A stretch of DNA of 64,000 nucleotides from Candidatus Omnitrophota bacterium (GTDB lineage: Bacteria > Omnitrophota > Gorgyraeia > Duberdicusellales > 4484-171). Below, one piece after another: positions 1 through 64,000 of this stretch. The stretch spans positions 258,747 to 322,746 of the forward strand of contig JAIPGM010000002.1 of assembly GCA_021735655.1 (NCBI GenBank). The letters are read 5' to 3'. Under the pieces are notes generated by a model, which saw only the letters and a list, made by a program, of their open reading frames with translations, ran no database searches and was not told the origin of the DNA. A program made the position numbers and the translations under genes. Numbering within the stretch: position 1 is the stretch's first letter; the number at the start of each line of letters is the position of its first letter.

Positions 1-248
1 TATTTATCCATATTAACCGGAAGAAAAACGCCCTGAGGACATTTCTTGTAGGCCAAGGATATCGGCAAGCTTGAATATATCCCAAATTTCCGAGCCTCAT
101 AAGAACAAGTTGAAACCACCCCCCTACCATTTCCTTTTTTGGGGTCAGCACCAATAATTATTGGTTTACCAGCTAAATTCGGATTATCGCGCTGCTCAAC
201 AGCAGCGAAAAAGGCATCCATATCTACATGCAGGATGTACTTTAGCAT
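1..248 (-). CDS. dinB: DNA polymerase IV (DinB), N-terminal fragment running off the window edge
   Basis: Minus-strand ATG at 248. Translation [57 protein letters not shown] carries the Y-family polymerase signature (DMDAFFA.VE, S.CSYEAR.FG). Not in the ORF track because it is truncated. Confidence 0.8.
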
Positions 249-373
249 AATTTTGGGTTTATTTGGCCTATTTGAAGCCTATCGGTTTTAAATGCCCTAA
301 TTATATATATTATTGATATTGTCCAAAATAGAGCTATTTTTGAGCTAAATAGGGGCATTCTAGGGGGCACTTT

Positions 374-1612
374 TTAGGGCATCTTACGAATAGCTTCGAC
401 CCGTTTCAATACCGGCGGATGACTATAATCCAAAAATACCTTTAATCGATGCGGGCTTAAATTAGAAAGATTGTTTACAGTGAGCTTTTTAAGCGCCGAG
501 ATAAAGGCCTCCGGATTTTGATAGGTCCTTACCGCATAGCGATCAGCTTCATATTCATGTTTTCGCGAAAGCAAATTACCGAATATTGAAAAAATAAAAC
601 TAATTGGTGTATAAAGGAAGCTAAAGAATATAAGCCCAGCGTAAACTGATATTTCATCCATTCTAAAAGCATTGAATAGCCCAGGATTTTTTATAAAAAA
701 TGAAAGCAGGTAAAACATCAGACCTTTAGTTAATGCTGAGAGTAAAAGACGTTTTATAATATGTTTCTTTTTATAGTGGCCAACTTCATGTGCTAAAACA
801 GAAACAATTTCTTCAGTAGTGTGTTTTTGAATTAAAGTGTCAAATAAAGCAATCCGACGAGATTTGCCTAAACCAGTAAAAAAAGCGTTAGACTTACTTG
901 ACCGACGCGACCCATCAATTTTAAAAATACCCTTTATCTTGAACTTTTGCGAATTAGCATAATCGCTAACCGCCTTTTTAAGCTCCCCATCTTCTAAGGG
1001 GGTAAATTTGTTAAAAAGCGGTAAAATTAACACCGGAGCAATAAAAATAAAAAAAGTACTTAAGAGAACCGTAGCCAACCAACACCAAAGCCAAGCTCCC
1101 TGATCGCTAAACTCGACAAAAAGACGTACAATTAAATAGAAAGCCGGACCGGCAATAATTACCAACAATATCCAGTTTTTAATTAGATCAGTAATAAAAG
1201 TTTTTACGGTAGTTTTATTGAATCCATACTTCTCTTCAATAACAAAGGTCTGATAAATAGAAAAAGGTATCTCAATAATTTGAAGTCCGAAAACAATAAT
1301 TCCGGCAAAAATTAAACCGCTAAACTCAATATTTGAGCTCAAATCTCGGGAGATTCGGTCAACTAAATTGAATCCTCCGCTTAGAATAAAAATGATAACA
1401 ACTGTCGTAAAGACGGTTTTTTGAATAAGACTAAAGTAAGTATTTTCTTTAAGGTATTTTTGCGAACGACTATAGTCCTCAGGATTATAATAACCTTCAA
1501 ATTCTGCAGGTAGACTAAAACCAACTGAGGAAATATTTAACATCTCTACGGTCACCCGCAAGACATACTCGCCGATTAAAATAGCTAAAATAATAACTAA
1601 ATAAGGATTCAT
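374..1612 (-). CDS. M48 family zinc metalloprotease, Ste24/CAAX-protease-like, polytopic membrane protein
   Basis: 412 aa with multiple hydrophobic helices. HEVGH zinc motif (LAHEVGHYKKKH) and a downstream EYEADRYA glutamate, which is the typical Ste24-like M48 architecture. Confidence 0.85.
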   Translation of the reverse strand: MNPYLVIILAILIGEYVLRVTVEMLNISSVGFSLPAEFEGYYNPEDYSRSQKYLKENTYFSLIQKTVFTTVVIIFILSGGFNLVDRISRDLSSNIEFSGLIFAGIIVFGLQIIEIPFSIYQTFVIEEKYGFNKTTVKTFITDLIKNWILLVIIAGPAFYLIVRLFVEFSDQGAWLWCWLATVLLSTFFIFIAPVLILPLFNKFTPLEDGELKKAVSDYANSQKFKIKGIFKIDGSRRSSKSNAFFTGLGKSRRIALFDTLIQKHTTEEIVSVLAHEVGHYKKKHIIKRLLLSALTKGLMFYLLSFFIKNPGLFNAFRMDEISVYAGLIFFSFLYTPISFIFSIFGNLLSRKHEYEADRYAVRTYQNPEAFISALKKLTVNNLSNLSPHRLKVFLDYSHPPVLKRVEAIRKMP

Positions 1613-1650
1613 AAAACTATTTATTTTTTGAAGTTGAAACTGACAAGATT

Positions 1651-1840
1651 AAAAAAACCGACAAGGGCTTCACGGTGTGTCTACCGGCAACTCAGCCACC
1701 ATCATAGTCTAAGGCTCATACTCGCAAAGTTGGGGAGCGTTGCGTTTTAGGAGAGCTTGCGAATCATCTCGCCCAAGAACTATCTTAGGTCTGTCAGTTT
1801 TGCGCCCCTTACTTTCGTAAGGTTTGCCCTTATCGGCACC
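1651..1840 (-). promoter_or_regulatory. c-di-GMP-I (GEMM-I)-like riboswitch/leader RNA ending in a U7 tract
   Basis: Minus-strand RNA GCCGAUAAGGGCAAACCUUACGAAAGUAAGGGGCGCAAAACUGACAGACCUAAG... matches the remembered Vc2 aptamer core. The match covers GGGC-AAA, a 6-bp stem capped by a GAAA tetraloop, the G.CGCAAA junction and the CCUAAG receptor half. The 3' end GCCCUUGUCGG+U7 (1668..1651) pairs with the 5' CCGAUAAGGGC (1836..1826). Confidence 0.55.
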
Positions 1841-1843
1841 TTA

Positions 1844-1873
1844 ATTATACAATATTTTTGGTGCTAATTTCAA
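1844..1873 (-). promoter_or_regulatory. Sigma-70-type promoter for the GEMM-like leader
   Basis: Minus strand reads TTGAAA (1873..1868), an 18 nt spacer, then TATAAT (1849..1844). The predicted +1 near 1837 is the first base of the leader helix. Confidence 0.45.
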
Positions 1874-1903
1874 CCCAATATTCAGAATATATATACAATA
1901 TCG

Positions 1904-2962
1904 TTACTTTGTCAGATGAACAGTCTGAGTAGGAAAAGCAAATTCAATCTTTTTCTTCTCAAATTCACCCTTAATGCCCAGGTTTATCTCTTGTTGAATA
2001 TCCATATATTTATTATAATCACTGCTAAGCACGTAATAGACTACCTCAAAAATAAGATTAAACTCACCATAAGAAAAGAAATGAGCTCGATCCAAAGTGG
2101 CACCCTCAACACCTTCAATTATCTCCCCAATAATCTTAGGTATTTCTTTTAACTTAGAAAGAGATGTGTCATAAGTAGTACCCAGCTGAAACATCACTCT
2201 TCGTTTCTGCATTCGCTTATAATTACGTAAGCGAGAATCCGTCAAATCAGAGTTAGAAAAAACTAGCTGTTCGCCGCCTAAACTGCGAATTCGAGTAGTT
2301 TTAATTCCAATGTTTTCTACTGTTCCCAAAAGATCGCCAACAATAACAAAATCGCCAACTTCAAAGGGACGGTCAAAAATAATTGAAAAATAACTAAATA
2401 AATCCTTTAGAACTGCTTGGGCAGCCAAAGCAATGGCTACACCACCAATACCCAACCCGGCAATAACCGTTGATATTTTAAAACCTAAGTTGTCTAAATA
2501 GAAAATAATAGCCAGGGCCCAAATAATAAACTTAGTAACCCTCAAAACACCCTCTAGACTATTCTTTAAAGTTTCACTGCGCCTAGACTTTCGCCAATAA
2601 ACATCTAAACTATAGGTAATTATACGAATCAATAAACGGACCGTAAAAAAAGTTATTAGCGCCATCACTAGAACGCCTAGGCCGCGATTAACCTGTTCAC
2701 TTAAGGTCAAGGTTTTAAGACTTAAGTAGAAGGCCGCAAGGTAAAAAATCGGAATAGCTATTTTCTCAATAATTTCAGCTAAGAAATCATCAATACTAGT
2801 AAGCGTCTTTGCAGCTAAACTTCTGAGTTTTTTTAAAATGATGAGCTCGAATATCTTTATTACAACACAAGCTAACAGGAATGCACCAATATGAACAATA
2901 TAATCCTGTAATGAGTTGCCAAGTATAATGTACTCTGAAAATTCTTGCATAGTTACCCCCAA
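1904..2962 (-). CDS. Mechanosensitive ion channel family protein (MscS-like)
   Basis: 352 aa. N-terminal TM helices followed by the MscS beta-domain signature (GDFVIVGDLLGTVENIGIKTTRIRSLGGEQLVFSNSDL). Confidence 0.85.
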   Translation of the reverse strand: MGVTMQEFSEYIILGNSLQDYIVHIGAFLLACVVIKIFELIILKKLRSLAAKTLTSIDDFLAEIIEKIAIPIFYLAAFYLSLKTLTLSEQVNRGLGVLVMALITFFTVRLLIRIITYSLDVYWRKSRRSETLKNSLEGVLRVTKFIIWALAIIFYLDNLGFKISTVIAGLGIGGVAIALAAQAVLKDLFSYFSIIFDRPFEVGDFVIVGDLLGTVENIGIKTTRIRSLGGEQLVFSNSDLTDSRLRNYKRMQKRRVMFQLGTTYDTSLSKLKEIPKIIGEIIEGVEGATLDRAHFFSYGEFNLIFEVVYYVLSSDYNKYMDIQQEINLGIKGEFEKKKIEFAFPTQTVHLTK

Positions 2963-2981
2963 AAAAATATCAGTTAAACTG

Positions 2982-4175
2982 TTAATTTTCCGAAATCGAA
3001 TACCGAACTTTAGATTTTTGTATTTCCAAAGTGCTAGCCAGTTCGGTTTCAGTTACAAACCCGAGTTCTTTTAAAATTTCTCCAAGCATAATTCCTCTTT
3101 TCCAATGAATTAAAAGAGCTTCATCGAGCTGATTTTGAGAAATTGCCTTTCGTTCAATTAATATCTGACCTAAAGGTTTATCATTGGTTGTCTTTCGATG
3201 ATAGATTTCCGGTGTTGCGTCTTTATTTGTTTTGGTGTCACGACGATCAACCATAAATTTGCTCTCAGGGATAGTTTTGAGGTAACGCTTTATTTCGGTA
3301 ACTTTTTCATTAAGCTGAATCATATTTTCGATACCAGAAGTGTACTCTCGATTGACTACGGCAATCGAAATTGTCATCAAAGGTGTATTTGTTAATTTAC
3401 GAGTTCGATCGCGATTAACCACAAAACCTTGGTTGCGATCTATTTCAGAGTAATGAAAAGGAATAATCGTATCGAAACTTTTAATAAAATTGTGGCATAT
3501 TTGTGCGTATTTATCCATGGTGCTGATAAAAACAAAATCATCTCCTCCAATATGACCGATAAAATCATCAGAATTTCCGAATTTTTTTACCGCGTCAATT
3601 AACAAGTGAGTTGTATGAAGAATTACTCCGTCACCTTTACGGTAGCCATAGACATCATTGAAAGATTTAAAATTATCAATATCTAAATAAGCAAATGAAA
3701 ATGGTTTTCCAGTTTTAAACTTTTCATTTAAGGCATCCTCAAATATTTTAGCACCAGGAAGACCAGTTAAGGAACTCGCATAAATACTGTGTTGGGCGCG
3801 TCTTGCAGCCATTTCAATTCGAATACGTAAATCAAGCGGGTCTGGTGGTTTTATCAAATAATCATCGACTCCTTGCTTTAGACTTAATAATTGAGCGCGT
3901 AATTGCCGCTTATTGATTAAAGTTATGACCGGAGTAAAAGCAGTGGCAAAATTTTCTTTTAAAAGCCGACACATGGCTAATTGTTCTTTACGGGCTGATT
4001 GAATATCAATGACTATGACATCAGGGGAAATTCTTTTTATTTTTTCGATATCTTGCGGTTGAGTAAATTCACGTAGGAAAACTTCGTATCCCCAACCGTC
4101 AAAACAAAAGCGCAGAACCTCTTTTAATTGACTATCCGAAGAGATAATTAAAATTTTATGTATAGTATCAATCAT
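2982..4175 (-). CDS. Response regulator receiver - GGDEF-type diguanylate cyclase (GGDDF variant) - C-terminal MshEN-like domain
   Basis: REC domain (ILIISSD...DVIVIDI...PVITLI...DDYLIKP). GGDEF domain (LTGLPG, YLDIDNFKSFNDVYGYRKGDGVI, IGGDDFVF). C-terminal tandem LGxxLxxxxxxxxxxLxxAL motifs (PLGQILIERKAISQNQLDEALLIH / MLGEILKELGFVTETELASTLEIQ) as in T2SSE_N/MshEN c-di-GMP-binding domains. Confidence 0.85.
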   Translation of the reverse strand: MIDTIHKILIISSDSQLKEVLRFCFDGWGYEVFLREFTQPQDIEKIKRISPDVIVIDIQSARKEQLAMCRLLKENFATAFTPVITLINKRQLRAQLLSLKQGVDDYLIKPPDPLDLRIRIEMAARRAQHSIYASSLTGLPGAKIFEDALNEKFKTGKPFSFAYLDIDNFKSFNDVYGYRKGDGVILHTTHLLIDAVKKFGNSDDFIGHIGGDDFVFISTMDKYAQICHNFIKSFDTIIPFHYSEIDRNQGFVVNRDRTRKLTNTPLMTISIAVVNREYTSGIENMIQLNEKVTEIKRYLKTIPESKFMVDRRDTKTNKDATPEIYHRKTTNDKPLGQILIERKAISQNQLDEALLIHWKRGIMLGEILKELGFVTETELASTLEIQKSKVRYSISEN

Positions 4176-4183
4176 TTAAACTA

Positions 4184-7100
4184 TTATACCACTTTCTTCT
4201 GTTCCTCAATTATTTTTTGGGCTATTTCCTTTGGTACCTGGGTGTACTTTTTAAAATGCATTGAGCAACTTGCCCGGCCACTAGATAAAGACCTAAGATT
4301 GGTTACGTAACCAAACATTTCCGAAAGTGGAGCCTCAGCCGAAATTAGCTTTTGGTTACCTTTTGAATCCATACCTAAAATTTTCCCCCGACGCGCACAA
4401 AGATAACCAACAATACCACTAGTATGCTCTTCTGGAGTAAGTACTTCCAAGCTCATGCAAGGCTCAAGAAGAACCGGACTCGCTTTTAAAAAAGCGTTTT
4501 TAAAGCAAGTTCTTGCAGCAATTTTAAACGCTAACTCTGAAGAATCAACTTCATGGTATGAACCATCAACGAGCTTTACCTTAACATCGACCACCGGATA
4601 ACCGGCATAAGAACCTTTTTTCATTGCTTCAATAATACCTTTCTCAACTGCCGGTATATAGTTTTTAGGTATTGCTCCACCTTTAATGCTATCTTTAAAT
4701 TCAAAACCAGCAGCTTCTTCATTAGGAGAAAGCTCAATCGCTACGTGGCCGTATTGGCCTCTGCCTCCGCTTTGCTTAGCATGTTTATACTCTTCGCTAG
4801 TAGACTGAAGGATTGTTTCTTTATAGGCAACTTTAGGCTGACCGGCCTGCGCTGAAACCTTAAATTCTTCCTTCAAACGTTCAACGATTATTTCAAGATG
4901 TAATTCTCCCATACCAGAAAGAATTGTTTCAGAGGTTTCCTCGTCGGTATGAGCGTTAAAAGTGGGGTCTTCTTCTGCTAGTTTAGCTAAACCCTTGGCC
5001 ATCCTATCCTGATCGGAACGACTCTCCGGTTTTATGCTGATTGAAACGACTGGCTCAGAAAATTCAATTGACTCAAGTAATATTGGATTTTGAATGTCAG
5101 AGAGTGTATCGCCGGTTAAAGTGGAACTGAGACCGACAATTGCCGCAATATCACCGGCAAACACTGCGTCAACATTTTCTCGTTGGTTAGCATGCATTCG
5201 AACAATTCTCCCGATACGCTCTTTTTTATTTTTAGTTGCATTTAAAACATAAGTTCCGGCCCTTAAGCATCCCGAATAGATTCGAGCATAGATCAATTTA
5301 CCTACATGCTGGTCAGCTTGGACCTTAAAAGCAAGCGCTGAAAAAAATTCATCATCTTGAGGCTTACGTTCCAAGCTTTTTTCTTTATCATCGGGGTCAG
5401 AACCAATAACTGGCGGAATTTCAGCCGGAGAAGGTAGATAGGCAACAACTGCATCAAGCAAGTCTTGAACACCCTTATTTTTTAATGCTGACCCGCAAAA
5501 AACCGGAACAATCTTATTTGAAACTGTAGCTTTGCGCAAAGCCTCAGTCAGATCGTCTTTGCTGATTGACTCCTCTGACTGTAAGTATTTTTCCATTAAT
5601 TTACCATCATAAGAGGCTACCCGATCAACCAAACTATGGCGGTATCTTTGAGCGATTTCTTTATAGCTTTCATGAATATCTTCCGACCTAATATCTTTGC
5701 CTAAGGATTCGTCATTATAAAGATGCATTTTCATATTAATAAGATCAATTATGCCTTTAAAGTCACCTTCCTTACCGATCGGTATCTGTAAGGCAACTGG
5801 TTTAGCCCCAATAGTATTTTCGATCTCTTCTAAAACCTTAAAAAAATCAGCCCCGACCCGATCCATTTTATTTATAAAGGCTATCTTCGGTACATGATAT
5901 TTATCCGATTGGCGCCATACGGTTTCAGTTTGAGACTCTACTCCTCCCACCGCACAAAATACAGCAACTGCCCCATCTAGGACCCTTAACGATCTTTCAA
6001 CTTCAGCGGTAAAATCAACGTGGCCGGGGGTATCAATAATAGTAATTTGGCAATCTTTCCAACTACAAGTGGTTGCAGCTGAAGTTATAGTTATACCTCT
6101 TTCCTGTTCTTGTTTCATCCAATCCATCTGAGCTGCCCCGTCATGAACTTCGCCGATTTTGTGCGACCGGCCGGTATAGAAAAGAACTCTTTCAGTAAGA
6201 GTAGTTTTCCCAGCATCAATATGGGCCATAATCCCAATATTACGGATCTTGCCCAGTTCTATTTTTCTCTCCGGCAGTGGCTCCTCTACTTTTTTTACTG
6301 CTTCAGGCTTAGGCTCGGCTTGTATTTCTGGTTCTTGAGCCGATAGCTCCGGAGTCACTTCTTCACTTGCGGTTTCAGGTTGCCCTTGGGTCAAATCTTT
6401 AGTTTCACCTTCCTGCCCTTGGATTAAAGATTCGTCTTCCTTTAGCGATTCTTTATCTGAAGGTAACTCTTCAAATTCCTTAGTTTCTGAAATAGGTTCA
6501 CTTGGCTGCGCCTGAACTAACTCATTCTCAAGATTGGAAGATTCTTTTTGAGAATCACCGTCCTCAATTAAAAGAATATCTGCTAACTCATCGTCCTTAA
6601 TAACGCCGCTTCGTTTAATCTCGCGTAATTTATTAAGAATACGAATCCGCTCCTGATCAATTTTTTCGATATCTTTACCTTTTAGCTCCAACTCCTTAGA
6701 TTTAATCTCTAACTCATTTTTTAATTCTTCACTTTGTTCTTCTAAAAGAGAGTACTCTTCTTTAGATACCCATTCGCTTTGACGTTGTTTTTCTTTCATT
6801 TGAGCAACTTCAGCAGCATGTGCGACAGTTTCTTTAGATAGCTGGTGCATTCTTTGAGTCTGATCTTTTAGCTCACTTTCCAAAGAAATAATCTTATCTT
6901 TCAATTGATTGATATTGACTTCACGAATTTTGATTACTTCTTCAGCTTGATCAAGTTCTTTTTTAAACTGCACACTCCGGGAAAACTCTTTCTCTAAATC
7001 CTTTTCCTTAGTAATCAATTTAACTCTCAAAGCCTCATAGGGACCTTTTCCTTTTTTCAAAGTAAGCTGCTGACTATTAAGCCATTTTTTATTGCGGTTA

Positions 7101-7393
7101 ATTTCCTCGCCCAATTCTTTAGCCTTGAGGCTAAGCTTTTGATGCTCATCTTGCAAGCTGAGATACTCAGCCTGAGTTTTTGTTAAGGCGACAATTTCAT
7201 TTTTTAATTTTGTTAGTTCCCTTTTTGAAGATTTAAGGTTTTCTGACAAGGCAGAAATTTTTTGTTGTTGCAAGTCAGGCTTAAGGCCAAACTTTGTACC
7301 CAGAGTACCTTTTAAAACTGAATCATCTTCGTTGTTAACTAAATACAGTACTAGGGCAATCGATACTCCAATTACAACAAAAATTAAAGTCAT
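4184..7393 (-). CDS. Elongation factor G paralog fused to an N-terminal TM anchor, coiled coil and acidic linker (1069 aa)
   Basis: Residues ~375-1069 are a complete EF-G ([31 protein letters not shown], domain [12 protein letters not shown]). Residues 1-21 are hydrophobic ([21 protein letters not shown]). Residues ~40-265 are heptad-like and K/E/L/Q-rich. Residues ~270-375 are an E/P/Q-rich linker. It is one uninterrupted ORF. Confidence 0.9.
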
Positions 7394-7430
7394 ATTAAAA
7401 TTATATCATATCTTTGCTATAAACAAAGAC

Positions 7431-7458
7431 TTGAGAGTTAAAATATGCGTGCTATAAT
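7431..7458 (+). promoter_or_regulatory. Sigma-70-type promoter placing +1 on the yqeY start codon (leaderless candidate)
   Basis: TTGAGA (7431..7436), a 16 nt spacer, then TATAAT (7453..7458). The ATG at 7465 lies 7 nt after the -10 box, with no Shine-Dalgarno sequence in between. Confidence 0.4.
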
Positions 7459-7464
7459 AAGACC

Positions 7465-7911
7465 ATGTTAGAAGAAAAAATTTACCAGGATTTTATAGCT
7501 GCCCGCAAAGCCAAAGAAAAGGTGAGTTCTGACCTTCTCGGTATTATTCGCTCAGAACTCAAAAACAAGGCTATTGATTTAAAAAAAGATAAAGTTGATG
7601 ATACGGAAGGTTTAACAGGACTCAAAAAACAGCAAAAACGCCTCCTTGATACTAAAAAAAGTATTGCTCAGTCACAAAGAAACGATTTGATTGCTAACAC
7701 TAATCAAGAAATCGCCCTTTTAGAAAAATATCTGCCTAAACCGCTTGCTGATGATGAATTGATAAAAATTATCGAAATAGCTATTTCGGATGCTAATGCT
7801 TCCTCAATTAAAGATATGGGTCGAGTAATGAAAGAAGTGATCGCTAAGGTTGGCGTTCGGGCTGATTCGAAAAAAGTTAGCCAAATAGTTAAAGAGAAAC
7901 TTTCAGCTTAA
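7465..7911 (+). CDS. yqeY: GatB/YqeY domain-containing protein
   Basis: 148 aa with the typical YqeY layout (...AARKAK......L..I.SE.KNKAIDL... LEKYLP..L...EL..II...I......S.KDMG.VMK.V..KV...AD.K.VS..VKE.L). Confidence 0.85.
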   Translation: MLEEKIYQDFIAARKAKEKVSSDLLGIIRSELKNKAIDLKKDKVDDTEGLTGLKKQQKRLLDTKKSIAQSQRNDLIANTNQEIALLEKYLPKPLADDELIKIIEIAISDANASSIKDMGRVMKEVIAKVGVRADSKKVSQIVKEKLSA

Positions 7912-7912
7912 T

Positions 7913-8236
7913 TTACCACTCTCCAGACCATTCAACATCGCCACTTTTGCCTATGTCTTGAAAAAGCTCCTGAATGAATTCAATAATTGGATGAGTGTTT
8001 TTTTGAGCGGCCTTTTTAATTAGATTTTCTAAACGTTGAGGTTTTTCTATTTCCTCACTAACTTTATCAAAATTAAAATCAACTTCCTTGTCAAAATAGT
8101 TTTCTAGATCTTTCATGAAAATTTTTGAATTGTAGTTTTGACGATAATCAGCTAACCTAGTTATTTTCTCAGCTCTTTGACGACGAAAAGATTCAAGTCT
8201 AGGATCCTCTTTTTCGGGCCTTTTTGAATCACTCAT
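7913..8236 (-). CDS. Hypothetical acidic protein
   Basis: 107-aa ORF in the co-directional gene array. No motif recognised. Confidence 0.5.
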   Translation of the reverse strand: MSDSKRPEKEDPRLESFRRQRAEKITRLADYRQNYNSKIFMKDLENYFDKEVDFNFDKVSEEIEKPQRLENLIKKAAQKNTHPIIEFIQELFQDIGKSGDVEWSGEW

Positions 8237-8244
8237 CTTAAATT

Positions 8245-8871
8245 TTAAGGGTTAATCTTGTCACGATTCCAAGAATGCCAAGTCCGTTGTTGGTTTTCAA
8301 TTTTCCAAGAACCATCTTTTTGCTTAACAACTGAAAGATAAATCCCGGCTCCAGTAGAGCGATTCCATTGATTAGCGACATGCAAGATAGCACGAGTTCT
8401 TTGACGGTTAAAACCTACCCGAGAAAGAGTTAAAATTCCTCCTGAACTAGGATAACGGTCATAATAACTATCCCAGTGAGGATTATGATCAAAAATATAG
8501 TCAATTTCTTTTTGACTAATAATAATGTAATCGACCCGTTGATTTATAAAGCTCTCTAAAGAATAAGTCCTTACATTCTTGGCCTTAAAATCATTAATAA
8601 TTTCATCTTCTAGGACAGGCATTTGCTGTCTAACGTAGTCTAGCTCAGTTTCAATCGGTCTGCCTAATTGGTAAACGCTGGTATGATCTCGAATCAATAT
8701 CTCTTTATTTTGCTCATTTGAATACCACTCGTCAACCACCGTTGAGTAAATTAAATACTCATCCAGTTCAAAGCCATATTCATTAATACCTAAGGCATTA
8801 CCTTGGGGTAAAATGATTAAGCAGACAATCACTATGAAGATATAGCGCTTGATTTCCATTAAAAATATCAC
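8245..8871 (-). CDS. Hypothetical secreted protein
   Basis: 208-aa ORF with an N-terminal hydrophobic signal-like segment (IFIVIVCLIILPQGNALG). No family recognised. Confidence 0.55.
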   Translation of the reverse strand: MIFLMEIKRYIFIVIVCLIILPQGNALGINEYGFELDEYLIYSTVVDEWYSNEQNKEILIRDHTSVYQLGRPIETELDYVRQQMPVLEDEIINDFKAKNVRTYSLESFINQRVDYIIISQKEIDYIFDHNPHWDSYYDRYPSSGGILTLSRVGFNRQRTRAILHVANQWNRSTGAGIYLSVVKQKDGSWKIENQQRTWHSWNRDKINP

Positions 8872-8893
8872 TAGCTCTAAAGAGGTGAGCTCT

Positions 8894-9127
8894 TTACATC
8901 AAAGTTACTGCTTCTTGAATGAATGGTAAGATTGCTTCAGCTTCTTCTTTAGAAACTCTTCCTAAACGGGTAAGCCTAAAGTCACCGTTTGAATCCCGAT
9001 TTTCGCGGGTAATTTGCAACTTCTTAGCACCTTTGTTGTAAGAAAATACCCCGACTGTGACTTTTGTTGTTTCTGATTCCCAAGATTTAGAAAAAATCTT
9101 CTCGTCTAAATTGCTATCGTATGGCAT
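8894..9127 (-). CDS. Small hypothetical protein, possibly PC4/YdbC-like
   Basis: 77-aa ORF. Its size and beta-rich pattern are loosely reminiscent of YdbC/PC4-type ssDNA-binding proteins. This is a weak call. Confidence 0.45.
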   Translation of the reverse strand: MPYDSNLDEKIFSKSWESETTKVTVGVFSYNKGAKKLQITRENRDSNGDFRLTRLGRVSKEEAEAILPFIQEAVTLM

Positions 9128-9176
9128 ATGCCCTCCTTTTTAACCGATTTATTATATCACATAATTTACAATTCGA

Positions 9177-9896
9177 CTATTCCTGTGCCGAATGAGTTGT
9201 ATGTTTTTCAACAAAAAGTACTATTTTTTCTTGAATTTCAGGATTTATGTCATTAAATTCAAGCCCCATACCGGGAAAATCTTCCGGCTGTATCTCTTGG
9301 TCAGAAATCCAGACTATTTTAGCATCAACTTCAAGTGTACCTGGTTCAGGAATTAGGTGTATTCGAGTATGTAATAAATCACCCATTGAAAATAATTTTT
9401 GGGCAGCTACAAAAACTCCATCCCCGCTTAAATTGATAATTTTTCCGCTATAGAACTCATCTTGACTAGAAAACTTCTGTCGGTATTCAATACTGGAGTT
9501 AAACGGTATTCGTTTAAAGCGTCGACGAAACTGACTGTCTGATGACTCAATGATATTCTTTTCTTCCTTAATCTTCTTTATCGCATGATCTTCGGTAACA
9601 TGATATTCAAAGATTCGATCTAAACCTACGATTGAAAATAATTTCATTACATGGGAGGGAACATTGCATAGCTTCATTGCTCCCTGATGATTCGATACAT
9701 TTTTATAAATTACGGCAATAAGTGATATGCCTACATAATCAATTAAATTAACACCTTCAAAATTACAAATGACGTTCTTGGATTTATTACTAAGAACCCA
9801 GCCAACAGTTTCAACAAAATTAGAGGCATTGATATCAATATTCCCTTCTAGGTCCAAAATGGCCATGCCCTCTTTTTCACGAATATCTATCTTCAT
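9177..9896 (-). CDS. STAS (anti-sigma-factor antagonist) - PilZ fusion protein
   Basis: The N-terminal ~110 aa is a STAS/SpoIIAA-like fold (MAILDLEGNIDINAS...NLIDYVGISLI...KLCNVPSHVMKLFSIVGLDRIF). The C-terminal PilZ domain has both c-di-GMP motifs, RRxxxR (RRRFKR) and (D/N)xSxxG (NLSGDG). Confidence 0.85.
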   Translation of the reverse strand: MKIDIREKEGMAILDLEGNIDINASNFVETVGWVLSNKSKNVICNFEGVNLIDYVGISLIAVIYKNVSNHQGAMKLCNVPSHVMKLFSIVGLDRIFEYHVTEDHAIKKIKEEKNIIESSDSQFRRRFKRIPFNSSIEYRQKFSSQDEFYSGKIINLSGDGVFVAAQKLFSMGDLLHTRIHLIPEPGTLEVDAKIVWISDQEIQPEDFPGMGLEFNDINPEIQEKIVLFVEKHTTHSAQE

Positions 9897-9940
9897 TTGT
9901 CTCGACGAAATTACCCCTCTAGGGATTTGGTTAAGTTACC

Positions 9941-10675
9941 TTAGACAATTATGCTCAGAATTGCTACTAAAATACAGTAATAACCAAAAATAGCAAATTT
10001 CTCAGATTTTAGCACTTTTTTGACTATTTTCAAAGCTAAAAATCCTGAAGCAAATGCGGCCACAAAACCTCCACTAGCAGCCAAAATTGACATATTTAAG
10101 TCGGGTAGCTCCTTCATTTTTAGCAAAAATGCCCCTAAGGTAACTGGGATCATCATTAAAAACGAGGTCGTAAACGCCTCTTTTGGTTTAAAACCCCTAC
10201 CGATCAATCCAACGATAGTAATCCCTGAACGAGATATCCCTGGAAATATAGCTAAGCCCTGCAATAACCCGATAAATAATGATTCTTTTGTGGTAACAGT
10301 ATCATAATTTCGCTGTCCGAAAACTTTTTTCATACTAAGCAAAATTAGACCATTTATGATGAGAAGTAAACCAATCCAAAGTTTATTTTCAAAAAAACCA
10401 ACTAAAAAAGTGTTAATAGCTAGGCCAATTATTGCAGTAACTAGGGTAGTTATCCCTAATTGAATCAAAATCCTTCTTTTAGACAAAACTGACAATATGT
10501 CTCGACGTAAAAAAATAACGACTGCCAACAAAGTTGCTAAATGAAGAAGAACAAAGAAAGGAAGTAAATTTTGGCTAAAAGACAAAAGTCTTTTTATGAT
10601 ATAAAGATGTCCGGAGCTACTTATTGGAAGGAATTCAGTTAATCCTTGAGTAATGCCCAAAGCTATGGTTTTCAC
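9941..10675 (-). CDS. uppP: Undecaprenyl-diphosphate phosphatase
   Basis: 244 aa polytopic membrane protein with the BacA/UppP signatures LTEFLPISSSGHL and PGISRSG. Confidence 0.9.
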   Translation of the reverse strand: MKTIALGITQGLTEFLPISSSGHLYIIKRLLSFSQNLLPFFVLLHLATLLAVVIFLRRDILSVLSKRRILIQLGITTLVTAIIGLAINTFLVGFFENKLWIGLLLIINGLILLSMKKVFGQRNYDTVTTKESLFIGLLQGLAIFPGISRSGITIVGLIGRGFKPKEAFTTSFLMMIPVTLGAFLLKMKELPDLNMSILAASGGFVAAFASGFLALKIVKKVLKSEKFAIFGYYCILVAILSIIV

Positions 10676-10679
10676 TAAA

Positions 10680-11375
10680 TTAACCCTTTAAAAGAAGATA
10701 AAGCAAAGCGCCAAAAATAATTATACCAATAGCCAGTATGGTATATTCAAGAATCCCTGCCTTGCTTTTATTAAGTGGGATATCATCTAACACAAATTCC
10801 TCTTCAGGTTCGCTAACCGGTGTTTTTTTCGGCTCTGGCTCCGGTTCTGGTTCTGGCTCGGGAAGAATTTCCTCTTTTTCTGGTTCGGCCAAAGTTTCAG
10901 CGGGAACTGGCTCAATATTTTCGGAAGGCTTTCCTTGATTAGACTCTGGTTCCAAAGAAGCCAAGGCCTCTTCGGTTTTTTCAGGAACAATTTCAGTTAT
11001 CTCCTCAGAAACAACTGGCGTTTCTTTAATTTCTGGCTCTGGTTCTATAGCTGGTATCTCTGAAGAAATATCAGCTGCACCAGGCACATATTCCATATCC
11101 TCTCTTGGCTCAACCGGCAAAGCCGGTTCAGGAGCTAACTCTGGTTGAATCTCTGGAACTTCTTTTTCAACTGAAGGTGTTATTACTGGCTCTGGCTGAG
11201 CTTCTTCTGATTTTACCGATTCTTCGTCAATAGCCAACTTATCCATGAGTTCGCCTAAAGTACTCCGACAATCATGGCAAACACAAAGATGCTCTTCAAC
11301 ATTTTTTATTTCATCTTCATTCGCAGTGTGATTAAAATATTTAGGAATTATAATTTTAATTTCTTCGCAGTCCAT
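10680..11375 (-). CDS. zf-HC2 anti-sigma-factor-like protein with a P/E-rich repeat region and C-terminal TM helix
   Basis: The N-terminus has H-x3-C-x2-C (EEHLCVCHDCRSTL). A long PE-rich low-complexity stretch includes (PE)n. The C-terminal hydrophobic helix is ILAIGIIIFGALLYLLL. Confidence 0.7.
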   Translation of the reverse strand: MDCEEIKIIIPKYFNHTANEDEIKNVEEHLCVCHDCRSTLGELMDKLAIDEESVKSEEAQPEPVITPSVEKEVPEIQPELAPEPALPVEPREDMEYVPGAADISSEIPAIEPEPEIKETPVVSEEITEIVPEKTEEALASLEPESNQGKPSENIEPVPAETLAEPEKEEILPEPEPEPEPEPKKTPVSEPEEEFVLDDIPLNKSKAGILEYTILAIGIIIFGALLYLLLKG

Positions 11376-11414
11376 ACAGCCTCTCCTTTTTTTAAGGATA
11401 TATGATTTTGTAAT

Positions 11415-11442
11415 ATTATAGCATAGAGAGACCCTATCGCAA
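11415..11442 (-). promoter_or_regulatory. Sigma-70-type promoter upstream of the anti-sigma-like/uppP/STAS-PilZ genes
   Basis: Minus strand reads TTGCGA (11442..11437), a 16 nt spacer, then TATAAT (11420..11415). A GGAGAG Shine-Dalgarno sequence precedes the ATG at 11375. Confidence 0.4.
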
Positions 11443-11484
11443 GAAAATATTTTAACCAGAGAGGTTATTTAACTTAAAATAGCC

Positions 11485-13455
11485 CTAAAAGCTTACTTTA
11501 CAACCGGCAAAGAAGTTTCTTTCTGGAGAAGGATAAAGTCCTCGCGTGGTACCGGTAAGATTAGTTGCAGCGTACTCACTGTAAAGTTCGTTAAATAAAT
11601 TATTAACACCGGCAAAAAGCTCTAACTTTTTTCCGGTATAACTTAATTTTATATTAGTTGTGTTGTAACTTTTTAACTTAGGGCTGATATTATTAAGATC
11701 ATTAATTAAATAAACTTTATCTCGATAAAGATAATCAGCAAAAAATGAAAAGCGTTCAAAAAAATCATATTTTACCGAAGCTGTAAGCATAGCCTTAGGA
11801 ACGAAAGGAACTTCCTTTCCAGCGTAAACACCGCCACGGAATTTCGCATCGATAAAGCGATAGCCGAGAGTAAACTTTGTATTGTCAAATGGGGTAAGGG
11901 TTGTAGTGAGATTCGCACCTTGACGACGAATTTTACTATAATTTTCGTTAGCGAACGTCCCTGGGTTGTAGTATATTTCGTTATTAACATTCATTTGAAA
12001 ATAATCCAAAGATGTGGTTAAAAAGTCAGTTAAACGCATATTGGCCCCCAAACTTATAGTTTTAGAACGTTGTGGTTTTAAATTTGTATTAATTGCTGCA
12101 GCCGGCCAAGTAACTAAGTATTCATCGGTCTTACCGACCCTCAAACCTCGCGAAAAATTAAGATAAATATTACTTTCGTTATCGATTTTATAGTTAAGTC
12201 CAGTTTCATACAAGCCTTCTCGAAAATTCAATCCATCATCAGTGCTTGTAGAACCAAAATAATCAAAAGTAAACTTTTCTTTTTGCACCCTAGCCCCTAA
12301 ATGCCCAGCAAGTTTTTCATTAAAGCTAATTTCATCCTGTAAAAACCAAGCTAGGCTCTGTCGATCAATGTCAGTAGCCGCGCTTGAGGTATCAGCTGAT
12401 AAATCCGAACTATAAAATTCAAATCCGGCAATTAGCTCTTGTTGAATTCCTCTAGTATCAAAAGACAATAATAGTTGTGGCCGCGCTTGAAAATTAGTTA
12501 TATGTTTGTCAGTAGACATGCTATAAGAAAGTAAATCCTCCAACTCATTTCGGTTACGATAAAATAAATCAACTGAAGCAATCAGCTCAGGTGAAAACTC
12601 GTTTTTAATAGTTAAGCCTAAAGTATTATCCTCTCGTTGATAGTTATTTAAAGGAGTTGTTGAGTCACGACGTGAAGTTCCAGCTAACCGTTCAGCTTCG
12701 GTTATATCATCTGGCAATCCATAGATATATTCGTGATGAGTCAAGTCAGCACTTATCTCTAACTGTTCGGTAGGCCTAGAGTTTAGTTCTATTGAGCTGT
12801 ATTTTGAGCGGTAATGACTATTTTGACGATAACCACTTGTTGAATGGTACTCAGAAAATGTGCGAAACGATAAAAGGTCTTCTCCACCTGAGGCTGAAAT
12901 AGACTCTTTGGTCGAGCGGTAACTTCCGGCTTCAAAGTTAACTTCAACTGAAAGATCCTTAGCTTGAGGATCTTTTGAAATAATATTAACTATTCCTCCG
13001 GCAGCACCCTCTCCATACAGGACAACTCCGCCACCCCGGATTACTTCTATTCGTTCAACATTTTTTAAGGGCAACTCAGTCCAGTTAACTCCGCTCATAT
13101 CGATTTCATTAATTTTTCGACCATTCACTAAAACCAGCATGTTTGATGCAGCATTATCACCAAAACCCATCATATCAACAGTTGTCTTAACGTTAGTTCC
13201 GTAATAATCGCTGACGTGTAACGACGGAACATTTCTTAAGAAATCAATTACTGTGCTTGATCCGCTAGCCTTGATATGTTTCTCGGTATATACTTTGGTC
13301 GCATAAGGAGTTTCAGAAATTGTTGTTTCTTCTACTCCGGCATAAGGAGTTACTACTATTTGCTCTAAATCTATTTGTCCTTGCGCCAACAAAGGACTTA
13401 ATGATCCAAATTGAATAGTCAAAAATAATATTAAAAATACAAAACACCTTTTCAT
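11485..13455 (-). CDS. TonB-dependent outer-membrane receptor (BtuB-like, under cobalamin riboswitch control)
   Basis: Signal peptide, then a plug domain (VVTPY...; IEVIRGGGVVLYGEGAAGGIVNII), a long beta-barrel and a C-terminal aromatic residue (KVSF). Start moved to the ATG at 13455 (MKRCFVFLIL), which follows an AAAGGAGGGGG Shine-Dalgarno sequence. The tracked 5' extension overlaps a terminator hairpin. Confidence 0.85.
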   Translation of the reverse strand: MKRCFVFLILFLTIQFGSLSPLLAQGQIDLEQIVVTPYAGVEETTISETPYATKVYTEKHIKASGSSTVIDFLRNVPSLHVSDYYGTNVKTTVDMMGFGDNAASNMLVLVNGRKINEIDMSGVNWTELPLKNVERIEVIRGGGVVLYGEGAAGGIVNIISKDPQAKDLSVEVNFEAGSYRSTKESISASGGEDLLSFRTFSEYHSTSGYRQNSHYRSKYSSIELNSRPTEQLEISADLTHHEYIYGLPDDITEAERLAGTSRRDSTTPLNNYQREDNTLGLTIKNEFSPELIASVDLFYRNRNELEDLLSYSMSTDKHITNFQARPQLLLSFDTRGIQQELIAGFEFYSSDLSADTSSAATDIDRQSLAWFLQDEISFNEKLAGHLGARVQKEKFTFDYFGSTSTDDGLNFREGLYETGLNYKIDNESNIYLNFSRGLRVGKTDEYLVTWPAAAINTNLKPQRSKTISLGANMRLTDFLTTSLDYFQMNVNNEIYYNPGTFANENYSKIRRQGANLTTTLTPFDNTKFTLGYRFIDAKFRGGVYAGKEVPFVPKAMLTASVKYDFFERFSFFADYLYRDKVYLINDLNNISPKLKSYNTTNIKLSYTGKKLELFAGVNNLFNELYSEYAATNLTGTTRGLYPSPERNFFAGCKVSF

Positions 13456-13487
13456 ACTACCCCCTCCTTTAAAACTAATCTTAAAAT

Positions 13488-13516
13488 AAAAAAACCCTAT
13501 ACCTTCTGGTATAGGG
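13488..13516 (-). terminator. Intrinsic terminator/attenuator hairpin just upstream of the receptor RBS
   Basis: Minus strand CCCUAUACC-AGAA-GGUAUAGGG (a 9-bp perfect stem) followed by U7. Confidence 0.6.
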
Positions 13517-13544
13517 TGCACCCTGATTTACTTGGCCCTAAAAT

Positions 13545-13790
13545 AAAAAAATTCAGGTAATGTTTCCACGCAAAACCTAAACTTTGCTTCTTACGGCAGG
13601 TCTTCTGACTTCCCTACATCTTTTAGCTACCTTCCCACCTGCATTTTAAAACAGATAGTGGTTTAAATCGCTAAAAGGGCCCTAAAATTATCTCTAGGGG
13701 TCGGGATCACAGCACCGGGAGTGTCTCCGATTCTCACGGAGTTCCCTATTAAGCTCCTTTTGAGCACCGTAAAATTAGCTACTTTTATAC
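13545..13790 (-). promoter_or_regulatory. Cobalamin (B12) riboswitch with terminator expression platform
   Basis: The minus-strand RNA contains GGUGCUCAAAAGGAGCUUAAUAGGGAACUCCGUGAGAAUCGGAG...GCUGU and a B12-box-like ACCACUAUCUG...GCAGGUGGGAAGGUAGC. It ends in the hairpin UUUAGGU...ACCUGAA (13581..13552) followed by U7 (13551..13545). Confidence 0.8.
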
Positions 13791-13803
13791 AAAGAACATC
13801 TGT

Positions 13804-13831
13804 ATTATAACTTACAACTTTAACCTGTCAA
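13804..13831 (-). promoter_or_regulatory. Consensus sigma-70 promoter for the cobalamin riboswitch transcript
   Basis: Minus strand reads TTGACA (13831..13826), a 16 nt spacer, then TATAAT (13809..13804). Confidence 0.55.
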
Positions 13832-13974
13832 CATAAATAGCTCTTCATTTTCGCTAATTTCAAGGCTTTAATTTTACTGAAACTACTTTCAGCAAAGTTA
13901 AAAACTACCTTGAAATATGCATATAAATATGTTATATTTTCCTGAATCGCTAATATATTTAAATAGCAATAACT

Positions 13975-14127
13975 ATGAAAAAATCATTTACTTTAATCGA
14001 ACTCATTGTAATTATGATAATCACCGCTCTCCTAACGATCATTATTAAGCCTCGGGTTTTTATAAGCGCAGAAAAAGCCTATATGGGGCAAAAAAATAAA
14101 GCCTTCTTCCTTTCATCTTTCCAATAA
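13975..14127 (+). CDS. Mini pilin-like peptide with a prepilin-type N-terminal methylation motif (50 aa)
   Basis: Translation is MKKSFTLIELIVIMIITALLTIIIKPRVFISAEKAYMGQKNKAFFLSSFQ*. FTLIEL plus a hydrophobic helix is the class III (type IV pilin) signal, with Ser instead of Gly at -1. Too short for the ORF track, and no clear Shine-Dalgarno sequence. Confidence 0.4.
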   Translation: MKKSFTLIELIVIMIITALLTIIIKPRVFISAEKAYMGQKNKAFFLSSFQ

Positions 14128-14146
14128 AATGACCGATTTTAAAACA

Positions 14147-14219
14147 TGCCCCCATCCCGACTCGAACGGGAATTTCAGCCTTAGGAGGGCCGCGCTCTAT
14201 CCTGTTGAGCTATAGGGGC
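14147..14219 (-). tRNA. tRNA-Arg (anticodon CCU)
   Basis: The 73-nt sequence GCCCCUAUAGCUCAACAGGAUAGAGCGCGGCCCUCCUAAGGCUGAAAUUCCCGUUCGAGUCGGGAUGGGGGCA folds by hand into a cloverleaf. It has a 7-bp acceptor stem, GCUC/GAGC D stem, CGGCC/GGCUG anticodon stem, loop CU-CCU-AA and T loop UUCGAGU. CCA is not encoded. Confidence 0.9.
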
Positions 14220-14228
14220 GACGAATGG

Positions 14229-14741
14229 TTAGTATTTGATGAGGGAATAAACTGGATAGTCTATAATCTTGTCTTTACCTTTAAGGCCAACAAGCTCGAT
14301 TAAAAAAGCAATACCAACAATCTCGGCCTTGAGTTCTTTTGCTAGATTAACCATAGCATTAGCAGTTCCGCCAATTGCCAGTAAATCGTCTAGGATTAAG
14401 ACCTTAGCTCCTTCAGGGAAAGCATCCTTGTGAATTTCTAAGGAGTCCTCTCCGTACTCTAAAGCATAAGTATGACTATGAGTCTCAGCCGGAAGCTTTC
14501 CCGGTTTTCTGACCGGGACAAAACCACAACCTAATTTATAAGCCAATGCTCCACCAAAAATAAAACCGCGAGATTCAGCAGCCACAATATAGTCAAACTG
14601 AAGATCTTTAAGTAATTCTGCCAATTGATCAATCGCCAATCTAAAAGCCTCTTTATTATTCAATAATGTAGTAATGTCACGAAACAAAATACCTTTCCTA
14701 GGGAAGTCAGGAATAGCCCTTATGTATTTGCTAAGTTCCAT
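14229..14741 (-). CDS. apt: Adenine phosphoribosyltransferase
   Basis: 170 aa. IPDFPRKGILFRDITTLL at the N-terminus and the PRPP-binding motif VLILDDLLAIGGTA. Confidence 0.9.
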   Translation of the reverse strand: MELSKYIRAIPDFPRKGILFRDITTLLNNKEAFRLAIDQLAELLKDLQFDYIVAAESRGFIFGGALAYKLGCGFVPVRKPGKLPAETHSHTYALEYGEDSLEIHKDAFPEGAKVLILDDLLAIGGTANAMVNLAKELKAEIVGIAFLIELVGLKGKDKIIDYPVYSLIKY

Positions 14742-15559
14742 TACTCTACCTCCCTTTTTCGCTCTTCTTGAGTATACTTACGTAATTTCTTTAAAGCTTC
14801 TTGCTCGATTTGTCTTACTCGTTCTCGAGATACATTTAAAACACTCGCCACCTCGGCTAAAGTATGCGGTCGACCATCAGTTATTCCAAAGCGTAGATCA
14901 AGCACCGACTTCTCACGGTCACCAATCGAAGTAAGTAGCTGCTTGACTCTTTCTTTAGTAAAAGCCATCTCAACGTTAGCTTCGGTGTCGGCATATTCGC
15001 TACTCTCGATAAAATCACTTAATTGTGATTCGCCTTCGCTTCCTACCGGGGCCTCAAGCGAGGATTTTTTCTGAGACCAAAGTTCAATCTCAGAAATTTT
15101 ATCAACTTTCATCTTTAGCTTTTTAGAAAGCTCAAGTCTAGTTGGTTCGCGACCATTTTTTTGACGTAACTGCTCGCAAGCTTTCTTATACTTTGATTGT
15201 AGCTCACTCATATATACCGGAATGCGAATAGTTTTACCTTGATCGATTAAAGATCTCGTTACGGCTTGGCGTATCCACCAAGCAGCGTAAGTTGAAAAGC
15301 GGTAGCCTCTGCGAGTATCGAATTTGTCGATCGCCCGCATAAGACCAATATTTCCTTCAGCAATTAAATCCATCAAGGTGAGATTAAAGTGACTGTAGTG
15401 TTTAGAAATATTTACCACTAATTTTAAATTACAATTAATTACTTTACGACGAGCATCTCGGCTGCCTTTTTTTGCCTTTTGAATTAAATCTATCTCTTCT
15501 TTTTTAGTAAGCAGCGGTAGATCTTTGATTCTTTCTAAATAGGCTTTAATTGCGTCCAT
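14741..15559 (-). CDS. RNA polymerase sigma factor, sigma-70 family (RpoD/RpoS-like, compact 272 aa)
   Basis: Region 2 (IAEGNIGLMRAIDKFDTRRGYRFSTYAAWWIRQAV), region 3, and the region 4 helix-turn-helix (TLAEVASVLNVSRERVRQIEQEALKKLR). Confidence 0.85.
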   Translation of the reverse strand: MDAIKAYLERIKDLPLLTKKEEIDLIQKAKKGSRDARRKVINCNLKLVVNISKHYSHFNLTLMDLIAEGNIGLMRAIDKFDTRRGYRFSTYAAWWIRQAVTRSLIDQGKTIRIPVYMSELQSKYKKACEQLRQKNGREPTRLELSKKLKMKVDKISEIELWSQKKSSLEAPVGSEGESQLSDFIESSEYADTEANVEMAFTKERVKQLLTSIGDREKSVLDLRFGITDGRPHTLAEVASVLNVSRERVRQIEQEALKKLRKYTQEERKREVE

Positions 15560-15567
15560 AGTATTTT

Positions 15568-18288
15568 TTACTTTTTAGATTTAGTTTTCTTTTTTTGTCC
15601 GTTTTCCATTATTACTGCTTGAGCAGCAGCCAATTTGGCAATCGGCACTCGGTAAGGAGAGCAACTAACATAATTTAATCCGGCCTTGTGACAAAACTTA
15701 ACTGACTCAGAATCTCCGCCATGCTCTCCACAAATACCACATTTGAGCTTCTCATTGGTTGTTCGGCCTAAGCGTACTGCAGTTTTTACAAGTTGCCCGA
15801 CACCTTCTTGATCAATTGTTTGAAAAGGATCATCAGGTAAAATTTTCTTTTCGATGTATTCCGGAAGAAAAACTCCGGCATCATCGCGACTGTACCCGAA
15901 AGTCATCTGAGTAAGGTCATTTGTACCAAAAGAGAAAAATTCAGCTTTTTTGGCAACTCGGTCAGCAGTTAATGCTGCCCGAGGAATTTCAATCATTGTC
16001 CCAACCATATACTTTACCTTAGATTGCGATTTAGCAAGAACTTCCTCAGCAGTCTTACGAACGATTTCTTCTAAATATTCAAATTCATTAGTTGTTCCAA
16101 TAAGTGGGATCATGATTTCCGGAAGAACTTTTACCCCTTTCTTGGCCATGTTACAAGCAGCTTCGATAATCGCTGTTGTTTGCATAACACAAAGTTCAGG
16201 ATAAGTAATTGATAACCGACAACCACGATGACCAAGCATCGGATTTAACTCGTGTAATTTTTTAACCAACTCATTTACTTTTGCTGGTGTAATATCCAAG
16301 CGTTTTGCCATTTCCTTTTGCCCGGCCTCATCATTAGGTAAAAATTCATGTAATGGCGGATCAAGAAGTCGAATTGTTACCGGCAGACCATTCATCTCTT
16401 TAAAAATCCCTTCAAAGTCTTTTCTTTGAAAGGGAAGTAATTTCTTGAGTGCTGCCTCTCGGCCTTTCAAATCTTGAGCTAAAATAAACTCGCGCACAGC
16501 CCAAATTCTTTCTCCCTCAAAAAACATATGTTCGGTCCGGGTAAGCCCAATGCCTTCGGCGCCCAATTTCCGAGCTGCCGCTGAGTCTTTAGGGGTATCA
16601 GCATTGGTTCGAACATTAAGCTTTCGATATTGATCAGCCCAAGCCATTACCTGAACAAACATTTTGTAAATCGGGCTCTTTTTAGCAATTGGATTGTTCT
16701 CAACAACTCCGGCGATTACTGGACTCACCGTAGCTGTTACATCTCCGAGCATAACTTCTCCGGTTGATCCGTCCAAGGAAAGACAATCACCCTCGTTAAT
16801 TATAATATTGCCAACTGATATTTGTTTTTTAGCGTAGTTAATATTTAAAGCGCTACATCCAGCAATACAACATTTACCCCAACCTCTAGCAACTACAGCT
16901 GCATGGGAAGTCATTCCACCGGTTGAAGTCAATATTCCTTCGGCAGCATGCATTCCAGCCACATCTTCAGGAGAAGTTTCGTGACGGACAAGTATAACCT
17001 TTTTTCCTTTTTTCTTCCAAGCTTCGGCATCTTCAGCGGTAAATACGACTGATCCGGAAGCAGCCCCTGGTCCAGCCGGAAGGCCTTTAGCCACTCTTTG
17101 AGCTTTATTTTTAGCTGCGGGCTCAAAGATTGGAAAAAGAAGCTGATTGAGTTGGTCACCCTCAATCCGCATGATTGCTTCTTTCGGTGTAATCATTTTT
17201 TCTTGTACCATATCATAGGCAATCTTAACTGCCGCAAGCCCAGTACGCTTTCCAGTACGAGTCTGAAGCATAAATAGTCTGCCTTCCTGTATGGTGAATT
17301 CTACATCTTGTATATCTTTGTAGTGTTGTTCGAGTTTTTCCTTAATCGCATAAAGTTGTTTGTAAATTTTCGGCATTTCTGTTTTAAGGTCCTCTATCGG
17401 CTCAGGGGTTCTTATTCCAGCAACCACATCTTCACCTTGAGCATTAATAAGAAACTCGCCAAAGAATTTCTTTTCTCCATTTGAAGGATTACGAGTAAAA
17501 GCCACTCCAGTTCCCGAAGTATTACCCATATTTCCAAAAACCATAGCTTGAACATTAACTGCTGTTCCCAAGAGTCCGGTGATTTTATTTATTCTTCGAT
17601 AAATTACGGCTCGCTCAATATTCCAGGAAGCAAATACGGCATTAACTGCCGCCATTAATTGATCTTTTGCGTCAGTTGGAAATGCCTTCTTTACATGTTT
17701 TTTATACACATCTTTATACTCCGCAACCAACTCTTTAAGCTGTGCGGCGGTAAGATCATTGTCCTGCTTTGCTTTATATTTTTTCTTAATCAAGGTTAGT
17801 TTTTCTTCAAAATGTTCATGGTCAACACCCATAACTACATTTCCAAACATATCAATAAAACGTCGGTAAGCATCCCAAGCAAGACGTTCGTTACCAGTTT
17901 TCTTTGCTAGACCGATTACCGCAGCATCATTTAAGCCTAGATTAAGAACTGTATCCATCATTCCCGGCATTGAAACCGCGGCACCGCTGCGTACTGAAAC
18001 TAACAAAGGGTTATTAGAATCACCCAATTTTGCCTGCATGCTTTTTTCTAAATTGCTAATGTTAGCATCGATTTGTCTTTGCAAATCAGCTGGATATTTT
18101 TTTCCGTGTTTATTATAATAGTCGCAAACTTCAGTCGAAATCGTAAACCCCGGCGGCACCGGTACTCCGATGCTACACATTTCAGCCAAATTTGCACCTT
18201 TTCCACCAAGAATATTCTTCATTTTTGCATTACCATCAGATTTTTCCTTGCTGAAAAAATATACGTACTTTTTCTTCTTGTCAGCCAT
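15568..18288 (-). CDS. ppdK: Pyruvate, phosphate dikinase
   Basis: 906 aa with the ATP-grasp N-terminus ([10 protein letters not shown]), the phosphohistidine swivel motif ([13 protein letters not shown]) and the PEP-utilising C-terminal domain ([10 protein letters not shown]-like). Confidence 0.95.
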
Positions 18289-18314
18289 TTTTAGCCTCTC
18301 CTTATTTTGCTGCT

Positions 18315-19646
18315 TTAACCTATTTTTGAAGTAATAAATCCAAGCAATTTATCAATTGAAAGTCTTTCCTGCTTCATGGTGTCGCGATCTCGAACTGTAA
18401 CACACTTATCAGTTAGACTATCAACGTCAACGGTTATACAAAACGGTGTACCAATCTCATCCTGCCTCCGGTAAAGTTTCCCGATCGCGCCGGTATCATC
18501 GTAGGTAGCAGGAACCTTATCTTTTATATCATAAAAAATATTTTTTGCAAGTTCAACTAGCTCGGCTTTATTCTTCAATAAAGGAAATATCGCCGCTGCA
18601 TATGGGGAAAGCTTCGGCTTTATCTTTAGAACCGTTCTAAGCTTACCTTTCACCTCTTCTTCATGGTAAGCATCGGAAATTATGGCGAAAAAGGTCCGAT
18701 CCACTCCAGCTGAAGGCTCAATCACAAAAGGAACTACCTTTTCTTTACTTAGTGGATCAAAAAAAGACAGTTCTTTTTTACTTACCCGAGCATGTTCAGA
18801 TAAATCAAAATCACCCCGGTTAGCTATACCTTCCAATTCGCTCCAACCAAAGGGAAAATTAAACTCAATATCGGTGCAAGCTTTAGCATAGTGAGCCAAC
18901 TCATCCTTTGCGTGCTCACGTAACCTTAAACTATCTTTTCTTAAGCCAATTTTATCAGTATAAAAACTCAAGCGATCGCTTACCCAATTTTTATATGAAT
19001 TATTAGCATCCTTGGGATAAACGAAATACTCTATTTCCATTTGTTCGAATTCTTTCATTCGAAAAATAAAACTACCGGTTGTAACCTCGTTACGAAAAGC
19101 CTTTCCGATTTGGGCAATACCTAAAGGGAGCTTTTTATGGGTAGTGTTTAAAACGTTAGCAAAGTTAACAAATATTCCTTGAGCAGTTTCCGGACGAAGA
19201 TAGCCATAGTAAGGATCGTCTTCGGTTGCGCTCATATTTGTTTTAAACATAAGATTAAAACTACGCGGTTTATTTTTAGTAGTATCTATCTTTTCGCTGC
19301 ATTCAGGACAAATATACAGATCCTCTTTACTCTTCTCCATTTTATCAATTCGGAAGCGTTTTTTACAACCTGGGCAATCGACCAAAGAATCAGTAAAACC
19401 TTCAAGATGGCCAGAGGCCCTAAACACATCCTCATGCATAATAATGCTGGAATCGAGACCAACAATATCTTCGCGGGAGTCAACATAGGTTTTCCACCAA
19501 ATGTCTTTTATCTTTTTTTTAAGACGAGCTCCCAATGGTCCATAGTCCCAAACACTGGAAAGCCCTCCATAGAGCTCAGAACCGCCAAAGATAAAGCCCC
19601 GGCGCTTACATAAAGAAACTATCTTAGATAAACGATCTTCAGCCAT
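18315..19646 (-). CDS. glyQS: Glycine--tRNA ligase (dimeric class II type)
   Basis: 443 aa. N-terminus [27 protein letters not shown], class II motifs (FRNE..., GVDR) and an anticodon-binding C-terminal domain. Confidence 0.9.
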
Positions 19647-19714
19647 AAGGGTACAATTATACCTTAAAAATTGATTTTTTTAAGCATTATTTTGAAGTTC
19701 TAAAAGATGGGTTT

Positions 19715-20254
19715 TTACTTCTGCTTCCAGATATATTGGCCATTTTCCGGAACCTGAAACCACCAACCACTAGAGGCTCGATCGTAATCATCTTCCAAGA
19801 ACACCTTTCTTGTCTCGGAAATGCTAACCGAATTTCTGGTAGCGGTGTAGGTATATACAGCCTCACGGTCGAAATTCTCCTGAGCGATTAACTCAGCTGC
19901 ATCAGCCGGAGCGCCCTTGCGTGTCTCAAGCAAAGCGTTCTGATTTTCGCCAATAAATCCTTGATTAAAATAGCTCTCAACCTTTTGAGCCCTAGCTCTT
20001 CTTCTATCAATAATTGCCTGAATGTCGGCCGATAAATCAGAAGCATAGGCTTCAGCAAAGTTAAAAAGAGCATTAAATTTCTTTTCTTTATTACCATAAA
20101 TCTGATCGTTGATTGATTCAGCATCTTTAGCAACATGTTGATAAACATCAATTCGCATATTTATGTCGACTTTAATCGGATTTTTAGTCTCAACGCTTAC
20201 CTTAGCGCAACCGAACACAACTAAAGCTAACAAAATTAAACCAAGTTTCCTCAT
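19715..20254 (-). CDS. DUF1318/YdbL-like lipoprotein
   Basis: Lipobox (LVVFGC). The central segment GFIGENQNALLE....AAELIAQENFDREAVY resembles the YdbL family pattern (G.vGE...G.l...... v..EN.DR..lY). Confidence 0.55.
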   Translation of the reverse strand: MRKLGLILLALVVFGCAKVSVETKNPIKVDINMRIDVYQHVAKDAESINDQIYGNKEKKFNALFNFAEAYASDLSADIQAIIDRRRARAQKVESYFNQGFIGENQNALLETRKGAPADAAELIAQENFDREAVYTYTATRNSVSISETRKVFLEDDYDRASSGWWFQVPENGQYIWKQK

Positions 20255-21018
20255 TGAACACCTCCACCTTTTAATTCCTTCAATTTAGAACTTATATTTT
20301 TTATCCTCTGATCACTGTTTGGATGTGAACTTAGATAAAAAGGTGGCCTGGCCATCCCTTTATTTGCCTCCTTAAGCTTTTCGAATAAACTAATCGCTGC
20401 CCTAGGATCATACCCAGCATCTGAAACATAGTTAAAAGCTAAATTGTCAGCTTGTAACTCATCGCTTCTAGAATAGCCTTTTGCCACAAGACCAAACAAC
20501 TGATTAACTAACTGTTTTGCTTGAGCCTGATCAGGACTCCTTAAAAGGGTAGTCGCCAAGATGCTAAAGCCCAAAGTTGCCCCTAGTTTTTTCAAACTGT
20601 GTCGAGCAGAAATATGACCAATTTCATGAGCTAAAACAAAAGCTAACTCTGAGTCATCAACCGTATCTAATAAACCTTTATATATAAAGACATGCCCTCC
20701 GGGAATAGCCAAAGCATTCATTTGATCCTGATCAATGATATAAAACTTATAGTTAAGGTTGCTGCGATGACTCACCTTTGCTAAAGACACACCGATATCT
20801 TTAATATAATTGATTCGCTTCTGATCATCAAGAAGTTTATTTTCTTTAATAAATTCATTAGCCATGGCGTCGCCCCAGGAAATCTCTCCTTTTTCATCAA
20901 AAAGATACCATTCCTTTTTACCGGTTACCGGATTATAAACTGAGACACATCCAGTTGAGAAAATAATAAAAGTTAAAAAACCAAACCAACTAATCTTAAT
21001 CCAAAATTTGTATCTCAT
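20251..21018 (-). CDS. M48 family metallopeptidase lipoprotein (YcaL/LoiP-like)
   Basis: Signal peptide plus lipobox (FSTGC), an HEIGH zinc motif (LAHEIGHISARH) and a downstream SDELQAD motif. Confidence 0.8.
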   Translation of the reverse strand: MRYKFWIKISWFGFLTFIIFSTGCVSVYNPVTGKKEWYLFDEKGEISWGDAMANEFIKENKLLDDQKRINYIKDIGVSLAKVSHRSNLNYKFYIIDQDQMNALAIPGGHVFIYKGLLDTVDDSELAFVLAHEIGHISARHSLKKLGATLGFSILATTLLRSPDQAQAKQLVNQLFGLVAKGYSRSDELQADNLAFNYVSDAGYDPRAAISLFEKLKEANKGMARPPFYLSSHPNSDQRIKNISSKLKELKGGGVQ

Positions 21019-21757
21019 AAGGGGTATTCACAATAATTTCCGGACCATTATACTCTCTAATTCGGCCGGAAACTTCAACTATTTTATTTCGATAAAAAGT
21101 TATAGGATCTATCTTCTGTTGAGTAAACGCACTAAAAGCGTTGTTAAAAATAACTACAGTGAAATCATGCTTATAGTCACCGCCGAAATTTAAGAATAGA
21201 CACTTAGACGATTTGTAGGTACTGAGAACTCTTCCCCGAACAGTCCTTATTTGACCAATATATTTATAAGCCTGTTCCTGGTCTATAACTTCGTAGCTTT
21301 CCCAAAGCCCTTGTTTTTTTGCCCGGGCTTGCTTTTGTAAGCTAACAAATTTATCGACATATTTTACATTAGGTGGATAGGTGTAAAGCACCGCCAACCC
21401 TTCTTGAATCAATTTAGCATTAACGAAAGTATCTCCGATAAAGCAATAGCCTAGTAGTCGACCGTACTTATCCTGTTTTTCTAAATCAAACTCTATTCTT
21501 ACAGCCTTTCCCTCTACTAATTTTCGGTTATATTCTGTAGCTTCTAACGAAAAAGGTTGAGGATCGTAGATAAATTTTCCATCTTTTTTGCTTCGTACTT
21601 CAGGAGTATCAAGTCCGATATAACGCAAAAGTTTCCCGTTAGAAAGCTTGATCGTATCACCATCAATAACTTTTGAAACAAAGATTTGTGAATAATCCGT
21701 AGGAATTCCCGTGCAGGCAATTAAAAAAAGGGCTAAAAAAAGAAGTTTTTTCTTCAC
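20996..21757 (-). CDS. Thermonuclease (SNase-like) lipoprotein with a C-terminal OB-fold domain
   Basis: Lipobox (LIAC). SNase motifs VIDGDTIKL...RYIGLDTPE...YGRLLGY. The C-terminal ~90 aa is OB-like (RTVRGRVLS...VEVSGRIREYNGPEI). Confidence 0.75.
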   Translation of the reverse strand: MKKKLLFLALFLIACTGIPTDYSQIFVSKVIDGDTIKLSNGKLLRYIGLDTPEVRSKKDGKFIYDPQPFSLEATEYNRKLVEGKAVRIEFDLEKQDKYGRLLGYCFIGDTFVNAKLIQEGLAVLYTYPPNVKYVDKFVSLQKQARAKKQGLWESYEVIDQEQAYKYIGQIRTVRGRVLSTYKSSKCLFLNFGGDYKHDFTVVIFNNAFSAFTQQKIDPITFYRNKIVEVSGRIREYNGPEIIVNTPYEIQILD

Positions 21758-22125
21758 TATAAGTCTTCAACAATCTTAAAAAAGACTTTTTGTGCAAGCT
21801 GTGGCTTAGGAAGGAAATTTCTTCGAGCAGAAACCTTTAAGCGTTGACTCTCAGGAGTAAGCGTATTTATCTTTATCACTACGCTGTGATCAGAAACTTT
21901 AGCCTTAATCATCCCCTTAGATTCATTAACAACTAATATTTCTGCCTCCATCACCTCTAGGGTATCTAAACAAATATCCCAAAGTATCCGGTATTCACTT
22001 TTTACAGTACCATTGGCTGAATCATTGCTTATGCCATAACCGGTAACTACTCCGGCAGCAATCAAGGCCGGTACGCATCCGGCTAACAACAATATACCCA
22101 CCATTAGGGAAATTATATTTTTCAT
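21757..22125 (-). CDS. Small lipoprotein (DUF3568-like)
   Basis: 122 aa with a lipobox (LLAGC). Its length and pattern are similar to DUF3568 lipoproteins. This is a weak family call. Confidence 0.5.
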   Translation of the reverse strand: MKNIISLMVGILLLAGCVPALIAAGVVTGYGISNDSANGTVKSEYRILWDICLDTLEVMEAEILVVNESKGMIKAKVSDHSVVIKINTLTPESQRLKVSARRNFLPKPQLAQKVFFKIVEDL

Positions 22126-22198
22126 AATTTATTCTCTTTCGTATTTACTATACCAAATATTTTTTTCTTTTGCAAGCTATAATCATAAAATATCTCAC

Positions 22199-22834
22199 TC
22201 ATTCGATGATGACCTTTAAATGCTTAAGGCTTTTAATAAGTTGCTGATGATTTTCAAATTGAATACAGTTAAGTCCAAGTTTGCTTGCCTCAATTATTAA
22301 ATCCTGACGATCGTCAATATAGATTATGTCTGAAAACCGGGCCCCAGAGATATTGCTTAAAGTCTGATAGATCTTAAGTTCTGGTTTAACTGATTTAACT
22401 TCATAAGACAAAATCAACCGATCAAAAAGAGAAAATACCTGTTTGTATTCTTGGTAAAGATATTCAAAATGAAGCTGATTAATATTAGAAATTAGATATA
22501 AAGGATATTGACCTTTAAGTAACTTAACTAATTCAATAGTCTCAGTAATCGGTGAAAATATTTTACACCAAACATCAACAAATTCAGAATAAGAAAAATT
22601 AATACCGAATTCATCACAAAAGTTCTTATGGAACTGCTCGCCGGAAACTAGACCTTTTTCAAAAGGAATAGTAAAGTTTTTATCATAAAGCGAATAAATA
22701 ACCTCTGAAATAGACAACTTCATCCTGTCTTTAATCTTATTCAGAGCTAAAGTATAGTCAAACTTAAAAAGAACATTGCCGAGGTCAAAAGCTAAAATTT
22801 TACTTTTATTTTCCATAGTACAGTTTTTCAGCAC
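22199..22834 (-). CDS. HAD-superfamily hydrolase
   Basis: Motif I DLGNV (FDLGNVLF), the conserved S/T motif (LISNIN) and a DD motif (YIDDRQDL). Confidence 0.7.
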   Translation of the reverse strand: MLKNCTMENKSKILAFDLGNVLFKFDYTLALNKIKDRMKLSISEVIYSLYDKNFTIPFEKGLVSGEQFHKNFCDEFGINFSYSEFVDVWCKIFSPITETIELVKLLKGQYPLYLISNINQLHFEYLYQEYKQVFSLFDRLILSYEVKSVKPELKIYQTLSNISGARFSDIIYIDDRQDLIIEASKLGLNCIQFENHQQLIKSLKHLKVIIE

Positions 22835-23738
22835 TGATAATAAGACTTTTTTTGGCCTCGAAATGAGGCTTAAATCCTAAAGATTCTATCCTTTTTAAGC
22901 TGTATATTCGATCTTTCAAAAAAAAGCTAATTTTTTTACCTATACCTGGTAAATTAAGCAATAAAAGTTCGGTTAATTTAAAAAGCCTGCCCGGAGGTTT
23001 TGCGCCTATCCCCTTTGCCAAGGCTTTGAAGATATCTTTAACCCTTAGGGCTTCTTTATCGGCAACAAAAAAAGAACCTTTTAAGAATTCATCACTCTCT
23101 AAGCAAAACAGCATCGCCGAAACAACATTTTCAACATAAGCAAGATGAAGTATATTTTCTCCTTGATTAATTAAAGGCAGAAGCCTTGCCTTAAGCAACT
23201 TGAGTAGAAATTTTAAAGCATGGGGCTCATCCTCGCCATAAACTATTGGCGGTCGGAGTATGGTTATGGCTAAGCCTTTATTTCGAAATTCCAAAGCAAC
23301 TTTTTCAGCCTCAATTTTAGACTCACCATAAGCATTAGTAGCTGCGAAAGGTAAATCTTCCCTCAAGGGAAGTTCAGTATTTCCGCTAATAACGGCAACC
23401 GAGCTCAAGTATACCAACCTCGACACTCGATGCTCTAGGCAAATATCACAAACATTCCTTGTGCCTTGAACATTAACCTGGTGCAGTTTTTTAATATTTT
23501 TATTCTCAACATAGGCTGCACAATGAAAAGCAAGGTCAATCTTATACCCTTTAAGCTTAGCTAACGACTTTTTATCGGTGATATCGCCATAAATAAGCTG
23601 AGCCCCTAACCCTTCAAGTAATTTTGCTTTTTTCGGATTACGAACAAAACAAAAAACATCATATTTTTTATGATGTAGCAACTCACGTACTAGATGTCGC
23701 CCGATAAATCCAGTTGCCCCAGTAACTAATACATTCAT
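22806..23738 (-). CDS. NAD-dependent epimerase/dehydratase family (extended SDR)
   Basis: The N-terminal Rossmann motif VLVTGATGFIGRHL, and YGESK as the YxxxK catalytic motif. Confidence 0.8.
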   Translation of the reverse strand: MNVLVTGATGFIGRHLVRELLHHKKYDVFCFVRNPKKAKLLEGLGAQLIYGDITDKKSLAKLKGYKIDLAFHCAAYVENKNIKKLHQVNVQGTRNVCDICLEHRVSRLVYLSSVAVISGNTELPLREDLPFAATNAYGESKIEAEKVALEFRNKGLAITILRPPIVYGEDEPHALKFLLKLLKARLLPLINQGENILHLAYVENVVSAMLFCLESDEFLKGSFFVADKEALRVKDIFKALAKGIGAKPPGRLFKLTELLLLNLPGIGKKISFFLKDRIYSLKRIESLGFKPHFEAKKSLIISAEKLYYGK

Positions 23739-24703
23739 AGCCCCTCTATTTCTCCTTGACGTTGGGTAAGAATTTTATTTATTTTCTGCATATCAACTTC
23801 AGATATTGTCCAACCTAAGCCACCTAAGTTATCTTTAACTTGTTCTAAGTTCCGCATACCAACGATAGTTGAAGTAACCCCCTTCTGGCTAAAATTCCAA
23901 TTTATCGCTAGTTGAGTTAATGTCTTTTTGTAATTAACGGCAATGGTTTTTAACTGACTAAGTGCTTCTTTATTTATCGAAAAAAGCGGTTCTCGCAAAT
24001 GTCTTTTTTTCATTTTTCTATTAGTATCATTAGGAATTGAAACCTTATCGAAAAAAAACTTACCAGTTAATAAACCACTATAAAGCGGTGCGTAAGCTAT
24101 TACCGCTATATTATTTTTTAGACAAAATGGAATGATCTCCTCTTCGATACCACGATTAAACATGCTGTATTCGGGTTGTAAACAATGTAGTGGTGCATAT
24201 TTCATAAATTCGCGCATTTGAGCAACTGAATGATTACTTACACCAATGGATTTGATAATTCTCCGTTGATATAATTCATAGATCACCTCGGCGGTTTCGC
24301 CAATCGGTATATTAGAATCAGGCCAATGGACTTGGTAAAGATCAAAATAATCAGTTTCAAGACGTTTACGTGATATATCTACCTCTTCTAAAATCCTTTT
24401 TTTACTAAGATTATGTAAAATCTTTGGCCCTTCCCAGGAAAGACCGACTTTAGTAGCCAAAACTACCCTTTCACGAAGTTTCCTTTTTCTAATAAAAGCT
24501 CCGATGATCCTTTCTGAACGACCCTTACCATATATCGGCGCAGTATCAATAAGCGTAATGCCACTAGAAATAGCTTTATCTAAAACCGCTACTGAGTTAG
24601 CATCTTCCTGAGGCCCCCACCAACTATCGCCGCCAAAAGACCAAGTGCCTAAAGATATTGGTAAAATAGCTTGATCCAATCCTTTTATTTTTCGATAATC
24701 CAT
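23735..24703 (-). CDS. Aldo/keto reductase
   Basis: 322 aa with typical AKR motifs (GTWSFGG, IDTAPIYGKGRSE, DLYQVHWPD, GVSN). Confidence 0.85.
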   Translation of the reverse strand: MDYRKIKGLDQAILPISLGTWSFGGDSWWGPQEDANSVAVLDKAISSGITLIDTAPIYGKGRSERIIGAFIRKRKLRERVVLATKVGLSWEGPKILHNLSKKRILEEVDISRKRLETDYFDLYQVHWPDSNIPIGETAEVIYELYQRRIIKSIGVSNHSVAQMREFMKYAPLHCLQPEYSMFNRGIEEEIIPFCLKNNIAVIAYAPLYSGLLTGKFFFDKVSIPNDTNRKMKKRHLREPLFSINKEALSQLKTIAVNYKKTLTQLAINWNFSQKGVTSTIVGMRNLEQVKDNLGGLGWTISEVDMQKINKILTQRQGEIEGL

Positions 24704-24717
24704 ATTTATTTTTTAAT

Positions 24718-25638
24718 TTAAATTTTTATCTTAATGCCGTCGGCAATAACTGTTGGTTTTAAAAAAACAAAATCCAAATGAGACGGGCAACTTACACGGC
24801 CACCAAAAGATTTATTATTGCCAAAGGCAATGTGAGCAGTGCCCAAACTCTTCTCATCTTCAAGAATGCTTCCAGTTACCTTCGCCTTAGGATTAAGACC
24901 AATGCCCAATTCAGCGACGTTAAGAATCTTTCTACCGTATAAATGCACTAAAGGCCTCATCTTTGCTATCGGAACATTCTCAGCATAACCATTTTTTATT
25001 TTTATTTTAAGCGACTTTTTTAATTTACCAAGAAATGGAGCACTGCCATCAATAACTAACTGCCCATTAGCAGTTCCCTCTAGAGGACTAATACAAGCCT
25101 CACCGGCCGGTAAATTTCCGAAAGCACCGGATTTTATATATAAGCCGTTATCACTAAAACCGCGCCGACCCTTAACTGACATTGTTAAATGAGTTCCGGC
25201 TTCAGTGTAGACTTCAATCTTTTTTGCTTTAGTCAAAGAATTGGCTAACTTTGTTGTTTTTTTTGCCAAATTTGAATAATTAAGACAAATAGCGCGATTA
25301 AGCATCGCCAGAGTTACCCCCGGAAGACTCCCAATGCGCGTCCCATACTTTTTAGAAGCAATTTTACGAGCCTTAGTGTGAGAAAGGGACATCGAAGTAA
25401 ATAACAATGCGGCATCGGCTTTCTTTAAGGCTTCAGCGACCACAGCCGGAGGTTCTTGGCCGTGCATTTGGCGAGGTTTAATCAAAAAACAACTGCTTTC
25501 TATCCCTTGTGACTGCGCTAAACGATAGAACTCATAAGCAAGTTTACAAAGCTTATCATCACACACAATCAAAAGCTCTTCTGATTTTCTCAAACCAAGA
25601 CATTTTCTCGTTATGGTTTTGACGATTTGCTTTTTCAC
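24718..25638 (-). CDS. Aminopeptidase, M29/AmpS-like (thermophilic metalloprotease family)
   Basis: The pattern LIVCDD...., GNLPAGE, GTAHIAFG...HLDFV resembles M29-type aminopeptidases. Start moved to the GTG at 25638, because the tracked 5' extension overlaps a better-supported small lipoprotein gene in another frame. Confidence 0.6.
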   Translation of the reverse strand: MKKQIVKTITRKCLGLRKSEELLIVCDDKLCKLAYEFYRLAQSQGIESSCFLIKPRQMHGQEPPAVVAEALKKADAALLFTSMSLSHTKARKIASKKYGTRIGSLPGVTLAMLNRAICLNYSNLAKKTTKLANSLTKAKKIEVYTEAGTHLTMSVKGRRGFSDNGLYIKSGAFGNLPAGEACISPLEGTANGQLVIDGSAPFLGKLKKSLKIKIKNGYAENVPIAKMRPLVHLYGRKILNVAELGIGLNPKAKVTGSILEDEKSLGTAHIAFGNNKSFGGRVSCPSHLDFVFLKPTVIADGIKIKI

Positions 25639-25649
25639 TAAATTTAGTG

Positions 25650-25772
25650 TTAGTCGAAGGCTTGAGAAATGCCGTAGGCTGCAGCAGCTGAGATGCCGGC
25701 TCCGATAAGAGCGCAACCCTGCATAAGCGGTAATAATACTAAAATTGAAATGATAACAATTCTTTTAATCAT
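25650..25772 (-). CDS. Small lipoprotein (40 aa), not in the ORF track
   Basis: An AAAGGAGG Shine-Dalgarno sequence lies 8 nt upstream of the ATG at 25772. Translation is MIKRIVIISILVLLPLMQGCALIGAGISAAAAYGISQAFD*, with a classic signal peptide, a lipobox (LMQGC) and a Gly/Ala-zipper tail. Confidence 0.5.
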   Translation of the reverse strand: MIKRIVIISILVLLPLMQGCALIGAGISAAAAYGISQAFD

Positions 25773-25813
25773 CCTCTTTTCCTCCTTTAAATAATTATAT
25801 CACAAGATATGCT

Positions 25814-27310
25814 CTAGAAAAAGAGATCTCTTTCGCCTTCTTTAATCCTTCGATAATAACTCATGAATTGGTCAAAAACCTGAGGGATGTTTTTGCGGAC
25901 TTCCTCTATTTCTTTCGTGATTACTTTCTCAGCTATATTTTTAGTTTCCTCGCTGGCAAAATCATCTAACCATTCACGAAAAGTTAAAACAGCATTTAAT
26001 TTACAAAATTTACCTTCTTGACCAGTTTTAAGTAACTCCATAATGCATTCACCCGTTCTGCCGCAGCGATAACCAGCAGTACAAAAAGAACTGATTACCC
26101 CCATTGAGGCAAACTCTCTAATCATCTCATCTAGGCTACGAGTATCAGCCAAAATAAATTGCTGTCGGGGGCTGTCTTGAGTTTTACTCTGATCGCTGTA
26201 TGAACCAATTCCTATTTTGGTAGAAGCATCAGTTTGAGTTATTCCTAGCCTGATTGAATCTCTCTTCATCTGAGGGGTTTCCCGACAAGTAATAATTAGA
26301 CCAGTATGAGGCACAGCCAGTCTAAGCACAGTAATTAACTTTTTAAACTGCTGATCCGAAACCTTATATTTTAAATTATCATTAAAAGGCGTGTTTTCTG
26401 CCGGTTCAAGGCGTGGAAAAGATATCGTATGAGCTCCGACACCAAATTTATCCTCTAATTCACGATTATGCGCAACCAAGCTCATTAGCTCAAACTTCCA
26501 ATCGTAAAGCCCAAATAAAACACCCAAGCCAACATCATCAACCCCAGCCTCAAAGGCACGATGCATCGCATAAAGTCGCCAGAAGTAATTTCCTTTTATT
26601 GTAGTTGGCGGATGAATAGTTTTATAGGTGGTCTTATGGTAAGTCTCTTGGAAAACTTGATAGGTACCAATTCCGACATCTTTTAGACGACCCAATTCCT
26701 CTATCGATAAGGGCGGAGCATTCACATTTACCCGACGAATCTGACCAACGCCATTTTTGGTTTTCTCCCGAACATTATAAATAGTACGAATTGAATCAAC
26801 CATGTAATTTATATCATTCGAAGGATGCTCTCCATAAACGACAATTAAACGTTTATGACCAATCTTACCAGCCAAAACAGCGGTTTCCTTCTCAACCTGC
26901 TTTAAGCTTAAGACTCGGCGTTCACTCTTTGTGTTAGATCGTCTGAAACCACAATAAAGACAATCATTAACACAATAATTCCCAAGATAAAGCGGAGCAA
27001 AGGTGACGATTCGATTGTCATAAACCTTTCGCTTCACCCTTAAGGCGCATTCCTTCATCAATTCTAATGTTTTAGAATCAGTTACCCTTAAAAGGGTTGC
27101 CGTCTCATCAAGAGTTAAAGTTTTAATCGCTAAGGATTTATTTAAAATGTCTTCGACTTCTTTGGAATCAGGCTCCTGAGTGCATGATAATTTCGTAAAG
27201 ATTTCTTTCTGAGGAATAAAATCCTTACCCTCAATCATATAACGCTCAATTTGGTCGCGCTTTATACGTTGAGACTCCCAACTCTGAAATTTATTAGTCT
27301 TAATTAACAT
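25814..27310 (-). CDS. hydG: HydG-like radical SAM enzyme (ThiH/HydG family, with a Cys-bearing C-terminal domain)
   Basis: 498 aa. Radical SAM motif CVNDCLYCGF and a ThiH/HydG-like core. The C-terminal FCTAGYRCGRTGECIMELLKTGQEGKFC sits where HydG carries its auxiliary-cluster cysteines. Confidence 0.75.
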   Translation of the reverse strand: MLIKTNKFQSWESQRIKRDQIERYMIEGKDFIPQKEIFTKLSCTQEPDSKEVEDILNKSLAIKTLTLDETATLLRVTDSKTLELMKECALRVKRKVYDNRIVTFAPLYLGNYCVNDCLYCGFRRSNTKSERRVLSLKQVEKETAVLAGKIGHKRLIVVYGEHPSNDINYMVDSIRTIYNVREKTKNGVGQIRRVNVNAPPLSIEELGRLKDVGIGTYQVFQETYHKTTYKTIHPPTTIKGNYFWRLYAMHRAFEAGVDDVGLGVLFGLYDWKFELMSLVAHNRELEDKFGVGAHTISFPRLEPAENTPFNDNLKYKVSDQQFKKLITVLRLAVPHTGLIITCRETPQMKRDSIRLGITQTDASTKIGIGSYSDQSKTQDSPRQQFILADTRSLDEMIREFASMGVISSFCTAGYRCGRTGECIMELLKTGQEGKFCKLNAVLTFREWLDDFASEETKNIAEKVITKEIEEVRKNIPQVFDQFMSYYRRIKEGERDLFF

Positions 27311-27952
27311 CTAACTTCCCTGCTTTACAAAAAATATTAAACTCTCTAACTCACAAGCCATATCAACGTTAGAAACAAATATATTATCAGGAACTTTCAA
27401 GGCAATTGGAGCGAAGTTAAGTATTCCCTTAATATTTGAATCGATTAACTGGTTAGCTATGTCTTGAGCTACTTCAGGCGGCGTAGCTATTATTGCTATT
27501 TTTATTCCATCTTTTTTAATCATTTCACTCAAATTATCAATAGCCTGAACTACGATACCTTTTTTTGTTTTACCAATCTTTTTCTGATCATTATCAAAAA
27601 TTGCAGTAATTTTTATATTAAACTTTGAAAAACCATCGAACCCCAACAAGGCCCCACCGACTCTACCTAGGCCTACCAAAGCAATATTCCAATCAATATG
27701 GGTTCCGACTATTTTTTGGATTTGTCCAATTAAAAAATCTACGTTATAGCCCACACCGCGCTTGCCAAATTCACCAAAATAAGACAAATCCTTTCTAAAC
27801 TGAGACGGAGTTACGTTTAAAAACTTAGTTATTTTATCCGAAGAAATAACTTCAACTCCCTGCTTTTTTATTTTTCGTAAGTTACGTAAATACAGAGTAA
27901 GCCTTCTGATCGTTTCCAAAGAAAAATGTTTCTTGTCTTTACTGTTTTTCAT
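27311..27952 (-). CDS. rex: Redox-sensing transcriptional repressor Rex
   Basis: 213 aa. N-terminal winged helix (TIRRLTLYLRNLR...ISS..I...L.V...QFRKDLSYFGEFGKRGVGY) followed by the Rossmann motif (VGLGRVG). Confidence 0.85.
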   Translation of the reverse strand: MKNSKDKKHFSLETIRRLTLYLRNLRKIKKQGVEVISSDKITKFLNVTPSQFRKDLSYFGEFGKRGVGYNVDFLIGQIQKIVGTHIDWNIALVGLGRVGGALLGFDGFSKFNIKITAIFDNDQKKIGKTKKGIVVQAIDNLSEMIKKDGIKIAIIATPPEVAQDIANQLIDSNIKGILNFAPIALKVPDNIFVSNVDMACELESLIFFVKQGS

Positions 27953-29270
27953 CAGATACTCTAGTATCCCGAGCTATACCTAAATCGGTAGGCGCCCGGC
28001 CTAAAGATTTAAGTAAATTAATAGTCTCAGTAATCTGATCATTAATCTCCGCTTCGCCATAGGCCTTATTAGGATAAATTGCATAATACTTTCGATATTT
28101 ACGCGGAGTTAAATTGAGCATTACCGAATTTCCACCCGAAGACAATCCTTTCTTGCGTGCCTCTAAAGATAAGGTCTCAAAGGCTGTGGTTATAAGAATT
28201 TTAGCCGCTTCTGGATCGATTAAACGAGCCAAAGCAAGGTTTTTTAAAACTTCTTCTTCAGAAGGAGCTTTGCAATTGGCCAAGAGACTATTCGGGTGAG
28301 GCAAAAATGGCCCAAATGAGTACATCTCAGAGCCCAAAGCCTTAGTTAGATAAATATCATTTATCGTATCTTGATTAGTTTGACCAGGCAAACCAATCAA
28401 GGCACCAGTCATAACTAAATACCCTAATTCATGGGCTTTTTTTAGATGATCCAGGCGACTATCTAAAGTTTGGCCAGGATGTAATTTCTCATAGATTTTA
28501 GGATTTGAAGTTTCAAAACGCATCAACAATGCTCTTGCCCCAGCCTGATAAAGCTTAAGCAATCCATCAAGCCCGACTTCACCAAAGCTTATACAAATCA
28601 AAACTGGAACCGTTTCTTTAATTTTTCTTATAATTTCCGCTAGATCATCTATGCTATAGTGTGGGTCTTCTCCCGATTGCAAAACTAAAGCCTGGAAACC
28701 ATACTCTTTAACGGCACCAACTGCCGTCTCAATGATTTCCGCCGCTGACATTCGATAACGCATAAGATTCTGGTTGTCAGCTGAAATACCACAATATTGA
28801 CAACTCTGCTTACAAAAATTAGATATTTCGATTATCCCATGAATACAACATGAATTTTTATGGTACTTTTGACGCAAAAAGTTAGCGGTTCGATAAAGAA
28901 TATCTTGAGCCTCAGGCTTATCTAACTTAAGTAAATAAAATAACTCTTCTTTACTCAATTGAATATTTTCTAAAGCTTTATCTAAAATAAGACTTAGCTG
29001 CCTGTCGATATTTTTTTTGCTAAGATCCAAGCGAGACAATCGTAAGTCCATATCCTGAAGTTCGAAAAAAAGCTCATTCCAAGCTGCCAAGGTCTCCTCA
29101 GCCTCCTTTGGGGAAACTTTTTTAATTACAAACCCGCCTTGAGCCGACACATAATCACCGGGTTTGATATCATAAAACTCATTGATTGCTTTTTTTTCTT
29201 CACCAAAGTAATCAACCAGAACGGTTTTCCCAACTATTTCTTTTACCTTGCCAGGTATTGCATAACACAT
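27939..29270 (-). CDS. hydE: HypC-like domain fused to a HydE-like radical SAM enzyme
   Basis: The N-terminal MCYAIPGKVKEIVGKTVLVDYFGEEKKA...GDYV..QGGFVI is the HypC/HupF signature (MC[LIVA][AG][LIV]P). It is followed by the radical SAM motif CKQSCQYCG and a HydE/BioB-like core (ETSNPKIYEKLHP, GLPGQT, FGPFLPHP). Start placed at the second Met so that Cys is residue 2. The ORF track starts 4 codons upstream, at 29282. Confidence 0.8.
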   Translation of the reverse strand: MCYAIPGKVKEIVGKTVLVDYFGEEKKAINEFYDIKPGDYVSAQGGFVIKKVSPKEAEETLAAWNELFFELQDMDLRLSRLDLSKKNIDRQLSLILDKALENIQLSKEELFYLLKLDKPEAQDILYRTANFLRQKYHKNSCCIHGIIEISNFCKQSCQYCGISADNQNLMRYRMSAAEIIETAVGAVKEYGFQALVLQSGEDPHYSIDDLAEIIRKIKETVPVLICISFGEVGLDGLLKLYQAGARALLMRFETSNPKIYEKLHPGQTLDSRLDHLKKAHELGYLVMTGALIGLPGQTNQDTINDIYLTKALGSEMYSFGPFLPHPNSLLANCKAPSEEEVLKNLALARLIDPEAAKILITTAFETLSLEARKKGLSSGGNSVMLNLTPRKYRKYYAIYPNKAYGEAEINDQITETINLLKSLGRAPTDLGIARDTRVSDEKQ

Positions 29271-29284
29271 AACAAACTCCAATT

Positions 29285-29527
29285 TTACTCTACATCAAAC
29301 GATAGCACCTGTATCACTGTTCCCGGGAAAAAAGTTAGCTCTAGCTCAGCCTTAGCACAAGGAGTCCCCTCAGCTAAAATTTTAAAGGTTTCTCTAAATG
29401 AATCCTCCTTGATCCCGTTCAGCTCACCGATTTTTATATGTATCTTAGACACTACCTTTGAGCCTTCTTTTTCAGCGTGTTCACAAATTCCTTTAATCAA
29501 TGGTTTTATGATATGGGTTTCGTGCAT
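29285..29527 (-). CDS. hypA: HypA-like nickel metallochaperone lacking the zinc-finger domain (80 aa)
   Basis: Carries the N-terminal MHE nickel-binding motif and a HypA-like core (MHETHIIKPLIKGICEHAEKEGSKVVSKIHIKIGELNGIKEDSFRETF). It stops before the CxxC...CxxC zinc site of full-length HypA. Confidence 0.65.
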   Translation of the reverse strand: MHETHIIKPLIKGICEHAEKEGSKVVSKIHIKIGELNGIKEDSFRETFKILAEGTPCAKAELELTFFPGTVIQVLSFDVE

Positions 29528-29982
29528 GTTTTTACCTCAATAATTAAATTAGTTAATTCCTTTAATGTTTTAGCAACACTTTGTGAAATCTCATCACCAA
29601 ACTCAAGAGTTTTCGGTTGCACCCCTAAAAGAAAAATATCAGCTTCGGTTTCTTTACCCAAAAAATCTAAAAACATCCTTGGTGATAAATCATGAGTAGT
29701 GAATCCCGATTTCACGATATCTTCCTTAACTAAAATCTCATAATCTCCTGGCTCTTTACCAAGATCAACAACATCAACTATTAAAATCGTATTTGGACGT
29801 TCTTTGGTTATTTTGCCAATATAGTTTTCTGGTGCTGAACCAACATCAATACAGGTTGCATCCACTTTCTGGTAAACAGTCTCAATGAACTTAGGACCGA
29901 AAGCATCGTCACCACGCATAATATTTCCTACCCCAACGATAACGACTTTCCCTTTAAAAACATTCCGAAAAATATTATTCAT
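29506..29982 (-). CDS. Hydrogenase maturation endopeptidase (HycI/HyaD family)
   Basis: 158 aa with the VVIVGVGNIMRGDDAFGP signature (GN..[RM]GDDG.G), plus the later D and H residues typical of the family. Confidence 0.8.
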   Translation of the reverse strand: MNNIFRNVFKGKVVIVGVGNIMRGDDAFGPKFIETVYQKVDATCIDVGSAPENYIGKITKERPNTILIVDVVDLGKEPGDYEILVKEDIVKSGFTTHDLSPRMFLDFLGKETEADIFLLGVQPKTLEFGDEISQSVAKTLKELTNLIIEVKTCTKPIS

Positions 29983-30022
29983 AGTGTAAAATAAAATTTA
30001 AATGAAACTGTCTTAGTTGATA

Positions 30023-30634
30023 TTACTCAGCAGTAAGGGTGGTTTCACGTCGACAGCGGGCGCATAGAATCTTAACTCGATCAGAACGCCCATCATCCCT
30101 TAAAGCTGAAACAATATTTTCATCTACAATACCAAGACTTTTAAGATGGGAAAGATAAAGCGTAGGACTTGAGTAGGTAAGCTCACCTAATTTTTGAGAA
30201 ATCCATTTAAGGTGATCTTTGCAGGCTATTACATCGCCGCAAACTTCACAAAGTTGTAGTTCTTTTTCTATTTGTTCTTGGGCTTGAGCGCGGTCAAAAA
30301 ATGATAACTCCCAATCAGTAGATAACTTAATACCTTGCTTATCAGCCAAACAGGCTGCTTCACACTGTCCACAAAAAATACAAGTATCAGTATAATGAAT
30401 CATCAGCCGCTTAGGATCATCTTTATTTTCAGTAATATCCTTATGAGAAATCGCTTCAACTGGGCAAACCTCTTCACAACCGCAACAACCAACACATTTT
30501 TGATCATTAAACTTCGGCTGACCGCGAAAGTTAGGATGAGCCACATGGGCCTCTTTAGGGAACTTTGACGTGTAAGGCCCCTTAATCAATGCCTTGATTG
30601 CTTCAACCAACTCTCTTAATTTTGGCAACTTCAT
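30023..30634 (-). CDS. 2x[4Fe-4S] ferredoxin subunit (NuoI/HycF/MbhN-like) with an extra C-terminal Cys-rich region
   Basis: CVGCCGCEEVCP and CIFCGQCEAAC cluster motifs. The C-terminus carries CEVCGD...CARC. Confidence 0.8.
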   Translation of the reverse strand: MKLPKLRELVEAIKALIKGPYTSKFPKEAHVAHPNFRGQPKFNDQKCVGCCGCEEVCPVEAISHKDITENKDDPKRLMIHYTDTCIFCGQCEAACLADKQGIKLSTDWELSFFDRAQAQEQIEKELQLCEVCGDVIACKDHLKWISQKLGELTYSSPTLYLSHLKSLGIVDENIVSALRDDGRSDRVKILCARCRRETTLTAE

Positions 30635-30651
30635 AAATTTATCTTAAAAAA

Positions 30652-30727
30652 GAAGCGTAAAACGTAGTCTAGACTCAATATTCTTGAATCACCCGTGGCT
30701 AAAACTTTTCGTCTACGTTTACGCTTC
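30652..30727 (-). other. Long intra-operon stem-loop (15-16 nt arms) spanning the mnhG stop codon
   Basis: GAAGCGTAAAACGTAG (30652..30667) and CTACGTTTACGCTTC (30713..30727) are reverse complements apart from one extra A. An inner palindrome AGTCTAGACT sits at 30665..30674. Confidence 0.4.
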
Positions 30728-31057
30728 TCCTTCCTTATCCTCTTTATATTTATCAATTACACTACCTTCCCAAAGTTTAACCCCGGCCCGATGGGCTCCT
30801 CTGGCTACAGCATGGGCAGCTACCGGCGAGGTTAACAAAAGAAAAACCGCACAAAGAAGCGCCTTAAAGCCCGCGGCAATAAAGCCAACAATTAAAAATG
30901 TTCCAAAAAGAATACTACAAGTTCCTAAAGTAACACACTTGGTGGCTGCTTGAAGACGATTATATACATCCGGAAGTCTTACCAAACCTAAGCAACCAAC
31001 TATATCAAAAGCTAACCCACCGGAAATGAATATCAAACCAATAATATCACTCATCAA
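30719..31057 (-). CDS. Mrp-type cation/H+ antiporter subunit G (MnhG/MbhC-like)
   Basis: 112 aa with 3 TM helices and the signature LGLVRLPDVYNRLQAATK. Confidence 0.8.
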   Translation of the reverse strand: MMSDIIGLIFISGGLAFDIVGCLGLVRLPDVYNRLQAATKCVTLGTCSILFGTFLIVGFIAAGFKALLCAVFLLLTSPVAAHAVARGAHRAGVKLWEGSVIDKYKEDKEGEA

Positions 31058-31442
31058 ACCCTCTTCCCTCTAAATATTTCGAAAGAGCTAAGGTGCTAAT
31101 AAAACTTTGAAGCGCCCAAGCAATTCCAATATCCAGATACCAAGATCTTCCAGTCGAAATAGTTAAAACTGCACAAAGCCCCACAATCATAATCCCTAAA
31201 ATATCAATCGCTACAATTCTGTCGGCTCCGGTAGGACCTTTAGCAATACGATAAAGCGCCAGTACACATCCTAGAATTAGAATGTAAAGTGCCCTCCCAA
31301 CAAGACCACTATAGACGAGATTTTCAGGAAAAAGAAAACCAAAAGGCCTAAAAATAATTAAGCCTAAAACAATACTAAGGGTAGTTGCTCCAAACAGCCA
31401 ATTTAACATCTTTTTGCTTTCAGCTTTTTTCTTTTTAGCCAT
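31047..31442 (-). CDS. Mrp-type antiporter subunit F (MnhF/MbhB-like)
   Basis: 131-aa membrane protein with the motif KGPTGADRIVAIDILG. Confidence 0.75.
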   Translation of the reverse strand: MAKKKKAESKKMLNWLFGATTLSIVLGLIIFRPFGFLFPENLVYSGLVGRALYILILGCVLALYRIAKGPTGADRIVAIDILGIMIVGLCAVLTISTGRSWYLDIGIAWALQSFISTLALSKYLEGRGFDE

Positions 31443-31447
31443 AGTAA

Positions 31448-31945
31448 TTATTCAAATATTTTTCTTAATATTTTCTCAAACCGCTCAATAATAACTTTGG
31501 TAGCAGCTTCAGTCTGAGTTTCCTTCACGTCAATCCAATGTACATATAAAACACCATCATCCTTGTCAATATCTACAGTTAAAGTTCCTGGAGTAAGTGT
31601 TATTGAATTCGCTAAAAATGTAAGCGCTGTATCTGTCTTAAGCGTAGTTTTCACCTTAACAATGCCAGGTTTTATCGGTAAATTAGGATGTAGAATCCTG
31701 TAGGCAACATCAATATTTGCTTTAAAACACTCCCATAGAAATCTCGGAAGATAATAAACAAAAAAATACCAGTATCTCAAAGGGTGCTTAAGGACATGAG
31801 GACGTTTTACAAACAAATCTCCGGTTAAAAAAGCACAAAGAGCGGCTGCGAATACACCAATAGCTAGATGCTGCCAATCCGGTACCCAGTTCAATAAGCA
31901 CCATACAACAAAGGCAACTAAAAATAAAACTATTTTTCTTTTCAT
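31448..31945 (-). CDS. Mrp-type antiporter subunit E (MnhE/MbhA-like)
   Basis: 165 aa with two N-terminal TM helices and the MnhE-like pattern (ANIDVAYRILHP...P.IV...T.L....ALT.LANSITLTPGT). Confidence 0.7.
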   Translation of the reverse strand: MKRKIVLFLVAFVVWCLLNWVPDWQHLAIGVFAAALCAFLTGDLFVKRPHVLKHPLRYWYFFVYYLPRFLWECFKANIDVAYRILHPNLPIKPGIVKVKTTLKTDTALTFLANSITLTPGTLTVDIDKDDGVLYVHWIDVKETQTEAATKVIIERFEKILRKIFE

Positions 31946-33441
31946 TGGACTGCTCTGATAATATTTATTGTGTAGTTTTTTGTGCCAAGCAAAACCCCAG
32001 AGGCTTTAAGCAGGAATTGTTCTCTTATCCCCGGAAAAAATAAAAACCCACCTAAAAGGCAAACTAAAACTAAGATAATCATCGAAGCCTTCATGAAAGC
32101 AGGCACTTCAGTAATATTTTCCCACTGTTTCCTAAGATTTCCAAAAAATGCATACTTCATAACCTTGGTAAAAGAAGCAAGGGTCAAAATACTAGCCAAC
32201 ACTGCCCAAAAACCATACCAATACTGGTTGGCCTGAACACAAGCAATAATAATAATTAACTTGCTCCAAAAACCATTAAACGGCGGAATTCCAGCGATTG
32301 ACATAGAAGCTCCAAAAGCAGTAGCTGAGGTAACTGGCATTCTTTGACTTAATCCCCCCATTTTTTTTAAATCTCTGGTTCCGGTTGTGTATTCAACAGC
32401 ACCAGAATTTAAAAAAAGAAGAGATTTGAATATTGAGTGATTGAACAAATGGAATAAGCCTCCGATTATACCTAAAGGAGTGCCCAAACCTATCCCCAAA
32501 ATAACATAACCAATCTGGCTTATTGAATGATAGGCAAGCAAACGTTTCAAATCCCACTGTCCGATAGCCAAAAATACACCAACCACCATTGAGAGCGCAC
32601 CGAGCGCCATCAAAATCATTGAAAGCTGACTATTCACACCTAAAATATTAAAGAATATACGGCAAAGAGTGTATACTCCTAATGATTTAATCAATACCCC
32701 AGAAAGCATAGCTGATATTGGAGCTGGTGCTGAAGGATGAGCATCAGGAAGCCAGGCATGAAACGGCACCAAAGCTGCTTTTAAACCAAAACCCATAAGA
32801 AACAATACACTTACTAATATTAAAACATTTGGGCAGTCGGCTTGAGACAAAACTAAACCCATATCAGCCATATTTAGGGTTGAAGTGCAACTATATAGAA
32901 ATACAATACCTAAAAGAATAAATAATGACCCTACGGTACTCATCAGGGCATATTTAAAGGCGGCTTCAAGCTCATGGCGTTCAGTTCCAAAAGCAACCAG
33001 AGCATAACTAGCAACAGAGGCAATCTCTAAAAAAACAAAAAGGTTAAATATGTCGCCAGTTATCAAAACCCCGTTCATCCCTCCCAACATCAATAGAAAT
33101 AAGGTGTAAAATTTCCATTTAGCGGTGAACTTTTCCATGTAGTTAATTGAAAAAAGAGCTACACAAAAAGCAACTAAATTAACCGTAACTAACATAAAAC
33201 TAGTTAGACCGTCTAAGACAAAAGTTATCCCGATTGGCGGCTTCCAAGATCCAGCAGCATAAACCAACACTCCATGCTCAGCCACAAGTTTTACACTGTA
33301 AAGCGACAAAAATAAAAGAGCTGTTGTGCATAAATTACCAATTAAATCCGGCAGCCATTTACTTTTTTTACCAAACAAAACAGTTAAAAAGGCACCCGAA
33401 AGACAAACTACAACAAAAATTGGTATAATATTAGAACTCAT
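31942..33441 (-). CDS. Proton/cation-translocating antiporter-like subunit (MnhD/NuoM/NuoN family)
   Basis: 499-aa polytopic protein with conserved motifs (FHAWLPDAHPSAPAPISAMLSG, LLAYHSISQIGY). Confidence 0.85.
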   Translation of the reverse strand: MSSNIIPIFVVVCLSGAFLTVLFGKKSKWLPDLIGNLCTTALLFLSLYSVKLVAEHGVLVYAAGSWKPPIGITFVLDGLTSFMLVTVNLVAFCVALFSINYMEKFTAKWKFYTLFLLMLGGMNGVLITGDIFNLFVFLEIASVASYALVAFGTERHELEAAFKYALMSTVGSLFILLGIVFLYSCTSTLNMADMGLVLSQADCPNVLILVSVLFLMGFGLKAALVPFHAWLPDAHPSAPAPISAMLSGVLIKSLGVYTLCRIFFNILGVNSQLSMILMALGALSMVVGVFLAIGQWDLKRLLAYHSISQIGYVILGIGLGTPLGIIGGLFHLFNHSIFKSLLFLNSGAVEYTTGTRDLKKMGGLSQRMPVTSATAFGASMSIAGIPPFNGFWSKLIIIIACVQANQYWYGFWAVLASILTLASFTKVMKYAFFGNLRKQWENITEVPAFMKASMIILVLVCLLGGFLFFPGIREQFLLKASGVLLGTKNYTINIIRAVQ

Positions 33442-33443
33442 AT

Positions 33444-33779
33444 CTATCCCCGCAACTCTCTAATTTTAGTAATATCAAATGTTTGATACTTTTCATAAAT
33501 TCGCATAGCGATTGCAATAAGCAAAGCTGTTGATGCCAAACCAATAACAATTGAAGTCAAAACTACTGCCTGAGGTAAGGCATCGACCATATTATTAATT
33601 GTTGTGTCTGGTGAATATATCGGAGAACGCCCCTTTATCCGATAAGCAACTAAGATAAATAAAAGATTTACTGCATATTCAGCGATGATAACACCAATAA
33701 TAATCTTAATTATATTACGTTTACGTAAAATACAATAAAGACCAACACAAAAAAGCACCAAACAAAGCAAGTAGATCAT
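33444..33779 (-). CDS. Mrp antiporter subunit C (MnhC/NuoK/MbhG-like)
   Basis: 111 aa with 3 TM helices and the pattern DALPQAVVLTSIVIG. Confidence 0.8.
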   Translation of the reverse strand: MIYLLCLVLFCVGLYCILRKRNIIKIIIGVIIAEYAVNLLFILVAYRIKGRSPIYSPDTTINNMVDALPQAVVLTSIVIGLASTALLIAIAMRIYEKYQTFDITKIRELRG

Positions 33780-34231
33780 TTTCCTTCGGTTCCTCCATCA
33801 AATTTAAGCAAAGTAAGGGCAATAAATATAGCAAACAAACCGGCCCCGACCTTTAAACTAATTGCAATATTACAAAGTGGAATAATCCCAGCTGAAAAAA
33901 GTCTAAACGGCTCCCCCTTAGGAAGAAAGTTTAAAAAGAAATACCCACCAGTAAACCCCAAAAGGGCAATTGCTAAAAACATTATTGCTCCAAAACCTTC
34001 AAAAAAAGAAATAGCTTTCTTAGGCATTCTTTTTAAAGCCGCGTCTTTACCATAAGCAAGCATTAAATGAATAAAGCTGAGTGCAATAATTACCCCTCCG
34101 GCAAATCCTCCACCGGGGGAAACATGACCATGAGAAAGAATATAAATACCAAAAAGAAGTATTATGCCCACGGTAAGACGAGTAATTGTCTTAACGATTA
34201 CCGACATTCCCTTTTCATGCTCTTTGCTCAT
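33776..34231 (-). CDS. Mrp antiporter subunit B (MnhB/MbhF-like)
   Basis: 151 aa with the motif GHVSPGGGFAGGVI, typical of the MnhB domain. Confidence 0.75.
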   Translation of the reverse strand: MSKEHEKGMSVIVKTITRLTVGIILLFGIYILSHGHVSPGGGFAGGVIIALSFIHLMLAYGKDAALKRMPKKAISFFEGFGAIMFLAIALLGFTGGYFFLNFLPKGEPFRLFSAGIIPLCNIAISLKVGAGLFAIFIALTLLKFDGGTEGK

Positions 34232-34780
34232 TTATTCATCCTCTGGGTCTACTTTCTCATTAATTTTTTTACGCCCGACCCTGCGCACTAGGGTTAAAAC
34301 ACCTATTACTGCGGTAAATAAAACTGTAGCTTCACCTAAGGTGTCATAGGCTCGATAATCAAGAATAACTGAAGCAACAATATTAGTTGCTCCGGTCTTA
34401 GCTAAGCCTTGCTTAAGATAAGTATCGGCCACCCGCATAATTGGATAACCAAAACGTGGCAAATCACCAATTGCCTTATAGGCTGCAAATAAAAATAAAC
34501 TAACAAAGCCTAAAATAATTGAGGTATTAAGTAACCATCGACCACTAGTTGAAAAAGGTAAATCTTTTTTTAAAGTTGCCCGAATCAAAATGATTAAACA
34601 TAATATCTCAACTACTAATTGAGTAATTGCAACATCGGGAGCTTTGAGAATAATAAACGTTATCGAAAGCCCTAGCCCTACGGCACCGACGGCAATAACT
34701 GAGGAAAGCAGATCTTTAAGCTCAACGGCGACAATTGCCCCAACAATCATAAAAATTAATAAAATATATAGCTCAAACAT
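34232..34780 (-). CDS. MbhD/MbhE-like subunit (DUF4040 plus MnhB-related N-domain)
   Basis: 182 aa. The N-terminal half resembles DUF4040 (the C-terminal module of MnhA). The C-terminal half carries the MnhB-type motif NIVASVILDYRAYDTLGE. Confidence 0.7.
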   Translation of the reverse strand: MFELYILLIFMIVGAIVAVELKDLLSSVIAVGAVGLGLSITFIILKAPDVAITQLVVEILCLIILIRATLKKDLPFSTSGRWLLNTSIILGFVSLFLFAAYKAIGDLPRFGYPIMRVADTYLKQGLAKTGATNIVASVILDYRAYDTLGEATVLFTAVIGVLTLVRRVGRKKINEKVDPEDE

Positions 34781-34787
34781 ATTTAAG

Positions 34788-36446
34788 TTACTTTAAAAGT
34801 ATATAAAAAAGTATCCCCATACCTAAAAGACACCAGGACAAATAAGTAGATAAAATGCCATTATGCAAATAACGCAAAATACTGTTAAAGCCAAAAGTAA
34901 TTTTACTACCGACTTCATAAATATCGAATAATTTCTTATTAGCTAAACTATAGATAACCTTTAACAGGCCCAACTCTTTGATTGTGTTATAAAAATCAGT
35001 TCCTGAAACTCTCATCTCGGGATATTTTTCAGTGCTTTCTCCGCCCATAAAAATATTAACCTGGCGACTCTTTGAAACTGTGCCCAAAAGATAAACTATT
35101 AGACCAATGACCATGCCAGCAAGAATCAAAGCCGTAGCTAAACTTGCATTCCAGACTCCGGAAAACTCTACTGGCTGCCAAATAACCGGAAAGATAAAAA
35201 ACTTAAGCGGAAGCCGGTAAGCAAATACACCAAAAACTACACATAGTAAGGCTAAAATTGCTCCCGGTATCCACATCGCTAGCCCAACCTCTTTTTTCTG
35301 ATCTTTACTGAGTGCTTTTACGGTTGTGCTTTCTTGACCCAAAAATACAGCATGAACAAGTTTCATGAAACTTGCCAAAGTTAAGGCACTTCCAAACATG
35401 GCTGAAACTAACCAAACGACCCATAACCCACCACTGTTTTTAGCCGTCTCAATGATACCCTGGTAGATCATCCATTTAGAAACAAAACCATTAAATGGCG
35501 GAACCCCAGAGATAGCAAATGAAGCAATCAAAAAAGTAATAAAAGTAATCGGCATATATTTAGCAAGACCGCCAAGTTTATCTAAATTAGTAGTTTTGGT
35601 CCTTTTTTCTACAGAGCCACTGGTTAAAAATAAACAAGACTTATAAATCGCATTATTCAGCATATGAAATAGTCCACCGGCAATACCGATAATTGTACCC
35701 GTACCAATACCTAAAATCATATAACCAACTTGACTTACCGCATGATAACCAAGGAGTCTCTTTAAGTCATGTTGGACTAAAGCCATCATAACCGCAGCTA
35801 TAATAGTAAAGCTACCGATAAACATCAAAAATGTATTCATGCTTAAACCTAAACGAAACATTTCCAAGGAAATTCTAATTAAAAGATATATTCCCAAAAG
35901 TTTGTCCAAAGAAGCAGGCAAATAAGCCGCAACCGGAGTTGGTGAGTCTTCAGCTGCGTCAGGAACCCAGGTATGAAAAGGCATAGCCCCGGCTTTAGCA
36001 AAAGCTCCGACCGCCAAACAAAGATAGGCAAAAGTAGCCACCTTAGAAGTCAATGGTATTGATATTAAATCCATCTCGAATAAACCGGTAAGTTTCCAAA
36101 TTAAGGCAACTCCCAAAAGCATTAAAGCATCGGTTCCACCAATTATAATAAATGCTTTCTTTGCCGTAGCTGAGCTATTATCCTTTTTACCAAAGCCAAT
36201 TAAAAGATAAAGAAGCAACCCCAAGAATCCCCAGAAAACCATGAACAGAATTAAATTATTGGCAAAAACCACACCCAAAGAAGCAATCAAAGTAAAAAAG
36301 ATATAAAGGTAGTAACGTGAAATTCCACGTTGGGCACGCATGTACCCCATCGAATATACAGTTACCAAAATAGAAAAAAACCAAATAAATATTCCGACAA
36401 ATATCGACAAAGCATCAAATCTAAAATAATTCGCTAAAAAATTCAT
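34788..36446 (-). CDS. Antiporter-like membrane subunit (NuoL/MnhA/MbhH/HyfB family)
   Basis: 552-aa polytopic protein (FHTWVPDAAEDSPTPVAAYL, LLGYHAVSQVGYM). Confidence 0.85.
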   Translation of the reverse strand: MNFLANYFRFDALSIFVGIFIWFFSILVTVYSMGYMRAQRGISRYYLYIFFTLIASLGVVFANNLILFMVFWGFLGLLLYLLIGFGKKDNSSATAKKAFIIIGGTDALMLLGVALIWKLTGLFEMDLISIPLTSKVATFAYLCLAVGAFAKAGAMPFHTWVPDAAEDSPTPVAAYLPASLDKLLGIYLLIRISLEMFRLGLSMNTFLMFIGSFTIIAAVMMALVQHDLKRLLGYHAVSQVGYMILGIGTGTIIGIAGGLFHMLNNAIYKSCLFLTSGSVEKRTKTTNLDKLGGLAKYMPITFITFLIASFAISGVPPFNGFVSKWMIYQGIIETAKNSGGLWVVWLVSAMFGSALTLASFMKLVHAVFLGQESTTVKALSKDQKKEVGLAMWIPGAILALLCVVFGVFAYRLPLKFFIFPVIWQPVEFSGVWNASLATALILAGMVIGLIVYLLGTVSKSRQVNIFMGGESTEKYPEMRVSGTDFYNTIKELGLLKVIYSLANKKLFDIYEVGSKITFGFNSILRYLHNGILSTYLSWCLLGMGILFYILLK

Positions 36447-37630
36447 TTTATGCCTAGTTTACTTTTTATCTTTTCGGTTTTACTTTGTGAAAGGCGAACT
36501 AAATCCTCACCGTTATATATTTTTTTACCCTTAGTGTTACGTACCGCCACTCTCTCAGTACAACAATAACAAGGATCAATGGACGCTAAAATTATCGTTG
36601 CATCAGAAATCGTCTCGCCAACCACAGTTGCCTTATAGGTCGGTAAATTCATAAAAGTAGGTGCTCTTACTTTGTGACGAGCCGGTCGATTGGTCCCATC
36701 GCTTTTCACATAATGAAAACATTCACCCCGCGGCGCCTCAATATGACCGATACCTTCACCTGAAGGAATACTTTTAATCTTAGCATCAATTTCTGTATCC
36801 GGAAGGTTTAAAAGGCAATACTTAACCATATCTATCGATTCAAAAGTCTCTAAAATTCTTACTACCGCTTTATCGAAAACATCGCCATTTTTAGTCACAA
36901 TCATATTCCAGTTAAACTGATCATATGCCCCATAAGGAGAATTTTTACGTAGATCTCTGGCCACCCCCGAAGCCCGAGATACCGGACCGAGAGCACAAAA
37001 GTTAATTGCCTCATCCTTAGTGAGGATACCTATTCCTTTAGTCCTAGCATGTAACACCGGGTCATCGATTACTGCCTTTTTAAGCATTTCAAGAGTCGGG
37101 ATAATCGAATCTATCTTTTTTATCGCAAAAGGTATATCTTCTTTTTTTATGTCTCGCCGAACCCCTCCCGGCTTAAACATAGCATAGTTGTTGCGATTTC
37201 CCGAAAGTGCCTCCATAACATCAAGGATTTCCTCACGCAACTTCCAAGCCCACATATAAACAGTATTGTAACCTAAAAAATGTCCGGCAAGACCCAACCA
37301 TAAAAGATGTGAATGAATACGTTCTCCCTCAGCGATAATTGTTCGGATATATTTAGCCCTCATTGGCACTTCTAGAGGGATAACATCCTCAACTGCCCGA
37401 GTATAAGCATAAGGATGACTGGTTGAACAAATACCACAGATTCTCTCAATTACAAAAGTAGATTGGTCGAAGGTTTTTCGCTCAGAAAGCTTTTCAATGC
37501 CGCGATGGTTATAACCAATCTGAACATCGATATCAACAACTGTCTCCCCATCTACAGTTAAGCTGAAAAACTCAGGCTCTTCCTGTAAAGGGTGATATGG
37601 TCCGATTGGAACTATAGTTCGTTTTCCCAT
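36443..37630 (-). CDS. Group 4 [NiFe] hydrogenase large subunit (MbhL/EchE/HycE-type, NuoD homolog)
   Basis: Both Ni-Fe ligand pairs are present: N-terminal RICGICSTSH and C-terminal DPCYCCTER. A ~33-aa C-terminal extension follows, as expected for an endopeptidase-processed subunit. Confidence 0.9.
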   Translation of the reverse strand: MGKRTIVPIGPYHPLQEEPEFFSLTVDGETVVDIDVQIGYNHRGIEKLSERKTFDQSTFVIERICGICSTSHPYAYTRAVEDVIPLEVPMRAKYIRTIIAEGERIHSHLLWLGLAGHFLGYNTVYMWAWKLREEILDVMEALSGNRNNYAMFKPGGVRRDIKKEDIPFAIKKIDSIIPTLEMLKKAVIDDPVLHARTKGIGILTKDEAINFCALGPVSRASGVARDLRKNSPYGAYDQFNWNMIVTKNGDVFDKAVVRILETFESIDMVKYCLLNLPDTEIDAKIKSIPSGEGIGHIEAPRGECFHYVKSDGTNRPARHKVRAPTFMNLPTYKATVVGETISDATIILASIDPCYCCTERVAVRNTKGKKIYNGEDLVRLSQSKTEKIKSKLGIK

Positions 37631-38103
37631 TATAATCCTCGATCTCTAATTGATGAGTCGTCCCACTCTTGATAATCGCGTCTCAAAGGATATACACCTT
37701 GTGGCCACTCATCGGGCAAAAGCAACCGCTTCAACTCTGGATGACCGCGAAAATTGACTCCTAACATTTCAGCTATCTCACGTTCAATCCAATTAGCACC
37801 TTCAAATATTGGGGCTAATGAATCTATTTCTAATTTGCTCTTATCCAACTTAACCCGGAAAGAAACTACTAAATTTATATCTTCAAAGGTAAAATGATAA
37901 AGAATTTCTATATGTTTAAATGTATCTACTCCCGAAGCAATATTGAATCTGGCCCCCAAATTTTTAAAAACATAGGTCGCAACCTTAACAATCGCCTGAG
38001 GTTTAATCTCAATATAGACCCGAGTTAAGGTCTTATCGAAAATATCTAAAATATCTTCGTCGAATCTTTTCTTTAAATCTTTAATAACTTCGCTTCTGGT
38101 CAT
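37630..38103 (-). CDS. NuoC/MbhK-like 30 kDa-type subunit
   Basis: 157 aa with the C-terminal motif EREIAEMLGVNFRGHPELKRLLLPDEWP. Confidence 0.85.
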   Translation of the reverse strand: MTRSEVIKDLKKRFDEDILDIFDKTLTRVYIEIKPQAIVKVATYVFKNLGARFNIASGVDTFKHIEILYHFTFEDINLVVSFRVKLDKSKLEIDSLAPIFEGANWIEREIAEMLGVNFRGHPELKRLLLPDEWPQGVYPLRRDYQEWDDSSIRDRGL

Positions 38104-38540
38104 TTTGCTTGAGGGTTTCCAGCCCCACTTAATTTATCGATTAACTTAACAACCCCGGCAATAATCGCCTCTGGTTTCGGCGGGCACCCAGGTATATATA
38201 CGTCTACCGGAATAATTTTATCAACTGGCAAAGGACAGTTATAGCTATGAATAAACATACCTCGCGACAAAGAGCACTCACCAACAGCCACTACTACACA
38301 AGGCTTCGGCATCTGCTCATATACTTCTTTAATCCGAGGAATGCACTTTCGATTAGCAGAACCAGTTACTAAAAGCACGTCAGCATGTTTTATGCTTCCG
38401 GCTAAAAGCATGCCAAACCTTTCGATATCAAAGCGTGGGGTTAAACAATCCAATATTTCAATATCGCAATTATTGCAACTACCAGTTGAAAGATGAAAAA
38501 CCCATGGTGACTTGAGTAATGCTTTAAGTTTTATGCTCAT
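38100..38540 (-). CDS. [NiFe] hydrogenase small subunit, NuoB/MbhJ-like ([4Fe-4S] N2-type)
   Basis: Cys ligands at CNNC, GEC and PGCPP. Start placed at the ATG at 38540, which overlaps the upstream stop as ATGA. The tracked 5' extension uses TTG and overlaps the NuoH-like gene. Confidence 0.85.
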   Translation of the reverse strand: MSIKLKALLKSPWVFHLSTGSCNNCDIEILDCLTPRFDIERFGMLLAGSIKHADVLLVTGSANRKCIPRIKEVYEQMPKPCVVVAVGECSLSRGMFIHSYNCPLPVDKIIPVDVYIPGCPPKPEAIIAGVVKLIDKLSGAGNPQAK

Positions 38541-39460
38541 AAACCCTTTAAGGCTAAAATAACTGCGATTATAGCAATAATCAACATTGGCCCCCAAAAA
38601 AATCTTATTGCCTGATCAATTCTAACTCTAGGATTAGTATTACGAATAACGGTGATCAAGGCAACCAAACCAACATACCTCAACACCCCGTATATAAGAT
38701 TTAAGCCGTTTAGTCTTAACCCACCAATAAAAGTAATCATTATAAAGAAAGGCAAGACAAAGAACAACATATTTTTCATAAGTTTGTATACCGCAAGCGG
38801 GGCTCCCGAATACTCAACTAACGGTCCACCAATAATTTCGGTCTCAGCTTCAGGAATATCAAAAGGCACTAAGGCTAGTTTTGCCTGTACACACATAATA
38901 ATTACAATAAAAGCCAAAAACCCCGACCAGCTTCCTAAGATTACGCCATTTTGAGCCTGATAAGTGATAATTTCACCTAAACGCAAGCTAAACCCGCTTT
39001 GAATAACCGGAACTAAAACCGCTAGAATAAATGGCAATTCATAACTTAAAACTAATTTCATTTCTCGTGATGCACCAATACTAGCTAAAGGATTGCCTGA
39101 AGCAAAGCCTCCGATAATTATGCTTATTGAAGGAATAGCCAATAAATAAACTACAACAACAATATCACCAACAAAGGTCCTCAGCGGATTAAAATTATTA
39201 AACCAAAGCACCGTAGACACAACAATAACACTCCCTAAACCAATAATCGGAGCGCTCAAAAAACTAAACTGAGAAGCGCCTTTAGGAACCAAAGTCTCTT
39301 TTCCAAGAAGCTTCACCAAATCAATAAGCGGCTGTAGGATTGGCGGCCCAACGCGATACTGAACTCGAGCGGTAACTTTACGGTCAACCCAGCTAGTTAA
39401 CAAACCAATAATGGCGGTTAACAAGAATCCGAAAATAAAAAGATAAACTAAATAAATCAT
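38537..39460 (-). CDS. NuoH/HycD/MbhM-like membrane subunit
   Basis: 307-aa polytopic protein with the N-terminal motif DRKVTARVQYRVGP and a later FDIPEAETE motif, as in the NADH dehydrogenase subunit 1 family. Confidence 0.85.
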   Translation of the reverse strand: MIYLVYLFIFGFLLTAIIGLLTSWVDRKVTARVQYRVGPPILQPLIDLVKLLGKETLVPKGASQFSFLSAPIIGLGSVIVVSTVLWFNNFNPLRTFVGDIVVVVYLLAIPSISIIIGGFASGNPLASIGASREMKLVLSYELPFILAVLVPVIQSGFSLRLGEIITYQAQNGVILGSWSGFLAFIVIIMCVQAKLALVPFDIPEAETEIIGGPLVEYSGAPLAVYKLMKNMLFFVLPFFIMITFIGGLRLNGLNLIYGVLRYVGLVALITVIRNTNPRVRIDQAIRFFWGPMLIIAIIAVILALKGL

Positions 39461-40023
39461 ACTTTTTCTCTATCCCAATGAGTAGAATGTACTATTAAAT
39501 TGTCACCAACTAAAAATGAATCTTTGGTTAATAAATCATCCGAATTTACTAATTTTAATGCTCCGTATGGGCATGATTTTATGCAAAGCGGTTCATTTTT
39601 TTTATCTCTTCGATCAAAACAAAAATCACAATTATGAATTAAATAAGGCACATGCTCAGGATAAATGGTTCCGTAAGGGCAAGCATGAGAACAAGTTTTG
39701 CAACTTACGCAACGCATATTATGCCTAATCAAAAGGTTGTCTTTTTCGGTTTGTTGTTCCAAAGCCTCAAATGGGCAAGCATTAACACAGTGAGGTTCTT
39801 GGCATCTACGACAAACCAAAGCATAAGTTGCCAATTCAGCTACTGAAACTATTCCATTATTTATCGGATCTTGAGTGTGGTAAAAATAGCTGCACTCTAA
39901 CTTACATTTTTTGCATTCTCCGGCCGCACAAATATCAAGATCAACAAAAAGCCGTTGACCACTATCAGATTTAGCTTCGGTATTTAATTTTCCTTGATGT
40001 AGTTGTTCGGCACTTGTATCCAT
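39457..40023 (-). CDS. Poly-[4Fe-4S] ferredoxin (HycB-like electron-transfer subunit)
   Basis: 188 aa with four Cys clusters (CAAGECKKCKLEC; CRRCQEPHCVNACP; CVSCKTCSHACP; CDFC...CIKSCP). Confidence 0.8.
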   Translation of the reverse strand: MDTSAEQLHQGKLNTEAKSDSGQRLFVDLDICAAGECKKCKLECSYFYHTQDPINNGIVSVAELATYALVCRRCQEPHCVNACPFEALEQQTEKDNLLIRHNMRCVSCKTCSHACPYGTIYPEHVPYLIHNCDFCFDRRDKKNEPLCIKSCPYGALKLVNSDDLLTKDSFLVGDNLIVHSTHWDREKV

Positions 40024-40030
40024 AATAGCT

Positions 40031-40855
40031 CTAATCCCAAATATTAGGAAAATTCTTTATTTTGTCGTAAGTAAACACTGGTCCATCTTTGCAGGCATAA
40101 TAAGTCCCTAGCCGACAATGACCGCATTTACCAATTCCACAAGACATATTTTTTTCCATTGAAAGATAGATATTCTTCTCCTTAAAACCCAACTCAAGCA
40201 ATTTTTTAGTAGAAAACTTCATGGCGATTGGCGGCCCGCAAACAATAGCTATTGCCTCAGGGCAATTCATATCTAAATCATCCAAAATTGTAGTAACAAC
40301 ACCTACGTTACCTTTCCAATCAGGGCTAGCTTTATCAACAGTAAGTCTTAAATTTAAATCATCTCGCTTTGCCCAGCCGGCTATCTCAGTTTTATAGAGT
40401 AGCTCCTGTGAGGTTTTACAGCCACCCCGAAAAGACAGCTTCTTAAACTCCCCGCTTCGGGCAAAAAACTCATACATCAAACTACGCAAAGGAGCAAATC
40501 CACATCCACCACCGACGACAACGATTTCCTTACCTTTAAATTCATCAATCGGGTAACCAGTCCCAAAAGGGCCTCTCACTCCAATCAAATCGCCTTTTTT
40601 AAGCTGATGAACTTTATCGGTAACCTTGCCAACTTTCATTACCGTGACTTCCATTACATCTCTCACTGATGGCCTCGATGAAGGTGTAAATGGCGCCTCA
40701 CCCACGCCGGGAACAGTTAATTCGATAAATTGACCGGTCTCAAAACCCAAAGGCTCTTTAGGACGAAAACGTATGGTTTTAATCGTTGGCGTTTCGGTTA
40801 TTACATCAAGAACTTCGGCCTCAATCGATCTGTAAGGATTCTCGATTTTATGCAT
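40031..40855 (-). CDS. FAD/NAD(P)H-binding oxidoreductase with a C-terminal [2Fe-2S] site (AsrB / sulfhydrogenase gamma / PyrK-like)
   Basis: 274 aa. Ferredoxin-reductase-type fold (RFRPK...GQFIEL...PFTPSS; VVVGGGCGFAPL) and a C-terminal CGIGKCGHC...C motif. Confidence 0.8.
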   Translation of the reverse strand: MHKIENPYRSIEAEVLDVITETPTIKTIRFRPKEPLGFETGQFIELTVPGVGEAPFTPSSRPSVRDVMEVTVMKVGKVTDKVHQLKKGDLIGVRGPFGTGYPIDEFKGKEIVVVGGGCGFAPLRSLMYEFFARSGEFKKLSFRGGCKTSQELLYKTEIAGWAKRDDLNLRLTVDKASPDWKGNVGVVTTILDDLDMNCPEAIAIVCGPPIAMKFSTKKLLELGFKEKNIYLSMEKNMSCGIGKCGHCRLGTYYACKDGPVFTYDKIKNFPNIWD

Positions 40856-41873
40856 TATCCACCAACTTCTTTAAGACTTTTCGAATATCAATTTTAGCCG
40901 GGCAAGCTGTTATACAACGGCCACAGCCGGTACAAGCATACTCAGCGGCCACCTTGGGAAAAAAATCAAATTTTTTCTCAAACCTATTACGCAATCTCAT
41001 CCAAAGCCTCTCTCGAGGATTGGCTCCGCCAGCAACCCGAGCAAAATCTTTTATCATACAAGAATCCCAAATGCGTAAACGCTCCATCTTGTCTTTATCT
41101 TTTTGATCATACAAAAGAAAACAATGGCAGGTTGGGCAAATTGCATTACAGGCTCCACATTCAACGCAAGTTTTTGCTTCGTCTTCCCAAATTTTAGACT
41201 CATAGTTTTTCTGAACCACATCTTTGAAGCTGCTTTGGTCAGGAACGGTATTTTTACTTAGGTTAGCGTTAGCTTCTCCAGTTATTTTTTCACGCTTCTT
41301 ATCTCTGGTAACAACTAGATCTTCTCGAGTTTGACGAAAAAGAAGAGTATATTGCTTCAGAATACTCTCACCTTTATCGGATCCGCTTTCAACAACAAAG
41401 CCATCATCAACCACAGAAAGATTTAGATCAAAATTATCTTTAGGATACGGTTTTAGACCTAAAGCCGCACAAAAGCAAGTATCAATTACGCAAGTGCAAT
41501 CAGCTGAAATAATAAGGCTATCCTGACGTAACTTTAAATAAAAAGGATCCTGATAATCGGGATTATCAAAAACATAGTCTTGAATTTTAAAACCTTTCAG
41601 ATCACAAGCCTTGACTCCGACAATAGCAAAAGGCTTACTCGGAGACTGCGGAAGATCCGGACTAAAACCAGAAGCTACCTTCTGACGAGCCTTCAAAAAA
41701 AATGATTTTACCGGCTCAAAAGCCCTTACCTCGCCAACAACGAATTCACTAGTCGAGCTATCGAACTTATCGTAAAACCGCTGCTGACCTTTTTTGACCG
41801 GAACAAATACCTGATAATCTTTATTTAGGTTTTCAAGAAATTTAGAAAAATTATCGGAAGAGATATAATACAT
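40848..41873 (-). CDS. 4Fe-4S dicluster protein (AsrA / sulfhydrogenase beta-like)
   Basis: 341 aa with CVECGACNAICPTCHC and CTGCGRCITACP motifs. It is translationally coupled to the AsrB-like gene through an 8-nt overlap. Confidence 0.75.
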   Translation of the reverse strand: MYYISSDNFSKFLENLNKDYQVFVPVKKGQQRFYDKFDSSTSEFVVGEVRAFEPVKSFFLKARQKVASGFSPDLPQSPSKPFAIVGVKACDLKGFKIQDYVFDNPDYQDPFYLKLRQDSLIISADCTCVIDTCFCAALGLKPYPKDNFDLNLSVVDDGFVVESGSDKGESILKQYTLLFRQTREDLVVTRDKKREKITGEANANLSKNTVPDQSSFKDVVQKNYESKIWEDEAKTCVECGACNAICPTCHCFLLYDQKDKDKMERLRIWDSCMIKDFARVAGGANPRERLWMRLRNRFEKKFDFFPKVAAEYACTGCGRCITACPAKIDIRKVLKKLVDNA

Positions 41874-41920
41874 CAGAAGTCCTTGTTCTGTTTATGATTG
41901 ATACTTAAATTAACCATACT

Positions 41921-41938
41921 TTGTGATTTTATTCACAA
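41921..41938. promoter_or_regulatory. Rex operator (perfect 18-bp palindrome TTGTGA-N6-TCACAA)
   Basis: TTGTGATTTTATTCACAA matches the Rex box consensus TTGTGAAnnnnTTCACAA. It lies between the predicted promoter and the first gene of the hydrogenase operon, which itself encodes Rex. Confidence 0.7.
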
Positions 41939-41951
41939 AGTATTAAAGGCT

Positions 41952-41980
41952 AAATTAACATAAATGCTATAATCTGTCAA
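41952..41980 (-). promoter_or_regulatory. Promoter of the hydrogenase operon
   Basis: Minus strand reads TTGACA (41980..41975), a 17 nt spacer ending in TGT (extended -10 like), then TAATTT (41957..41952). The Rex box begins about 14 nt downstream. Confidence 0.45.
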
Positions 41981-42002
41981 ATATTTTTTATCTAATCGTT
42001 GA

Positions 42003-42296
42003 TTAGGTAGGTTTTTTAATATCTACATAATTCGTTAGGGTCGGGTTAAACTTAGCCAGAAAAAGCATTATCCCCCAAATTATAATCGTAGCTAAAGCAA
42101 TAACTACCCCCAACAGCAAATCTCTGCCTATATTTTCAGTAACCAGAAATAGTTCACGATTCCAAAGGTGATCGATAAAACCAAATAAGGCACCACCGTA
42201 AAACAATAGGGTTAACCACCAAATTTTTACATTTTTACTTTTATACCAAGCTAACGATGTTGCGGCAGCGCCCAGTAAAGATACAGCATAACACAT
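42003..42296 (-). CDS. Small integral membrane protein, hypothetical
   Basis: 97 aa with three predicted hydrophobic helices. No family recognised. Confidence 0.5.
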   Translation of the reverse strand: MCYAVSLLGAAATSLAWYKSKNVKIWWLTLLFYGGALFGFIDHLWNRELFLVTENIGRDLLLGVVIALATIIIWGIMLFLAKFNPTLTNYVDIKKPT

Positions 42297-42391
42297 TTAA
42301 ACACCTCCGTAGTAAAATTAACCTTTTTATAATTAAACTAACGAAACTTTACCAGATTCGAGTCTCATCAAAAATAGTCACTTATCATACC

Positions 42392-43423
42392 CTAAGTTTT
42401 ATTTAAAATCAAGAGCGATTTTTCAACTACTTCTTGAGGGGTAATTTTTCCAAGGCAAATAAAATCTTCTTTACAATTATGAGCAAAACAAACCGAACAA
42501 CCAGAATCCTTATGAAGGTAAGTTGAATTTTCTCCTAAAGGTTTCCAGCGTTTTGGAGAAAGACCAGAATCCTTTCGACCAAAGATAGAAATTACTGGTG
42601 TATTAACGCTAGCGGCAATGTGTACTGGTCCAGAATCATTAGAAATAAAAAGACTTGCCCGTTGCAGAATGGCCCCAATTTCAGAAATATTAAGTCTTCC
42701 ACGAAAATCAATAACCTTATTTTGCTTAGTAATCTTTTGCGCAAAGCTGGCTTCTTTTTTCGAAGTTATAACTACCACCTTAATCTTTAGTTTATCCTGT
42801 AGAATTTTGATAACTTCTGAAAAATAATCTTGCGGCCAACGCTTAGAAGGACACGACGCTGAAGGATGAATTACAATAAACTCATCCTCTACTCCCAAAT
42901 CGGCTTCTTTAAGTAATTTATCTACCCTCTTTTTCGCCTCAACAGATACTGGAAAAAACAACTCCTTATCTTTTACCGGTATCTTTAAATAACGCAAAAT
43001 ATCTAAGGTGTATTCTAACTCATGCTTCTGGCCTTCTTGTTTAGTATGCGGTAACCTTTCACTAAGTGACCAATCCATATTTTTGGCCCAACCAATACGT
43101 CTAGGAATAGCAGCAAAAAAAGACACCAGATGCATTCGATTCGTCGGATGCAAAATTAAAGCTAAATCAAATTTCTTTTTTTTCAGCTCCCAAGCAAATT
43201 TTATCGTTCCCCAAATACTTTTATGCTTACCATATTTATCATAAACAATAATTTCATCCAGATAAGGATTTCCGATCAAAACTTCTTGCGTGTAGGGACG
43301 GCAGATAAAAGCAATGTGCGCCTTCGGATAGTAAAGACGTAAGTTTTTAATTACTGGAGTCGAAAGAATAACATCACCCAATCGATCGGTTCTTGCGATT
43401 AGTATCTTTTTGGGTATACCCAT
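42392..43423 (-). CDS. Glycosyltransferase family 9 (LPS heptosyltransferase-like)
   Basis: ILIARTDRLGDVILSTPV at the N-terminus and ISNDSGPVHIAAS..TPVISIFG at the C-terminus, the GT9 signatures. Confidence 0.85.
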   Translation of the reverse strand: MGIPKKILIARTDRLGDVILSTPVIKNLRLYYPKAHIAFICRPYTQEVLIGNPYLDEIIVYDKYGKHKSIWGTIKFAWELKKKKFDLALILHPTNRMHLVSFFAAIPRRIGWAKNMDWSLSERLPHTKQEGQKHELEYTLDILRYLKIPVKDKELFFPVSVEAKKRVDKLLKEADLGVEDEFIVIHPSASCPSKRWPQDYFSEVIKILQDKLKIKVVVITSKKEASFAQKITKQNKVIDFRGRLNISEIGAILQRASLFISNDSGPVHIAASVNTPVISIFGRKDSGLSPKRWKPLGENSTYLHKDSGCSVCFAHNCKEDFICLGKITPQEVVEKSLLILNKT

Positions 43424-43426
43424 TAG

Positions 43427-44356
43427 CTATTTTCCGATTGTTTTTTCTATTGCCTTAAGCACCTGCTCGGGCTCTATCTCCATCCGCTTGAGCAAAACTT
43501 GATAATTCTGTTTTCTCTGCGCTGACGAAGGCGCCATATATTTATTTTTTTGCAAAACCGAATATTTAGCAGACCAGGGTCCGTATCGAACTGGATCACT
43601 GTGCCCAAAAAGAGCAACTATCGGCAAGTCGAGATAACTAGCCAAATGCATAATGCTTGAATCAACACAAAGAAGCAAATCAACATAATTTTTGAGTAAG
43701 AAATAAACCTCGTTCATTTCAGTTTTGCCAACAAGATCAATCACCCCCGGAAAATATAAAATATCCTTATAAAAATCCCGGTCCTTAGCCACACCAAGAA
43801 TGGCCACTGAATGCTTAGCAATTAATTCGCTAACTACCACTTTTAAATATTCGTAAGGATATTGTTTGAGTTTTTCTCTGGAAGAACAAGCAATAAACAC
43901 GGATTTTTTTAACTTTAAACTCTCTAAATTTTTCTTTTTGGACTCCTCAAGGATAAGCTCACTTTTCAATCTCGCTTCTTTAGGGGCAACTTTAGCAATC
44001 AGACTTAAAACTTCATCTTTTGCATGCATTCCTTTAGGGAATTTGCGCACGAATGATGTGCTTTTTCGAACCCCTAAAGCAACCGGAAGAAAAGTGTTTT
44101 TTAAATCAATCATTAAATCATATTTTCCACGAAGATCTAAAACGAACTTCAATTTTTGACCCCAAGGCCAAAGTTTATTGTAAAGAATAACTTCGTCAAT
44201 AAAATTATTCTCAAGAAGAAAAGTTTTTGTTTTTAAAGACGCAATTGCGGTTATTTTTGAATCAGGGTAATTAGTCTTCAAGCGATCGAGTGCCGGCAAG
44301 CTGACAATCGTATCGCCAAGATTACTAAGAAAATTTATCAGTATACTTTTAACCAC
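43427..44356 (-). CDS. Glycosyltransferase family 9-like protein (divergent)
   Basis: LGDTIVSLPAL at the N-terminus and VDSSIMHLASYLDLPIVALFG at the C-terminus. Confidence 0.75.
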   Translation of the reverse strand: MVKSILINFLSNLGDTIVSLPALDRLKTNYPDSKITAIASLKTKTFLLENNFIDEVILYNKLWPWGQKLKFVLDLRGKYDLMIDLKNTFLPVALGVRKSTSFVRKFPKGMHAKDEVLSLIAKVAPKEARLKSELILEESKKKNLESLKLKKSVFIACSSREKLKQYPYEYLKVVVSELIAKHSVAILGVAKDRDFYKDILYFPGVIDLVGKTEMNEVYFLLKNYVDLLLCVDSSIMHLASYLDLPIVALFGHSDPVRYGPWSAKYSVLQKNKYMAPSSAQRKQNYQVLLKRMEIEPEQVLKAIEKTIGK

Positions 44357-45359
44357 AGGACAATTGTTTGGCCGCAGCAGCTGCGACCTCTTCTACGGTT
44401 ATATTGCTCATACATTTATTATTTAAACAATTAAGATCATAACAAGGAATTTTACAGTCAAAATCTTTTTGGATTATAATAACTTTTCTGCCACGGGGAG
44501 CTGTTAATTCCCTTGCTGTGGGTCCAAAAAGAGCTATCGTTGTAACACCCAAAGAAGCGGCTAAATGCGCCGGACCAGAGTCATTAGAAATAAAAAGTTC
44601 ACTATTTTTTATTAAAGCACCTAACTCCTTAAGGCTGGTTTTACCGCAAAAATCATAAGCCTTAAACTCCATATTTTTTATAACTTCATCGACAATCGAC
44701 CTCTGATCTTTGGCTCCGATAAAAATTATCGCTGCCCTATGCTTCTTGATTAAAAAATCCGCAAGCCTGGAAAAATTTTTGGCTGGCCAACGCTTCAGCT
44801 TCCAATTTGCCGAAGGATTAATCCCAACAATTAAGCTATGTTTTTGTTTTAAAACCTGCAAGGATACGTCTACCTGTTGCTGTGTTTTACGGTCAATAAA
44901 AAAAGTAGGTATTTTTTCGTTAATTACTATATCCTGACTCTCAAAAAGATTCAAATAGTAATCCTGTCGATGAAGAAAACCTTGAGGCACTGAAACCGTT
45001 TTAGTTAAGAAAAATAAATTTTTGAGTCGCTTGTAACCAATTCGCAAGCTAATACCAGACAACCAGCAAATAATGGCCTTAGTTGCTGAGCGATGTATAA
45101 GAAACGCCGTATCAAACTTTTTTTCTTTTAAAAACTTAATAAACCGTAACTTAGCGATCAATCCCTTCTGATTATTTTTCTCATCAAAAACAATAACTTC
45201 GTCAATAAATGGATTATCATCAAAAACGCCTCGCACTCGCTCAGGAACCATTACCCCTAAATAAGAAGAAGGAAATTGGTCCTTAATCGCCTTAAAAACC
45301 GGGGTAGTCATTAACGCGTCACCTAACCAATTAACCGTAACTATCAGTATTCTTTCCAT
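44349..45359 (-). CDS. Glycosyltransferase family 9 (heptosyltransferase II/WaaF-like)
   Basis: ILIVTVNWLGDALMTTPV, KRWP and ISNDSGPAHLAASLGVTTIALFGPT. Confidence 0.85.
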   Translation of the reverse strand: MERILIVTVNWLGDALMTTPVFKAIKDQFPSSYLGVMVPERVRGVFDDNPFIDEVIVFDEKNNQKGLIAKLRFIKFLKEKKFDTAFLIHRSATKAIICWLSGISLRIGYKRLKNLFFLTKTVSVPQGFLHRQDYYLNLFESQDIVINEKIPTFFIDRKTQQQVDVSLQVLKQKHSLIVGINPSANWKLKRWPAKNFSRLADFLIKKHRAAIIFIGAKDQRSIVDEVIKNMEFKAYDFCGKTSLKELGALIKNSELFISNDSGPAHLAASLGVTTIALFGPTARELTAPRGRKVIIIQKDFDCKIPCYDLNCLNNKCMSNITVEEVAAAAAKQLSCG

Positions 45360-45370
45360 TATTGCAATAC

Positions 45371-46135
45371 TTAATAAGGATGCTTGGGTTTTCTAAAAAT
45401 ATCATAAAAACCGCTTAATTTAGCCCAAAGCCTTACTCCGCGATCGCGATCAGTGATTTTAATCCTTCGAAGAGTGAACGGAGTTAACTTTTTAGAAAAA
45501 CCACGATTGGTAGTGCAAGCACATAAATAACCTGCCAATTCAACCTCTTTTAATGTTTGCCGATTATACCCACCAATCGTATAAGAAAAAAATTTAATCG
45601 TTTTCGAAAACAGATCCTCTAAGGCTGCCTTTGAATTTCTAATTTCATAGCTAAGCTCATTCGGCCCTAAACTCGGCAAATAAGCCTCGCTTACTGTATG
45701 AGAACCAATAGTTATTTTAGGATTCTCTAAGGCCTGGGCGATATCAACTCTTGATAGATAGCTCGGACTATTTAACTTATCGACAATAATAAAAAATGTA
45801 GCCGGAAAATTAAATCTTTTCAATACCTCAAAAGCAACCAGATTATCTTTATGCCCGTCGTCAAAAGTTATAACCAATGACTTTTTAGGAACTGGTGCTC
45901 CGGCTCGGCGCAAGCGACAATATTCATCAAGCTCAATCACCCGATAACCATGTCTGTCGATATACTCCATCTGCTTAATAAAATTATCCGGAGCAACAGC
46001 CGCATAGTTATCTATCCTTTCTGGGTCAAGTGAATGATACATAAAAATCGGAGTTTCGTAGTTACGATTAAGATACCAAAAAAACGAAAAGAAGATAATC
46101 CATACAATTAACAAAGGAATAAAAATCTTTTTCAT
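45371..46135 (-). CDS. Polysaccharide deacetylase family protein (CE4)
   Basis: An N-terminal TM helix, then the LVITFDDGHKDN motif and later H residues typical of the NodB fold. Confidence 0.8.
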   Translation of the reverse strand: MKKIFIPLLIVWIIFFSFFWYLNRNYETPIFMYHSLDPERIDNYAAVAPDNFIKQMEYIDRHGYRVIELDEYCRLRRAGAPVPKKSLVITFDDGHKDNLVAFEVLKRFNFPATFFIIVDKLNSPSYLSRVDIAQALENPKITIGSHTVSEAYLPSLGPNELSYEIRNSKAALEDLFSKTIKFFSYTIGGYNRQTLKEVELAGYLCACTTNRGFSKKLTPFTLRRIKITDRDRGVRLWAKLSGFYDIFRKPKHPY

Positions 46136-47205
46136 TGCCCAGCCTCCTGATATACTTTTACGGTTTCAGAAACCATACGTTGCAAGGAAAAATTAAAAAC
46201 GTCCCTATAGGCCTGTTCAACGATTCTCTCTCTCAATTCTTTACCCGAAATAACTTCCTCAATCGCCGAAGCTAAAGCAAAAGGTTTATAGTCATAAAAT
46301 AAAATTCCATTTTCACCGTTCCTAATAATTTCTGATATTCCTCCAGTATTGTAGCCAACTACCGGAACCTTTTTAGCAAAAGCTTCAACCACTGAATAAC
46401 CAAAACCTTCTTTTATCGAAGGAGCAATCAATAAATCTACCAGGTCAAGAAACTCCTCGGAAGTAGTTTGAATAAACTTTACATTGCGATTAAGCTCACT
46501 AGCCTCTATCGCCTCTTTTAATTCGTCTTTTAATTTACCTTCACCAGACACTAAAAGATAGGCATCCTTATGCCGGGGAAGTAATTTTTTCATTGCTTCA
46601 AGAGCTAAAAAATGTCCTTTCTCTTGAGATATTCTACCAAGAATCCCAATTAGATAATCTCCGGATCCAAACCCATACTGCTTACGATTGATAACCTTAG
46701 GAGAAAACTCTTCGGCGTCAATACCATTATAAACCACCCGAATCTTTTTTTCACTAATCCCTAAATCATCAACTAAGTGATGCTTTACTTTTTTACTAAC
46801 AGCAATTGACAGAACTCCCGAAAACGAAAATAATTTTCGAAACAACCCCGGCTTATAGAACCCGTGGAATGCACAAATGTAAGGAACCTGATATCTTTTC
46901 TGAATCAAAGCTCCAAGGCTTTGAGTCGCCCGAGTATTAGCATGAATTAGATCAATTTTAGTTTTACGGATTAATCTTTTCAAAACAAAACAAGAAAACA
47001 ATATTTTAAAACTAAAAATAGCCTTTGTTTTTATTGGAATATATTTATGTACTATGCCAACTTTCACTAATTCCGGAACCCAACTCCCACCGCTTGAAGC
47101 CACGAAAACCGTATGTCCTTGTTTAACCAATCCTTTAGCTAAATTTAAAACATAGCGAGAAACTCCACCGGGATTTAGATGGGTCGCTAAAATCAGAATA
47201 TTCAT
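46132..47205 (-). CDS. Glycosyltransferase family 4
   Basis: 357 aa with the N-terminal GGV motif (PGGVSRYV) and the C-terminal EGFGYSVVEAFA...P.V....GG..E motif. Confidence 0.85.
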   Translation of the reverse strand: MNILILATHLNPGGVSRYVLNLAKGLVKQGHTVFVASSGGSWVPELVKVGIVHKYIPIKTKAIFSFKILFSCFVLKRLIRKTKIDLIHANTRATQSLGALIQKRYQVPYICAFHGFYKPGLFRKLFSFSGVLSIAVSKKVKHHLVDDLGISEKKIRVVYNGIDAEEFSPKVINRKQYGFGSGDYLIGILGRISQEKGHFLALEAMKKLLPRHKDAYLLVSGEGKLKDELKEAIEASELNRNVKFIQTTSEEFLDLVDLLIAPSIKEGFGYSVVEAFAKKVPVVGYNTGGISEIIRNGENGILFYDYKPFALASAIEEVISGKELRERIVEQAYRDVFNFSLQRMVSETVKVYQEAGQ

Positions 47206-49259
47206 TACTTAAACAAGCTCCTAAGCTTATTAAATACTTCCTGCGGTGTTATTTTTTCTAAACAAAGTGAACTTTCAGAAAATTTACATTTTGGTTTATA
47301 GCAAAAGGAACAAGGTAATTTTTGACAGAAAGTACTAAGGTTACTAGCCTCCACAGTATGCCGACTAGGGTCAGTTGGTCCAAAAAGAGCAACCACTGGT
47401 ATTCCGATAGCCATCGCTAGATGAAGAGTTGCTGTGTCGGGGGTGATAAAGACTTTAAGCCTACGCAAGGCTTGAGCTAAACCGCCAAGAGTAGTTTTGC
47501 CGCAAAGGCTGATTGGCGGAATTTTCAAAGCAGCTTCAATCTCGGTGGCTAGTTTCTTAGACTGTTCTTCACCGAAAAGCAGAACTTTAGTTCCTGGTAA
47601 ATTTTTTTGAATCAATTCAATTAACCTAACAATATGTCTAGCCGGCCAATTCTTTGAAACCCAACGTGAAGAGGCCGCTATATTGATTCCAATAAGATTA
47701 GCCTCGGGTAAATTAACCTCAGCTCGATTGTTAGTTTCCCAAAAAATTAACTTTTTTTCTTTAAGCCTTACGCCCAATAATTCTAAAATTGACTCTTGAG
47801 AGCTAAGCGGATCTAAGTTACGTTTACAAGTTATTCGATTGGAGAGCAACTTACCCCAACGAAGACTATAGCCAAATGAGTAGCGTCCAAAACTTAAAAA
47901 AGAAATTAAATGCGAAGCATGATTATTCTGAAAATCAATTATATAATCAAAACTCTCGCGACGTAAATTCTTTGAAAGCTTACAAAGATTAGTAAATTTC
48001 TTATAATTATCCTCCACGGTAATAATCTTATCGACATAAGGGCACCCGTCTAATAAGGAATAATACTTCCTTGAAGTCAAAAGAGAAATTTTAGCCTTCG
48101 GGTAGGCTTGACGAATCGCTTTAAGCGAAGGGAAACTTAAAATAAGATCACCCAAAGAAGAAATTTTAACTACTAAAATATTTAAACCGCTAATCGTGGA
48201 CTCATAAACTTTTTTGGTCTCATCTAAACATTGCTCTGAAGCATAAAACCGTTCTACCTTCCTGCGTGCGCACTCAGTAAGCCTTTGGGCATATTGCGGA
48301 TCCTTCACTAGTTGTAAAATAGCTTGGCCTATTGCTTCAGAGTTTTTAGGTTCAACCAAAATACCATCTTTACCCTGTTCAATTATCTCCTTGAATCCTC
48401 CAAGGTTGCTTGCAATTACCGGAACTCCACAAGCAAAAGCCTCAATCACCACCCGGCCAAATGACTCCTCAATTACTGAAGGTGCAATCAGGACTCGTGC
48501 TTTACTCAAAGCATCTTCGATATCTTTCTTAAAACCAATAAACTCAACATTGTAATTTAAAGAAAAACGGCTTACCAAACTTTTCAAATAATCCAAATAT
48601 CTTAGCTTAGATTTATCGGCCGAACCTATTATTTTTAACTTAAAATAAGGATTAAATCGCACCACTCGCCTAAAACCCTCTATCAAATATTCATAACCCT
48701 TAGTCGATGAAATACGCCCAATACTAACAATCAAATTACTTTGAGCTCTACTCTGATAATCACAAAAGTTAAACTTAGCTAAATCTACCCAACGTGGTAT
48801 AACTTTAATCTTCTCGTCACTAACCCCAAACTGTTCCTTCATATGGCGAGCAACTACTTTGGAAGGACAAATAACATATTTACCCCAGCCCATAACATCA
48901 CTAGACAAAGGGCTTTTGTAAACACCGTGAGCCGTGGTAATAAAGTGGGTCTGAGTTGTCCGTGTTGCAAAAAAGCTTATCCAGGCTGGCACGCGGCTTC
49001 GAGCATGAACAATATCAATATTTTCTTTACGAATAATCTCTCTTAATTTTCGTATATAGAGCAAACTAAAGATAGATTTCCTATGCACTGGTAGTTTATA
49101 GTGAGTAATACCTTGCTTTTCTAGCTCCTCAACGAGTCTCCCTCCGGAGCTAACCACAATATTGTCCACCCCGCGGTCCTTAAAATATTTTACTAAATCG
49201 ATCACTCCCCGCTCGATACCACCAATATTCATAGCTGGAAGAATCTGCATTATGCGCAT
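47205..49259 (-). CDS. Bifunctional GT4-GT9 glycosyltransferase fusion (684 aa)
   Basis: Residues 1-~355 are GT4 (IGGIERGV; ESFGRVVIEAFACGVPVIASNLGGFKEII). Residues ~360-684 are GT9 (ILVVKISSLGDLILSFPS; WPARH; TPDTATLHLAMAIGIPVVALFGPT). Confidence 0.8.
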   Translation of the reverse strand: MRIMQILPAMNIGGIERGVIDLVKYFKDRGVDNIVVSSGGRLVEELEKQGITHYKLPVHRKSIFSLLYIRKLREIIRKENIDIVHARSRVPAWISFFATRTTQTHFITTAHGVYKSPLSSDVMGWGKYVICPSKVVARHMKEQFGVSDEKIKVIPRWVDLAKFNFCDYQSRAQSNLIVSIGRISSTKGYEYLIEGFRRVVRFNPYFKLKIIGSADKSKLRYLDYLKSLVSRFSLNYNVEFIGFKKDIEDALSKARVLIAPSVIEESFGRVVIEAFACGVPVIASNLGGFKEIIEQGKDGILVEPKNSEAIGQAILQLVKDPQYAQRLTECARRKVERFYASEQCLDETKKVYESTISGLNILVVKISSLGDLILSFPSLKAIRQAYPKAKISLLTSRKYYSLLDGCPYVDKIITVEDNYKKFTNLCKLSKNLRRESFDYIIDFQNNHASHLISFLSFGRYSFGYSLRWGKLLSNRITCKRNLDPLSSQESILELLGVRLKEKKLIFWETNNRAEVNLPEANLIGINIAASSRWVSKNWPARHIVRLIELIQKNLPGTKVLLFGEEQSKKLATEIEAALKIPPISLCGKTTLGGLAQALRRLKVFITPDTATLHLAMAIGIPVVALFGPTDPSRHTVEASNLSTFCQKLPCSFCYKPKCKFSESSLCLEKITPQEVFNKLRSLFK

Positions 49260-51064
49260 TAAATTAACTCCTTTAAAGCAAAGGCTAGCTTCTCTTTATT
49301 CTTTAAAAACATATTCGAAGAGCGCAAGGTTATTGATTCTAAGTCATAGGGTGGCTTGAGAAAATTAATCTCATCCTTTATCGAATCTAAAAACACTTTA
49401 TGCTTATCATCTTCAATGCCCAGCCAAACACAAACAGTAAACGGATTAATTGAAACACTTTCTGATATCATTGAAATACTATCATTGGATACAAAAGCAA
49501 TATCCGCTAAAGCATTAAAACCTTCAAAAACAAAATCGAAATTAGCTTGACTTGCCCTGACCCAAGCCTCGGTGTGAGAAAAATGATTAAACTCTTGCTG
49601 TAGATATTCCTCAACCTCCTTAGGCGTACGCCGTGAGCTACTTAAAATGATTTTATAATTATTTTTCTCAGCAAATATTTTCAATCCAAACACGAAAGAC
49701 CTTAAGTTTGTAAAAAACTCTTTTCCGTCTAACAATGGTCCACCGACAAAAAAAGAAATCTTTTTTTCTTCACTTAGTTGAAAAATACTTTTACATTTAT
49801 TAATTTTATCAGTTAAATTTTCAGGATAGCAAAGTGCTCCTTTAATTGACACTGCTTGTGGGCTACGAATTCGATCATGTTCAGGAATAACTGCTAAATC
49901 AAATTTTCGCAATGGCACGTTGGGACGTAAAATAACCGCTGACCTTGCACCTAGATATGAAGCCAGTAACTTATTAACTGGAGCAACAATGCTTCCAGTG
50001 CTTATTACAATATCCATGCAAACGCTATCTAAAGCCTGCCAGCTCTTTTTATCAACCAACAACGAAAGCAACCTTCCGGCAAAAACCATATTTGATCCGA
50101 TACAAGTTGCTAAGATATCGGCAATAAATCTATGCACTTGGCTACGGTAAGTAATTTTAATCACTTGGCTACGTACCGGGTTTTCTCCTTCTTCCAATAT
50201 TTTAAGTAAAGCTTTGGACTGCTTAAGGTGACCAATCTTACCATCGCTTAAAATTACAACATCGCGATTTATCTTGCGCTTGAAGCGTTTATAATACCAA
50301 AAATATTCCCAGGGGTACTTTCTCAAATAATTTTCATAAATCTTATATAAAGATCTCAGAACTTCCTTATCGTCCCTACCAACAACATCAATCGGCTTTC
50401 CAATCTCGCTTACATGATAAAAACGTTCCTTGCGATAACAAAAATCAGGAAATATTTTTTTATTAAACTTTTTAGCTAAATATACCGACCCCCTCGGGGT
50501 AGGAACTAAATGAGAAAAAAACTCAACTACCGGTGCATCTTTTTCAGCGCCATGATCAATAACTATGCCGATTAAATTCTTCTGCTTTAAATAGCGAATT
50601 AATTCCTTTAGGGAAAAAACTACATTGATTTTACCGTCCTGACGTACTTCATTTAAAAAACGGTCCAGCTCTTTATTTTTTTGTTGCTTGGCGAAAACAG
50701 CAAAAGTATGCTTATGAGCGAACAAAGATATTGCTGTCTCCCAATTTCCGGCATGGATTCCGACAAAGATACCACCATCAGCAGTAAGGTTTTCCTCTCC
50801 TTTTATCGTCACATAAGGATATATCCTAGAAGCAATAAGATTTTCAATAACATCTAAAGCTAAATAACAAAAACTCCGCTTAAGAATTGAATGTACCTCT
50901 GAATAAGATTTCTCAGGAAAGGCTAATTTTATGTTTCTAAAAGCTACCCGCCGCTTGCGTGGATGGTAATAAAACCCAAGTCCGATCGTTTTTCCTAAAA
51001 ACCAAATAATCCAAAGTGGCGTTTTTAATAATATTTTTTGCAGCTGCTTACAAAAACGATACAT
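49259..51064 (-). CDS. LpxL/HtrB-type lipid A late acyltransferase fused to an ELM1/DUF1022-like domain (601 aa)
   Basis: The N-terminal ~270 aa carries the HAGNWE catalytic motif of the LpxL family. The C-terminal ~330 aa starts with VVILSDGKIGHLKQSKAL, as in ELM1-family putative glycosyltransferases. Confidence 0.7.
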   Translation of the reverse strand: MYRFCKQLQKILLKTPLWIIWFLGKTIGLGFYYHPRKRRVAFRNIKLAFPEKSYSEVHSILKRSFCYLALDVIENLIASRIYPYVTIKGEENLTADGGIFVGIHAGNWETAISLFAHKHTFAVFAKQQKNKELDRFLNEVRQDGKINVVFSLKELIRYLKQKNLIGIVIDHGAEKDAPVVEFFSHLVPTPRGSVYLAKKFNKKIFPDFCYRKERFYHVSEIGKPIDVVGRDDKEVLRSLYKIYENYLRKYPWEYFWYYKRFKRKINRDVVILSDGKIGHLKQSKALLKILEEGENPVRSQVIKITYRSQVHRFIADILATCIGSNMVFAGRLLSLLVDKKSWQALDSVCMDIVISTGSIVAPVNKLLASYLGARSAVILRPNVPLRKFDLAVIPEHDRIRSPQAVSIKGALCYPENLTDKINKCKSIFQLSEEKKISFFVGGPLLDGKEFFTNLRSFVFGLKIFAEKNNYKIILSSSRRTPKEVEEYLQQEFNHFSHTEAWVRASQANFDFVFEGFNALADIAFVSNDSISMISESVSINPFTVCVWLGIEDDKHKVFLDSIKDEINFLKPPYDLESITLRSSNMFLKNKEKLAFALKELI

Positions 51065-51066
51065 AA

Positions 51067-52086
51067 CTACTCACCCTTGCCAATAACCTTCGACCTTACC
51101 TCAGCCAAAAATTCAAGTTCATTCTCAATTTGCAGTTCTATTTCCATAACAATAATATTAAGCTTACAACTCATAGCCGGAAGATGATATCTATCCTTAC
51201 TGGTAATTATTAAGTCATGAATATCTTGCGACAATAAATCAGTTTCAATCTTTTTATATTCTAAATCCGAAAGCTCATGATGATCCGGATAGATAATTTC
51301 AGATACAAGATTCAACCCCGACTCTTTTAACTTATTAAGAAAACCTTGTGGATATCCAATCGCCGTAAAAACTGCTACCCTTTTATTTTGAAGTTTTTTA
51401 GTCTCAATTACTTTCGAACTTAAATCGATAAATTGCCCGAGTCTATAATTAGAAAAATACAAAGAACTGTTACCTGTCAACCGCTTGATTTCTGATATAA
51501 TTTTGTCGCGATCGGAAATCTCATCCGCATAGTTAATAAGCACCAAATCTGCTCTCTTTAGGGAACTCCAAGGTTCCCTAAAAAAATCTGCTGGGATTAG
51601 CTGCCGGCTTCGTGAAAACTCCCTGGCCCCGATAACAACAAGATTAAGCTCCCTTTTTAATCTACGATACTGAAATCCATCATCAAGGATCAGAATCTCA
51701 AATCGAGAACCTAACTCTTTTGCTAGGCGACACCTGTCGGGGCTTGAGTATACATTTTGAGATATCTCTTTGAGCAGCAACTCTTCGTCCCGACCGTAGC
51801 CGCGACGCAATATCGCAACTTTAAATTCAACCGATAGTCTTTCGTTCAGCCAAATCGCTAAAGAAGTTTTTCCTGAACCTGCCCAAGAAATATTACCGAT
51901 ACTAATAACTTTTGCCTGCGACCGATAAGAACTAAACATATTGTGGTCGTAGAAAAAATTACGTAAGCCTACTACAGCTCCATAAACCCAAGAAAGTATC
52001 TCCAAAAACCAATGAAAAACTATTTCCGCTGCGTTTTTTTTATCTTTTTCTAAAAAGCTCAAATAAAGCTGTTTTAATTTAAACAT
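51067..52086 (-). CDS. lpxK: Tetraacyldisaccharide 4'-kinase
   Basis: 339 aa with the P-loop ISIGNISWAGSGKTS and the RGYG motif, next to waaA. Confidence 0.85.
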   Translation of the reverse strand: MFKLKQLYLSFLEKDKKNAAEIVFHWFLEILSWVYGAVVGLRNFFYDHNMFSSYRSQAKVISIGNISWAGSGKTSLAIWLNERLSVEFKVAILRRGYGRDEELLLKEISQNVYSSPDRCRLAKELGSRFEILILDDGFQYRRLKRELNLVVIGAREFSRSRQLIPADFFREPWSSLKRADLVLINYADEISDRDKIISEIKRLTGNSSLYFSNYRLGQFIDLSSKVIETKKLQNKRVAVFTAIGYPQGFLNKLKESGLNLVSEIIYPDHHELSDLEYKKIETDLLSQDIHDLIITSKDRYHLPAMSCKLNIIVMEIELQIENELEFLAEVRSKVIGKGE

Positions 52087-53383
52087 TGCCTTTATTTAGT
52101 GCTAACGACTGTAAAACTATTTTTAAATTTTTATCTAAGCTTTGTCGCTCTTGCTGAAAAACCTCATGACAACGACTGCTTAAATTCTTACGTAATGCTT
52201 CATCCTTAACTAACCTTAAGAGAACCTGTCTTAATTGCTCCTTATCCTCTACTTTAATTCCAGCCCCCTTTTCCAAAACAACTTCTTCAACATCGAGAAA
52301 GTTATCCATATGACAGCCAAAGATAGTCGGCTTCTCGAGGTAAATCGGCTCCAGGATATTGTGTCCTCCATCGGGAGATAAACTCCCGCCAACAAAACAA
52401 ATATCAGCAAGACCGTAAAAATAAAATAGTTCACCTATTGTATCTAGAATAAAAACTGGATTTTTGCTCTTGTTTGCGCCCTGCAAAAAGCAATTAGAGA
52501 TTTGACTTACCTTGAAGGGTTCAAAACCTTTAAAACGAGCCAACTTTTCAACAGCTGCCACTCGTTCAGGATGCCGCGGAGCAATCAAAAACCGGAAATT
52601 ACCCGACGGCTCAACAACATCTTTATATACCTCTAACAAAATCTCTTCTTCCCCGGGATGAGTACAACCAGCAACAAAAAGAAGTTTATCACTGCCCTTG
52701 AGAATTGGCTCATAAACTTTTTTGATGTTGGCGGAAACCTTTTGATCAATCGAAATGCTTTCAAATTTCATATTTCCACTAACCACTATCTTACCTTCAT
52801 CGGCTCCCAAAAAACAAAAACGCTCTTTATACATTTCATTTTGAACCGCTATGTAACTACACTTATTAATTACCACCTTAAGTACCGACCGAATTAGCTT
52901 ATAGCGCTTAAAGGCCTTATCGGAAATCCTCCCGTTAATAATCAGAATTGGTATTTTACGAGCTGCCAGCTGAAAAAAAAGGTTTGGCCAAATTTCAGTT
53001 TCAACGGCAATAAAAACCTTTGGCCGGAACACCTTTATGAAATGCTTAATAACAATAGAAAGGTCTAAAGGAAAAAAGACTACTTGAGCGCAATCAGAAT
53101 ATTTATTTTTCGCTATTCTGTTTCCGGTTAAGGTCGTAGTTGATATGATAATTTGATTATCGTAATATTCCCTTATTTTTTGAATTAAACTTCCAATTAC
53201 ATTTGCCTCGCCAACACTAACTACCTGTATCCAGATAGCTTCTCCGGAAGCTAAATTCTTTACTAATCCAAATTTCTGGCAAAAAGCTGAAAAATTTATT
53301 TTCTTACGCCAAATATAAACCGGAAGATAAATAATAAAACCTAGAAAAAAAATACAATCATAAAGTAAAAGTAGTACCTTCAT
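52079..53383 (-). CDS. waaA: 3-deoxy-D-manno-octulosonic acid (Kdo) transferase
   Basis: 434 aa. An N-terminal TM helix, the VSVGE motif, APRHPER and a C-terminal GGHN.LEP motif. Confidence 0.85.
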   Translation of the reverse strand: MKVLLLLYDCIFFLGFIIYLPVYIWRKKINFSAFCQKFGLVKNLASGEAIWIQVVSVGEANVIGSLIQKIREYYDNQIIISTTTLTGNRIAKNKYSDCAQVVFFPLDLSIVIKHFIKVFRPKVFIAVETEIWPNLFFQLAARKIPILIINGRISDKAFKRYKLIRSVLKVVINKCSYIAVQNEMYKERFCFLGADEGKIVVSGNMKFESISIDQKVSANIKKVYEPILKGSDKLLFVAGCTHPGEEEILLEVYKDVVEPSGNFRFLIAPRHPERVAAVEKLARFKGFEPFKVSQISNCFLQGANKSKNPVFILDTIGELFYFYGLADICFVGGSLSPDGGHNILEPIYLEKPTIFGCHMDNFLDVEEVVLEKGAGIKVEDKEQLRQVLLRLVKDEALRKNLSSRCHEVFQQERQSLDKNLKIVLQSLALNKGNV

Positions 53384-54261
53384 CGTGCTCGTGGGTGCGC
53401 TTTTTGGTAAACGTTTTTTAAAGAATCTATCGTAAGATGGGTATATATTTGAGTAGTAGCTATTGTTGAATGACCTAAAAGCTCTTGGACACTTCGCAAA
53501 TCAGCCCCTCGGTTAAGAAGATGGGTTGCGAAAGAATGCCGAAAAGTATGTGGTGACACATGTAAATTAAGCGCAGCTTTTTTTATATACTTAGAAATAA
53601 TTAACCTAACTCCGCGATCGCTTAGAGGGCCGTTTCTTCGATTCACGAATAAAGCCTTAGTGTCATCCAGACGGGCATCTACGTATTGCTTAATACTAAC
53701 CACTGCCGGTTCCCCCAAAGGAAGAAGTCGTTCCTTGCGCCCTTTTCCCTTAACTTTGACAATTCCTCCAATAAGATCTACCTCATCTATTTTTAAGGCG
53801 GTCATTTCAGAAACTCGGGCCCCAGTTGAATAGAGAAACTCTAAAATTGCCTTATCGCGAAGAACTAAAACACCATCTCCTTTAGGGAGATTCAAAACCA
53901 GGCCAACTTCTTTTTCAGTTAAAAATTTAGGTAACGGCTTATCAAGACGGGGGTAAATTAACGAAGCTGCCGGATTATTCTTCATAATACCTTCGCGTAG
54001 AATAAATTTAAAAAAACTTTTAAGAGTAGATATCTTGCGCGATATGGTTCGCTTATCCAATCTCTTTTCACTCAAAACCCCCAGGAACTTACGTAGCAAA
54101 AAGTAATCAATGCTTTTAATATCCCTGCAGTTACGTGAGTCCAAAAATTCGGAAAACTCGTTTAAGTCCCGTTGATAATTAATAGCCGTATGCTGGGAAT
54201 AATTTTTCTCAATAGTTAGATAATTAATAAATTTATCGATATAGTATGAAAAAGAGTTCAT
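53380..54261 (-). CDS. xerC: Tyrosine recombinase XerC/XerD
   Basis: 293 aa with an N-terminal SAM-like core-binding domain and the catalytic R...HxxR...Y residues (ARVSE; HTFRHSFATHLL; LGHSTIATTQIYTH). Confidence 0.85.
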   Translation of the reverse strand: MNSFSYYIDKFINYLTIEKNYSQHTAINYQRDLNEFSEFLDSRNCRDIKSIDYFLLRKFLGVLSEKRLDKRTISRKISTLKSFFKFILREGIMKNNPAASLIYPRLDKPLPKFLTEKEVGLVLNLPKGDGVLVLRDKAILEFLYSTGARVSEMTALKIDEVDLIGGIVKVKGKGRKERLLPLGEPAVVSIKQYVDARLDDTKALFVNRRNGPLSDRGVRLIISKYIKKAALNLHVSPHTFRHSFATHLLNRGADLRSVQELLGHSTIATTQIYTHLTIDSLKNVYQKAHPRAR

Positions 54262-56234
54262 TAGTTAACTATAGTTTGTTCTTCTTCTCCTGGCGACTTA
54301 TCATCAGGAAGACTACGGTTAGTATAAGTACACTTTGGAAAAGAACTGCAACCAAAGAATATTTGACCACGCCGGTTTCTACGCTCAACCAACTCTCCCT
54401 GTTTACACTCCGGACAAACTATTCCAGTGGTAATACTTTCAGCATACTTACATTTAGGAAAATGCTCGCAACTCAAGAAACGACCCTTTCTTGACCATTT
54501 AATTATCATTCGGCCATCACACTTGGTGCAATTTTTATCCGAATATTCAATTTCTTTTTTCGCTAAAATTAATGACCTGTCCACTCGTTCCTTAAACTGC
54601 GGATAAAAATCCTTCAAAATCTTATGCCACTCTATTTTGCCACGCTCAACTTCATCTAGCTTTTCTTCCATCGAAGCGGTGAACCCTTCATCCATAATCT
54701 TAGGAAAAAACTCTACTAAAAGTTTAATTACCTTTGCCCCTAAATCAGTCGGAATAAAAGCACGTTTTTCTCGACGGGCATAATTCCTTCTAATCAAAGT
54801 AAATATAGTCGGCGCGTAAGTGGATGGCCTACCGATACCTTTTTCTTCAAGCAAGCGCACCAAAGATGCATCGTTATAGCGCGGTGGGGGCTTAGTTACG
54901 TGTTCAATCACGTTAAATTCCCCAGCCTCTAAATCTTGCCCTTTTTTAAGGTCGGGCAAAGGGTTATCTTCAGCTCCCGAATCAAGAACTTTAAGATATC
55001 CCGGAAAAACTACCCGCCTCCCATCGGCGGCAAATTCACTGTCCTTTGACAAAATTATTGCTTTTTTTTGCTCCAACAAAGCCTCTTTCATAACTGTCGA
55101 GAGAAATCTTCGCCAAATTAGTTCATACAGCCGTAGTTCATCATCAGAAAGAGAAGAGGCTAAATCCTCAGGTCTACGATATACGCTAGTCGGTCGTATG
55201 GCTTCATGGGCAAGCTGAGCCCCCTTTTTCTTTTTGTAGCGATACTCTTTATCGGCAATATAATCCTGACCAAAGGTTTCACCAACGAACTCTTTAGCTT
55301 CATTTTTAGCTTTTGAGCTTACATGAAAAGAATCAGTACGCATATACGTGATCAGACCGACGCTTTCATCATTAATTTGGATACCTTCGTATAGCTTCTG
55401 GGCAATCATCATTGTTTTTTGAGCCGAGAAATGTAATTTGTTAAAAGCTTCTTGCTGTAAAAGTGAAGTAATATGTGGCGAAGGTGGTTTTCTCGTAGAG
55501 TTTTTCTTTATTATATCTTTTACCGAAAAATCTTGATCTTTAACTATCGCTATACACTGATCGGCATCGGTTATTTTAGTAAATATTCCTTTTTTACTTC
55601 TGTACTTATTAAGTTTGGCCTTAAAAGTTAAATCCTGAGTCTTAAATTGAGCTTCAACTGAATAAGTAGTTTGTGGTTTAAATTTTTCTATTTCTTTTTC
55701 ACGCTCAACGATAAACTTTAAAGCTATCGACTGTACTCTTCCGGCTGAAAGACCGCGAACTATCTTTTTCCACAAAAGCGGTGAAAGACTATAACCAACA
55801 ACTCGGTCTAAAACTCTTCGGGCAATCTGTGAATTAACCCTATTAACATCTAGCTTACTCGGATGCTTAAAAGCCTCAATTAAAGCCTCCTTAGTAATTT
55901 CATGAAAGGTCACCCGACTGAACTTCGTTGTTACTTCTGATAGCTGTTCTTTTATATGCCAACTTATCGCCTCCCCTTCTCGATCCGGGTCAGTAGCCAA
56001 ATAAACTACCTTTTTCTTTTTGGCTTTTTTCTTTAACTGCTTTACTGCTTTTTCTTTTCCCGAAATAATCTTATAGTTTGGTTCAAAATTATTTTCGATG
56101 TCTATTGAAATTTTATTGACCGGTAAATCTACTAAATGCCCCATTGAAGAGACAACTTCGTAATCTTTTCCTAAAATCGAGCCAATGGTCTTTGCTTTTG
56201 TCGGCGATTCAACTATAACTAAATACTTACTCAT
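54261..56234 (-). CDS. topA: DNA topoisomerase I
   Basis: 657 aa with a TOPRIM domain (LVIVESPTKAKTI; LATDPDREGEAI), the active-site region (ITYMRTDS) and C-terminal Cys4 zinc ribbons. Confidence 0.95.
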   Translation of the reverse strand: MSKYLVIVESPTKAKTIGSILGKDYEVVSSMGHLVDLPVNKISIDIENNFEPNYKIISGKEKAVKQLKKKAKKKKVVYLATDPDREGEAISWHIKEQLSEVTTKFSRVTFHEITKEALIEAFKHPSKLDVNRVNSQIARRVLDRVVGYSLSPLLWKKIVRGLSAGRVQSIALKFIVEREKEIEKFKPQTTYSVEAQFKTQDLTFKAKLNKYRSKKGIFTKITDADQCIAIVKDQDFSVKDIIKKNSTRKPPSPHITSLLQQEAFNKLHFSAQKTMMIAQKLYEGIQINDESVGLITYMRTDSFHVSSKAKNEAKEFVGETFGQDYIADKEYRYKKKKGAQLAHEAIRPTSVYRRPEDLASSLSDDELRLYELIWRRFLSTVMKEALLEQKKAIILSKDSEFAADGRRVVFPGYLKVLDSGAEDNPLPDLKKGQDLEAGEFNVIEHVTKPPPRYNDASLVRLLEEKGIGRPSTYAPTIFTLIRRNYARREKRAFIPTDLGAKVIKLLVEFFPKIMDEGFTASMEEKLDEVERGKIEWHKILKDFYPQFKERVDRSLILAKKEIEYSDKNCTKCDGRMIIKWSRKGRFLSCEHFPKCKYAESITTGIVCPECKQGELVERRNRRGQIFFGCSSFPKCTYTNRSLPDDKSPGEEEQTIVN

Positions 56235-56239
56235 AATTA

Positions 56240-57154
56240 CTAATTACTCTCCAGTTTTACTAAATTTTCCTCTTTATCTTTAAATTTATCAAAATTAATA
56301 TTTAATTCATCTAAAATATCCTCTAAAGTCTCAACTAATTTTGCTCCATCTTTGATTAAAAAATGCGGCCCTTTGCTCAAAAGAGAATTGACTGGCCCCG
56401 GAATAGCGAACACTTCACGATTCTGTTCGCAAGCTAACCGAGCAGTAATTAAGGCGCCGCTTCTTTTGGCTGCCTCAACAACTAATACCCCACATGAAAG
56501 ACCGCTAACAATTCGGTTACGTCGCGGAAAATTTTCCGGTAAAGGCGGGGTATTAAGCGGAAACTCGCTAATAACCACTCCCTTTGCGGTAATTTTTTCA
56601 AAAAGAGCCTGATTTTCCCGAGGATAAACATTAAGCAAACCACTACCTAAAACCGCAACCGTCTCACCGGTCTCTATTGCTCCTTTGTGAGCTGCGGTAT
56701 CAACCCCCCTAGCTAAACCAGAAATAATAACAATACCTAAAGAAGAAAGCTTAACAGCATAATCGTGAGCCAAAGAAATTCCATAATTAGTCGCATTTCT
56801 ACTTCCAACGATAGCAAATAAGGGCTTATTCAAAACAGTTAAATCACCCTCCAGATAAAGAAGTAGCGGCGCTGAATCGATTTCTCTTAATAGGCTCGGA
56901 TAACCAGGGTCAAAAATATCCAGACAAATAACTTTATTCTTTTCAATCAAACGTAGTTCATCATCGAAAACTTTAGAATTTCGAAACTTTAAAATTTTTT
57001 CGATATCATTATTAGTTAAAGAAGAAATCTCCCTTAACTCAGCAACATTTACTCTCAATAGTGAATCTAAATCCGAAAAACTAGCGACTAAGTCTTTTAT
57101 CTTCTTAGGTGAAAGATTTATAAGATTAAGTAAAATTGAACTTTTTTTAGCCAT
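56240..57154 (-). CDS. dprA: DNA-processing protein DprA (Smf)
   Basis: 304 aa with the DprA Rossmann-like motifs (AIVGSRNAT.YG; ISGLARGVDTAAHKGA; RRNRIVSGLS). Confidence 0.9.
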   Translation of the reverse strand: MAKKSSILLNLINLSPKKIKDLVASFSDLDSLLRVNVAELREISSLTNNDIEKILKFRNSKVFDDELRLIEKNKVICLDIFDPGYPSLLREIDSAPLLLYLEGDLTVLNKPLFAIVGSRNATNYGISLAHDYAVKLSSLGIVIISGLARGVDTAAHKGAIETGETVAVLGSGLLNVYPRENQALFEKITAKGVVISEFPLNTPPLPENFPRRNRIVSGLSCGVLVVEAAKRSGALITARLACEQNREVFAIPGPVNSLLSKGPHFLIKDGAKLVETLEDILDELNINFDKFKDKEENLVKLESN

Positions 57155-57659
57155 TAGTTAACTTTAACAACTCGATAATTTTATAAACTACTCCCTCTGG
57201 GTCTAGTTTATCAGTGTCAACTGTATAGTCAGCCTGTTCATAGTATGGTTTTCGAGCAACAAGTAACCTTTCGATTACCGCCAAAGGATCCTTAGTGTTT
57301 AGCAACGGTCGGTGAATCTTATGCTTAGTTCTTTCATGAATTGTTGAAGCCTTTGCCGAAAGAGAGACCACTACTCCGCTTTCTTTTAAAATACCTAGAT
57401 TATCTTCATTACAGATAAGCCCACCGCCACAGCTAATCACTAAATCACTTTTTGCTGACAATTCCCTAAGTAATTCTTGCTCGAGACGACGAAAATGGGC
57501 TTCGCCCGAATCGGCAAAAATGTTCGTAATCGACTTGCCTTGGTCTTCTTCAATGGCTACATCCATATCAACAAAGCCACGATTTAACTTCTTAGCCAAA
57601 AAACTAGCAACCGTCGTCTTACCGGTTCCCATAAACCCTACGATATATATATTATTCAT
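57147..57659 (-). CDS. aroK: Shikimate kinase
   Basis: 170 aa with the Walker A motif GFMGTGKTT, DMD, and FRRLE..L.....VISCGGG. Confidence 0.9.
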   Translation of the reverse strand: MNNIYIVGFMGTGKTTVASFLAKKLNRGFVDMDVAIEEDQGKSITNIFADSGEAHFRRLEQELLRELSAKSDLVISCGGGLICNEDNLGILKESGVVVSLSAKASTIHERTKHKIHRPLLNTKDPLAVIERLLVARKPYYEQADYTVDTDKLDPEGVVYKIIELLKLTNG

Positions 57660-57755
57660 AAAAATAAAATGGTTTCTTGTGTGCTATATAGGTAAGTAGT
57701 ATTATCAACAGATTTATGAAAAAAGTCAAGCTGGAGATTAAAAAGACAGTAAATT

Positions 57756-57801
57756 ATAAAAAATAAAACCCTAACCGATTGATTAACAGTCAGTTAGGGT
57801 T
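57756..57801 (-). terminator. Rho-independent terminator after the acyl-CoA dehydrogenase gene
   Basis: Minus strand AACCCUAAC-(17 nt loop)-GUUAGGGUU followed by UUAUUUUUUAU. Confidence 0.6.
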
Positions 57802-57833
57802 AGTAAACCGATATCTGGTTTCTTTAGGCTCGT

Positions 57834-59003
57834 TTACTTACCGTATTTCTTTATCAGTTCAAGAGCAATAATATTCCTCTGAATTTGGTTTGTGCCTTCA
57901 TAAATTTGAGTAATTTTGGCATCGCGCATAAATTTCTCAATCGGATAGTCACGCATATAGCCATAGCCACCATAGATTTGAACAGCATTGGTAGTAACCT
58001 CCATGGCCACATCTGAAGCAAACATCTTAGCGGCAGCCGAAGCTACCCCAACATCCTTTGACCCCCGATCAACCATCGAAGCGCAAGCATAAACTAGGCT
58101 TCGAGCAGCCTCAATCTTAGTAGCCATATCCGCCAACATCCATTGTATACCCTGAAATGAGCTTATCGGTTTGCCAAACTGTATACGTTCATGTGCATAT
58201 TTGGTTGCAAGTTCTAAAGCTCCTTGAGCAATACCAACAGCCTGAGCAGCTACCCCCGGACGAGATTGATCAAAAGTCCTCATAGTAGCAATAAAACCTA
58301 ATCCTTCACGGCCACCAAGTAGATTTTCCTGAGGAACCTTAACATCATTAAAAACAAGTTCTCCAGTAGAAGAAGCTCTTATGCCTAATTTTTCTTCCTT
58401 TTTACCAAAAGTAAATCCCTCAGCCCCTTTCTCGACTATAAACGCTGAAACTCCTCGCGGCCCCCTGGATTTATTGGTTACTGCAACAACCGTATAAACT
58501 TGAGCATCACCAGCATTAGTAATAAAATGCTTAGTGCCATTTAAAATATAATAATCACCGTCTTTTTTAGCAGTTGTTTTTACCGCTGCGGCATCTGATC
58601 CGGCCTCTGGTTCAGTTAAACCAAAAGCAGTCAAATGTTTGCCGGAAGCAATGTCCGGTAAATATTTCTTTTTTTGATCTTCAGTTCCATGTAGTAAAAT
58701 TGGAAACATACCCAAAAATGATGCTGCATAAGAAGTTGCCACGCCTCCGTCAACACGAGATATCTCTTCAGTTGCAATACACAGCTCAGCTAGCCCCGAA
58801 CCCATTCCGCCATAGGCCTCTGGGATACAAAGTGAAAAAAGATCCGATTGAGCAAGGATTTGCATAATATCTTTAGGAAATTCCTCCTTCTCATCGAGTT
58901 CCCTGGACTGAGGACGAATCTTTTCCTCAGCAATTTGGCGACATAGCTCCCGTAACATTTTTTGATCTTCAGTTAGATTATGATCAACAATAAACATAAT
59001 CAA
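57834..59003 (-). CDS. Acyl-CoA dehydrogenase (short/butyryl-CoA dehydrogenase-like)
   Basis: 389 aa with typical ACAD motifs (GLTEPEAGSDAAA; QIYGGYGYMRDYPIEKFMRDAKITQIYEGTNQIQ). Confidence 0.9.
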   Translation of the reverse strand: MIMFIVDHNLTEDQKMLRELCRQIAEEKIRPQSRELDEKEEFPKDIMQILAQSDLFSLCIPEAYGGMGSGLAELCIATEEISRVDGGVATSYAASFLGMFPILLHGTEDQKKKYLPDIASGKHLTAFGLTEPEAGSDAAAVKTTAKKDGDYYILNGTKHFITNAGDAQVYTVVAVTNKSRGPRGVSAFIVEKGAEGFTFGKKEEKLGIRASSTGELVFNDVKVPQENLLGGREGLGFIATMRTFDQSRPGVAAQAVGIAQGALELATKYAHERIQFGKPISSFQGIQWMLADMATKIEAARSLVYACASMVDRGSKDVGVASAAAKMFASDVAMEVTTNAVQIYGGYGYMRDYPIEKFMRDAKITQIYEGTNQIQRNIIALELIKKYGK

Positions 59004-59013
59004 TCCTCCTAGA

Positions 59014-59475
59014 TTATTTACCCTTTAATTTTAAAATTACCGCCTCCTCAGAACAATTAGGAAAACTCATACAATGTATGCAGTCACTCCAAATTTTATG
59101 CGGTAACTTCTTACGAGATATTTTTTTAAAACCTAACTTTTTAAAAAACTGAGGAACAAAGGTTAATGCAAAAATATTACTTACCTCTAACCTTCTAGCT
59201 TCCTCTAAACATTTTAAAACTAGTTTTTTTCCAATGCCGCGGCCTTGAAAACTCTTAGCAATGGCTAAAGACTTTACTTCACCGAGATCTTGCCAACCGA
59301 CAACGCTAAGAGCGCAACAGCCAATTATTCGTTTACCCTGGGTATAAACCCAAAAATCACGTATATGCTCATAGATATAATTTAAAGAACGCTCTAAAAC
59401 TCTGCCCTCTTTGGCCCAAGCATTAATAAGAGCTTGAATTTTTTTACTATCAGTTAGAGTAGCTTTTCTTATCAT
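59014..59475 (-). CDS. GNAT family N-acetyltransferase (short ArgA-like)
   Basis: 153 aa with the acetyl-CoA binding motif QGRGIGKKL. Confidence 0.8.
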   Translation of the reverse strand: MIRKATLTDSKKIQALINAWAKEGRVLERSLNYIYEHIRDFWVYTQGKRIIGCCALSVVGWQDLGEVKSLAIAKSFQGRGIGKKLVLKCLEEARRLEVSNIFALTFVPQFFKKLGFKKISRKKLPHKIWSDCIHCMSFPNCSEEAVILKLKGK

Positions 59476-60107
59476 TCAAAAAAGAATGTGATGCCAGCTA
59501 AATACATTTTTGCATCTATACCTTTGTTCGGATGTTTTATGCTGGCATTAGAAAGGTGGCGGTGACGATATTCACAACTAAAAGCAATATTATCCTTCAA
59601 GCTCCAATGAAACCCAACCGACCCCTGAGGTAAAAAATTCCACTGTGTTCCCTGCTCTTTCGTCTCCTGAGACATATAAATTAAACCAAGACCGCCTTTA
59701 ATATAAGGTTGGAACCAATCAGTAAGCGGAAAATCATATTCAACTAGAAAATTCGAACCTACCTCAAACTCATCGCTGGGACTGGTAATAACATTAAAAA
59801 ATGGTTCGAGTACAAAATCTAGGTAACCTTTAGTGCTAATGCCAACTTTTGAAAAAAAAGGCCTTGCATCGTAACCCAAAGAAACCAAAAGAGATACGCC
59901 TCGATTATCATGCTCGTGCTTCATTCGCTCGTCTAAAAACCCGGTAAAGATTCCAATTTTACGCAAGCCTCCTTCTTTGGCGGTTGGGACTTCAGTAGCA
60001 ACTTTAGCCTGGCCTTTACCTTCAATGCTATCTAAAGTGTCGCTAATACCGGCATAAGTAAAACCTGGAATAAAAAGAAAAACTAAAACAACTACTATCT
60101 TTTTCAT
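59472..60107 (-). CDS. Acyloxyacyl hydrolase / lipid A 3-O-deacylase (PagL)-like outer-membrane beta-barrel
   Basis: Signal peptide, alternating beta-strand pattern, the C-terminal RHRHLSNASI...NKGID motif (H-x-S-N, PagL-like catalytic region) and terminal aromatic residues. Confidence 0.65.
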   Translation of the reverse strand: MKKIVVVLVFLFIPGFTYAGISDTLDSIEGKGQAKVATEVPTAKEGGLRKIGIFTGFLDERMKHEHDNRGVSLLVSLGYDARPFFSKVGISTKGYLDFVLEPFFNVITSPSDEFEVGSNFLVEYDFPLTDWFQPYIKGGLGLIYMSQETKEQGTQWNFLPQGSVGFHWSLKDNIAFSCEYRHRHLSNASIKHPNKGIDAKMYLAGITFFFE

Positions 60108-60146
60108 CGTTATATTGTAGCAAAAATACTTACTATTGCAACTTTT

Positions 60147-61379
60147 TTATTGCACTAATAAGGGAATGATTTCAGAAAGGGTAGGATGAATAAAAAGGCA
60201 TTTCTTTAAATCATTCAAATTTAATTGATTCTTTATGCAAAGCGAAAAAATACTGATTAGCTCGCCAGCATGCTTTGAAATTATCCCGGCACCAATTATC
60301 TTCCCCTGGTCATCGATCAAAACCTTCATAAATCCGTCGCTATCGTCATAGACATGAGCCGAAGAAAACTTTAAAAAGTTTGACTTTATAACTTTAAAAT
60401 TAATTCCTTCTAACTTAGCCTCAGCTTCTAAAATACCAACCTTAGCTAGCTGGGGTTGAGAAAATACACATTCCGGTAATCCACTATAATCTTCAAGAAT
60501 ATTTTTACCGCTTATATTGTCAACCGCAAGACGCCCTTGATATTCCGCCACATAGGCCAGAAGGCGTTTTCCAATCACGTCGCCACAAGCATAAATATTA
60601 TCCTGAGAAGTTTTAAGGTAATTGTCTGTTTTAATCCAGCCATTACCGTCAACTAAAACAGCAGCATTTTCTAATTTTAAGCCTTCCAAGCTCGGGCTTC
60701 GGCCAACTGCTTGGACGATCATAGAAAACTTACTGAAATCATACTTATTAGCATCGACTCCGGTTTCCAGCTCAACCCCCTGCCGCTTGAGAATTACTTC
60801 TAAACGCGAGCTAAGTTGGCTATCAAAACTAGGTAAAATCTGATTTTCTTTTTCAATCAGAAGTACTTTTTTACCGAATTTGTGTAAAAGCGAAGATAAT
60901 TCTACCCCCACATAGCCGGCTCCAATAATTAAAATATTATCAGCTAAAATTTTTTGATCAAGAACCGATTCAACTGAAATAGTTTTTGATGATTTAAAAA
61001 TATCTTTGGAAAGAGACCCTGAAGCGATAATAATATTTTTAGCTAAGACTTTTTCTCCGTTTACAGCTAAAGTATTTTTATCGACAAAAGAAGCTTCCCC
61101 GAAAATAATATCTAACCCTTGCTTCTTTAGAGAACCGATTATCGGTAACTTAATTTTTTCAATCAGAGCTTGCTTTAATACCAATAAGTCAGACCAAGAT
61201 TTACTTGAGTTAGAATTTTGAATAAAAAATTTGGTAGGAATGCAACCTTGATTCAAGCAAACACCGCCGAAAGCATTTTCGCTTTTATCAATCAAGATTG
61301 ACTTTAAACCCGCGGCTAAGGCGCTCTTGGCGGCAGATATCCCAGCCGGGCCTGCTCCGATAATCGCTAGATCATACAT
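60147..61379 (-). CDS. Class I pyridine nucleotide-disulfide oxidoreductase (short dihydrolipoyl dehydrogenase-like)
   Basis: GAGPAG FAD motif, redox-active disulfide GGVCLNQGCIPTK, a second Rossmann motif GAGYVG, and a C-terminal HPTLSE motif. Confidence 0.8.
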   Translation of the reverse strand: MYDLAIIGAGPAGISAAKSALAAGLKSILIDKSENAFGGVCLNQGCIPTKFFIQNSNSSKSWSDLLVLKQALIEKIKLPIIGSLKKQGLDIIFGEASFVDKNTLAVNGEKVLAKNIIIASGSLSKDIFKSSKTISVESVLDQKILADNILIIGAGYVGVELSSLLHKFGKKVLLIEKENQILPSFDSQLSSRLEVILKRQGVELETGVDANKYDFSKFSMIVQAVGRSPSLEGLKLENAAVLVDGNGWIKTDNYLKTSQDNIYACGDVIGKRLLAYVAEYQGRLAVDNISGKNILEDYSGLPECVFSQPQLAKVGILEAEAKLEGINFKVIKSNFLKFSSAHVYDDSDGFMKVLIDDQGKIIGAGIISKHAGELISIFSLCIKNQLNLNDLKKCLFIHPTLSEIIPLLVQ

Positions 61380-62284
61380 TCTTTAAACAGTTTTTCAGCT
61401 TTTTTAAGAGCGGTTTTTTCTTTTTTAGTCAACTCTACTTCGATAATCTTGGCGATTCCTTTGCGATTAATAAAACAAGGCACGCCTAAACAAATATTAT
61501 TTAAACCATACTCACCCTTAAGCATCGCTGATACTGGAATAAGCTCATTTTTATTGTAAACAATAGTTTCAATCAACCGCGAGCAAGCAGCAGCCGGTCC
61601 AAAACGAGCGCTAGACTTTTTTAAAACACTGACTATTTCAGCCCCGCGAAGCTGAACTCTCTCTTCGATTGTTTTAGCCTTAGATTTACCAACTACGGAC
61701 TCTAAACTTTTTGTAGCAATAGTTATTCGTTTAGACTCAACAATCATATCCTTACTATGCGGTCCATAAGCAAACCCTTGCATCGAAAGTGTCGAAGCTC
61801 CAGTCGAATTGTGTAAAATATTAAAAAGACGGCTCGTATCTAAAGAAGACCCCATGCCAATGACTCGATTACGCGGGAAACCAGTCTCCTTGGCAACTAT
61901 ATAAGTAATAAAATCTAAAGGATTAGTTACGGCGATAACTATCGCATTCTTAGCGAGCTTTTTTATCTTTTCGGAAATTTCTTTAGCAATTTTTGAGTTA
62001 ATTTTTAAAAGGTCAAGACGGGTCATACCTTTTTTACGCGCAAGACCTGCGGTAATAACAACTATATCTGAATTTTTGATATCAGACAGTCTGTTGCTTC
62101 CTTTAATTTTAGTTGAAAATCCAAAAGATCCCCGACAATCCTCCAAATCTAAACCCGAACCCTTGGCCAGATCAGCGTCAATATCAATAAGTGCTAACTC
62201 ATTAACCGGCAGTCGGTTAAGAATAGTAAACGCAAGGGTAGCACCAACTCCACCAACACCAACTATCGAAATCTTATTAACCAT
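61367..62284 (-). CDS. mdh: Malate dehydrogenase (LDH-like family)
   Basis: ISIVGVGGVGATLAF Rossmann motif. The substrate loop ITAGLARKKGMTRLDL has Arg at the position that distinguishes MDH from LDH. The catalytic His region is GPHS. Confidence 0.75.
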   Translation of the reverse strand: MVNKISIVGVGGVGATLAFTILNRLPVNELALIDIDADLAKGSGLDLEDCRGSFGFSTKIKGSNRLSDIKNSDIVVITAGLARKKGMTRLDLLKINSKIAKEISEKIKKLAKNAIVIAVTNPLDFITYIVAKETGFPRNRVIGMGSSLDTSRLFNILHNSTGASTLSMQGFAYGPHSKDMIVESKRITIATKSLESVVGKSKAKTIEERVQLRGAEIVSVLKKSSARFGPAAACSRLIETIVYNKNELIPVSAMLKGEYGLNNICLGVPCFINRKGIAKIIEVELTKKEKTALKKAEKLFKECMI

Positions 62285-62294
62285 GCAATTAAGC

Positions 62295-62798
62295 TTATTT
62301 GATTTTAAATCCTTTATTTTTCTTAAGATAGCTTAAAATACCCCCACAGTAGATTAACTCCTTCCTAAAGCTATCCCAAGGTTTAAACTCCAGGCAGGCA
62401 GAGCTTTTTTCTTTAGTAATTATGCCTTTATCAAAATTTATGCTGATCTTATCGGCTTCTTTTAAAGAATTAGTATTTGCCTCAACTAAAGCTAAGCCAA
62501 TGTTAAAAGCGTTTCGATAAAAAATTCTAGCAAAGCTCTTGGCCACAACGCAAACTACGCCAGCCTCTTTTATAACCCAGGGAGCTTGTTCGCGCGACGA
62601 ACCCATACCAAAGTTTTCGCCGGCTACAATTATTGACTTTTTCGGTTCAAGTTCATCATAAAACCCCGGACGTATGTCTTCAAAAAGATAATGAGCCAAT
62701 TCTTTCATGTCAGTAATTGAAAACTTATACCGCCCAGAGATTATCCAATCAGTATTGATGTTGTTACCGAATTTAAATACTTTTCCTTTTAAAGTCAT
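62295..62798 (-). CDS. leuD: Aconitase-family small subunit (LeuD / 3-isopropylmalate dehydratase small subunit-like)
   Basis: 167 aa with the [13 protein letters not shown] start and the [14 protein letters not shown] motif. Confidence 0.8.
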
Positions 62799-62807
62799 TG
62801 CTGTTCT

Positions 62808-63857
62808 CTATAAACTTTCAAACTCGACAACGTTTTTAACCTTTCGCAGGGCTACATCTTTAGTGATAATTTTCTTTTTATAAAGCTCTTTTAAGCTTTT
62901 ATCCATTGTATGCATTCCATATTGTGCACCCATCTGAAGCAAAGAAGGAATCTGGGCGATGTCATTCTCTCTAATTAAATTACGTATACCCGGAGTTGAC
63001 ACCATAACCTCAGTAGCAAGAACCCTTCCTGCATTGTCAGCTCTGGGAAGTAGCACCTGAGATAAAACTCCCTGTAAGCATTCAGCTAGTTGAACAGTAA
63101 CTTGACGTTGTTGGTGCGGTGGAAAAACATCGATGATTCTTTGAACTGTCTGGGGAGCATCTGGTGTGTGCAAAGTAGCTAAAACTAGATGTCCAGTTTC
63201 AGCTGCCGTAAGGGTAGTTGAAATAGTATCTAAATCTCTCATCTCACCGACCACGATAACATCAGGATCCTGGCGCAAAATTCGCTTTAAAGCCTCTGGA
63301 AAGGAGTGGGTGTCAGAATATACTTCTCGTTGTTTTATGATACTCTTTTTATTAACGTGAATAAATTCAATCGGATCTTCTACGCAAATAACCATCTCTT
63401 CACGTTCTTTATTGATAAAATCGATCATCGAAGCAAGGGTCGTACTTTTTCCGGTTCCGGTAGGCCCAGTAACTAAAACCAATCCATTAGGCCTTTTAAC
63501 AAAATCATAAACTACATCCGGCAATCCCAAGCTATCAATGGATGGGATTTCCATCGGTACCCGACGCATCGCCGCCTCAACACTACCCTTTTGAATATGA
63601 ACGTTTACTCTATAGCGGTCCATATCCGGCAAGGCAAAGGAAAAATCTAACTCCTTATCTCGTTCAAATAAAGCCTTCTGCTCATTATTAAGCATACTGT
63701 AAATTAAATGCTTAGTTTCCTCACTGTTAAGCGGATCAAACTCACCGATACTTAACTTGCCGTCAACTCGAAAAATAGGAGGATTATCTGCGCTGAGATG
63801 AAGATCGCTCGCCCCTTTATCCTGTGTTTGTTTAAGAAGCTGATTTATATTAACCAT
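62808..63857 (-). CDS. pilT: Type IV pilus retraction ATPase PilT
   Basis: 349 aa. ASDLHL, Walker A GPTGTGKST, Asp box, Walker B (VIVVGEMRD), His box (TGHLVLATLHT) and a PilT-type GMHTMD motif. An AGGAGG Shine-Dalgarno sequence lies upstream. Confidence 0.9.
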   Translation of the reverse strand: MVNINQLLKQTQDKGASDLHLSADNPPIFRVDGKLSIGEFDPLNSEETKHLIYSMLNNEQKALFERDKELDFSFALPDMDRYRVNVHIQKGSVEAAMRRVPMEIPSIDSLGLPDVVYDFVKRPNGLVLVTGPTGTGKSTTLASMIDFINKEREEMVICVEDPIEFIHVNKKSIIKQREVYSDTHSFPEALKRILRQDPDVIVVGEMRDLDTISTTLTAAETGHLVLATLHTPDAPQTVQRIIDVFPPHQQRQVTVQLAECLQGVLSQVLLPRADNAGRVLATEVMVSTPGIRNLIRENDIAQIPSLLQMGAQYGMHTMDKSLKELYKKKIITKDVALRKVKNVVEFESL

Positions 63858-64000
63858 ATTGTCCTCCTATGTTAATTGTCCAGTATATTCTACTCTCAAA
63901 ATATCAAGCCATTTATCGCAAGCCCTACATTAGGCTGGAGATAAATGGTAAACTTTTTTATCAGATTGTAATTTAAAATTACTAAAATCTTCAAATACCC

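Follow-up and report, generated by a model that had tools for sequence, protein, structure and literature searches.

We describe an elongation factor G (EF-G) gene with a long N-terminal extension. Our findings suggest that Omnitrophota, throughout the phylum, keep an intact, membrane-anchored copy of EF-G beside a soluble one. The gene is located within a window of 64,000 nucleotides from a Candidatus Omnitrophota bacterium (contig JAIPGM010000002.1, positions 258,747 to 322,746). No description of an EF-G with this architecture was found in our literature searches, and the arrangement is new to the literature as far as these searches reach, as a preceding sequence-only reading of the same DNA had stated.

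A single reading frame joins a predicted membrane anchor to a complete EF-G

The gene occupies 4184..7393 on the (-) strand as one uninterrupted ORF of 1069 amino acids with an ATG start. According to the sequence-only reading, this ORF joins a hydrophobic helix, a coiled coil and an acidic linker to a complete EF-G. This view is confirmed by the ORF itself, the Pfam domain assignments, AF2 modelling and the conservation of the arrangement across the phylum. The individual parts are listed in Table 1.

Table 1. Features of the long EF-G gene and its immediate surroundings, in window coordinates.
Feature	Position	Strand	Basis
Extended -10 promoter-like element TGATATAAT	7400..7408	(-)	Direct sequence reading; putative function
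Predicted N-terminal transmembrane anchor, residues 1-23	7325..7393	(-)	Hydropathy, charge pattern, AF2
Juxtamembrane charged disordered segment, residues 24-40	7274..7324	(-)	AF2 pLDDT ~44; K/R-rich in orthologs
Coiled-coil stalk, residues 41-262	6608..7273	(-)	AF2 helices, heptad periodicity, conserved motifs
Acidic E/K/P/A/Q-rich disordered linker (leash), residues 263-373	6275..6607	(-)	AF2 pLDDT 29-51
Complete canonical EF-G, residues 374-1069, with stop codon	4184..6274	(-)	TIGR00484
G domain with G' insert, residues 382-655	5429..6250	(-)	PF00009, E = 7.6e-69
EF-G domain II, residues 684-766	5096..5344	(-)	PF22042 and PF03144
EF-G domain III, residues 778-851	4841..5062	(-)	PF14492
EF-G domain IV, residues 853-972, with tip loop SGGRGQYGH and second tip loop	4478..4837	(-)	PF03764
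EF-G domain V, residues 974-1060	4214..4474	(-)	PF00679
REC-GGDEF gene, 8 nt downstream of the EF-G ORF	2982..4175	(-)	Pfam Response_reg and GGDEF

The EF-G part matches the EF-G equivalog model TIGR00484 with a score of 1051.7 bits (cutoff 659.4), residues 376-1066 being aligned to profile positions 3-690 of 691; the EF-G part alone reaches 1053.6 bits. Long forms score 1052-1054 bits with this model and the short paralogs described below 1090-1095 bits, all well above the cutoff of 659. The five Pfam domains of EF-G are found in their normal order (GTP_EFTU, EF-G_D2, EFG_III, EFG_IV and EFG_C), and a search of the PDB retrieved the EF-G proteins of T. thermophilus (867 bits) and E. coli (850 bits). 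Scores below the respective cutoffs were obtained with the models for EF-G2 or EF-G-like proteins (NF009377, 513 bits with a cutoff of 890; NF058620, 506 with a cutoff of 1000), for tetracycline ribosomal protection proteins (NF012153, 412.5 bits with a cutoff of 775) and for LepA (182 bits with a cutoff of 534). The presence of the GTPase motifs and of an intact domain IV tip loop, as previously noted, was borne out by a motif comparison: G1 to G5 and both tip loops of domain IV, including SGGRGQYGH, are intact in the window protein and conserved to about 100% in the long and short clades (55 or more long forms). The EF-G part looks fully functional, and we infer that it is catalytically competent. 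A fusion at the N-terminus need not block ribosome binding, because structures of L9-EF-G chimeras exist, which we take to be ribosome complexes. In these chimeras, L9 is located N-terminally of EF-G (e.g. PDB entry 4wpo).

Anchor, stalk and linker

The most hydrophobic stretch of 19 residues in the window protein starts at residue 1 (mean Kyte-Doolittle value of 2.79), and its first 21 residues are uncharged. Among 107 long forms, the uncharged span also starts at residue 1, with a median length of 24 residues and a mean Kyte-Doolittle value of 2.3-2.8. AF2 places a helix at residues 2-23 with pLDDT values of 85-90. By hydropathy, charge and the AF2 helix, the span has the length of a transmembrane segment and shows neither a positively charged n-region nor features of a cleavable signal peptide. 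In the same 107 proteins, the mean number of lysines and arginines is 0.03 ahead of the hydrophobic span and 5.6 in the 20 residues that follow it. From this positive-inside distribution of charges, an N-out/C-in orientation of the signal-anchor type is predicted, with the C-terminal part in the cytoplasm.

For the stalk, AF2 predicts helices at residues 41-205 and 211-262, mostly with pLDDT values above 90 that fall to 72 at residues 111-120. Over residues 41-262, hydrophobicity has a periodicity of 3.5 residues with a power of 2.56 (0.20 +/- 0.20 in shuffled sequences; none of 1000 shuffles reached 2.56). The stalk has conserved motifs, namely W104, K129-E-K-x-L-x-x-E-F-x-K/R-x-V141 and S206-E-W208-V-S-K. 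Of these residues W104 is invariant, and K129, E130, L133, F137, K139, V141, K200, S206, W208 and L217 are at least 90% conserved (alignment A1), although their assignment to the core or the surface of the heptad register is not clean. The linker, with AF2 pLDDT values of 29-51, is the least conserved part of the protein. It varies in length among orthologs, lacks a conserved cleavage motif, and has a composition of 25% E, 13% K and 10% P with a mean net charge of -13 in the 107 sequences (24% E and 9% P for residues 270-375 of the window protein).

The anchor module could be assigned to no described family, because none of three types of search gave a family or fold match that would point to a partner. 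A Foldseek search of the PDB with the extension model yielded 0 hits, Pfam searches with the extension and its stand-alone homologs returned nothing beyond coiled-coil noise below threshold, and a profile search of PDB sequences retrieved only coiled coils of the GCN4, SMC and keratin type. Stand-alone homologs of about 205-250 residues (typically about 220) with the W, EFSxN and WVSK motifs are encoded elsewhere in Omnitrophota, and the transmembrane coiled-coil anchor is also found fused to MshEN-PilZ. The occurrence of stand-alone genes and of other C-terminal domains indicates that the module probably functions independently of EF-G; judged from these relatives, the anchor is a reusable tether.

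Conservation of the extension and of its start

Orthologs that keep the extension are widespread. An extension of 301-394 residues was found in 106 of the best 120 database hits, nearly all of them titled Omnitrophota, and the long form was recovered from 55 loci of GTDB species-representative MAGs, where the hydrophobic helix is located 312-444 residues ahead of the G1 motif. The long forms are monophyletic in a neighbour-joining tree, in line with one common origin, and share a mean identity of 70% within their clade. In nearly all 55 GTDB loci, the first ATG past the upstream in-frame stop codon opens the hydrophobic helix, and SD-like motifs precede this ATG in 24 of them. One ortholog (L056) is interrupted. 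The available part of the supplements of PMC12583861 contained no proteomic evidence for the extension.

At the junction, P374 of the window protein takes the place of the canonical initiator methionine (short-form consensus MxRxIELKKVRNIG), and this position is usually a proline in the long forms. It had been pointed out before that there is no start codon near residue 375. This is essentially right: the only in-frame ATG, GTG or TTG codons between residues 335 and 422 are GTG346 and ATG389, the latter specifying a methionine inside the EF-G sequence itself. The GGAGAG string noted at the junction is indeed present at 6267..6272, where it results from the codons for P-E-R. It had led to the suggestion of a non-canonical internal start, which does not hold as a conserved feature. 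The region from -25 to -9 codons relative to G1 contains no ATG, GTG or TTG in 35 of the 55 orthologs, and contains an ATG in 2, which speaks against a conserved internal start for an EF-G of about 695 residues. Moreover, a separate gene already supplies a short EF-G.

A soluble paralog and gene conversion

A short EF-G of about 698 residues coexists with the long form in the same assembly in ten genomes, a count obtained by a contig scan with peptide patterns such as QMDWMKQE, by which EF-Gs carrying MDWMEQE, the usual motif, would go undetected. In four loci, one of them on the complete chromosome CP070797.1, both genes are on the same strand, separated by no more than a few kb. A short EF-G is very probably present in the window's own MAG as well: a protein of 698 amino acids, MCF7908053.1, has an accession number 347 away from that of the long form, MCF7907706.1, and the pairing rests on this proximity. 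The status of the long form as a paralog of an EF-G encoded elsewhere is therefore borne out. As had also been stated, the long form is located outside an rpsL-rpsG-fusA-tuf context. Genes for S12, S7 or EF-Tu were detected neither in the window nor at a distance of up to about 6 kb from the retrieved EF-G loci of Omnitrophota, whether of the long or the short form; operons of the S12-S7-EF-G-EF-Tu type have been reported for some Omnitrophota (2026 preprint).

The long and short genes are 91-100% identical in nucleotide sequence over the first 50-300 codons compared in 4 of the 10 genome pairs, and 60-75% identical further downstream. The same step in identity at the G domain was observed between independent assemblies (97% and 92%, compared to 71%). 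These steps indicate that G-domain DNA is exchanged between the long and short copies by gene conversion in relatives of the window's organism. The long and the short clade can be told apart at just 3 sites, two of them in domain V (I/V near 1005 and K/Q near 1015). With so few discriminating sites, there is no sequence sign of subfunctionalisation within the catalytic domains.

Neighbouring genes

The gene that follows the EF-G ORF had been described as a REC-GGDEF-MshEN gene at a distance of 8 nt. The REC and GGDEF domains and the spacing were confirmed; MshEN was not, as the C-terminal 200 residues gave no Pfam match to this domain at E≤0.1. The proposed co-transcription likewise stands in part, as the REC-GGDEF gene is a possible operon partner in the window's clade only: it is located directly 3' of the long EF-G gene in 9 of the 55 loci, all of which belong to this clade. 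Other elements linked to c-di-GMP found in the window's clade are an upstream STAS-PilZ gene and a c-di-GMP-I riboswitch, which precedes a gene for a membrane M48 peptidase 2.5 kb downstream. A c-di-GMP/M48 neighbourhood occurs in only 7-10 of the 55 loci, and the riboswitch ahead of the M48 peptidase gene is conserved only in the orthologous loci L006 and L014.

Interpretation

We lean slightly towards the view that the gene encodes a bitopic inner-membrane form of canonical EF-G, which arose by duplication and fusion in Omnitrophota and carries out normal EF-G chemistry near membrane-engaged ribosomes. An ordinary EF-G gene would have been duplicated in Omnitrophota, one duplicate would have acquired, by fusion at its start codon, a membrane-anchored coiled-coil module that already existed, and the long form would then have been kept alongside the soluble EF-G. 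The transmembrane helix at the extreme N-terminus would insert N-out/C-in, and the heptad coiled coil of about 220 residues behind it would probably form a dimer or higher oligomer. This stalk would measure about 30 nm, a length that assumes one fully extended coiled coil; the monomer AF2 model cannot separate an extended stalk from a folded helical bundle, which would have a shorter reach. The acidic disordered leash of about 110 residues would hold the five-domain EF-G in the cytoplasm. There, ribosome-stimulated GTP hydrolysis by the tethered EF-G would drive translocation, and the protein might also take part in RRF-dependent ribosome recycling. Its action would be confined to a shell some tens of nanometres beneath the membrane, so that ribosomes engaged with the membrane, such as those in co-translational insertion or export, would have a higher concentration of EF-G around them. 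Besides membrane-proximal translation, the sequence-only reading had suggested hibernation and rescue as possible roles. However, EF-G cycles on and off ribosomes at each codon, and a tethered copy would be rate-limiting unless it is locally abundant. Also, in cells that are a few hundred nanometres across, a tether of tens of nanometres reaches much of the cytoplasm, and any membrane-proximal specialisation may be weak.

It is doubtful that the long form is instead a membrane-held EF-G pool that is freed or activated by linker cleavage or by a signal such as c-di-GMP. As a disordered segment, the linker would be open to proteases, the reported storage of EF4 at the membrane and its release under stress provide a parallel (PMC5207388), c-di-GMP elements surround the gene in the window's clade, and the same type of anchor is present on MshEN-PilZ c-di-GMP receptors. 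However, the linker is the least conserved part and has no conserved cleavage motif, the c-di-GMP/M48 neighbourhood is restricted to a minority of the loci, a releasable reserve seems redundant when a soluble EF-G gene already exists, and simple storage does not need a long conserved coiled coil. We also consider it unlikely that the EF-G head serves mainly to bind ribosomes, parking idle or specialised ones rather than acting as a turnover translocase. Such a role would suit a dimer with two ribosome-binding heads on its stalk, the conserved stalk motifs suggest a specific partner or assembly, and EF-G-family factors do occur on idle ribosomes in other systems. Nevertheless, all GTPase and translocation motifs are kept at about 100%, the long form and the housekeeping paralog exchange their G domains freely, and there are only 3 clade-specific substitutions. 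The retention of the motifs and the G-domain exchange favour ordinary catalytic cycling over a locked binding mode.

The coiled-coil membrane module might itself be the primary part, acting in the envelope, in division or in membrane organisation, with EF-G as a GTP- or ribosome-sensing appendage that couples it to the translational status of the cell. This is in line with the existence of the module as complete genes with the same motifs and with its attachment to other C-terminal domains, but one would expect a sensor domain to have become distinguishable from housekeeping EF-G across the phylum, and no known scaffold family matches the module. We regard this possibility as quite improbable. 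It is very improbable that the extension is an artefact of misassembly, of a lost stop codon or of an over-extended ORF call, with only an EF-G of about 695 residues being made. The interrupted ortholog, the GGAGAG string at the junction and the trimmed starts in NCBI records (871 amino acids in the window's own record, 797 and 700 in others) would be compatible with an artefact. However, in independently assembled genomes of 55 species the extension stays open in frame over more than 300 codons, which speaks against an assembly or frameshift error at the junction, and its transmembrane helix, heptads and sequence motifs are conserved. The loss of the canonical methionine, the absence of start codons near the junction in most orthologs, the SD-like motifs ahead of the upstream ATG and the existence of a separate short EF-G gene are further arguments against an artefact.

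More tentatively, the bitopic EF-G favoured here may be part of a division of elongation in space. The EF-G heads of the integral membrane protein, held by acidic leashes on stalks that are probably dimeric, would attend to ribosomes in a layer under the membrane or give that layer its order. The remainder of the cytoplasm would be left to the soluble paralog, and the stand-alone anchors and MshEN-PilZ fusions would mark a general tethering system. If true, a possible purpose would be to sustain the co-translational export or insertion of the very long proteins of Omnitrophota.

Comparison with known systems

Residues 374-1069 have the same five domains, G1 to G5 motifs and tip loops as canonical EF-G (FusA; T. 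thermophilus 1dar/1efg, and E. coli). The Omnitrophota long form differs by its 373-residue extension, by the lack of an initiator methionine at the junction, by its location outside the str operon and by being a second copy. Two EF-G genes per genome are also known from the EFG1/EFG2 pairs of spirochaetes, planctomycetes and delta-proteobacteria, from mtEF-G1/mtEF-G2, and from the EF-G2 proteins of T. thermophilus and mycobacteria. In P. aeruginosa, the duplicated EF-G1A and EF-G1B divide their labour (PMC3832671), and, as in Omnitrophota, the two belong to the canonical EFG I type. However, the known pairs are soluble and differ in their catalytic domains, whereas the catalytic parts of the Omnitrophota pair can hardly be distinguished and are homogenised by gene conversion, the tether being the difference.

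The SRP receptor FtsY is a translation-linked GTPase held at the membrane by a poorly conserved N-terminal acidic A domain or transmembrane anchor, which resembles the extension of the long form. Yet FtsY is an SRP/SIMIBI GTPase without a coiled-coil stalk, and it acts on SRP-ribosome-nascent-chain complexes, not at the ribosomal GTPase centre. Another translational GTPase of the EF-G family with a membrane association is EF4/LepA, for which storage at the E. coli membrane and release under stress have been reported (PMC5207388). EF4 is bound peripherally, however, and has no transmembrane helix or stalk; domain IV of EF-G is missing from it, and its C-terminal domain is specific to EF4. The design logic of the long EF-G is shared with ZipA (transmembrane segment, charged region, P/Q linker and globular domain), RNase Y (transmembrane segment, coiled coil and catalytic domains) and F-ATPase subunit b (transmembrane segment and dimeric helical stalk). 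No sequence relation or specific fold relation to these three proteins was found, and the cargo of the long form is a core elongation factor.

Few proteins are as conserved or as well studied as EF-G, which is regarded as diffusing freely in the cytoplasm. The long form would imply that selection in bacteria can bear on where elongation or recycling takes place. There may be a link to the ultra-small cells of Omnitrophota and to the very long proteins that they export. The long form also provides a naturally occurring case in which to study how translation at membranes is limited by the diffusion of factors. In addition, with the frequent gene conversion of the G domain, a core translation factor provides a clear case of concerted evolution confined to a single domain.

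Upstream element and database annotation

In the window, and likewise in L006 as the closest ortholog, the element TGATATAAT ends 6 nt ahead of the ATG; it is absent from most other orthologs. It was not listed by a consensus promoter scan due to its poor -35 match. In view of this short distance to the ATG, the mRNA may be leaderless in these two cases; as a family feature, a leaderless promoter was rejected, since the element is not conserved in the other orthologs.

Lastly, the trimmed NCBI start calls mentioned above lie inside or past the extension, and the records concerned are named just 'elongation factor G'. Therefore, the architecture is hidden in the databases. For database users it is a practical point that the extension is cut short in public annotation by model-guided start calling.

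An EF-G behind a membrane-anchor-like extension

Positions 4184..7393 of the (-) strand of the window form a single unbroken ORF of 1069 codons with an ATG start, and a complete EF-G makes up the C-terminal two thirds of its product. The NCBIfam equivalog TIGR00484 matched the full protein over residues 376-1066 with 1051.7 bits (cutoff 659.4), and the closest solved relatives of the EF-G part are the EF-Gs of T. thermophilus (867 bits) and E. coli (~850 bits). The protein remained under the cutoff of each of the models for EF-G2, tetracycline-protection, RF3, LepA and BipA. By every sequence membership test, it is predicted to be a canonical EF-G. From P374 onward, it aligns with the ordinary EF-G N-terminus M-x-R-x-[IV]-E-L-K-K-V-R-N-I-G, and the fusion therefore lies exactly at the former start codon.

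The sequence-only reading had described a transmembrane (TM)-like helix, a coiled coil, an acidic linker and EF-G within one ORF, and this observation was confirmed by Pfam, AF2, periodicity and hydropathy. The 3.5-residue hydrophobic periodicity of the coiled-coil stalk amounted to 2.56, as compared to 0.20 ± 0.20 for shuffled sequences, and this value was reached in none of 1000 shuffles. W104 is invariant in the alignment of the extension, and two blocks of stalk motifs (K129-E-K-E-L-x-x-E-F-x-K-N-V-x-L and K200 ... S206-E-W208-V-S-K) are at least 90% conserved. The linker (24% E and 9% P in residues 270-375) shows no sequence conservation across orthologs and varies in length, but it is always acidic, with a mean net charge of -13. 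In 107 sequences, essentially no charges precede the hydrophobic span, and 5.6 K+R are found in the 20 residues after it. Given the positive-inside rule, this pattern points to an N-terminus outside the cell and a cytoplasmic stalk and EF-G. No Pfam family, solved sequence or specific fold matched the extension.

Features of the long EF-G and of the surrounding window (residue numbers refer to the 1069-aa protein, other positions to the window)
Feature	Position	Strand	Evidence or remark
Hydrophobic helix	residues 1-23		first 21 residues without charge; Kyte-Doolittle 19-mer mean 2.79; AF2 helix 2-23, pLDDT 85-90
Disordered basic stretch	residues 24-40		AF2 pLDDT ~44
Coiled coil	residues 41-262		AF2 helices 41-205 and 211-262, mostly pLDDT >90
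Acidic linker	residues 263-373		pLDDT <50
GTP_EFTU	residues 382-655		Pfam
EF-G_D2	residues 684-766		Pfam
EFG_III	residues 778-851		Pfam
EFG_IV	residues 853-972		Pfam
EFG_C	residues 974-1060		Pfam
M48/HtpX-like membrane peptidase gene	374..1612
c-di-GMP-I riboswitch	1683..1838	(-)	Rfam RF01051, 60.8 bits
MscS-like gene	1904..2962
REC-GGDEF gene	2982..4175	(-)
Extended -10 (TGATATAAT)	7400..7408	(-)	ends 6 nt ahead of the EF-G ATG
Sigma-70-like promoter for yqeY	7431..7458	(+)	near-consensus, TTGAGA-16-TATAAT, 11/12 positions
STAS-PilZ protein gene	9177..9896	(-)
TonB-dependent receptor gene	11485..13521
Cobalamin riboswitch	13578..13786	(-)	81.7 bits; upstream of the TonB-dependent receptor gene
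tRNA-Arg(CCT)	14147..14219	(-)	just past the cobalamin riboswitch

Conservation of the long form

Among the 120 best database matches to the full protein, 106 carry an extension of 301-394 aa ahead of the G1 motif, and where the source organism is named, it is always Candidatus Omnitrophica/Omnitrophota. A locus scan that took a single genome for each GTDB species gave 79 loci, 55 of which contain the long form. Almost all of these 55 bear the title Omnitrophota; some TPA bins are labelled Planctomycetia/Planctomycetales and one Methanosarcinales. In nearly all of them, the first ATG past the upstream in-frame stop starts a hydrophobic helix of ~22 residues; this ATG lies 312-444 aa ahead of the G1 motif, and an SD-like motif precedes it in 24 of the 55 loci. 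The assembly error against which the sequence-only reading had cautioned is contradicted by the occurrence of the same architecture in independent assemblies of 55 species, and this recurrence likewise rules out that a stop codon was lost or that the ORF was called too long.

The NCBI records name these proteins solely 'elongation factor G', and several of their start calls trim the extension: the window's protein (MCF7907706.1) is annotated at 871 aa only, UCD16144.1 at 797 aa and MBD3264540.1 at 700 aa. In all three, the ORF continues upstream as far as an ATG at the beginning of the TM helix, and MBU1923995.1, bearing the same name, retains the full 1036 aa. One long EF-G, in the MAG JAPLLS01 (locus L056, 5977..9105), is broken inside the G domain, after ...ATPCFW, into ORFs of 413 and 616 aa, which represents a frameshift, a pseudogene or a sequencing error.

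Coexistence and gene conversion with a soluble EF-G

Neighbour-joining of the EF-G parts placed the long forms in one clade, and the short forms (~694-702 aa) cluster with canonical EF-Gs from bins labelled Auribacterota and Spirochaetes, the single exception to this split being a recently converted pair. The claim that the long form is a paralog was borne out, since ten genomes hold both genes in the same assembly. These are located either on separate contigs (CAYVYJ01, CAZAYU01, JAUVUO01, CAZPYY01, CAZVQU01 and JAIWAR01) or on the same strand of one locus, a few kb or less apart (L012, L018, L064 and L082). L012 is a complete 1.52-Mb chromosome (CP070797.1). For the MAG of the window, the evidence is strong but indirect: a 698-aa Omnitrophica EF-G (MCF7908053.1), which is encoded on a 159,873-bp contig and shares 68% identity with the window's EF-G part, lies 347 accession numbers from MCF7907706.1, and this proximity very probably places the two in one genome. 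As had also been claimed, the long EF-G is found outside the str-operon context, and rpsL, rpsG and tuf were absent from the vicinity of both long and short forms in all fetched loci. A third EF-G copy is possible in some lineages, since the peptide patterns of the scan would overlook EF-Gs that carry the usual MDWMEQE motif, and S12-S7-EF-G-EF-Tu operons have been reported in some Omnitrophota (2026 preprint). In L012, positions 2310..14301 encode, in this order, the short EF-G, a SpoU rRNA methylase, a peptidoglycan-binding protein, the long EF-G, an Asn-synthase-like protein and Diphthami_syn_2 (PF01902). The presence of a diphthamide-synthase-family gene beside EF-G is curious; this arrangement is absent from the window and from the locus L002.

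In the two clades, the G1-G5 motifs are ~100% conserved, as are the two tip loops of domain IV, and TIGR00484 scored the long form at 1054 bits and the short forms at 1090-1095 bits. Mean pairwise identity amounts to 70% among the long forms and 77% among the short forms, as compared to 68% across the two clades, and only three sites cleanly separate the clades (R/H ~585, I/V ~1005 and K/Q ~1015). Within genomes, the 5' part of the G domain is homogenised between the long and short genes: for four pairs out of ten, nucleotide identity reaches 91-100% across the first 50-300 codons and 60-75% downstream. Between independent assemblies of one lineage, identity was 97% and 92% in the first 900 nt, and 71% thereafter. 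The pairs that show conversion confined to the G domain are L010 vs L075, L008 vs L038, L015 vs L047, L016 vs L074 and L002 vs L004, where the 5' end has 91-100% nucleotide identity and domains II-V have 60-75%. In CAZAYU01, the stretch of 900 nt without any difference could in part reflect assembly collapse, but the cases of graded identity are not explicable in this way. Judged from these comparisons, the long and short copies would be the same enzyme.

Origin of the anchor

When a profile built from the extension was run against 1.84 billion representative proteins, 416 matches were obtained at E≤1e-3. Besides long EF-Gs, many of which were cut at contig ends, these include two further groups. 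The first consists of stand-alone proteins of ~205-250 aa (P0197-P0269, including L085 5606..6235 and L088 5123..5827) that resemble the extension in their N-terminal helix, coiled coil and motifs (W / KEKxxEKEFSxNLxLKK / WVSKxEY, the second containing EFSxN). They are complete genes with other genes on both sides, and one member of the cluster is listed at NCBI as a hypothetical protein from Candidatus Omnitrophota. In both examined loci, L085 and L088, a SpoU rRNA methylase and a pseudouridine synthase are encoded as a pair within a few kb of the stand-alone gene. The second group comprises larger proteins (P0205, P0211, P0262 and P0196; 529-724 aa) whose N-terminal anchor is similar and whose coiled-coil modules are repeated, together with MshEN and PilZ domains; Pfam detected both in P0205, with MshEN at the C-terminus. 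These proteins would be predicted membrane-tethered c-di-GMP receptors. Most simply, fusA would have been duplicated and then fused to a membrane-tether module that the Omnitrophota already possessed. Anchored coiled-coil proteins seem to be common in this phylum. Small TM and coiled-coil ORFs lacking the W motifs are located a few kb from EF-G in other Omnitrophota (L040 9873..10757, L046 10453..11046 and L050 6437..6958).

Proposed working and alternatives

The sequence-only structural reading is supported, and it can be extended by a phylum-wide occurrence, a single origin, a coexisting soluble copy, G-domain gene conversion and a reusable anchor module. With regard to function, the protein would insert N-out/C-in, its stalk would oligomerise, and the EF-G head would cycle normally on ribosomes, but only inside the reach of the tether. 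By geometric estimate rather than measurement, this reach comprises ~33 nm for the fully extended coiled coil (222 residues at ~0.15 nm per residue) and a linker of 111 residues with a contour length of ~40 nm, whose end-to-end distance is typically far less. Being acidic, the linker should not stick to the membrane or to rRNA. L9 chimeras fused N-terminally to EF-G are found among deposited structures (e.g. 4wpo). These are ribosome complexes, so that EF-G can evidently bind the ribosome with cargo at its N-terminus. The most economical, and plausible, function would be that of a locally concentrated EF-G for membrane-engaged ribosomes. Rival readings are a releasable EF-G reservoir, a ribosome-docking or hibernation anchor, and a scaffold with an EF-G sensor. 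The recurrent gene conversion indicates that the long and short G domains are functionally interchangeable, which argues for an ordinary GTPase cycle at the same ribosomal site. Ultra-small cells have been reported for Omnitrophota. In these, much of the cytoplasm would be within reach of the tether, so that the specialisation may lie in organising ribosomes and not in excluding them.

A further alternative, that the extension is untranslated, is close to excluded. The internal start that had been considered for the window is not supported by the orthologs as a conserved feature: in the interval of -25..-9 codons from the G1 motif, 35 of 55 lack a start codon altogether, and ATG occurs in only two. 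In the window, there is no ATG, GTG or TTG between GTG346 and ATG389, and the GGAGAG at the junction represents codons for P-E-R. Moreover, the presence of a separate short EF-G gene makes an internal start unnecessary.

Known EF-G duplicates, such as EF-G1A/1B of P. aeruginosa (PMC3832671), the spirochaete, planctomycete and delta-proteobacterial pairs, the mitochondrial pairs and EF-G2, are soluble without exception, and what distinguishes their members is the catalytic domains. In contrast, the long and short copies of Omnitrophota differ by the tether. Bitopic tethers such as ZipA, RNase Y and ATP synthase subunit b are analogues, as is, at the functional level, FtsY with its acidic N-terminal membrane-targeting region; none of these is homologous to the extension. 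The same is true for the functional analogue EF4, which is reported to be stored at membranes (PMC5207388). In agreement with the earlier claim of no precedent, the full-text literature searched contained no description of an EF-G with a TM-coiled-coil-linker architecture, and the words membrane, transmembrane, coiled and N-terminal extension are absent from a 2015 survey of translational GTPases. The long EF-G should surprise translation specialists.

Gene neighbourhood

The REC-GGDEF-MshEN gene described as a neighbour of the long EF-G is indeed located directly downstream in the clade of the window, but in only 9 of the 55 loci, and its C-terminal part was not recognised as MshEN. The GGDEF match spans only profile positions 5-90 of 161, and the C-terminal ~180 aa had no Pfam match. 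The neighbourhood is rich in c-di-GMP signalling, with REC-GGDEF and STAS-PilZ genes that are syntenic with the long EF-G in ~10 related genomes only. A c-di-GMP-I riboswitch is flanked by the MscS-like and peptidase genes, which places it in the leader of the latter, and it recurs at the equivalent position in both of the closest orthologous loci (L006 11506..11663 and L014 10625..10757). The long EF-G and a YqeY-like gene diverge from an intergenic region of 71 nt, which contains two promoter-like elements. As in the window, a cobalamin riboswitch is present in the syntenic locus L010.

Follow-up and report, generated by a model that had tools for sequence, protein, structure and literature searches.

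A HydG and HypC::HydE-Type Gene Pair in Omnitrophota [NiFe] Hydrogenase Operons as a Candidate Maturation Module

Overview

The last genes of a [NiFe] hydrogenase operon from a Candidatus Omnitrophota bacterium probably constitute a dedicated maturation module, in which chemistry of the [FeFe] type has been recruited for the iron half of the [NiFe] site. Sequence comparisons suggest that HydG and a fusion of HypC with a HydE-like radical SAM enzyme (HypC::HydE*) would build the iron-carbonyl-cyanide center of this site in place of HypD, HypE, and HypF. Gene content and its conservation, the fusions, the clade separation, the residue signatures, and the exclusivity of the neighborhoods are established features of these loci, and the comparative tests (fusion conservation, [NiFe] adjacency, triple fusions, paralogous clade, and HypD/E/F exclusion) support the hybrid [NiFe]/[FeFe] maturation route proposed in an earlier note on this DNA. 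We found no description of a HydG-based [NiFe] maturation module in the searchable literature.

Organization of the Hydrogenase Operon

The analyzed stretch of DNA (hereafter the window) is 64,000 nt long and contains a single minus-strand operon, running from 41873 to 25814, that comprises an Mbh-Mrp group 4 [NiFe] hydrogenase, HycI, HypA, HypC::HydE*, Rex, and HydG (Table 1). All genes described in the earlier note lie on the minus strand exactly where it had placed them. They are closely spaced behind a perfect Rex box: TTGTGA-N6-TCACAA, the established Rex consensus on which the identity of the box rests, has its only zero-mismatch match in the 64 kb at 41921..41938. According to Pfam, the operon opens with three electron-input genes, whose products are a Fer4_22 protein, an FAD/NAD(P)-binding protein that includes an Fe-S domain, and a HycB-like 2x[4Fe-4S] protein. 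The hydrogenase genes follow in the order NuoH-like, NuoB-like small subunit, NuoC-like, large subunit, NuoL-like, MbhD/E, MnhB, NuoK-like, MnhD, MnhE, MnhF, MnhG, and NuoI-like. The HypA consists of the N-terminal MHE nickel-binding half alone, without the zinc-finger CxxC pairs, and proteins of 78-85 aa occupy the same place in related loci. The Rex gene begins before the fusion gene has ended, the two sharing 14 nt.

HydA, HydF, HypB, HypD, HypE, and HypF are missing from the 64 kb: phmmer searches of all six-frame ORFs, in which the queries were the Hyp proteins of E. coli plus an Omnitrophota HydA and HydF, gave no match even at E <= 10, which confirms the absence of HydA, HydF, HypD, HypE, and HypF reported earlier.

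Table 1. Features of the hydrogenase operon and of its maturation genes, with positions in the window
Feature	Position	Strand	Basis or remark
Candidate Rex operator palindrome TTGTGAATAAAATCACAA	41921..41938	.	48 bp upstream of the operon's first gene
Three electron-input genes, operon head	39457..41873	-	Pfam matches
Mbh-Mrp type group 4 [NiFe] hydrogenase genes	30023..39460	-	Pfam matches
[NiFe] large subunit	36443-37630	-	RICGICSTSH, DPCYCCTER, and C-terminal extension
HycI-type maturation endopeptidase	29506..29982	-	TIGR00072 103 bits (cut-off 47); Pfam HycI 64 bits
Short HypA, 80 aa	29285..29527	-	Pfam HypA 54.8 bits, profile positions 1-70 of 112
HypC::HydE* fusion, 443 aa	27939..29270	-	ATG at 29270 (MCYAIPGKV); Pfam/TIGR family matches
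HypC domain, about aa 1-78	29037..29270	-	Cys2 invariant; Gln at the E. coli HypC His51 position
HydE*-specific C-C-x-H motif, Cys141/Cys142/His144	28839..28850	-	In place of TmHydE V51, H52, R54
HydE* radical SAM CX3CX2C, Cys153/Cys157/Cys160	28791..28814	-	Invariant alignment columns
Rex redox-sensing repressor	27311..27952	-	NF003995 257.6 bits (cut-off 126)
HydG, tyrosine-lyase type radical SAM maturase, 498 aa	25814..27310	-	TIGR03955 448.5 bits (cut-off 312)
HydG variant C-terminal cluster motif C410-x5-C416-x5-C422-x13-C436	26003..26083	-	Replaces CX2CX22C

HydG and Its Cysteine Variant

The last gene product, previously assigned to the HydG/ThiH family, is a HydG by TIGR03955 and matches T. 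italicus HydG (4WCX) over its full length (E = 4e-128). It shares with the HydG proteins (TIGR03955; PDB 4WCX, 4RTB) the radical SAM motif, cluster cysteines in a C-terminal domain, and the His aligned with the dangler-iron ligand; it differs in its cysteine variant and in being encoded here in a [NiFe] operon that lacks HydF. The second Cys of CX2CX22C is replaced by Gly, the C-terminus being SFCTAGYRCGRTGEC...x13...FC versus SYCTACYRMGRTGDR...FC in 4WCX, so the earlier description of atypical cysteines was exact. FCTAGYRC was observed in 119/120 HydG homologs, with the new Cys at +6 in 119/120 and that at +12 in about 108/120. The variant is not connected with the [NiFe] context: a 67% identical ortholog with the same variant lies within a canonical [FeFe]-HydF-HydG-HydE cluster of Ca. 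Gygaella, and HydGs with the canonical CxxC also adjoin fusions. The variant is thus a lineage trait and is not [NiFe]-specific.

The HypC::HydE* Fusion Protein

The longer ORF of the fusion (27939-29282) encodes 447 aa. The MCYAIP start, found in 112/120 fusion homologs, supports the ATG at 29270 pointed out in the earlier note, and Cys2 is therefore the second residue. The N-terminal HypC/HupF domain is recognized by Pfam HupF_HypC (55.9 bits versus a gathering score of 28.5, over residues 5-68 in the 447-aa ORF), as had been claimed, and matches T. kodakarensis HypC with E = 1e-10; on TIGR00074 the fusion scores 43.3, slightly below the cut-off of 48. The domain resembles HypC/HybG/HupF proteins in its OB-fold, in the N-terminal Met-Cys with invariant Cys2, and in being encoded at the usual place of hypC, after the protease and hypA. 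It differs from them, and from HypCD, in forming one polypeptide with a radical SAM enzyme instead of pairing with HypD, in neighborhoods without HypD, HypE, and HypF, and in the lack of His51, which is present in none of the 51 fused domains versus 40/51 stand-alone HypC proteins; Cys2 is kept. The roles of HypC C2 and H51 have been described, His51 having been linked to the binding of iron on HypCD (PMC12134894).

The remainder of the protein belongs to a distinct HydE-like subfamily, HydE*, rather than to equivalog-level HydE. In the AF2 model of the fusion (pLDDT 92, pTM 0.91), the radical SAM domain superimposes on TmHydE 3IIZ (TM 0.94, rmsd 1.6 A, 37-38% identity), compared with TM 0.83-0.87 for PylB or BioB. 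On TIGR03956 (HydE) the window fusion reaches 248.9 bits, just below the cut-off of 254.6; the two fusions scored alone, that of the window included, span 230-249 bits versus 326 for an unfused Omnitrophota HydE. Among the three profiles named in the earlier note, the cut-off of TIGR03955 was passed and those of TIGR03956 and TIGR00074 were narrowly missed. In a neighbor-joining tree without support values, 119 unfused HydE proteins, including TmHydE and two Omnitrophota HydE from HydF-HydG-HydE clusters, form a pure clade, and all 60 fused domains fall outside it.

The likeness of HydE* to HydE (TIGR03956; T. maritima HydE, PDB 3IIZ/7O1O) lies in the full (beta/alpha)8 radical SAM fold with CX3CX2C, in the complex-B-site residues, and in the genetic partnership with HydG. 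The differences include the N-terminal HypC domain, the sub-cut-off score, the separate clade, neighbors that are [NiFe] genes and not HydF or HydA, and a series of substitutions. The invariant Cys52 and His54 of HydE* (Tm numbering; H52->C, R54->H) were observed in 60/60 fused sequences, whereas R54 is kept in 109/119 canonical HydE; at the di-iron product site, to which R54 also belongs, T134 has become F or C, and R155 has become G or A. Among the residues lining the complex-B site (PMC10114646), HydE* keeps Q107, R159, E161, R180, M224, T268/T269, and M291 (T. maritima numbering), which are 88-100% conserved. The auxiliary-cluster cysteines are absent. Sequence divergence is limited to the HydE part, HydG scores being alike in both contexts (448-468 bits).

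These properties bear on the idea that HydE* performs other radical SAM chemistry, acting on the HypC domain, the large subunit, or a small molecule instead of the HydG product. Relatives in the BioB/PylB/HmdB group provide the precedent, and the linkage to HydG would then be indirect. The score below the HydE cut-off speaks for this idea, as do matches of the PylB, BioB, and HmdB models (64-165 bits) and several fusion loci without a nearby HydG. It is nevertheless quite improbable, given a fold far closer to that of TmHydE, the conserved complex-B site, and a HydG that is part of the same polypeptide at four loci and a neighbor at most of the rest.

Distribution and Genomic Context of the Fusion

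More than 120 protein clusters carry the HypC::HydE* fusion. Species-representative genomes contain 39 full-length fusion loci, 28 of them labeled Omnitrophota, and metagenomes contributed 30 further loci related to the fusion. The resulting set comprises 69 loci (1.06 Mb), each read for about 10 kb on either side. The order Mbh/HycI/short HypA/fusion/Rex/HydG is repeated in relatives at 60-80% identity, and dozens of relatives at 47-80% identity share the gene order, so the arrangement is far more than chance. A [NiFe] large-subunit gene lies within the same fetched locus in 48/69 cases, so that the survey of HypC-radical SAM fusions envisaged earlier finds the architecture conserved and associated with [NiFe] hydrogenases, group 4 types included. 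In loci inspected gene by gene the fusion directly adjoins [NiFe] genes, which are of three types, i.e., Mbh-Mrp group 4, group 3b-like four-subunit, and small group 4. Single HypC::HydE*::HydG polypeptides are encoded at four loci (L016, 922 aa; L054, 906 aa; L053, 881 aa; L064, 923 aa), all of them in or after a [NiFe] operon. A stand-alone HydE* was also found directly after a large-subunit C-terminus (...DPCMSCAAH...), followed by HydG. The closed genome CP070684.1 has the trio of short HypA, fusion, and HydG with no hydrogenase within 10 kb. HydG is present in 38/69 fusion loci; in about one-third of the longer loci it was not seen within 10 kb (e.g., L036, L046, L040-L047), which counts against the proposed module.

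Could the pair simply be ordinary [FeFe] maturases, serving a hydrogenase encoded elsewhere under shared Rex control, with the HypC-like part as a generic OB-fold add-on? The canonical HydG score and the HydG ortholog in the true [FeFe] cluster of Ca. Gygaella speak for this, and in V. archaeovorus a 4g [NiFe] hydrogenase occurs together with an A3 [FeFe] enzyme (PMC10066038). Furthermore, [FeFe] genes adjoin some fusions: at three loci (L022, L025, L039) [FeFe] hydrogenase genes are accompanied by a HydG and a HydE of their own, and L033 holds a HydF-HydG-HydE cluster, so that HydG there may be shared, or primarily an [FeFe] maturase. However, wherever [FeFe] genes were seen, i.e., at these four loci, a separate canonical unfused HydE accompanies the fusion, and HydE* forms its own clade with a changed di-iron product site. 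At most loci the fusion has structural, protease, or HypA genes of [NiFe] systems as neighbors, HydF being absent from 67/69 loci, and its MCxxxP N-terminus has a nearly invariant Cys2. The triple fusions within [NiFe] operons point the same way. Finally, Omnitrophota MAGs from Ace Lake, compared by hydrogenase type alone, have one hydrogenase type each, and those with group 4g have no [FeFe] enzyme (PMC8542988). We therefore disfavor this explanation as highly improbable.

Classical and HydG-Based Maturation Genes

HypD, HypE, and HypF were found in none of the 69 fusion loci (1.06 Mb, about 10 kb on either side), versus 31/51 control loci with a stand-alone hypC (Fisher p = 1.6e-15); among controls of at least 6 kb, they adjoin hypC in 21/27. 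A second, stand-alone HypC was likewise not found in the fusion set (69 loci, 1.06 Mb). Among the stand-alone hypC loci HydG was scored once, at what looks like a fusion cut by the contig end. L118 and L126 have a homologous Mbh-Mrp operon (MnhE 67% identical) followed by a full-length HypA and then by HypF-HypC-HypD-HypE. Thus, the classical and HydG-based gene sets hold equivalent positions in homologous Mbh-Mrp operons. One Omnitrophota locus carries the classical HypF-C-D-E set without HydG or HydE*, and the presence of classical Hyp genes in some Omnitrophota counts against the replacement of HypD/E/F.

It also lends weight to a partial role of the pair, in which HypD/E/F are encoded elsewhere and HydG with HypC::HydE* supply part of the cofactor, e.g., CO or pre-carbonylated iron, a specialized HypC paralog feeding the normal HypCD scaffold or the large subunit directly. 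CO is made by HydG. The anaerobic origin of CO in the classical pathway is an acknowledged gap (PMC12134894), and extra HypC paralogs are frequent in bacteria with several hydrogenases (PMC9002611). Against such a role stand the exclusion of HypD/E/F and stand-alone HypC from the fusion loci when compared with the longer controls, the loss of His51 from the fused HypC, and the equivalent operon positions of the two gene sets, so that we regard it as unlikely.

Proposed Maturation Route

If the pair replaces HypD/E/F, HydG would cleave tyrosine and assemble a cysteine-bound Fe(CO)x(CN)y synthon on its auxiliary cluster, like canonical HydG. HydE* would bind this synthon through its kept complex-B-binding and radical-chemistry residues, and its 5'-deoxyadenosyl radical would remove the cysteine scaffold. 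Canonical HydE pairs two Fe units at the R54/T134/R155 site and delivers the product to HydF; HydE* might instead hold a single Fe-carbonyl-cyanide unit, plausibly on the invariant Cys142/His144. The unit would then pass to Cys2 of the tethered HypC domain, which would insert it into the large-subunit precursor, nickel being added by the short HypA and the C-terminal extension cleaved by HycI. By analogy, the HypC domain could resemble HydF as acceptor and carrier of a HydE-type product. The two are unrelated in sequence: HydF, a GTPase, has a [4Fe-4S] cluster and is the carrier of a 2Fe unit, and HypC is a small OB-fold protein that carries a single Fe via Cys2. The HydG product has two CO and one CN, whereas the [NiFe] site has one CO and two CN; this mismatch counts against the proposed route, which includes no converting step.

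HydG and HypC::HydE* take the place of HypC, HypD, HypE, and HypF in the operon, and most likely their function as well.

Operon structure and content of the window

The tightly packed minus-strand gene string begins with a Fer4_22 protein, a FAD/NAD(P)-binding Fe-S protein and a HycB-like ferredoxin, continues with NuoH-, NuoB- and NuoC-like subunits, a 395-aa [NiFe] large subunit, and NuoL-like, MbhD/E, MnhB, NuoK-like, MnhD, MnhE, MnhF, MnhG and NuoI-like proteins, and ends with the HycI protease, an 80-aa HypA, a HypC::radical-SAM fusion, the redox-sensing repressor Rex, and HydG. Family matches confirmed the earlier note's description of a HypC domain fused to a HydE-type radical SAM enzyme, followed by Rex and HydG, at the end of a [NiFe] operon. 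In the large subunit, the metal-binding motifs RICGICSTSH and DPCYCCTER are both present, along with a C-terminal extension as the protease substrate, which argues for a genuine nickel-iron enzyme belonging to group 4 (Mbh-Mrp type); as in that group, this subunit has CxxC nickel-iron ligands at its N- and C-terminal ends, the small subunit is NuoB-like, and the membrane subunits are of Mrp/Nuo type. Subgroup 4g, in HydDB terms, has been reported for Omnitrophota [NiFe] hydrogenases (PMC8542988, PMC10066038). Among the three extra genes at the head of the string, the Fer4_22 and FAD/NAD(P)-binding pair resembles sulfhydrogenase beta/gamma or AsrAB; together with the HycB-like ferredoxin, these genes hint at an NAD(P)H-linked membrane-bound hydrogenase.

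The only perfect TTGTGA-N6-TCACAA match within the 64-kb window, TTGTGAATAAAATCACAA, is found 48 bp ahead of the string's first gene, and we take it to be a Rex box on the basis of the established Rex consensus. The Rex protein scores 257.6 bits on NF003995 (cut-off 126). The location of this operator suggests that the whole string is probably one Rex-autoregulated operon, autoregulation being implied by the presence of the rex gene inside it, between the fusion gene and hydG.

HydA, HydF and HypD/E/F had been noted as absent from the 64 kb, and this was upheld by phmmer searches of all window frames, in which E. coli HypB/D/E/F and Omnitrophota HydA and HydF gave no match at E <= 10. No exact sequence is on record for the window fusion (with either start) or for HydG, and their context was obtained from homologues. 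The remaining window genes are housekeeping (LPS synthesis, topoisomerase, tRNA synthetase, PPDK), at a GC content of ~37%. The strand bias is extreme: ORFs of at least 100 aa are nearly all on the minus strand, four of the six exceptions overlap longer minus-strand genes, and GC skew is uniformly negative over the 64 kb. In the EF-G homologue, the GTPase domain begins only at residue 382, and the N-terminal 380 aa resemble a membrane helix and, after it, a long stretch of charged, coiled-coil-like character.

Coordinates of the features in the window and in the fetched loci of relatives (L, ~10 kb on either side of the target gene)
Feature	Source	Positions	Strand	Remarks
EF-G homologue	window	4184-7393	-	1069 aa
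Hydrogenase and maturation gene string	window	41873-25814	-	Fer4_22 to HydG
Variant C-terminal motif of HydG	window	26003-26083	-	FCTAGYRCGRTGEC...FC; in T. italicus HydG, YCTACYRMGRTGDR...FC
HypC::radical-SAM fusion	window	27939-29270	-	443 aa
Short HypA	window	29285-29527	-	nickel-binding half, without zinc finger
Three extra head genes	window	39457-41873	-	
Rex operator	window	41921-41938		TTGTGAATAAAATCACAA
Short HypA	L135	3907-4143		nickel-binding half, without zinc finger
Short HypA	L009	8444-8686		nickel-binding half, without zinc finger
Triple fusion	L016	9998-12763		closed chromosome CP070797.1
Triple fusion	L054	10001-12721		
Triple fusion	L053	10001-12646		
Triple fusion	L064	3616-6384		
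HydF-like ORF	L028	12739-13011		91 aa
CbiM-type Ni/Co uptake permease	L040	7366-8226		directly 3' of fusion

Domain structure of the fusion protein

The start of the fusion was assigned to the ATG at 29270, which leaves Cys2 available as the earlier note had proposed, because MCYAIP forms the N-terminus of 112/120 homologues; M1, C2 and P6 are invariant. Residues 1 to ~78 constitute a HypC domain according to Pfam (PF01455, 55.9 bits vs. a gathering score of 28.5) and to comparison with T. kodakarensis HypC (PDB 2Z1C, E = 1.1e-10). The remaining part, a diverged HydE-like radical SAM domain denoted HydE* below, matches the sequence of T. maritima HydE (TmHydE) with E = 4e-64. The family assignments suggested earlier were thus recovered in part: HydG passed TIGR03955 and the HypC domain passed Pfam, whereas the latter scored 43.3 bits on TIGR00074, slightly under the cut-off of 48, and the TIGR03956 cut-off (254.6) was not reached by the fusions of the window (248.9 bits) and of locus L009 (230.3 bits). 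An unfused Omnitrophota HydE scores 326.1 bits on the same profile. The AlphaFold model of the whole two-domain fusion is confident (pLDDT 92, pTM 0.91), and modeled HydE* fits TmHydE (3IIZ) at TM 0.94 and an rmsd of 1.6 A, the fits to PylB and BioB being clearly poorer.

Compared with classical HypC, the fused domain invariably keeps Cys2 but never has His51 (E. coli numbering), which is found in 0/51 fused domains (Gln in 46/51) and in 40/51 stand-alone HypC proteins from the control loci. This conserved residue is thought to help iron binding on the HypCD scaffold (PMC12134894); HypD, the partner in this scaffold, was not found in the window or in the 69 fusion loci collected from species-representative genomes and metagenomes.

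Divergence of HydE* from canonical HydE

In a neighbor-joining tree of 185 HydE-domain sequences, built without support values, 119 unfused HydE proteins form a pure clade that includes TmHydE and the Omnitrophota HydE of HydF-HydG-HydE clusters (L007, L033). All fused domains (60/60) fall outside this canonical clade, together with six nominally unfused sequences, two of them fragments. The radical SAM domain is HydE-like in fold, in agreement with the initial assignment, but does not group with bona fide HydE in the neighbor-joining tree.

The residues Q107, R159, E161, R180, M224, T268, T269 and M291 (TmHydE numbering) are kept in HydE* as in HydE, being found in 88-100% of fused sequences; M224 and M291 are conserved methionines discussed for the sites of HydE that bind complex-B, the HydG product, and for the S3 site (PMC10114646). 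According to a 2025 computational study, R54, T134, R155 and T269 contact CN ligands of two Fe(I) units dimerizing inside HydE (PMC11826987). The first three of these positions are changed: R54 (Arg in 109/119 canonical sequences) is His in 60/60 members of the fused clade, T134 (Thr in 107/119) is Phe in 40 and Cys in 14 of the 60, and R155 (Arg in 103/119) is Gly in 42 and Ala in 18. In addition, the canonically variable position H52 is Cys in 60/60 fused sequences, and V51, canonically Val or Ile, is Cys in 49/60. Retention of the complex-B site along with replacement of R54, T134 and R155 suggests that the substrate end of HydE* is conserved and its di-iron product end rebuilt, as would be expected if the product were a single iron unit.

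Unlike canonical HydE, HydE* is mostly encoded without HydF or HydA, which were found in 2/69 and 3/69 fusion loci, respectively. The presence of a canonical HydE gene beside the fusion at [FeFe]-bearing loci leads us to conclude that HydE and HydE* are, as judged by gene content, non-redundant paralogues.

HydG and its variant cysteine motif

HydG of the window scores 448.5 bits on TIGR03955 (cut-off 312.15), and the HydG proteins partnering fusions at other loci score 439-631 bits; scores are alike in contexts with fused or unfused HydE (448-468 bits). Residues 26-498 align with T. italicus HydG (4WCX), with a ThiH-like tyrosine-lyase barrel, and the cysteines of the radical SAM CX3CX2C motif (C113, C117 and C120) are invariant. 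All HydG proteins compared have a His aligned with that of the ...LYHANH... segment of T. italicus HydG, which we take to be the dangler-iron ligand, presumably His265. Ligation of the dangler iron by a conserved His of HydG has been described (PMC10114646).

The C-terminus of HydG is atypical, as had been noticed: the strict CX2CX22C motif, which provides the auxiliary [4Fe-4S] ligands, is broken by Gly in place of the second Cys, and cysteines lie at 0, +6, +12 and +26, the outer pair having exactly the canonical spacing. The Cys at +6 is found in 119/120 HydG homologues (P0121-P0240) and that at +12 in ~108/120. The peculiarity is not, however, specific to the [NiFe] context. HydG of Ca. 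Gygaella obscura, 67% identical to that of the window, has the same variant motif and is encoded in an [FeFe] A3 hydrogenase-TM1266-HydF-HydG-HydE cluster, which suggests that the variant is probably compatible with HydG function. Two HydG lineages, with variant CTAGYRC and canonical CAACYR motifs, were distinguished, each adjoining fusions. The interpretation of the variant motif as a mark of a [NiFe]-specialized HydG was rejected, since the motif occurs in HydF-HydG-HydE clusters, one of them beside [FeFe] genes, and since HydG proteins with the canonical motif likewise follow fusions. These sequence comparisons mark the variant motif as a trait of the lineage and not as a [NiFe] adaptation, and we conclude that the HydG considered here is a standard one, predicted to be able to serve either partner.

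Distribution and gene neighborhoods of the fusion

The nearest relatives of the fusion belong to uncultured Candidatus Omnitrophota. The best 120 clusters at 90% identity are 59-80% identical to the window fusion and, except for two shorter ones, contain the Pfam domains of HypC and of radical SAM proteins alike; in an exhaustive search of representatives at 50% identity, 22 of the best 150 are fused. With one genome per GTDB species, 39 full-length fusion loci were obtained (47-72% identity), of which 28 are labelled Omnitrophota, the other labels being uncultured Planctomycetia/Planctomycetales, Spirochaetota, Auribacterota, Gammaproteobacteria, and "bacterium". The current names of fusion homologues vary between "HydE", "biotin synthase", "radical SAM protein", and "HypC family chaperone".

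ORFs of all fetched loci were searched with the window proteins, HydA, HydF, HydE and TM1266 of Ca. Gygaella, and E. coli Hyp proteins. A [NiFe] large-subunit gene is present within the same fetched locus in 48/69 cases, and in the loci inspected gene by gene the fusion immediately adjoins [NiFe] genes of three hydrogenase types. The window type—Mbh-Mrp, HycI, short HypA, fusion, Rex, and HydG—was found in L001, L004, L011-L023, L030, L049 and others. In the group 3b-like four-subunit type, the genes for Fer4_22, FAD/NAD, NuoB-like and 462-aa large subunits and for HycI precede the fusion, with HydG directly 3' of it in L026, L028, L032, L035 and L037; the same placement of HydG is observed behind an Mbh-type enzyme in L029. 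The third type is a small group 4 enzyme (L040-L047); the fusion of L040 is followed by a CbiM-type permease gene and, further downstream, by a membrane pyrophosphatase gene. In L028, the HydF-like ORF just after fusion-HydG at this [NiFe] locus could be either a fragment or the beginning of a HydF gene.

Other arrangements include a stand-alone HydE* (P0261) encoded between a large-subunit C-terminus (...YDPCMSCAAH...) and HydG, the order HypA, HypB, fusion, HydG in L076, and the closed genome CP070684.1, where short HypA, fusion and HydG occur together and no hydrogenase was found within 10 kb. At four loci, HypC, HydE* and HydG form a single polypeptide of 881-923 aa. The fusion was also found in combination with [FeFe] maturation genes, as in L033 (HydF-HydG-HydE, then the [NiFe] enzyme, then the fusion) and in L022, L025 and L039, where the [NiFe] enzyme and fusion adjoin HydA-TM1266-HydG-HydE. 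In two long contigs labelled uncultured Spirochaetota (L036, 2.7 Mb; L046, 2.0 Mb), no hydrogenase, HydG or Hyp gene was found within 10 kb of the fusion; genes for an ABC transporter and diaminopimelate epimerase are among its neighbors in L036.

Classical Hyp genes and the fusion as apparent alternatives

Besides the fusion-related loci, the metagenome scan gave ordinary stand-alone hypC loci, which served as a built-in control. HypD, HypE or HypF was found in none of the 69 fusion/HydE* loci (1.06 Mb) and in 31/51 stand-alone hypC loci (0.47 Mb; Fisher exact p = 1.6e-15); for loci of at least 6 kb, the respective counts are 0/55 and 21/27. Conversely, HydG is present in 38/69 fusion loci and in 1/51 control loci, the exception (apparently L083) resembling a fusion cut by the contig end. 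In loci L118 and L126, the end of a homologous Mbh-Mrp operon (67, 50, and 41% identity of L118 MnhE, NuoI and HycI to those of the window) is followed by full-length HypA and HypF-HypC-HypD-HypE. The initial attribution of these two loci to Omnitrophota was rejected, as the relatives of their HypD are labelled Elusimicrobia, and the comparison of homologous Mbh-Mrp operons remains valid. The Omnitrophota locus L135 encodes a [NiFe] hydrogenase, HycI, a 78-aa HypA, and HypF-HypC-HypD-HypE, without HydG or HydE*. Taken together, these neighborhoods make the classical Hyp set and the HydG-based set look like alternatives.

The HypA of the window begins with MHE, ends at residue 80 without the CxxC pairs, and scores 47.3 bits on TIGR00100 (cut-off 88.1). 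HypA proteins of Omnitrophota are 78-85 aa long, whereas Elusimicrobia-like and other loci encode full-length HypA with CxxC pairs. The short HypA was rejected as part of the novelty, because its 78-aa counterpart stands beside a classical HypF-C-D-E set in Omnitrophota, which makes it a lineage trait.

The proposed hybrid of [FeFe] and [NiFe] maturation is supported by strong comparative evidence, namely the fusions, the separate HydE* clade, and the gene neighborhoods. We tentatively suggest, giving it a little less than an even chance, that many Omnitrophota, along with a few further uncultured lineages, make the Fe(CN)2(CO) unit of their [NiFe] hydrogenases without HypD/E/F, from CO and CN supplied on iron by the tyrosine lyase HydG, through release of a mononuclear fragment by HydE*, which would be a neofunctionalized HydE, and delivery by the covalently attached HypC. 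The most likely alternative, if HypD/E/F lie elsewhere in the genome, is that the module supplies only CO or pre-carbonylated iron. HypD/E/F may be encoded elsewhere in fusion-bearing genomes; all 69 fusion neighborhoods are free of them, and the best 120 matches to the L118 HypD, mostly Elusimicrobia-like, share no contig with the fusion or HydG matches as judged by the lengths of the longest contigs, which is a weak test. At the level of genomes, the parts of the tables of Seymour et al. (2023) available to us offer anecdotal examples of three kinds: one genome with hypA/C/D/E/F KOs and Mrp that lists no thiH or bioB-like KOs, another with HydE/F/G and HypA-E TIGRFAMs, and another with thiH and bioB-like KOs that lists no hyp KOs. 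Omnitrophota of Ace Lake were reported to have one hydrogenase type per MAG, the group 4g MAGs lacking an [FeFe] enzyme (PMC8542988), whereas both hydrogenase types occur in other species (PMC10066038).

Putative route of cofactor assembly

Under the route without HypD/E/F, HydG would convert tyrosine to a cysteine-bound Fe-carbonyl-cyanide synthon, and HydE* would bind this synthon and strip the cysteine scaffold by radical chemistry. The resulting mononuclear unit would stay on HydE*, plausibly on Cys142/His144, before being passed to Cys2 of its own HypC domain and inserted by HypC into the large subunit, with nickel coming from HypA and the extension being cleaved by HycI. The weakest step is the stoichiometry, since the HydG product comprises 2 CO and 1 CN, whereas the [NiFe] site has 1 CO and 2 CN.

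The current view is that every [NiFe] hydrogenase requires the six Hyp proteins. The module appears, by its sequences, to be a new chimera of known hydrogenase maturation systems: no description of a HydG plus HypC::HydE* system was found in PMC or bioRxiv full text (subscription journals being outside this scope), neither HydG nor any radical SAM enzyme figures in a 2025 review on the biosynthesis of the [NiFe] cofactor, and a 2026 preprint on complete Omnitrophota genomes does not mention hydrogenases.

If true, the proposal would add to the known route a second one, of independent evolutionary origin, by which the [NiFe] cofactor is made, and would provide a defined enzymatic source of the CO ligand under anoxic conditions. 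In this natural chimera, the CO/CN-generating enzyme of the [FeFe] pathway is linked, both physically and at the genetic level, with the [NiFe] iron carrier, which would make the two maturation systems interchangeable at the level of the Fe-carbonyl-cyanide synthon. Four or five genes would constitute a minimal tool kit for heterologous production of [NiFe] hydrogenases, and the triple fusions, being single polypeptides, lend themselves well to biochemistry and cryo-EM. Since the same hydrogenase family occurs with either the classical Hyp set or the HydG-based set, their comparison may help to dissect the making and transfer of Fe(CN)2CO. For Omnitrophota, HydG/HydE annotations are by themselves no evidence of an [FeFe] hydrogenase, and the module would be directly relevant to the possible sources and ways of making of the [NiFe] Fe(CN)2CO unit under anoxic conditions.

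Follow-up and report, generated by a model that had tools for sequence, protein, structure and literature searches.

The minus strand between positions 41873 and 30023 of the window analysed here, a 64-kb stretch (64,000 nucleotides) of DNA from a Candidatus Omnitrophota bacterium, is a complete and canonical hun operon (hunA-P), whose genes are predicted to encode a 16-subunit, Mrp-linked, membrane-bound [NiFe] hydrogenase of the Hun type. Operons of this type are found in many anaerobic bacteria. Taken as a whole, the features of the locus are best explained by an NAD(P)H-fed, Rex-controlled, H2-evolving ion exporter, a reading in which our confidence is evenly balanced. The first-pass annotation had treated the joining of a group 4 hydrogenase to an AsrAB-like module as novel. 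Glass et al. 2021 (bioRxiv 10.1101/536078; Environ Microbiol), however, named the 16-gene operon "Hun", described HunAB as AsrAB-like and HunG as carrying CGIC/CYCC motifs, assigned the enzyme to HydDB group 4g and gave Omnitrophica, Atribacteria and cultured Kosmotoga as carriers; since the published group 4g Hun of these relatives carries the AsrAB-like module, the arrangement is already known and is not new. Such hydrogenases were called 'Mbh-Mrp-oxidoreductase type' in Elusimicrobia (Meheust 2020, bioRxiv 765248), and a similar group 4 hydrogenase region with asrA/asrB was described in Saganbacteria (Matheus Carnevali 2019, PMC6349859).

Operon and catalytic core

Sixteen closely packed genes make up the operon, with neighbours that overlap or stand 0-7 nt apart, except for an 84-nt gap before the last gene. 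The first-pass annotation had listed them in this order, and all 16 reading frames were recovered at the same coordinates with agreeing Pfam assignments (all features given below lie on the minus strand). Hun has the same gene order and the same domains, and CGIC/CYCC are the motifs that Glass et al. call diagnostic. The closest cultured relative is Kosmotoga olearia (55% identity, A1 alignment). The wider survey comprised 82 related loci, mostly outside the source phylum.

By sequence, HunP, HunE, HunF and HunG constitute an Mbh-like catalytic core, with HunD as membrane anchor. The [NiFe] large subunit HunG (36443..37630; Pfam Complex1_49kDa and NiFeSe_Hases) contains both RICGICSTSH and DPCYCCTER, followed by a 35-residue C-terminal tail, and its CGIC/CYCC motifs are common to all 82 loci. 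It is 100% identical to an NCBI protein of a Candidatus Omnitrophica MAG, and its best structure match is P. furiosus MbhL (6cfw_L; 5.8e-90, 42% identity), with E. coli HycE (7z0s_E) second. The NuoB-like small subunit HunE (38100..38540; Pfam Oxidored_q6, 1.7e-28) has four cysteines that at least 99% of 77 homologues retain. Its reading frame as called starts with TTG at 38597 and gives 165 residues; starting instead at the ATG at 38540 gives 146 residues and makes the frame overlap the preceding gene by ATGA, the homologues having 140-144 residues. The call is probably too long and the true start the ATG at 38540. The remaining core and anchor subunits are the NuoC-like HunF (37630..38103; Pfam Complex1_30kDa, 3.1e-28), the NuoH/MbhM-like membrane protein HunD (38537..39460; Pfam NADHdh, 4.2e-66) and the HycF/NuoI-like HunP (30023..30634), a 203-residue 2x[4Fe-4S] protein with a cysteine-bearing C-terminal extension. 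Across 51 HunP homologues, the eight cluster cysteines are invariant and four additional ones are conserved in at least 98%; the match to the NCBIfam formate hydrogenlyase iron-sulfur subunit (2.1e-24) stays under the curated cut-off.

The membrane arm is by sequence a full Mrp-like set with two antiporter-like subunits, the NuoL/MrpA-like HunH (34788..36446; 552 aa; Pfam Proton_antipo_M, 1.6e-61) and the MrpD-like HunL (31942..33441; 499 aa; Proton_antipo_M, 4.5e-69). These are accompanied by HunI, a fusion of MbhD and MbhE (34232..34780; Pfam MbhD, 2.8e-17; MbhE, 8.9e-11), and by the MnhB-like HunJ (33776..34231; MnhB, 5.2e-26), MnhC/NuoK-like HunK (33444..33779; Oxidored_q2, 8.3e-25), MnhE-like HunM (31448..31945; MNHE, 2.1e-49), MrpF-like HunN (31047..31442; MrpF_PhaF, 1.8e-17) and MnhG-like HunO (30719..31057; PhaG_MnhG_YufB, 2.6e-24).

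Starting 40 nt after hunP, hycI (29506..29982) encodes a protease for C-terminal maturation of the large subunit, which scores 113.7 bits against TIGR00142 (5.9e-33), slightly under the cut-off of 119.1, and 103 bits against the general hydrogenase maturation protease model TIGR00072 (cut-off 47). With both CxxC pairs, a cleavable tail and the HycI gene all found, the earlier claim of a real hydrogenase is upheld, and the HunG-containing enzyme looks like one. A short hypA follows (29285..29527; 80 aa; TIGR00100, 1.8e-12, under the curated cut-off), present in the equivalent position in related loci L001, L002 and L083. Next come a fusion of a HypC chaperone with HydE-like radical SAM domains (27939..29282; Pfam HupF_HypC and Radical_SAM; 248.9 bits against TIGR03956, cut-off 254.6) and, as final gene of the string, hydG, encoding a radical SAM tyrosine lyase (25814..27310; 448.5 bits against TIGR03955, exceeding the cut-off of 312).

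Rex operator and transcription unit

On the minus strand, a predicted Rex operator, TTGTGAATAAAATCACAA, occupies 41921..41938. It stands 48 nt before the ATG of hunA and, with one mismatch to the consensus TTGTGAANNNNTTCACAA, is the sole match in the 64-kb window that has no more than one. A TTGACA hexamer is located nearby at 41975-41980; the consensus promoter scan picked out no -10 element in this region. The gene for the redox-sensing repressor itself, rex (27311..27952; NCBIfam Rex, 257.6 bits, exceeding the cut-off of 126), sits within the same gene string as hun and overlaps its upstream neighbour by 14 nt. Of 58 related loci, 20 have an equivalent operator ahead of hunA or rex-hunA, compared to a background of 0.009 per kb, and in 14 of 60 loci rex and hunA are direct neighbours. 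This recurrence of operator and rex gene at hun operons across phyla bears out the link to Rex proposed in the first-pass annotation. The placement of the AsrAB-like pair in the same transcription unit is likewise corroborated, by the gene overlaps and by the position of the window's only near-consensus operator before the first gene. Together, hunA-P, hycI, hypA, hypC-hydE, rex and hydG most likely form one Rex-repressed unit.

Rex in other bacteria also controls ferredoxin-linked fermentative enzymes, and Rex control therefore does not discriminate between electron donors.

HunABC input module and electron donor

The first two genes were rightly assigned to the AsrAB and sulfhydrogenase beta-gamma families, as the structure matches attest. 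HunA (40848..41873; 341 aa; Pfam Fer4_22, 4.4e-31), an AsrA/sulfhydrogenase-beta-like iron-sulfur protein, best matches sulfhydrogenase I (SHI) beta (9nez_B, 1.8e-42) and scores under the cut-offs of NCBIfam ShyB, HydB and AsrA. Among 62 homologues, 15 of its cysteines are conserved in at least 95%, 14 of these in all, and each of the 15 is also present in SHI beta. HunB (40031..40855; 274 aa) is an AsrB/sulfhydrogenase-gamma-like FAD, NAD(P) and [2Fe-2S] flavoprotein (Pfam FAD_binding_6, NAD_binding_1 and DHODB_Fe-S_bind) with SHI gamma as best structure match (9nez_C, 5e-56) and 243 bits against the AsrB model TIGR02911, whose cut-off of 288.6 is not reached. In 68 HunB homologues, the flavin motif GEAPFTPSS, RGPFG, GGGxGxAP, CGPP and the cluster motif CGIGKCGHC...CKDGPVF are mostly conserved in at least 95%. 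The third protein, HunC (39457..40023; 188 aa; Pfam Fer4_11, 3.9e-16), is a HycB/CooF-type polyferredoxin; 12 of its cysteines are each kept by at least 96% of 71 homologues, and a further four by under half. In 58 of the 60 surveyed loci that have at least 4.6 kb of upstream sequence, a set drawn from about 19 phylum-level labels, HunA and HunB are encoded immediately upstream in the same orientation; the two loci lacking HunA have a GltD-like NAD(P)H-type flavoprotein upstream in its stead, and one of them, L025, keeps HunB adjoining the GltD-like protein.

NAD(P)H input is made plausible by homology and motif conservation, with NADH and NADPH not told apart by sequence. Conservation of the HunB motifs shows that a flavin/nicotinamide site is under selection, but does not show direction or physiological partner; this conservation and the recurrence of Rex both support a pyridine-nucleotide link, and neither shows NAD(P)H to be the donor. 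In the mechanism we favour, a rise in NADH/NAD+ would make Rex leave its operator, and the complex would be made. The HunB flavin would oxidise NAD(P)H and pass single electrons across about ten iron-sulfur clusters, running from HunB via HunA, HunC and HunP to HunE, and on to the Ni-Fe site, where protons would be reduced to H2. The H2-forming step would drive export of H+ or Na+, as in Mbh. Ferredoxin may enter as well, via exposed clusters of HunA or HunC.

Run on NAD(P)H, the reaction would release energy only where H2-consuming partners hold the H2 pressure very low, and the ions moved per H2 would amount to no more than about one charge. Computed energetics give +18 kJ/mol for H2 formation from NADH at 1 bar and -10 kJ/mol at 1 Pa, and -20 kJ/mol for NADPH (-370 mV) at 1 Pa, while each charge moved against 150 mV costs 14.5 kJ/mol. 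NAD(P)H-driven H2 evolution can be combined with ion export only when H2 is at about 1 Pa, and if the NADH ratio is close to 1, export would call for H2 pressures well under 1 Pa. In Mbh, Ech and complex I, the way in which the direction of electron flow is coupled to that of ion flow is established. Measured against that knowledge, the two modes offered in the first-pass annotation, H2 evolution powered by the ion-motive force and ion-pumping H2:NAD(P)+ oxidoreduction, would run opposite to the coupling.

The papers found contain no biochemistry of any Hun complex. To our knowledge, ferredoxin is the donor of every group 4d and 4e relative that has been characterised, and HunG is closest to MbhL. 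Hun could be a ferredoxin:H+ oxidoreductase exporting Na+/H+ exactly as Mbh does, with ferredoxin reduced by pyruvate or aldehyde oxidation donating to the HunA and HunC clusters and the HunB flavin site serving an NAD(P)+ side branch or left unused. The energetics would pose no difficulty (-24 to -45 kJ/mol for H2 between 100 Pa and 1 Pa), and this is the published reading: ferredoxin was inferred as donor by Glass et al. (10.1101/536078), and genome papers on Omnitrophota and Atribacteria likewise treat the enzyme as dependent on ferredoxin. Yet Mbh and Ech accept ferredoxin without HunAB-like proteins, and a dispensable flavoprotein would not hold its FAD/NAD(P) motifs at ~95% or more across some 19 phyla, nor persist in 58 of 60 operons. 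NAD(P)H is used by both HunB relatives that have been characterised, sulfhydrogenase gamma and AsrB. Ferredoxin as sole donor is for these reasons considered possible, if somewhat doubtful.

If reduced ferredoxin at HunA/HunC acted with NAD(P)H at HunB, its surplus driving force would draw electrons from NAD(P)H on to H2, in the manner of the confurcating HydABC [FeFe] hydrogenases, and the thermodynamic obstacle facing NAD(P)H by itself would disappear. Such use of two donors is consistent with Rex control, and the HunB beside a GltD-like protein in L025 represents an Nfn/Sud-type subunit pairing. We regard it as improbable: HunB is an FNR/PyrK-type flavoprotein, a type of subunit that is not the bifurcating site in Nfn, HunA has no flavin domain, and NuoF-like, HdrA, Etf and NfnB bifurcating modules are absent from the operon.

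HunAB could, lastly, be an electron output, with H2 or ferredoxin oxidised and polysulfide, S0 or sulfite reduced, on the models of the early sulfhydrogenase beta proposal and of anaerobic sulfite reductase. [quoted passage not shown] A siroheme AsrC-type subunit is, however, absent among the cluster's 21 genes, HunA and HunB fall under the AsrA and AsrB equivalog cut-offs, and a group 4 site that oxidised H2 would, judging from established coupling, spend the ion gradient. We consider an output role very improbable.

Comparison with known systems

The copy described by Glass et al. has the same 16 genes in the same order, with AsrAB-like HunAB, CGIC/CYCC and Mrp-type subunits, and hunA-P shows no structural difference from it. 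The two differ in that rex here lies downstream inside the gene string, not upstream, that the string runs on into hycI, hypA, hypC-hydE and hydG, and that the published donor is ferredoxin whereas the present analysis favours NAD(P)H. The 'Mbh-Mrp-oxidoreductase type' (PMC6349859; bioRxiv 765248) likewise brings together group 4 hydrogenase, Mrp, cooF and asrA/asrB, with Omnitrophica named as closest relatives; the Saganbacteria version (PMC6349859) has a molybdopterin oxidoreductase that is absent here. In Salmonella AsrABC, AsrA and AsrB are homologous to HunA and HunB (TIGR02910, 3.8e-39; TIGR02911, 2.2e-72), but Hun scores under both equivalog cut-offs and lacks the AsrC siroheme subunit.

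The closest solved homologues of HunB and HunA are the NADPH-binding gamma and beta subunits of the soluble P. furiosus sulfhydrogenase I (group 3b; 9NEZ), which have all conserved cysteines and FAD/NAD(P) motifs in common with them and, unlike HunAB, serve an alpha-delta hydrogenase that is soluble and belongs to group 3. HunA is only 29% and HunB only 41% identical to an Omnitrophota 3b pair, which marks HunAB as a lineage that split off long ago. Pyrococcus furiosus Mbh (HydDB group 4d; 6CFW), in which ion export is coupled to H2 evolution, provides the model mechanism and shares the MbhJKLMN core and Mrp-like membrane subunits with Hun; it differs in lacking the HunABC module, in having one antiporter-like subunit instead of two, in its L2 motif (CLSC instead of CYCC) and in its ferredoxin donor. 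E. coli formate hydrogenlyase (FHL; group 4a; 7Z0S) and Thermococcus onnurineus Mfh/Mch (group 4b) have, as Hun does, a soluble substrate-oxidising module, linked to the group 4 Ni-Fe site by a HycB/CooF-type polyferredoxin and a HycF-type subunit. HycB-type HunC and HycF-type HunP would by analogy represent the wiring that FHL uses for formate dehydrogenase, with the formate or CO dehydrogenase input of those systems replaced in Hun by an FNR-type flavoprotein pair.

Gene content and identity of the operon

Sixteen co-directional open reading frames span positions 41873-30023 on the minus strand of the window, overlapping or spaced by 0-7 nt except for 84 nt before the last gene, and Pfam bears out the order and domains that the first-pass annotation had described. 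In transcription order they encode a 341-aa iron-sulfur protein (Fer4_22); a predicted 274-aa FNR/PyrK-type flavoprotein (FAD_binding_6, NAD_binding_1 and a [2Fe-2S] domain); a 188-aa polyferredoxin (Fer4_11); NuoH-, NuoB- and NuoC-like subunits (ORFs 4-6); a 395-aa large subunit (Complex1_49kDa and NiFeSe_Hases); a 552-aa antiporter-like subunit; a fused MbhD/MbhE, MnhB and MnhC/NuoK (ORFs 9-11); a 499-aa MrpD-like subunit; MnhE, MrpF and MnhG (ORFs 13-15); and, as ORF 16, a HycF/NuoI-like 2x[4Fe-4S] protein. The region is close to certainly the operon of Hun, the 16-subunit membrane-bound [NiFe] hydrogenase named by Glass et al. 2021 (bioRxiv 10.1101/536078). The Hun gene order (AsrA-like, AsrB-like, polyferredoxin, NuoH, NuoB, NuoC, large subunit, NuoL, Mnh-type, NuoI) occurs here as it does in other loci examined, the published subunit letters map one-to-one onto the window genes (hunA-P), and the large subunit HunG carries the motif pair CGIC (L1) and CYCC (L2) that these authors found distinctive.

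Both CxxC pairs claimed for HunG are present (RICGICSTSH, and DPCYCCTER with a 35-residue tail behind it), and a hycI-type endopeptidase gene lies 40 nt past the operon end, its product scoring slightly below the HycI equivalog cut-off and far above that of the general maturation-protease model. The window enzyme has the features expected of a catalytically competent group 4 [NiFe] hydrogenase: its four Ni-Fe cysteines form two CxxC pairs, a C-terminal tail follows them, a gene for an endopeptidase accompanies the operon, and the NuoB-like small subunit (HunE) contains four cysteines. Translation of hunE probably starts at ATG 38540 (146 aa, ATGA overlap; homologues have 140-144 aa) and not at TTG 38597, the start in the ORF call. 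The segment between the two starts (38540-38597, minus strand) puts the TTG 57 nt upstream of the ATG, and the longer call overlaps hunD by 61 nt.

The first-pass annotation had considered the module arrangement novel, a claim that falls because a subgroup with just this module is already published. The arrangement is known, named, documented in published gene maps and reported from Omnitrophica: Glass et al. 2021 (bioRxiv 10.1101/536078) described HunA and HunB (together HunAB) as AsrAB-like, listed Atribacteria, Firmicutes, Omnitrophica, Elusimicrobia, Bacteroidetes and cultured Kosmotoga as carriers, and reported that HydDB puts HunG in group 4g, far from other 4g sequences. Matheus Carnevali et al. 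2019 (PMC6349859) described, from Saganbacteria, a group 4 hydrogenase that is accompanied by Mrp subunits, cooF, asrA and asrB and has its nearest relatives in Zixibacteria and Omnitrophica; Meheust et al. 2020 (bioRxiv 765248) named the type 'Mbh-Mrp-oxidoreductase' and gave the oxidoreductase function as unknown; Bird et al. 2019 found the Atribacteria hydrogenase to be co-transcribed with the adjoining oxidoreductase; and Williams et al. 2021 listed 'Group 4g, Mrp-linked' hydrogenases among Omnitrophota MAGs. The 4g label is in print for HunG and for MAGs of Omnitrophota and Cloacimonadota, one of which, Ca. Celaenobacter antarcticus, belongs to the locus set surveyed here (L032). Searching later literature for 'Hun' returned only the original preprint.

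Beyond hunP the gene string runs on without large gaps through hycI, a short hypA, a hypC-hydE fusion, rex and hydG to its end at 25814. Its upstream flank has a gene for a membrane protein of 97 aa and genes for the lipopolysaccharide core, and housekeeping genes lie downstream; farther off, an EF-G-like protein of 1069 aa (4184-7393, minus strand) has ~380 residues before its GTPase domain that lack a Pfam match. The same tail of hycI, hypA, fusion, rex and hydG trails hun in another Omnitrophota genome (L083), and in a third genome (L001) rex instead immediately precedes hunA and the tail is the conventional hypA, hypF, hypC, hypD and hypE. In the fusion (27939-29282, minus strand), the domain of the [NiFe] chaperone HypC is joined to a HydE-like radical SAM enzyme, an observation that extends to L083 (10001-13480), L084 (10001-11299) and L002 (20067-21179); the fusion is represented by at least 120 protein clusters, and every source name bearing a taxon is Omnitrophota. 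A true HydG (25814-27310, minus strand) is encoded directly behind the [NiFe] hydrogenase operon. HydA, HydF, HypD, HypE and HypF were not found across the 64-kb window, nor did motif and Pfam searches there reveal an [FeFe] hydrogenase or HydF to account for hydG and hydE. Given its place in L084, behind a group 3b [NiFe] hydrogenase and ahead of an [FeFe] hydrogenase cluster, the fusion may serve an [FeFe] enzyme encoded elsewhere, or it may link both maturation routes.

Distribution and predicted Rex control

Scanning one genome per GTDB species yielded at least 583 confirmed large-subunit relatives, prominent in subsurface Atribacteria and Omnitrophota. The best 80 loci, which were analysed, bear ~19 phylum-level labels of anaerobes: Thermotogota, Ignavibacteria, Cloacimonadota, Neomarinimicrobiota, Calditrichota, KSB1, Aminicenantes, Clostridia, Bacteroidales, Omnitrophota, Planctomycetota, Kiritimatiellia, Ratteibacteria, Desantisbacteria, Spirochaetota, Latescibacterota, Fibrobacterota, Dependentiae and Auribacterota. 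Together with two loci fetched earlier they form a set of 82, all of which have R[IV]CGIC and DPCY[CS]C[TA]ER with a tail of 28-51 residues (L2 motif CYCC in 78, CYSC in 4). The synteny survey proposed in the first-pass annotation has the AsrAB-like pair beside the hydrogenase nearly throughout: among 60 loci whose sequence extends at least 4.6 kb ahead of the large-subunit gene, 58 have the AsrA-like and AsrB-like genes immediately before the polyferredoxin gene, in the same orientation. HunG itself has a counterpart of 100% identity in an NCBI Candidatus Omnitrophica MAG, and more than 100 protein clusters, nearly all Omnitrophota, match it at 83-91% identity; the AsrA-like protein follows the same Omnitrophota pattern at 64-76%. 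Outside its own family HunG identity drops to ~55%, a level that includes cultured Kosmotoga olearia (WP_012745069.1), and then to 45% or less.

Several loci depart from the common layout. L032 is without HunA and HunB, and L025 without HunA; upstream of the hydrogenase genes both encode a protein of 620 aa that combines two [4Fe-4S] motifs with a flavoprotein domain of the GltD-like NAD(P)H type (L032 5213-7476, L025 3428-5698), followed by a CBS-domain protein. Whether these two belong to the operon is, with two loci only, uncertain. L032 has, in addition, a second NuoH/B/C/D-like set devoid of the NiFeSe_Hases domain just before the 620-aa protein. In an Omnitrophota variant (L002, 11176-13004), genes for a PhoU-domain protein and for a third antiporter-like subunit of 408 aa separate hunG from hunH, and a Ratteibacteria MAG (L062, 7037-9565) has amidase-like and PD40-repeat genes between hunE and hunF, with two perfect Rex operators ahead of hunA. 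Two metagenomic proteins of 583 aa (P0241 and P0391) fuse a related large subunit to its NuoC-like partner, CYSC replacing CYCC.

The window combines a bona fide rex gene, within the same gene string as hun, with a candidate Rex operator of the TTGTGAANNNNTTCACAA type in the promoter region. No other site in the window matches the consensus with at most one mismatch. The site (41921-41938) precedes the hunA start by 48 nt and has a TTGACA hexamer just upstream of it; the 'terminator' predicted at 41916-41943 is this same Rex palindrome. Consensus scans for internal promoters or terminators between hunAB and the remaining genes were no richer than shuffled sequence. Among the surveyed loci, rex adjoins hunA in 14 of 60 (12 co-directional, 2 divergent), and operators with up to two mismatches precede hunA or rex-hunA in 20 of 58, where the background of 0.009 per kb would give ~0.6 sites in total. 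As predicted from these operators and adjacent genes, control of hun by Rex is therefore recurrent across several phyla, the rex genes or operators occurring in Omnitrophota, Clostridia, Bacteroidales, Planctomycetota, KSB1, Ratteibacteria, Desantisbacteria and Auribacterota. The Glass et al. preprint makes no mention of Rex at hun operons. Such control suits an enzyme that eases NADH excess, as the first-pass annotation had it; it is no proof that NADH is the substrate, since Rex also governs ferredoxin-linked fermentative enzymes in other bacteria.

Electron input and coupling

Alignments of homologues from the surveyed loci show the input module to be strongly conserved. Across 68 HunB sequences, conservation mostly reaches 95% or more in the flavin motif (GEAPFTPSS), in RGPFG, in GGGxGxAP of the nucleotide site, in CGPP and in the [2Fe-2S] motif (CGIGKCGHC...CKDGPVF), and these motifs align with sulfhydrogenase gamma; the flavin motif, GxGxxP, CGP and C-terminal [2Fe-2S] cysteine cluster are those of an FNR/PyrK-type flavoprotein, and HunB is predicted to be one that uses NAD(P)H. 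Residues of the strand after GxGxxP are only partly conserved and give no clear call between NADH and NADPH. Fifteen HunA cysteines recur in at least 95% of 62 homologues (14 in all of them), and sulfhydrogenase beta has every one. In the polyferredoxin HunC, 12 cysteines, sufficient for three clusters, recur in at least 96% of homologues, and less than half of these, the window copy included, have a fourth set. HunP, the HycF/NuoI-like protein, has eight invariant cluster cysteines, and HunE keeps its four. This conservation of flavin and cluster motifs makes plausible an electron chain that would lead from FAD via [2Fe-2S], HunA, HunC, HunP and the HunE clusters to Ni-Fe. In formate hydrogenlyase, the formate dehydrogenase is attached by the same HycB-type and HycF-type wiring as is found in Hun, which argues for HunAB as the input module. 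The C-terminal extension of HunP (residues 129-194; gene at 30023-30634, minus strand) has cysteines 129, 132, 191 and 194 in ~98-100% of 51 homologues and suggests an extra metal site, absent from discussion in the Hun literature found.

HunAB is retained almost universally, its nucleotide site is conserved, and both characterised HunB relatives depend on NAD(P)H; together with the Rex linkage, this points to NAD(P)H as the physiological substrate of HunB, a reading that we judge to be evenly poised. Ferredoxin as the only donor, the published reading, would be energetically easy at any realistic H2 level by calculation; we hold this reading to be rather unlikely. A scheme in which both donors are used is quite improbable, for no known bifurcating flavoprotein is present.

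Calculated free energies delimit what a pyridine nucleotide could drive. Reduction of protons to H2 by NADH amounts to +18 kJ/mol at 1 bar H2 and to −10 kJ/mol at 1 Pa with NADH/NAD+ of 1; a reduced NADPH pool (−370 mV) would deliver −20 kJ/mol at 1 Pa, and one charge moved against 150 mV costs 14.5 kJ/mol. In Mbh, Ech and complex I, ions are exported as the terminal substrate is reduced and imported when the reaction runs backwards. Both modes advanced in the first-pass annotation, H2 evolution driven by ion-motive force and H2:NAD(P)+ oxidoreduction with outward ion pumping, reverse this pairing and so appear unlikely. Consistent with the established coupling would be H2 formation from NAD(P)H with ion export at very low H2, at best with about one charge per H2, or alternatively gradient-driven reduction of NAD(P)+ by trace H2. 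As a tentative proposal from the sequences, Hun would be a hydrogenase that truly oxidises NAD(P)H and translocates ions. The observation that opened this analysis is confirmed and its interpretation supported in part; the additions made here (cross-phylum survey, HunB nucleotide-site conservation, Rex linkage and coupling-direction argument) are modest.

Hun among known enzymes

By similarity, P. furiosus MbhL (6cfw_L; 5.8e-90, 42% identity) is the nearest characterised relative of HunG, E. coli HycE being next, and P. furiosus sulfhydrogenase I beta (9nez_B, 1.8e-42) and gamma (9nez_C, 5e-56) are nearest to HunA and HunB. Since HunA and HunB fall between the NCBIfam models for sulfhydrogenase beta-gamma and AsrAB, below every curated cut-off, they are placed by sequence in that superfamily as orthologues of neither. 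An AsrABC sulfite reductase is excluded by scores of 134.9 bits (cut-off 323) for TIGR02910 and 243.3 (cut-off 288.6) for TIGR02911, and Pfam and NCBIfam reveal no AsrC-type siroheme subunit in the window cluster. A sulfur-reducing output role for HunAB, which the AsrAB likeness might recall, has only a very slight probability without AsrC. Group 3b sulfhydrogenase, which joins the beta-gamma pair with group 3 alpha and delta subunits, is likewise out: the window large subunit is of Complex1_49kDa type and matches MbhL and HycE, not group 3, and a true 3b operon on an Omnitrophota contig (L084) has a different layout. Recent transfer of the pair from an Omnitrophota 3b hydrogenase is rejected at identities of just 29% and 41%. 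Mbh sensu stricto (HydDB 4d) comprises 14 subunits (MbhA-N) with one antiporter-like subunit, no separate input module and ferredoxin as donor, whereas the window has two Proton_antipo_M proteins and three extra cytoplasmic subunits, at 42% identity to MbhL, and is not of this type.

The donor question carries consequences beyond the enzyme itself. If the donor is NAD(P)H and not ferredoxin, models of fermentation energetics and of sediment H2 flux would change, and fermenters living at ~1 Pa H2 would conserve energy directly from NAD(P)H under Rex control. The cross-phylum Rex linkage and the HunB nucleotide-site conservation are modest new arguments toward testing it. Cultured Kosmotoga isolates are whole-operon carriers according to Glass et al. 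2021 (bioRxiv 10.1101/536078), and with a close HunG homologue in K. olearia the question is directly testable; the main text of Pollo et al. 2017 yielded no expression values for the K. olearia operon. An NAD(P)H-oxidising Hun would represent a second, independent way of attaching pyridine-nucleotide input to the ancestral Mbh/Mrp machine and would bear on how complex I gained its NADH module. Compared to complex I, such a Hun would have protons in place of quinone and an AsrAB-type flavoprotein in place of NuoEFG.
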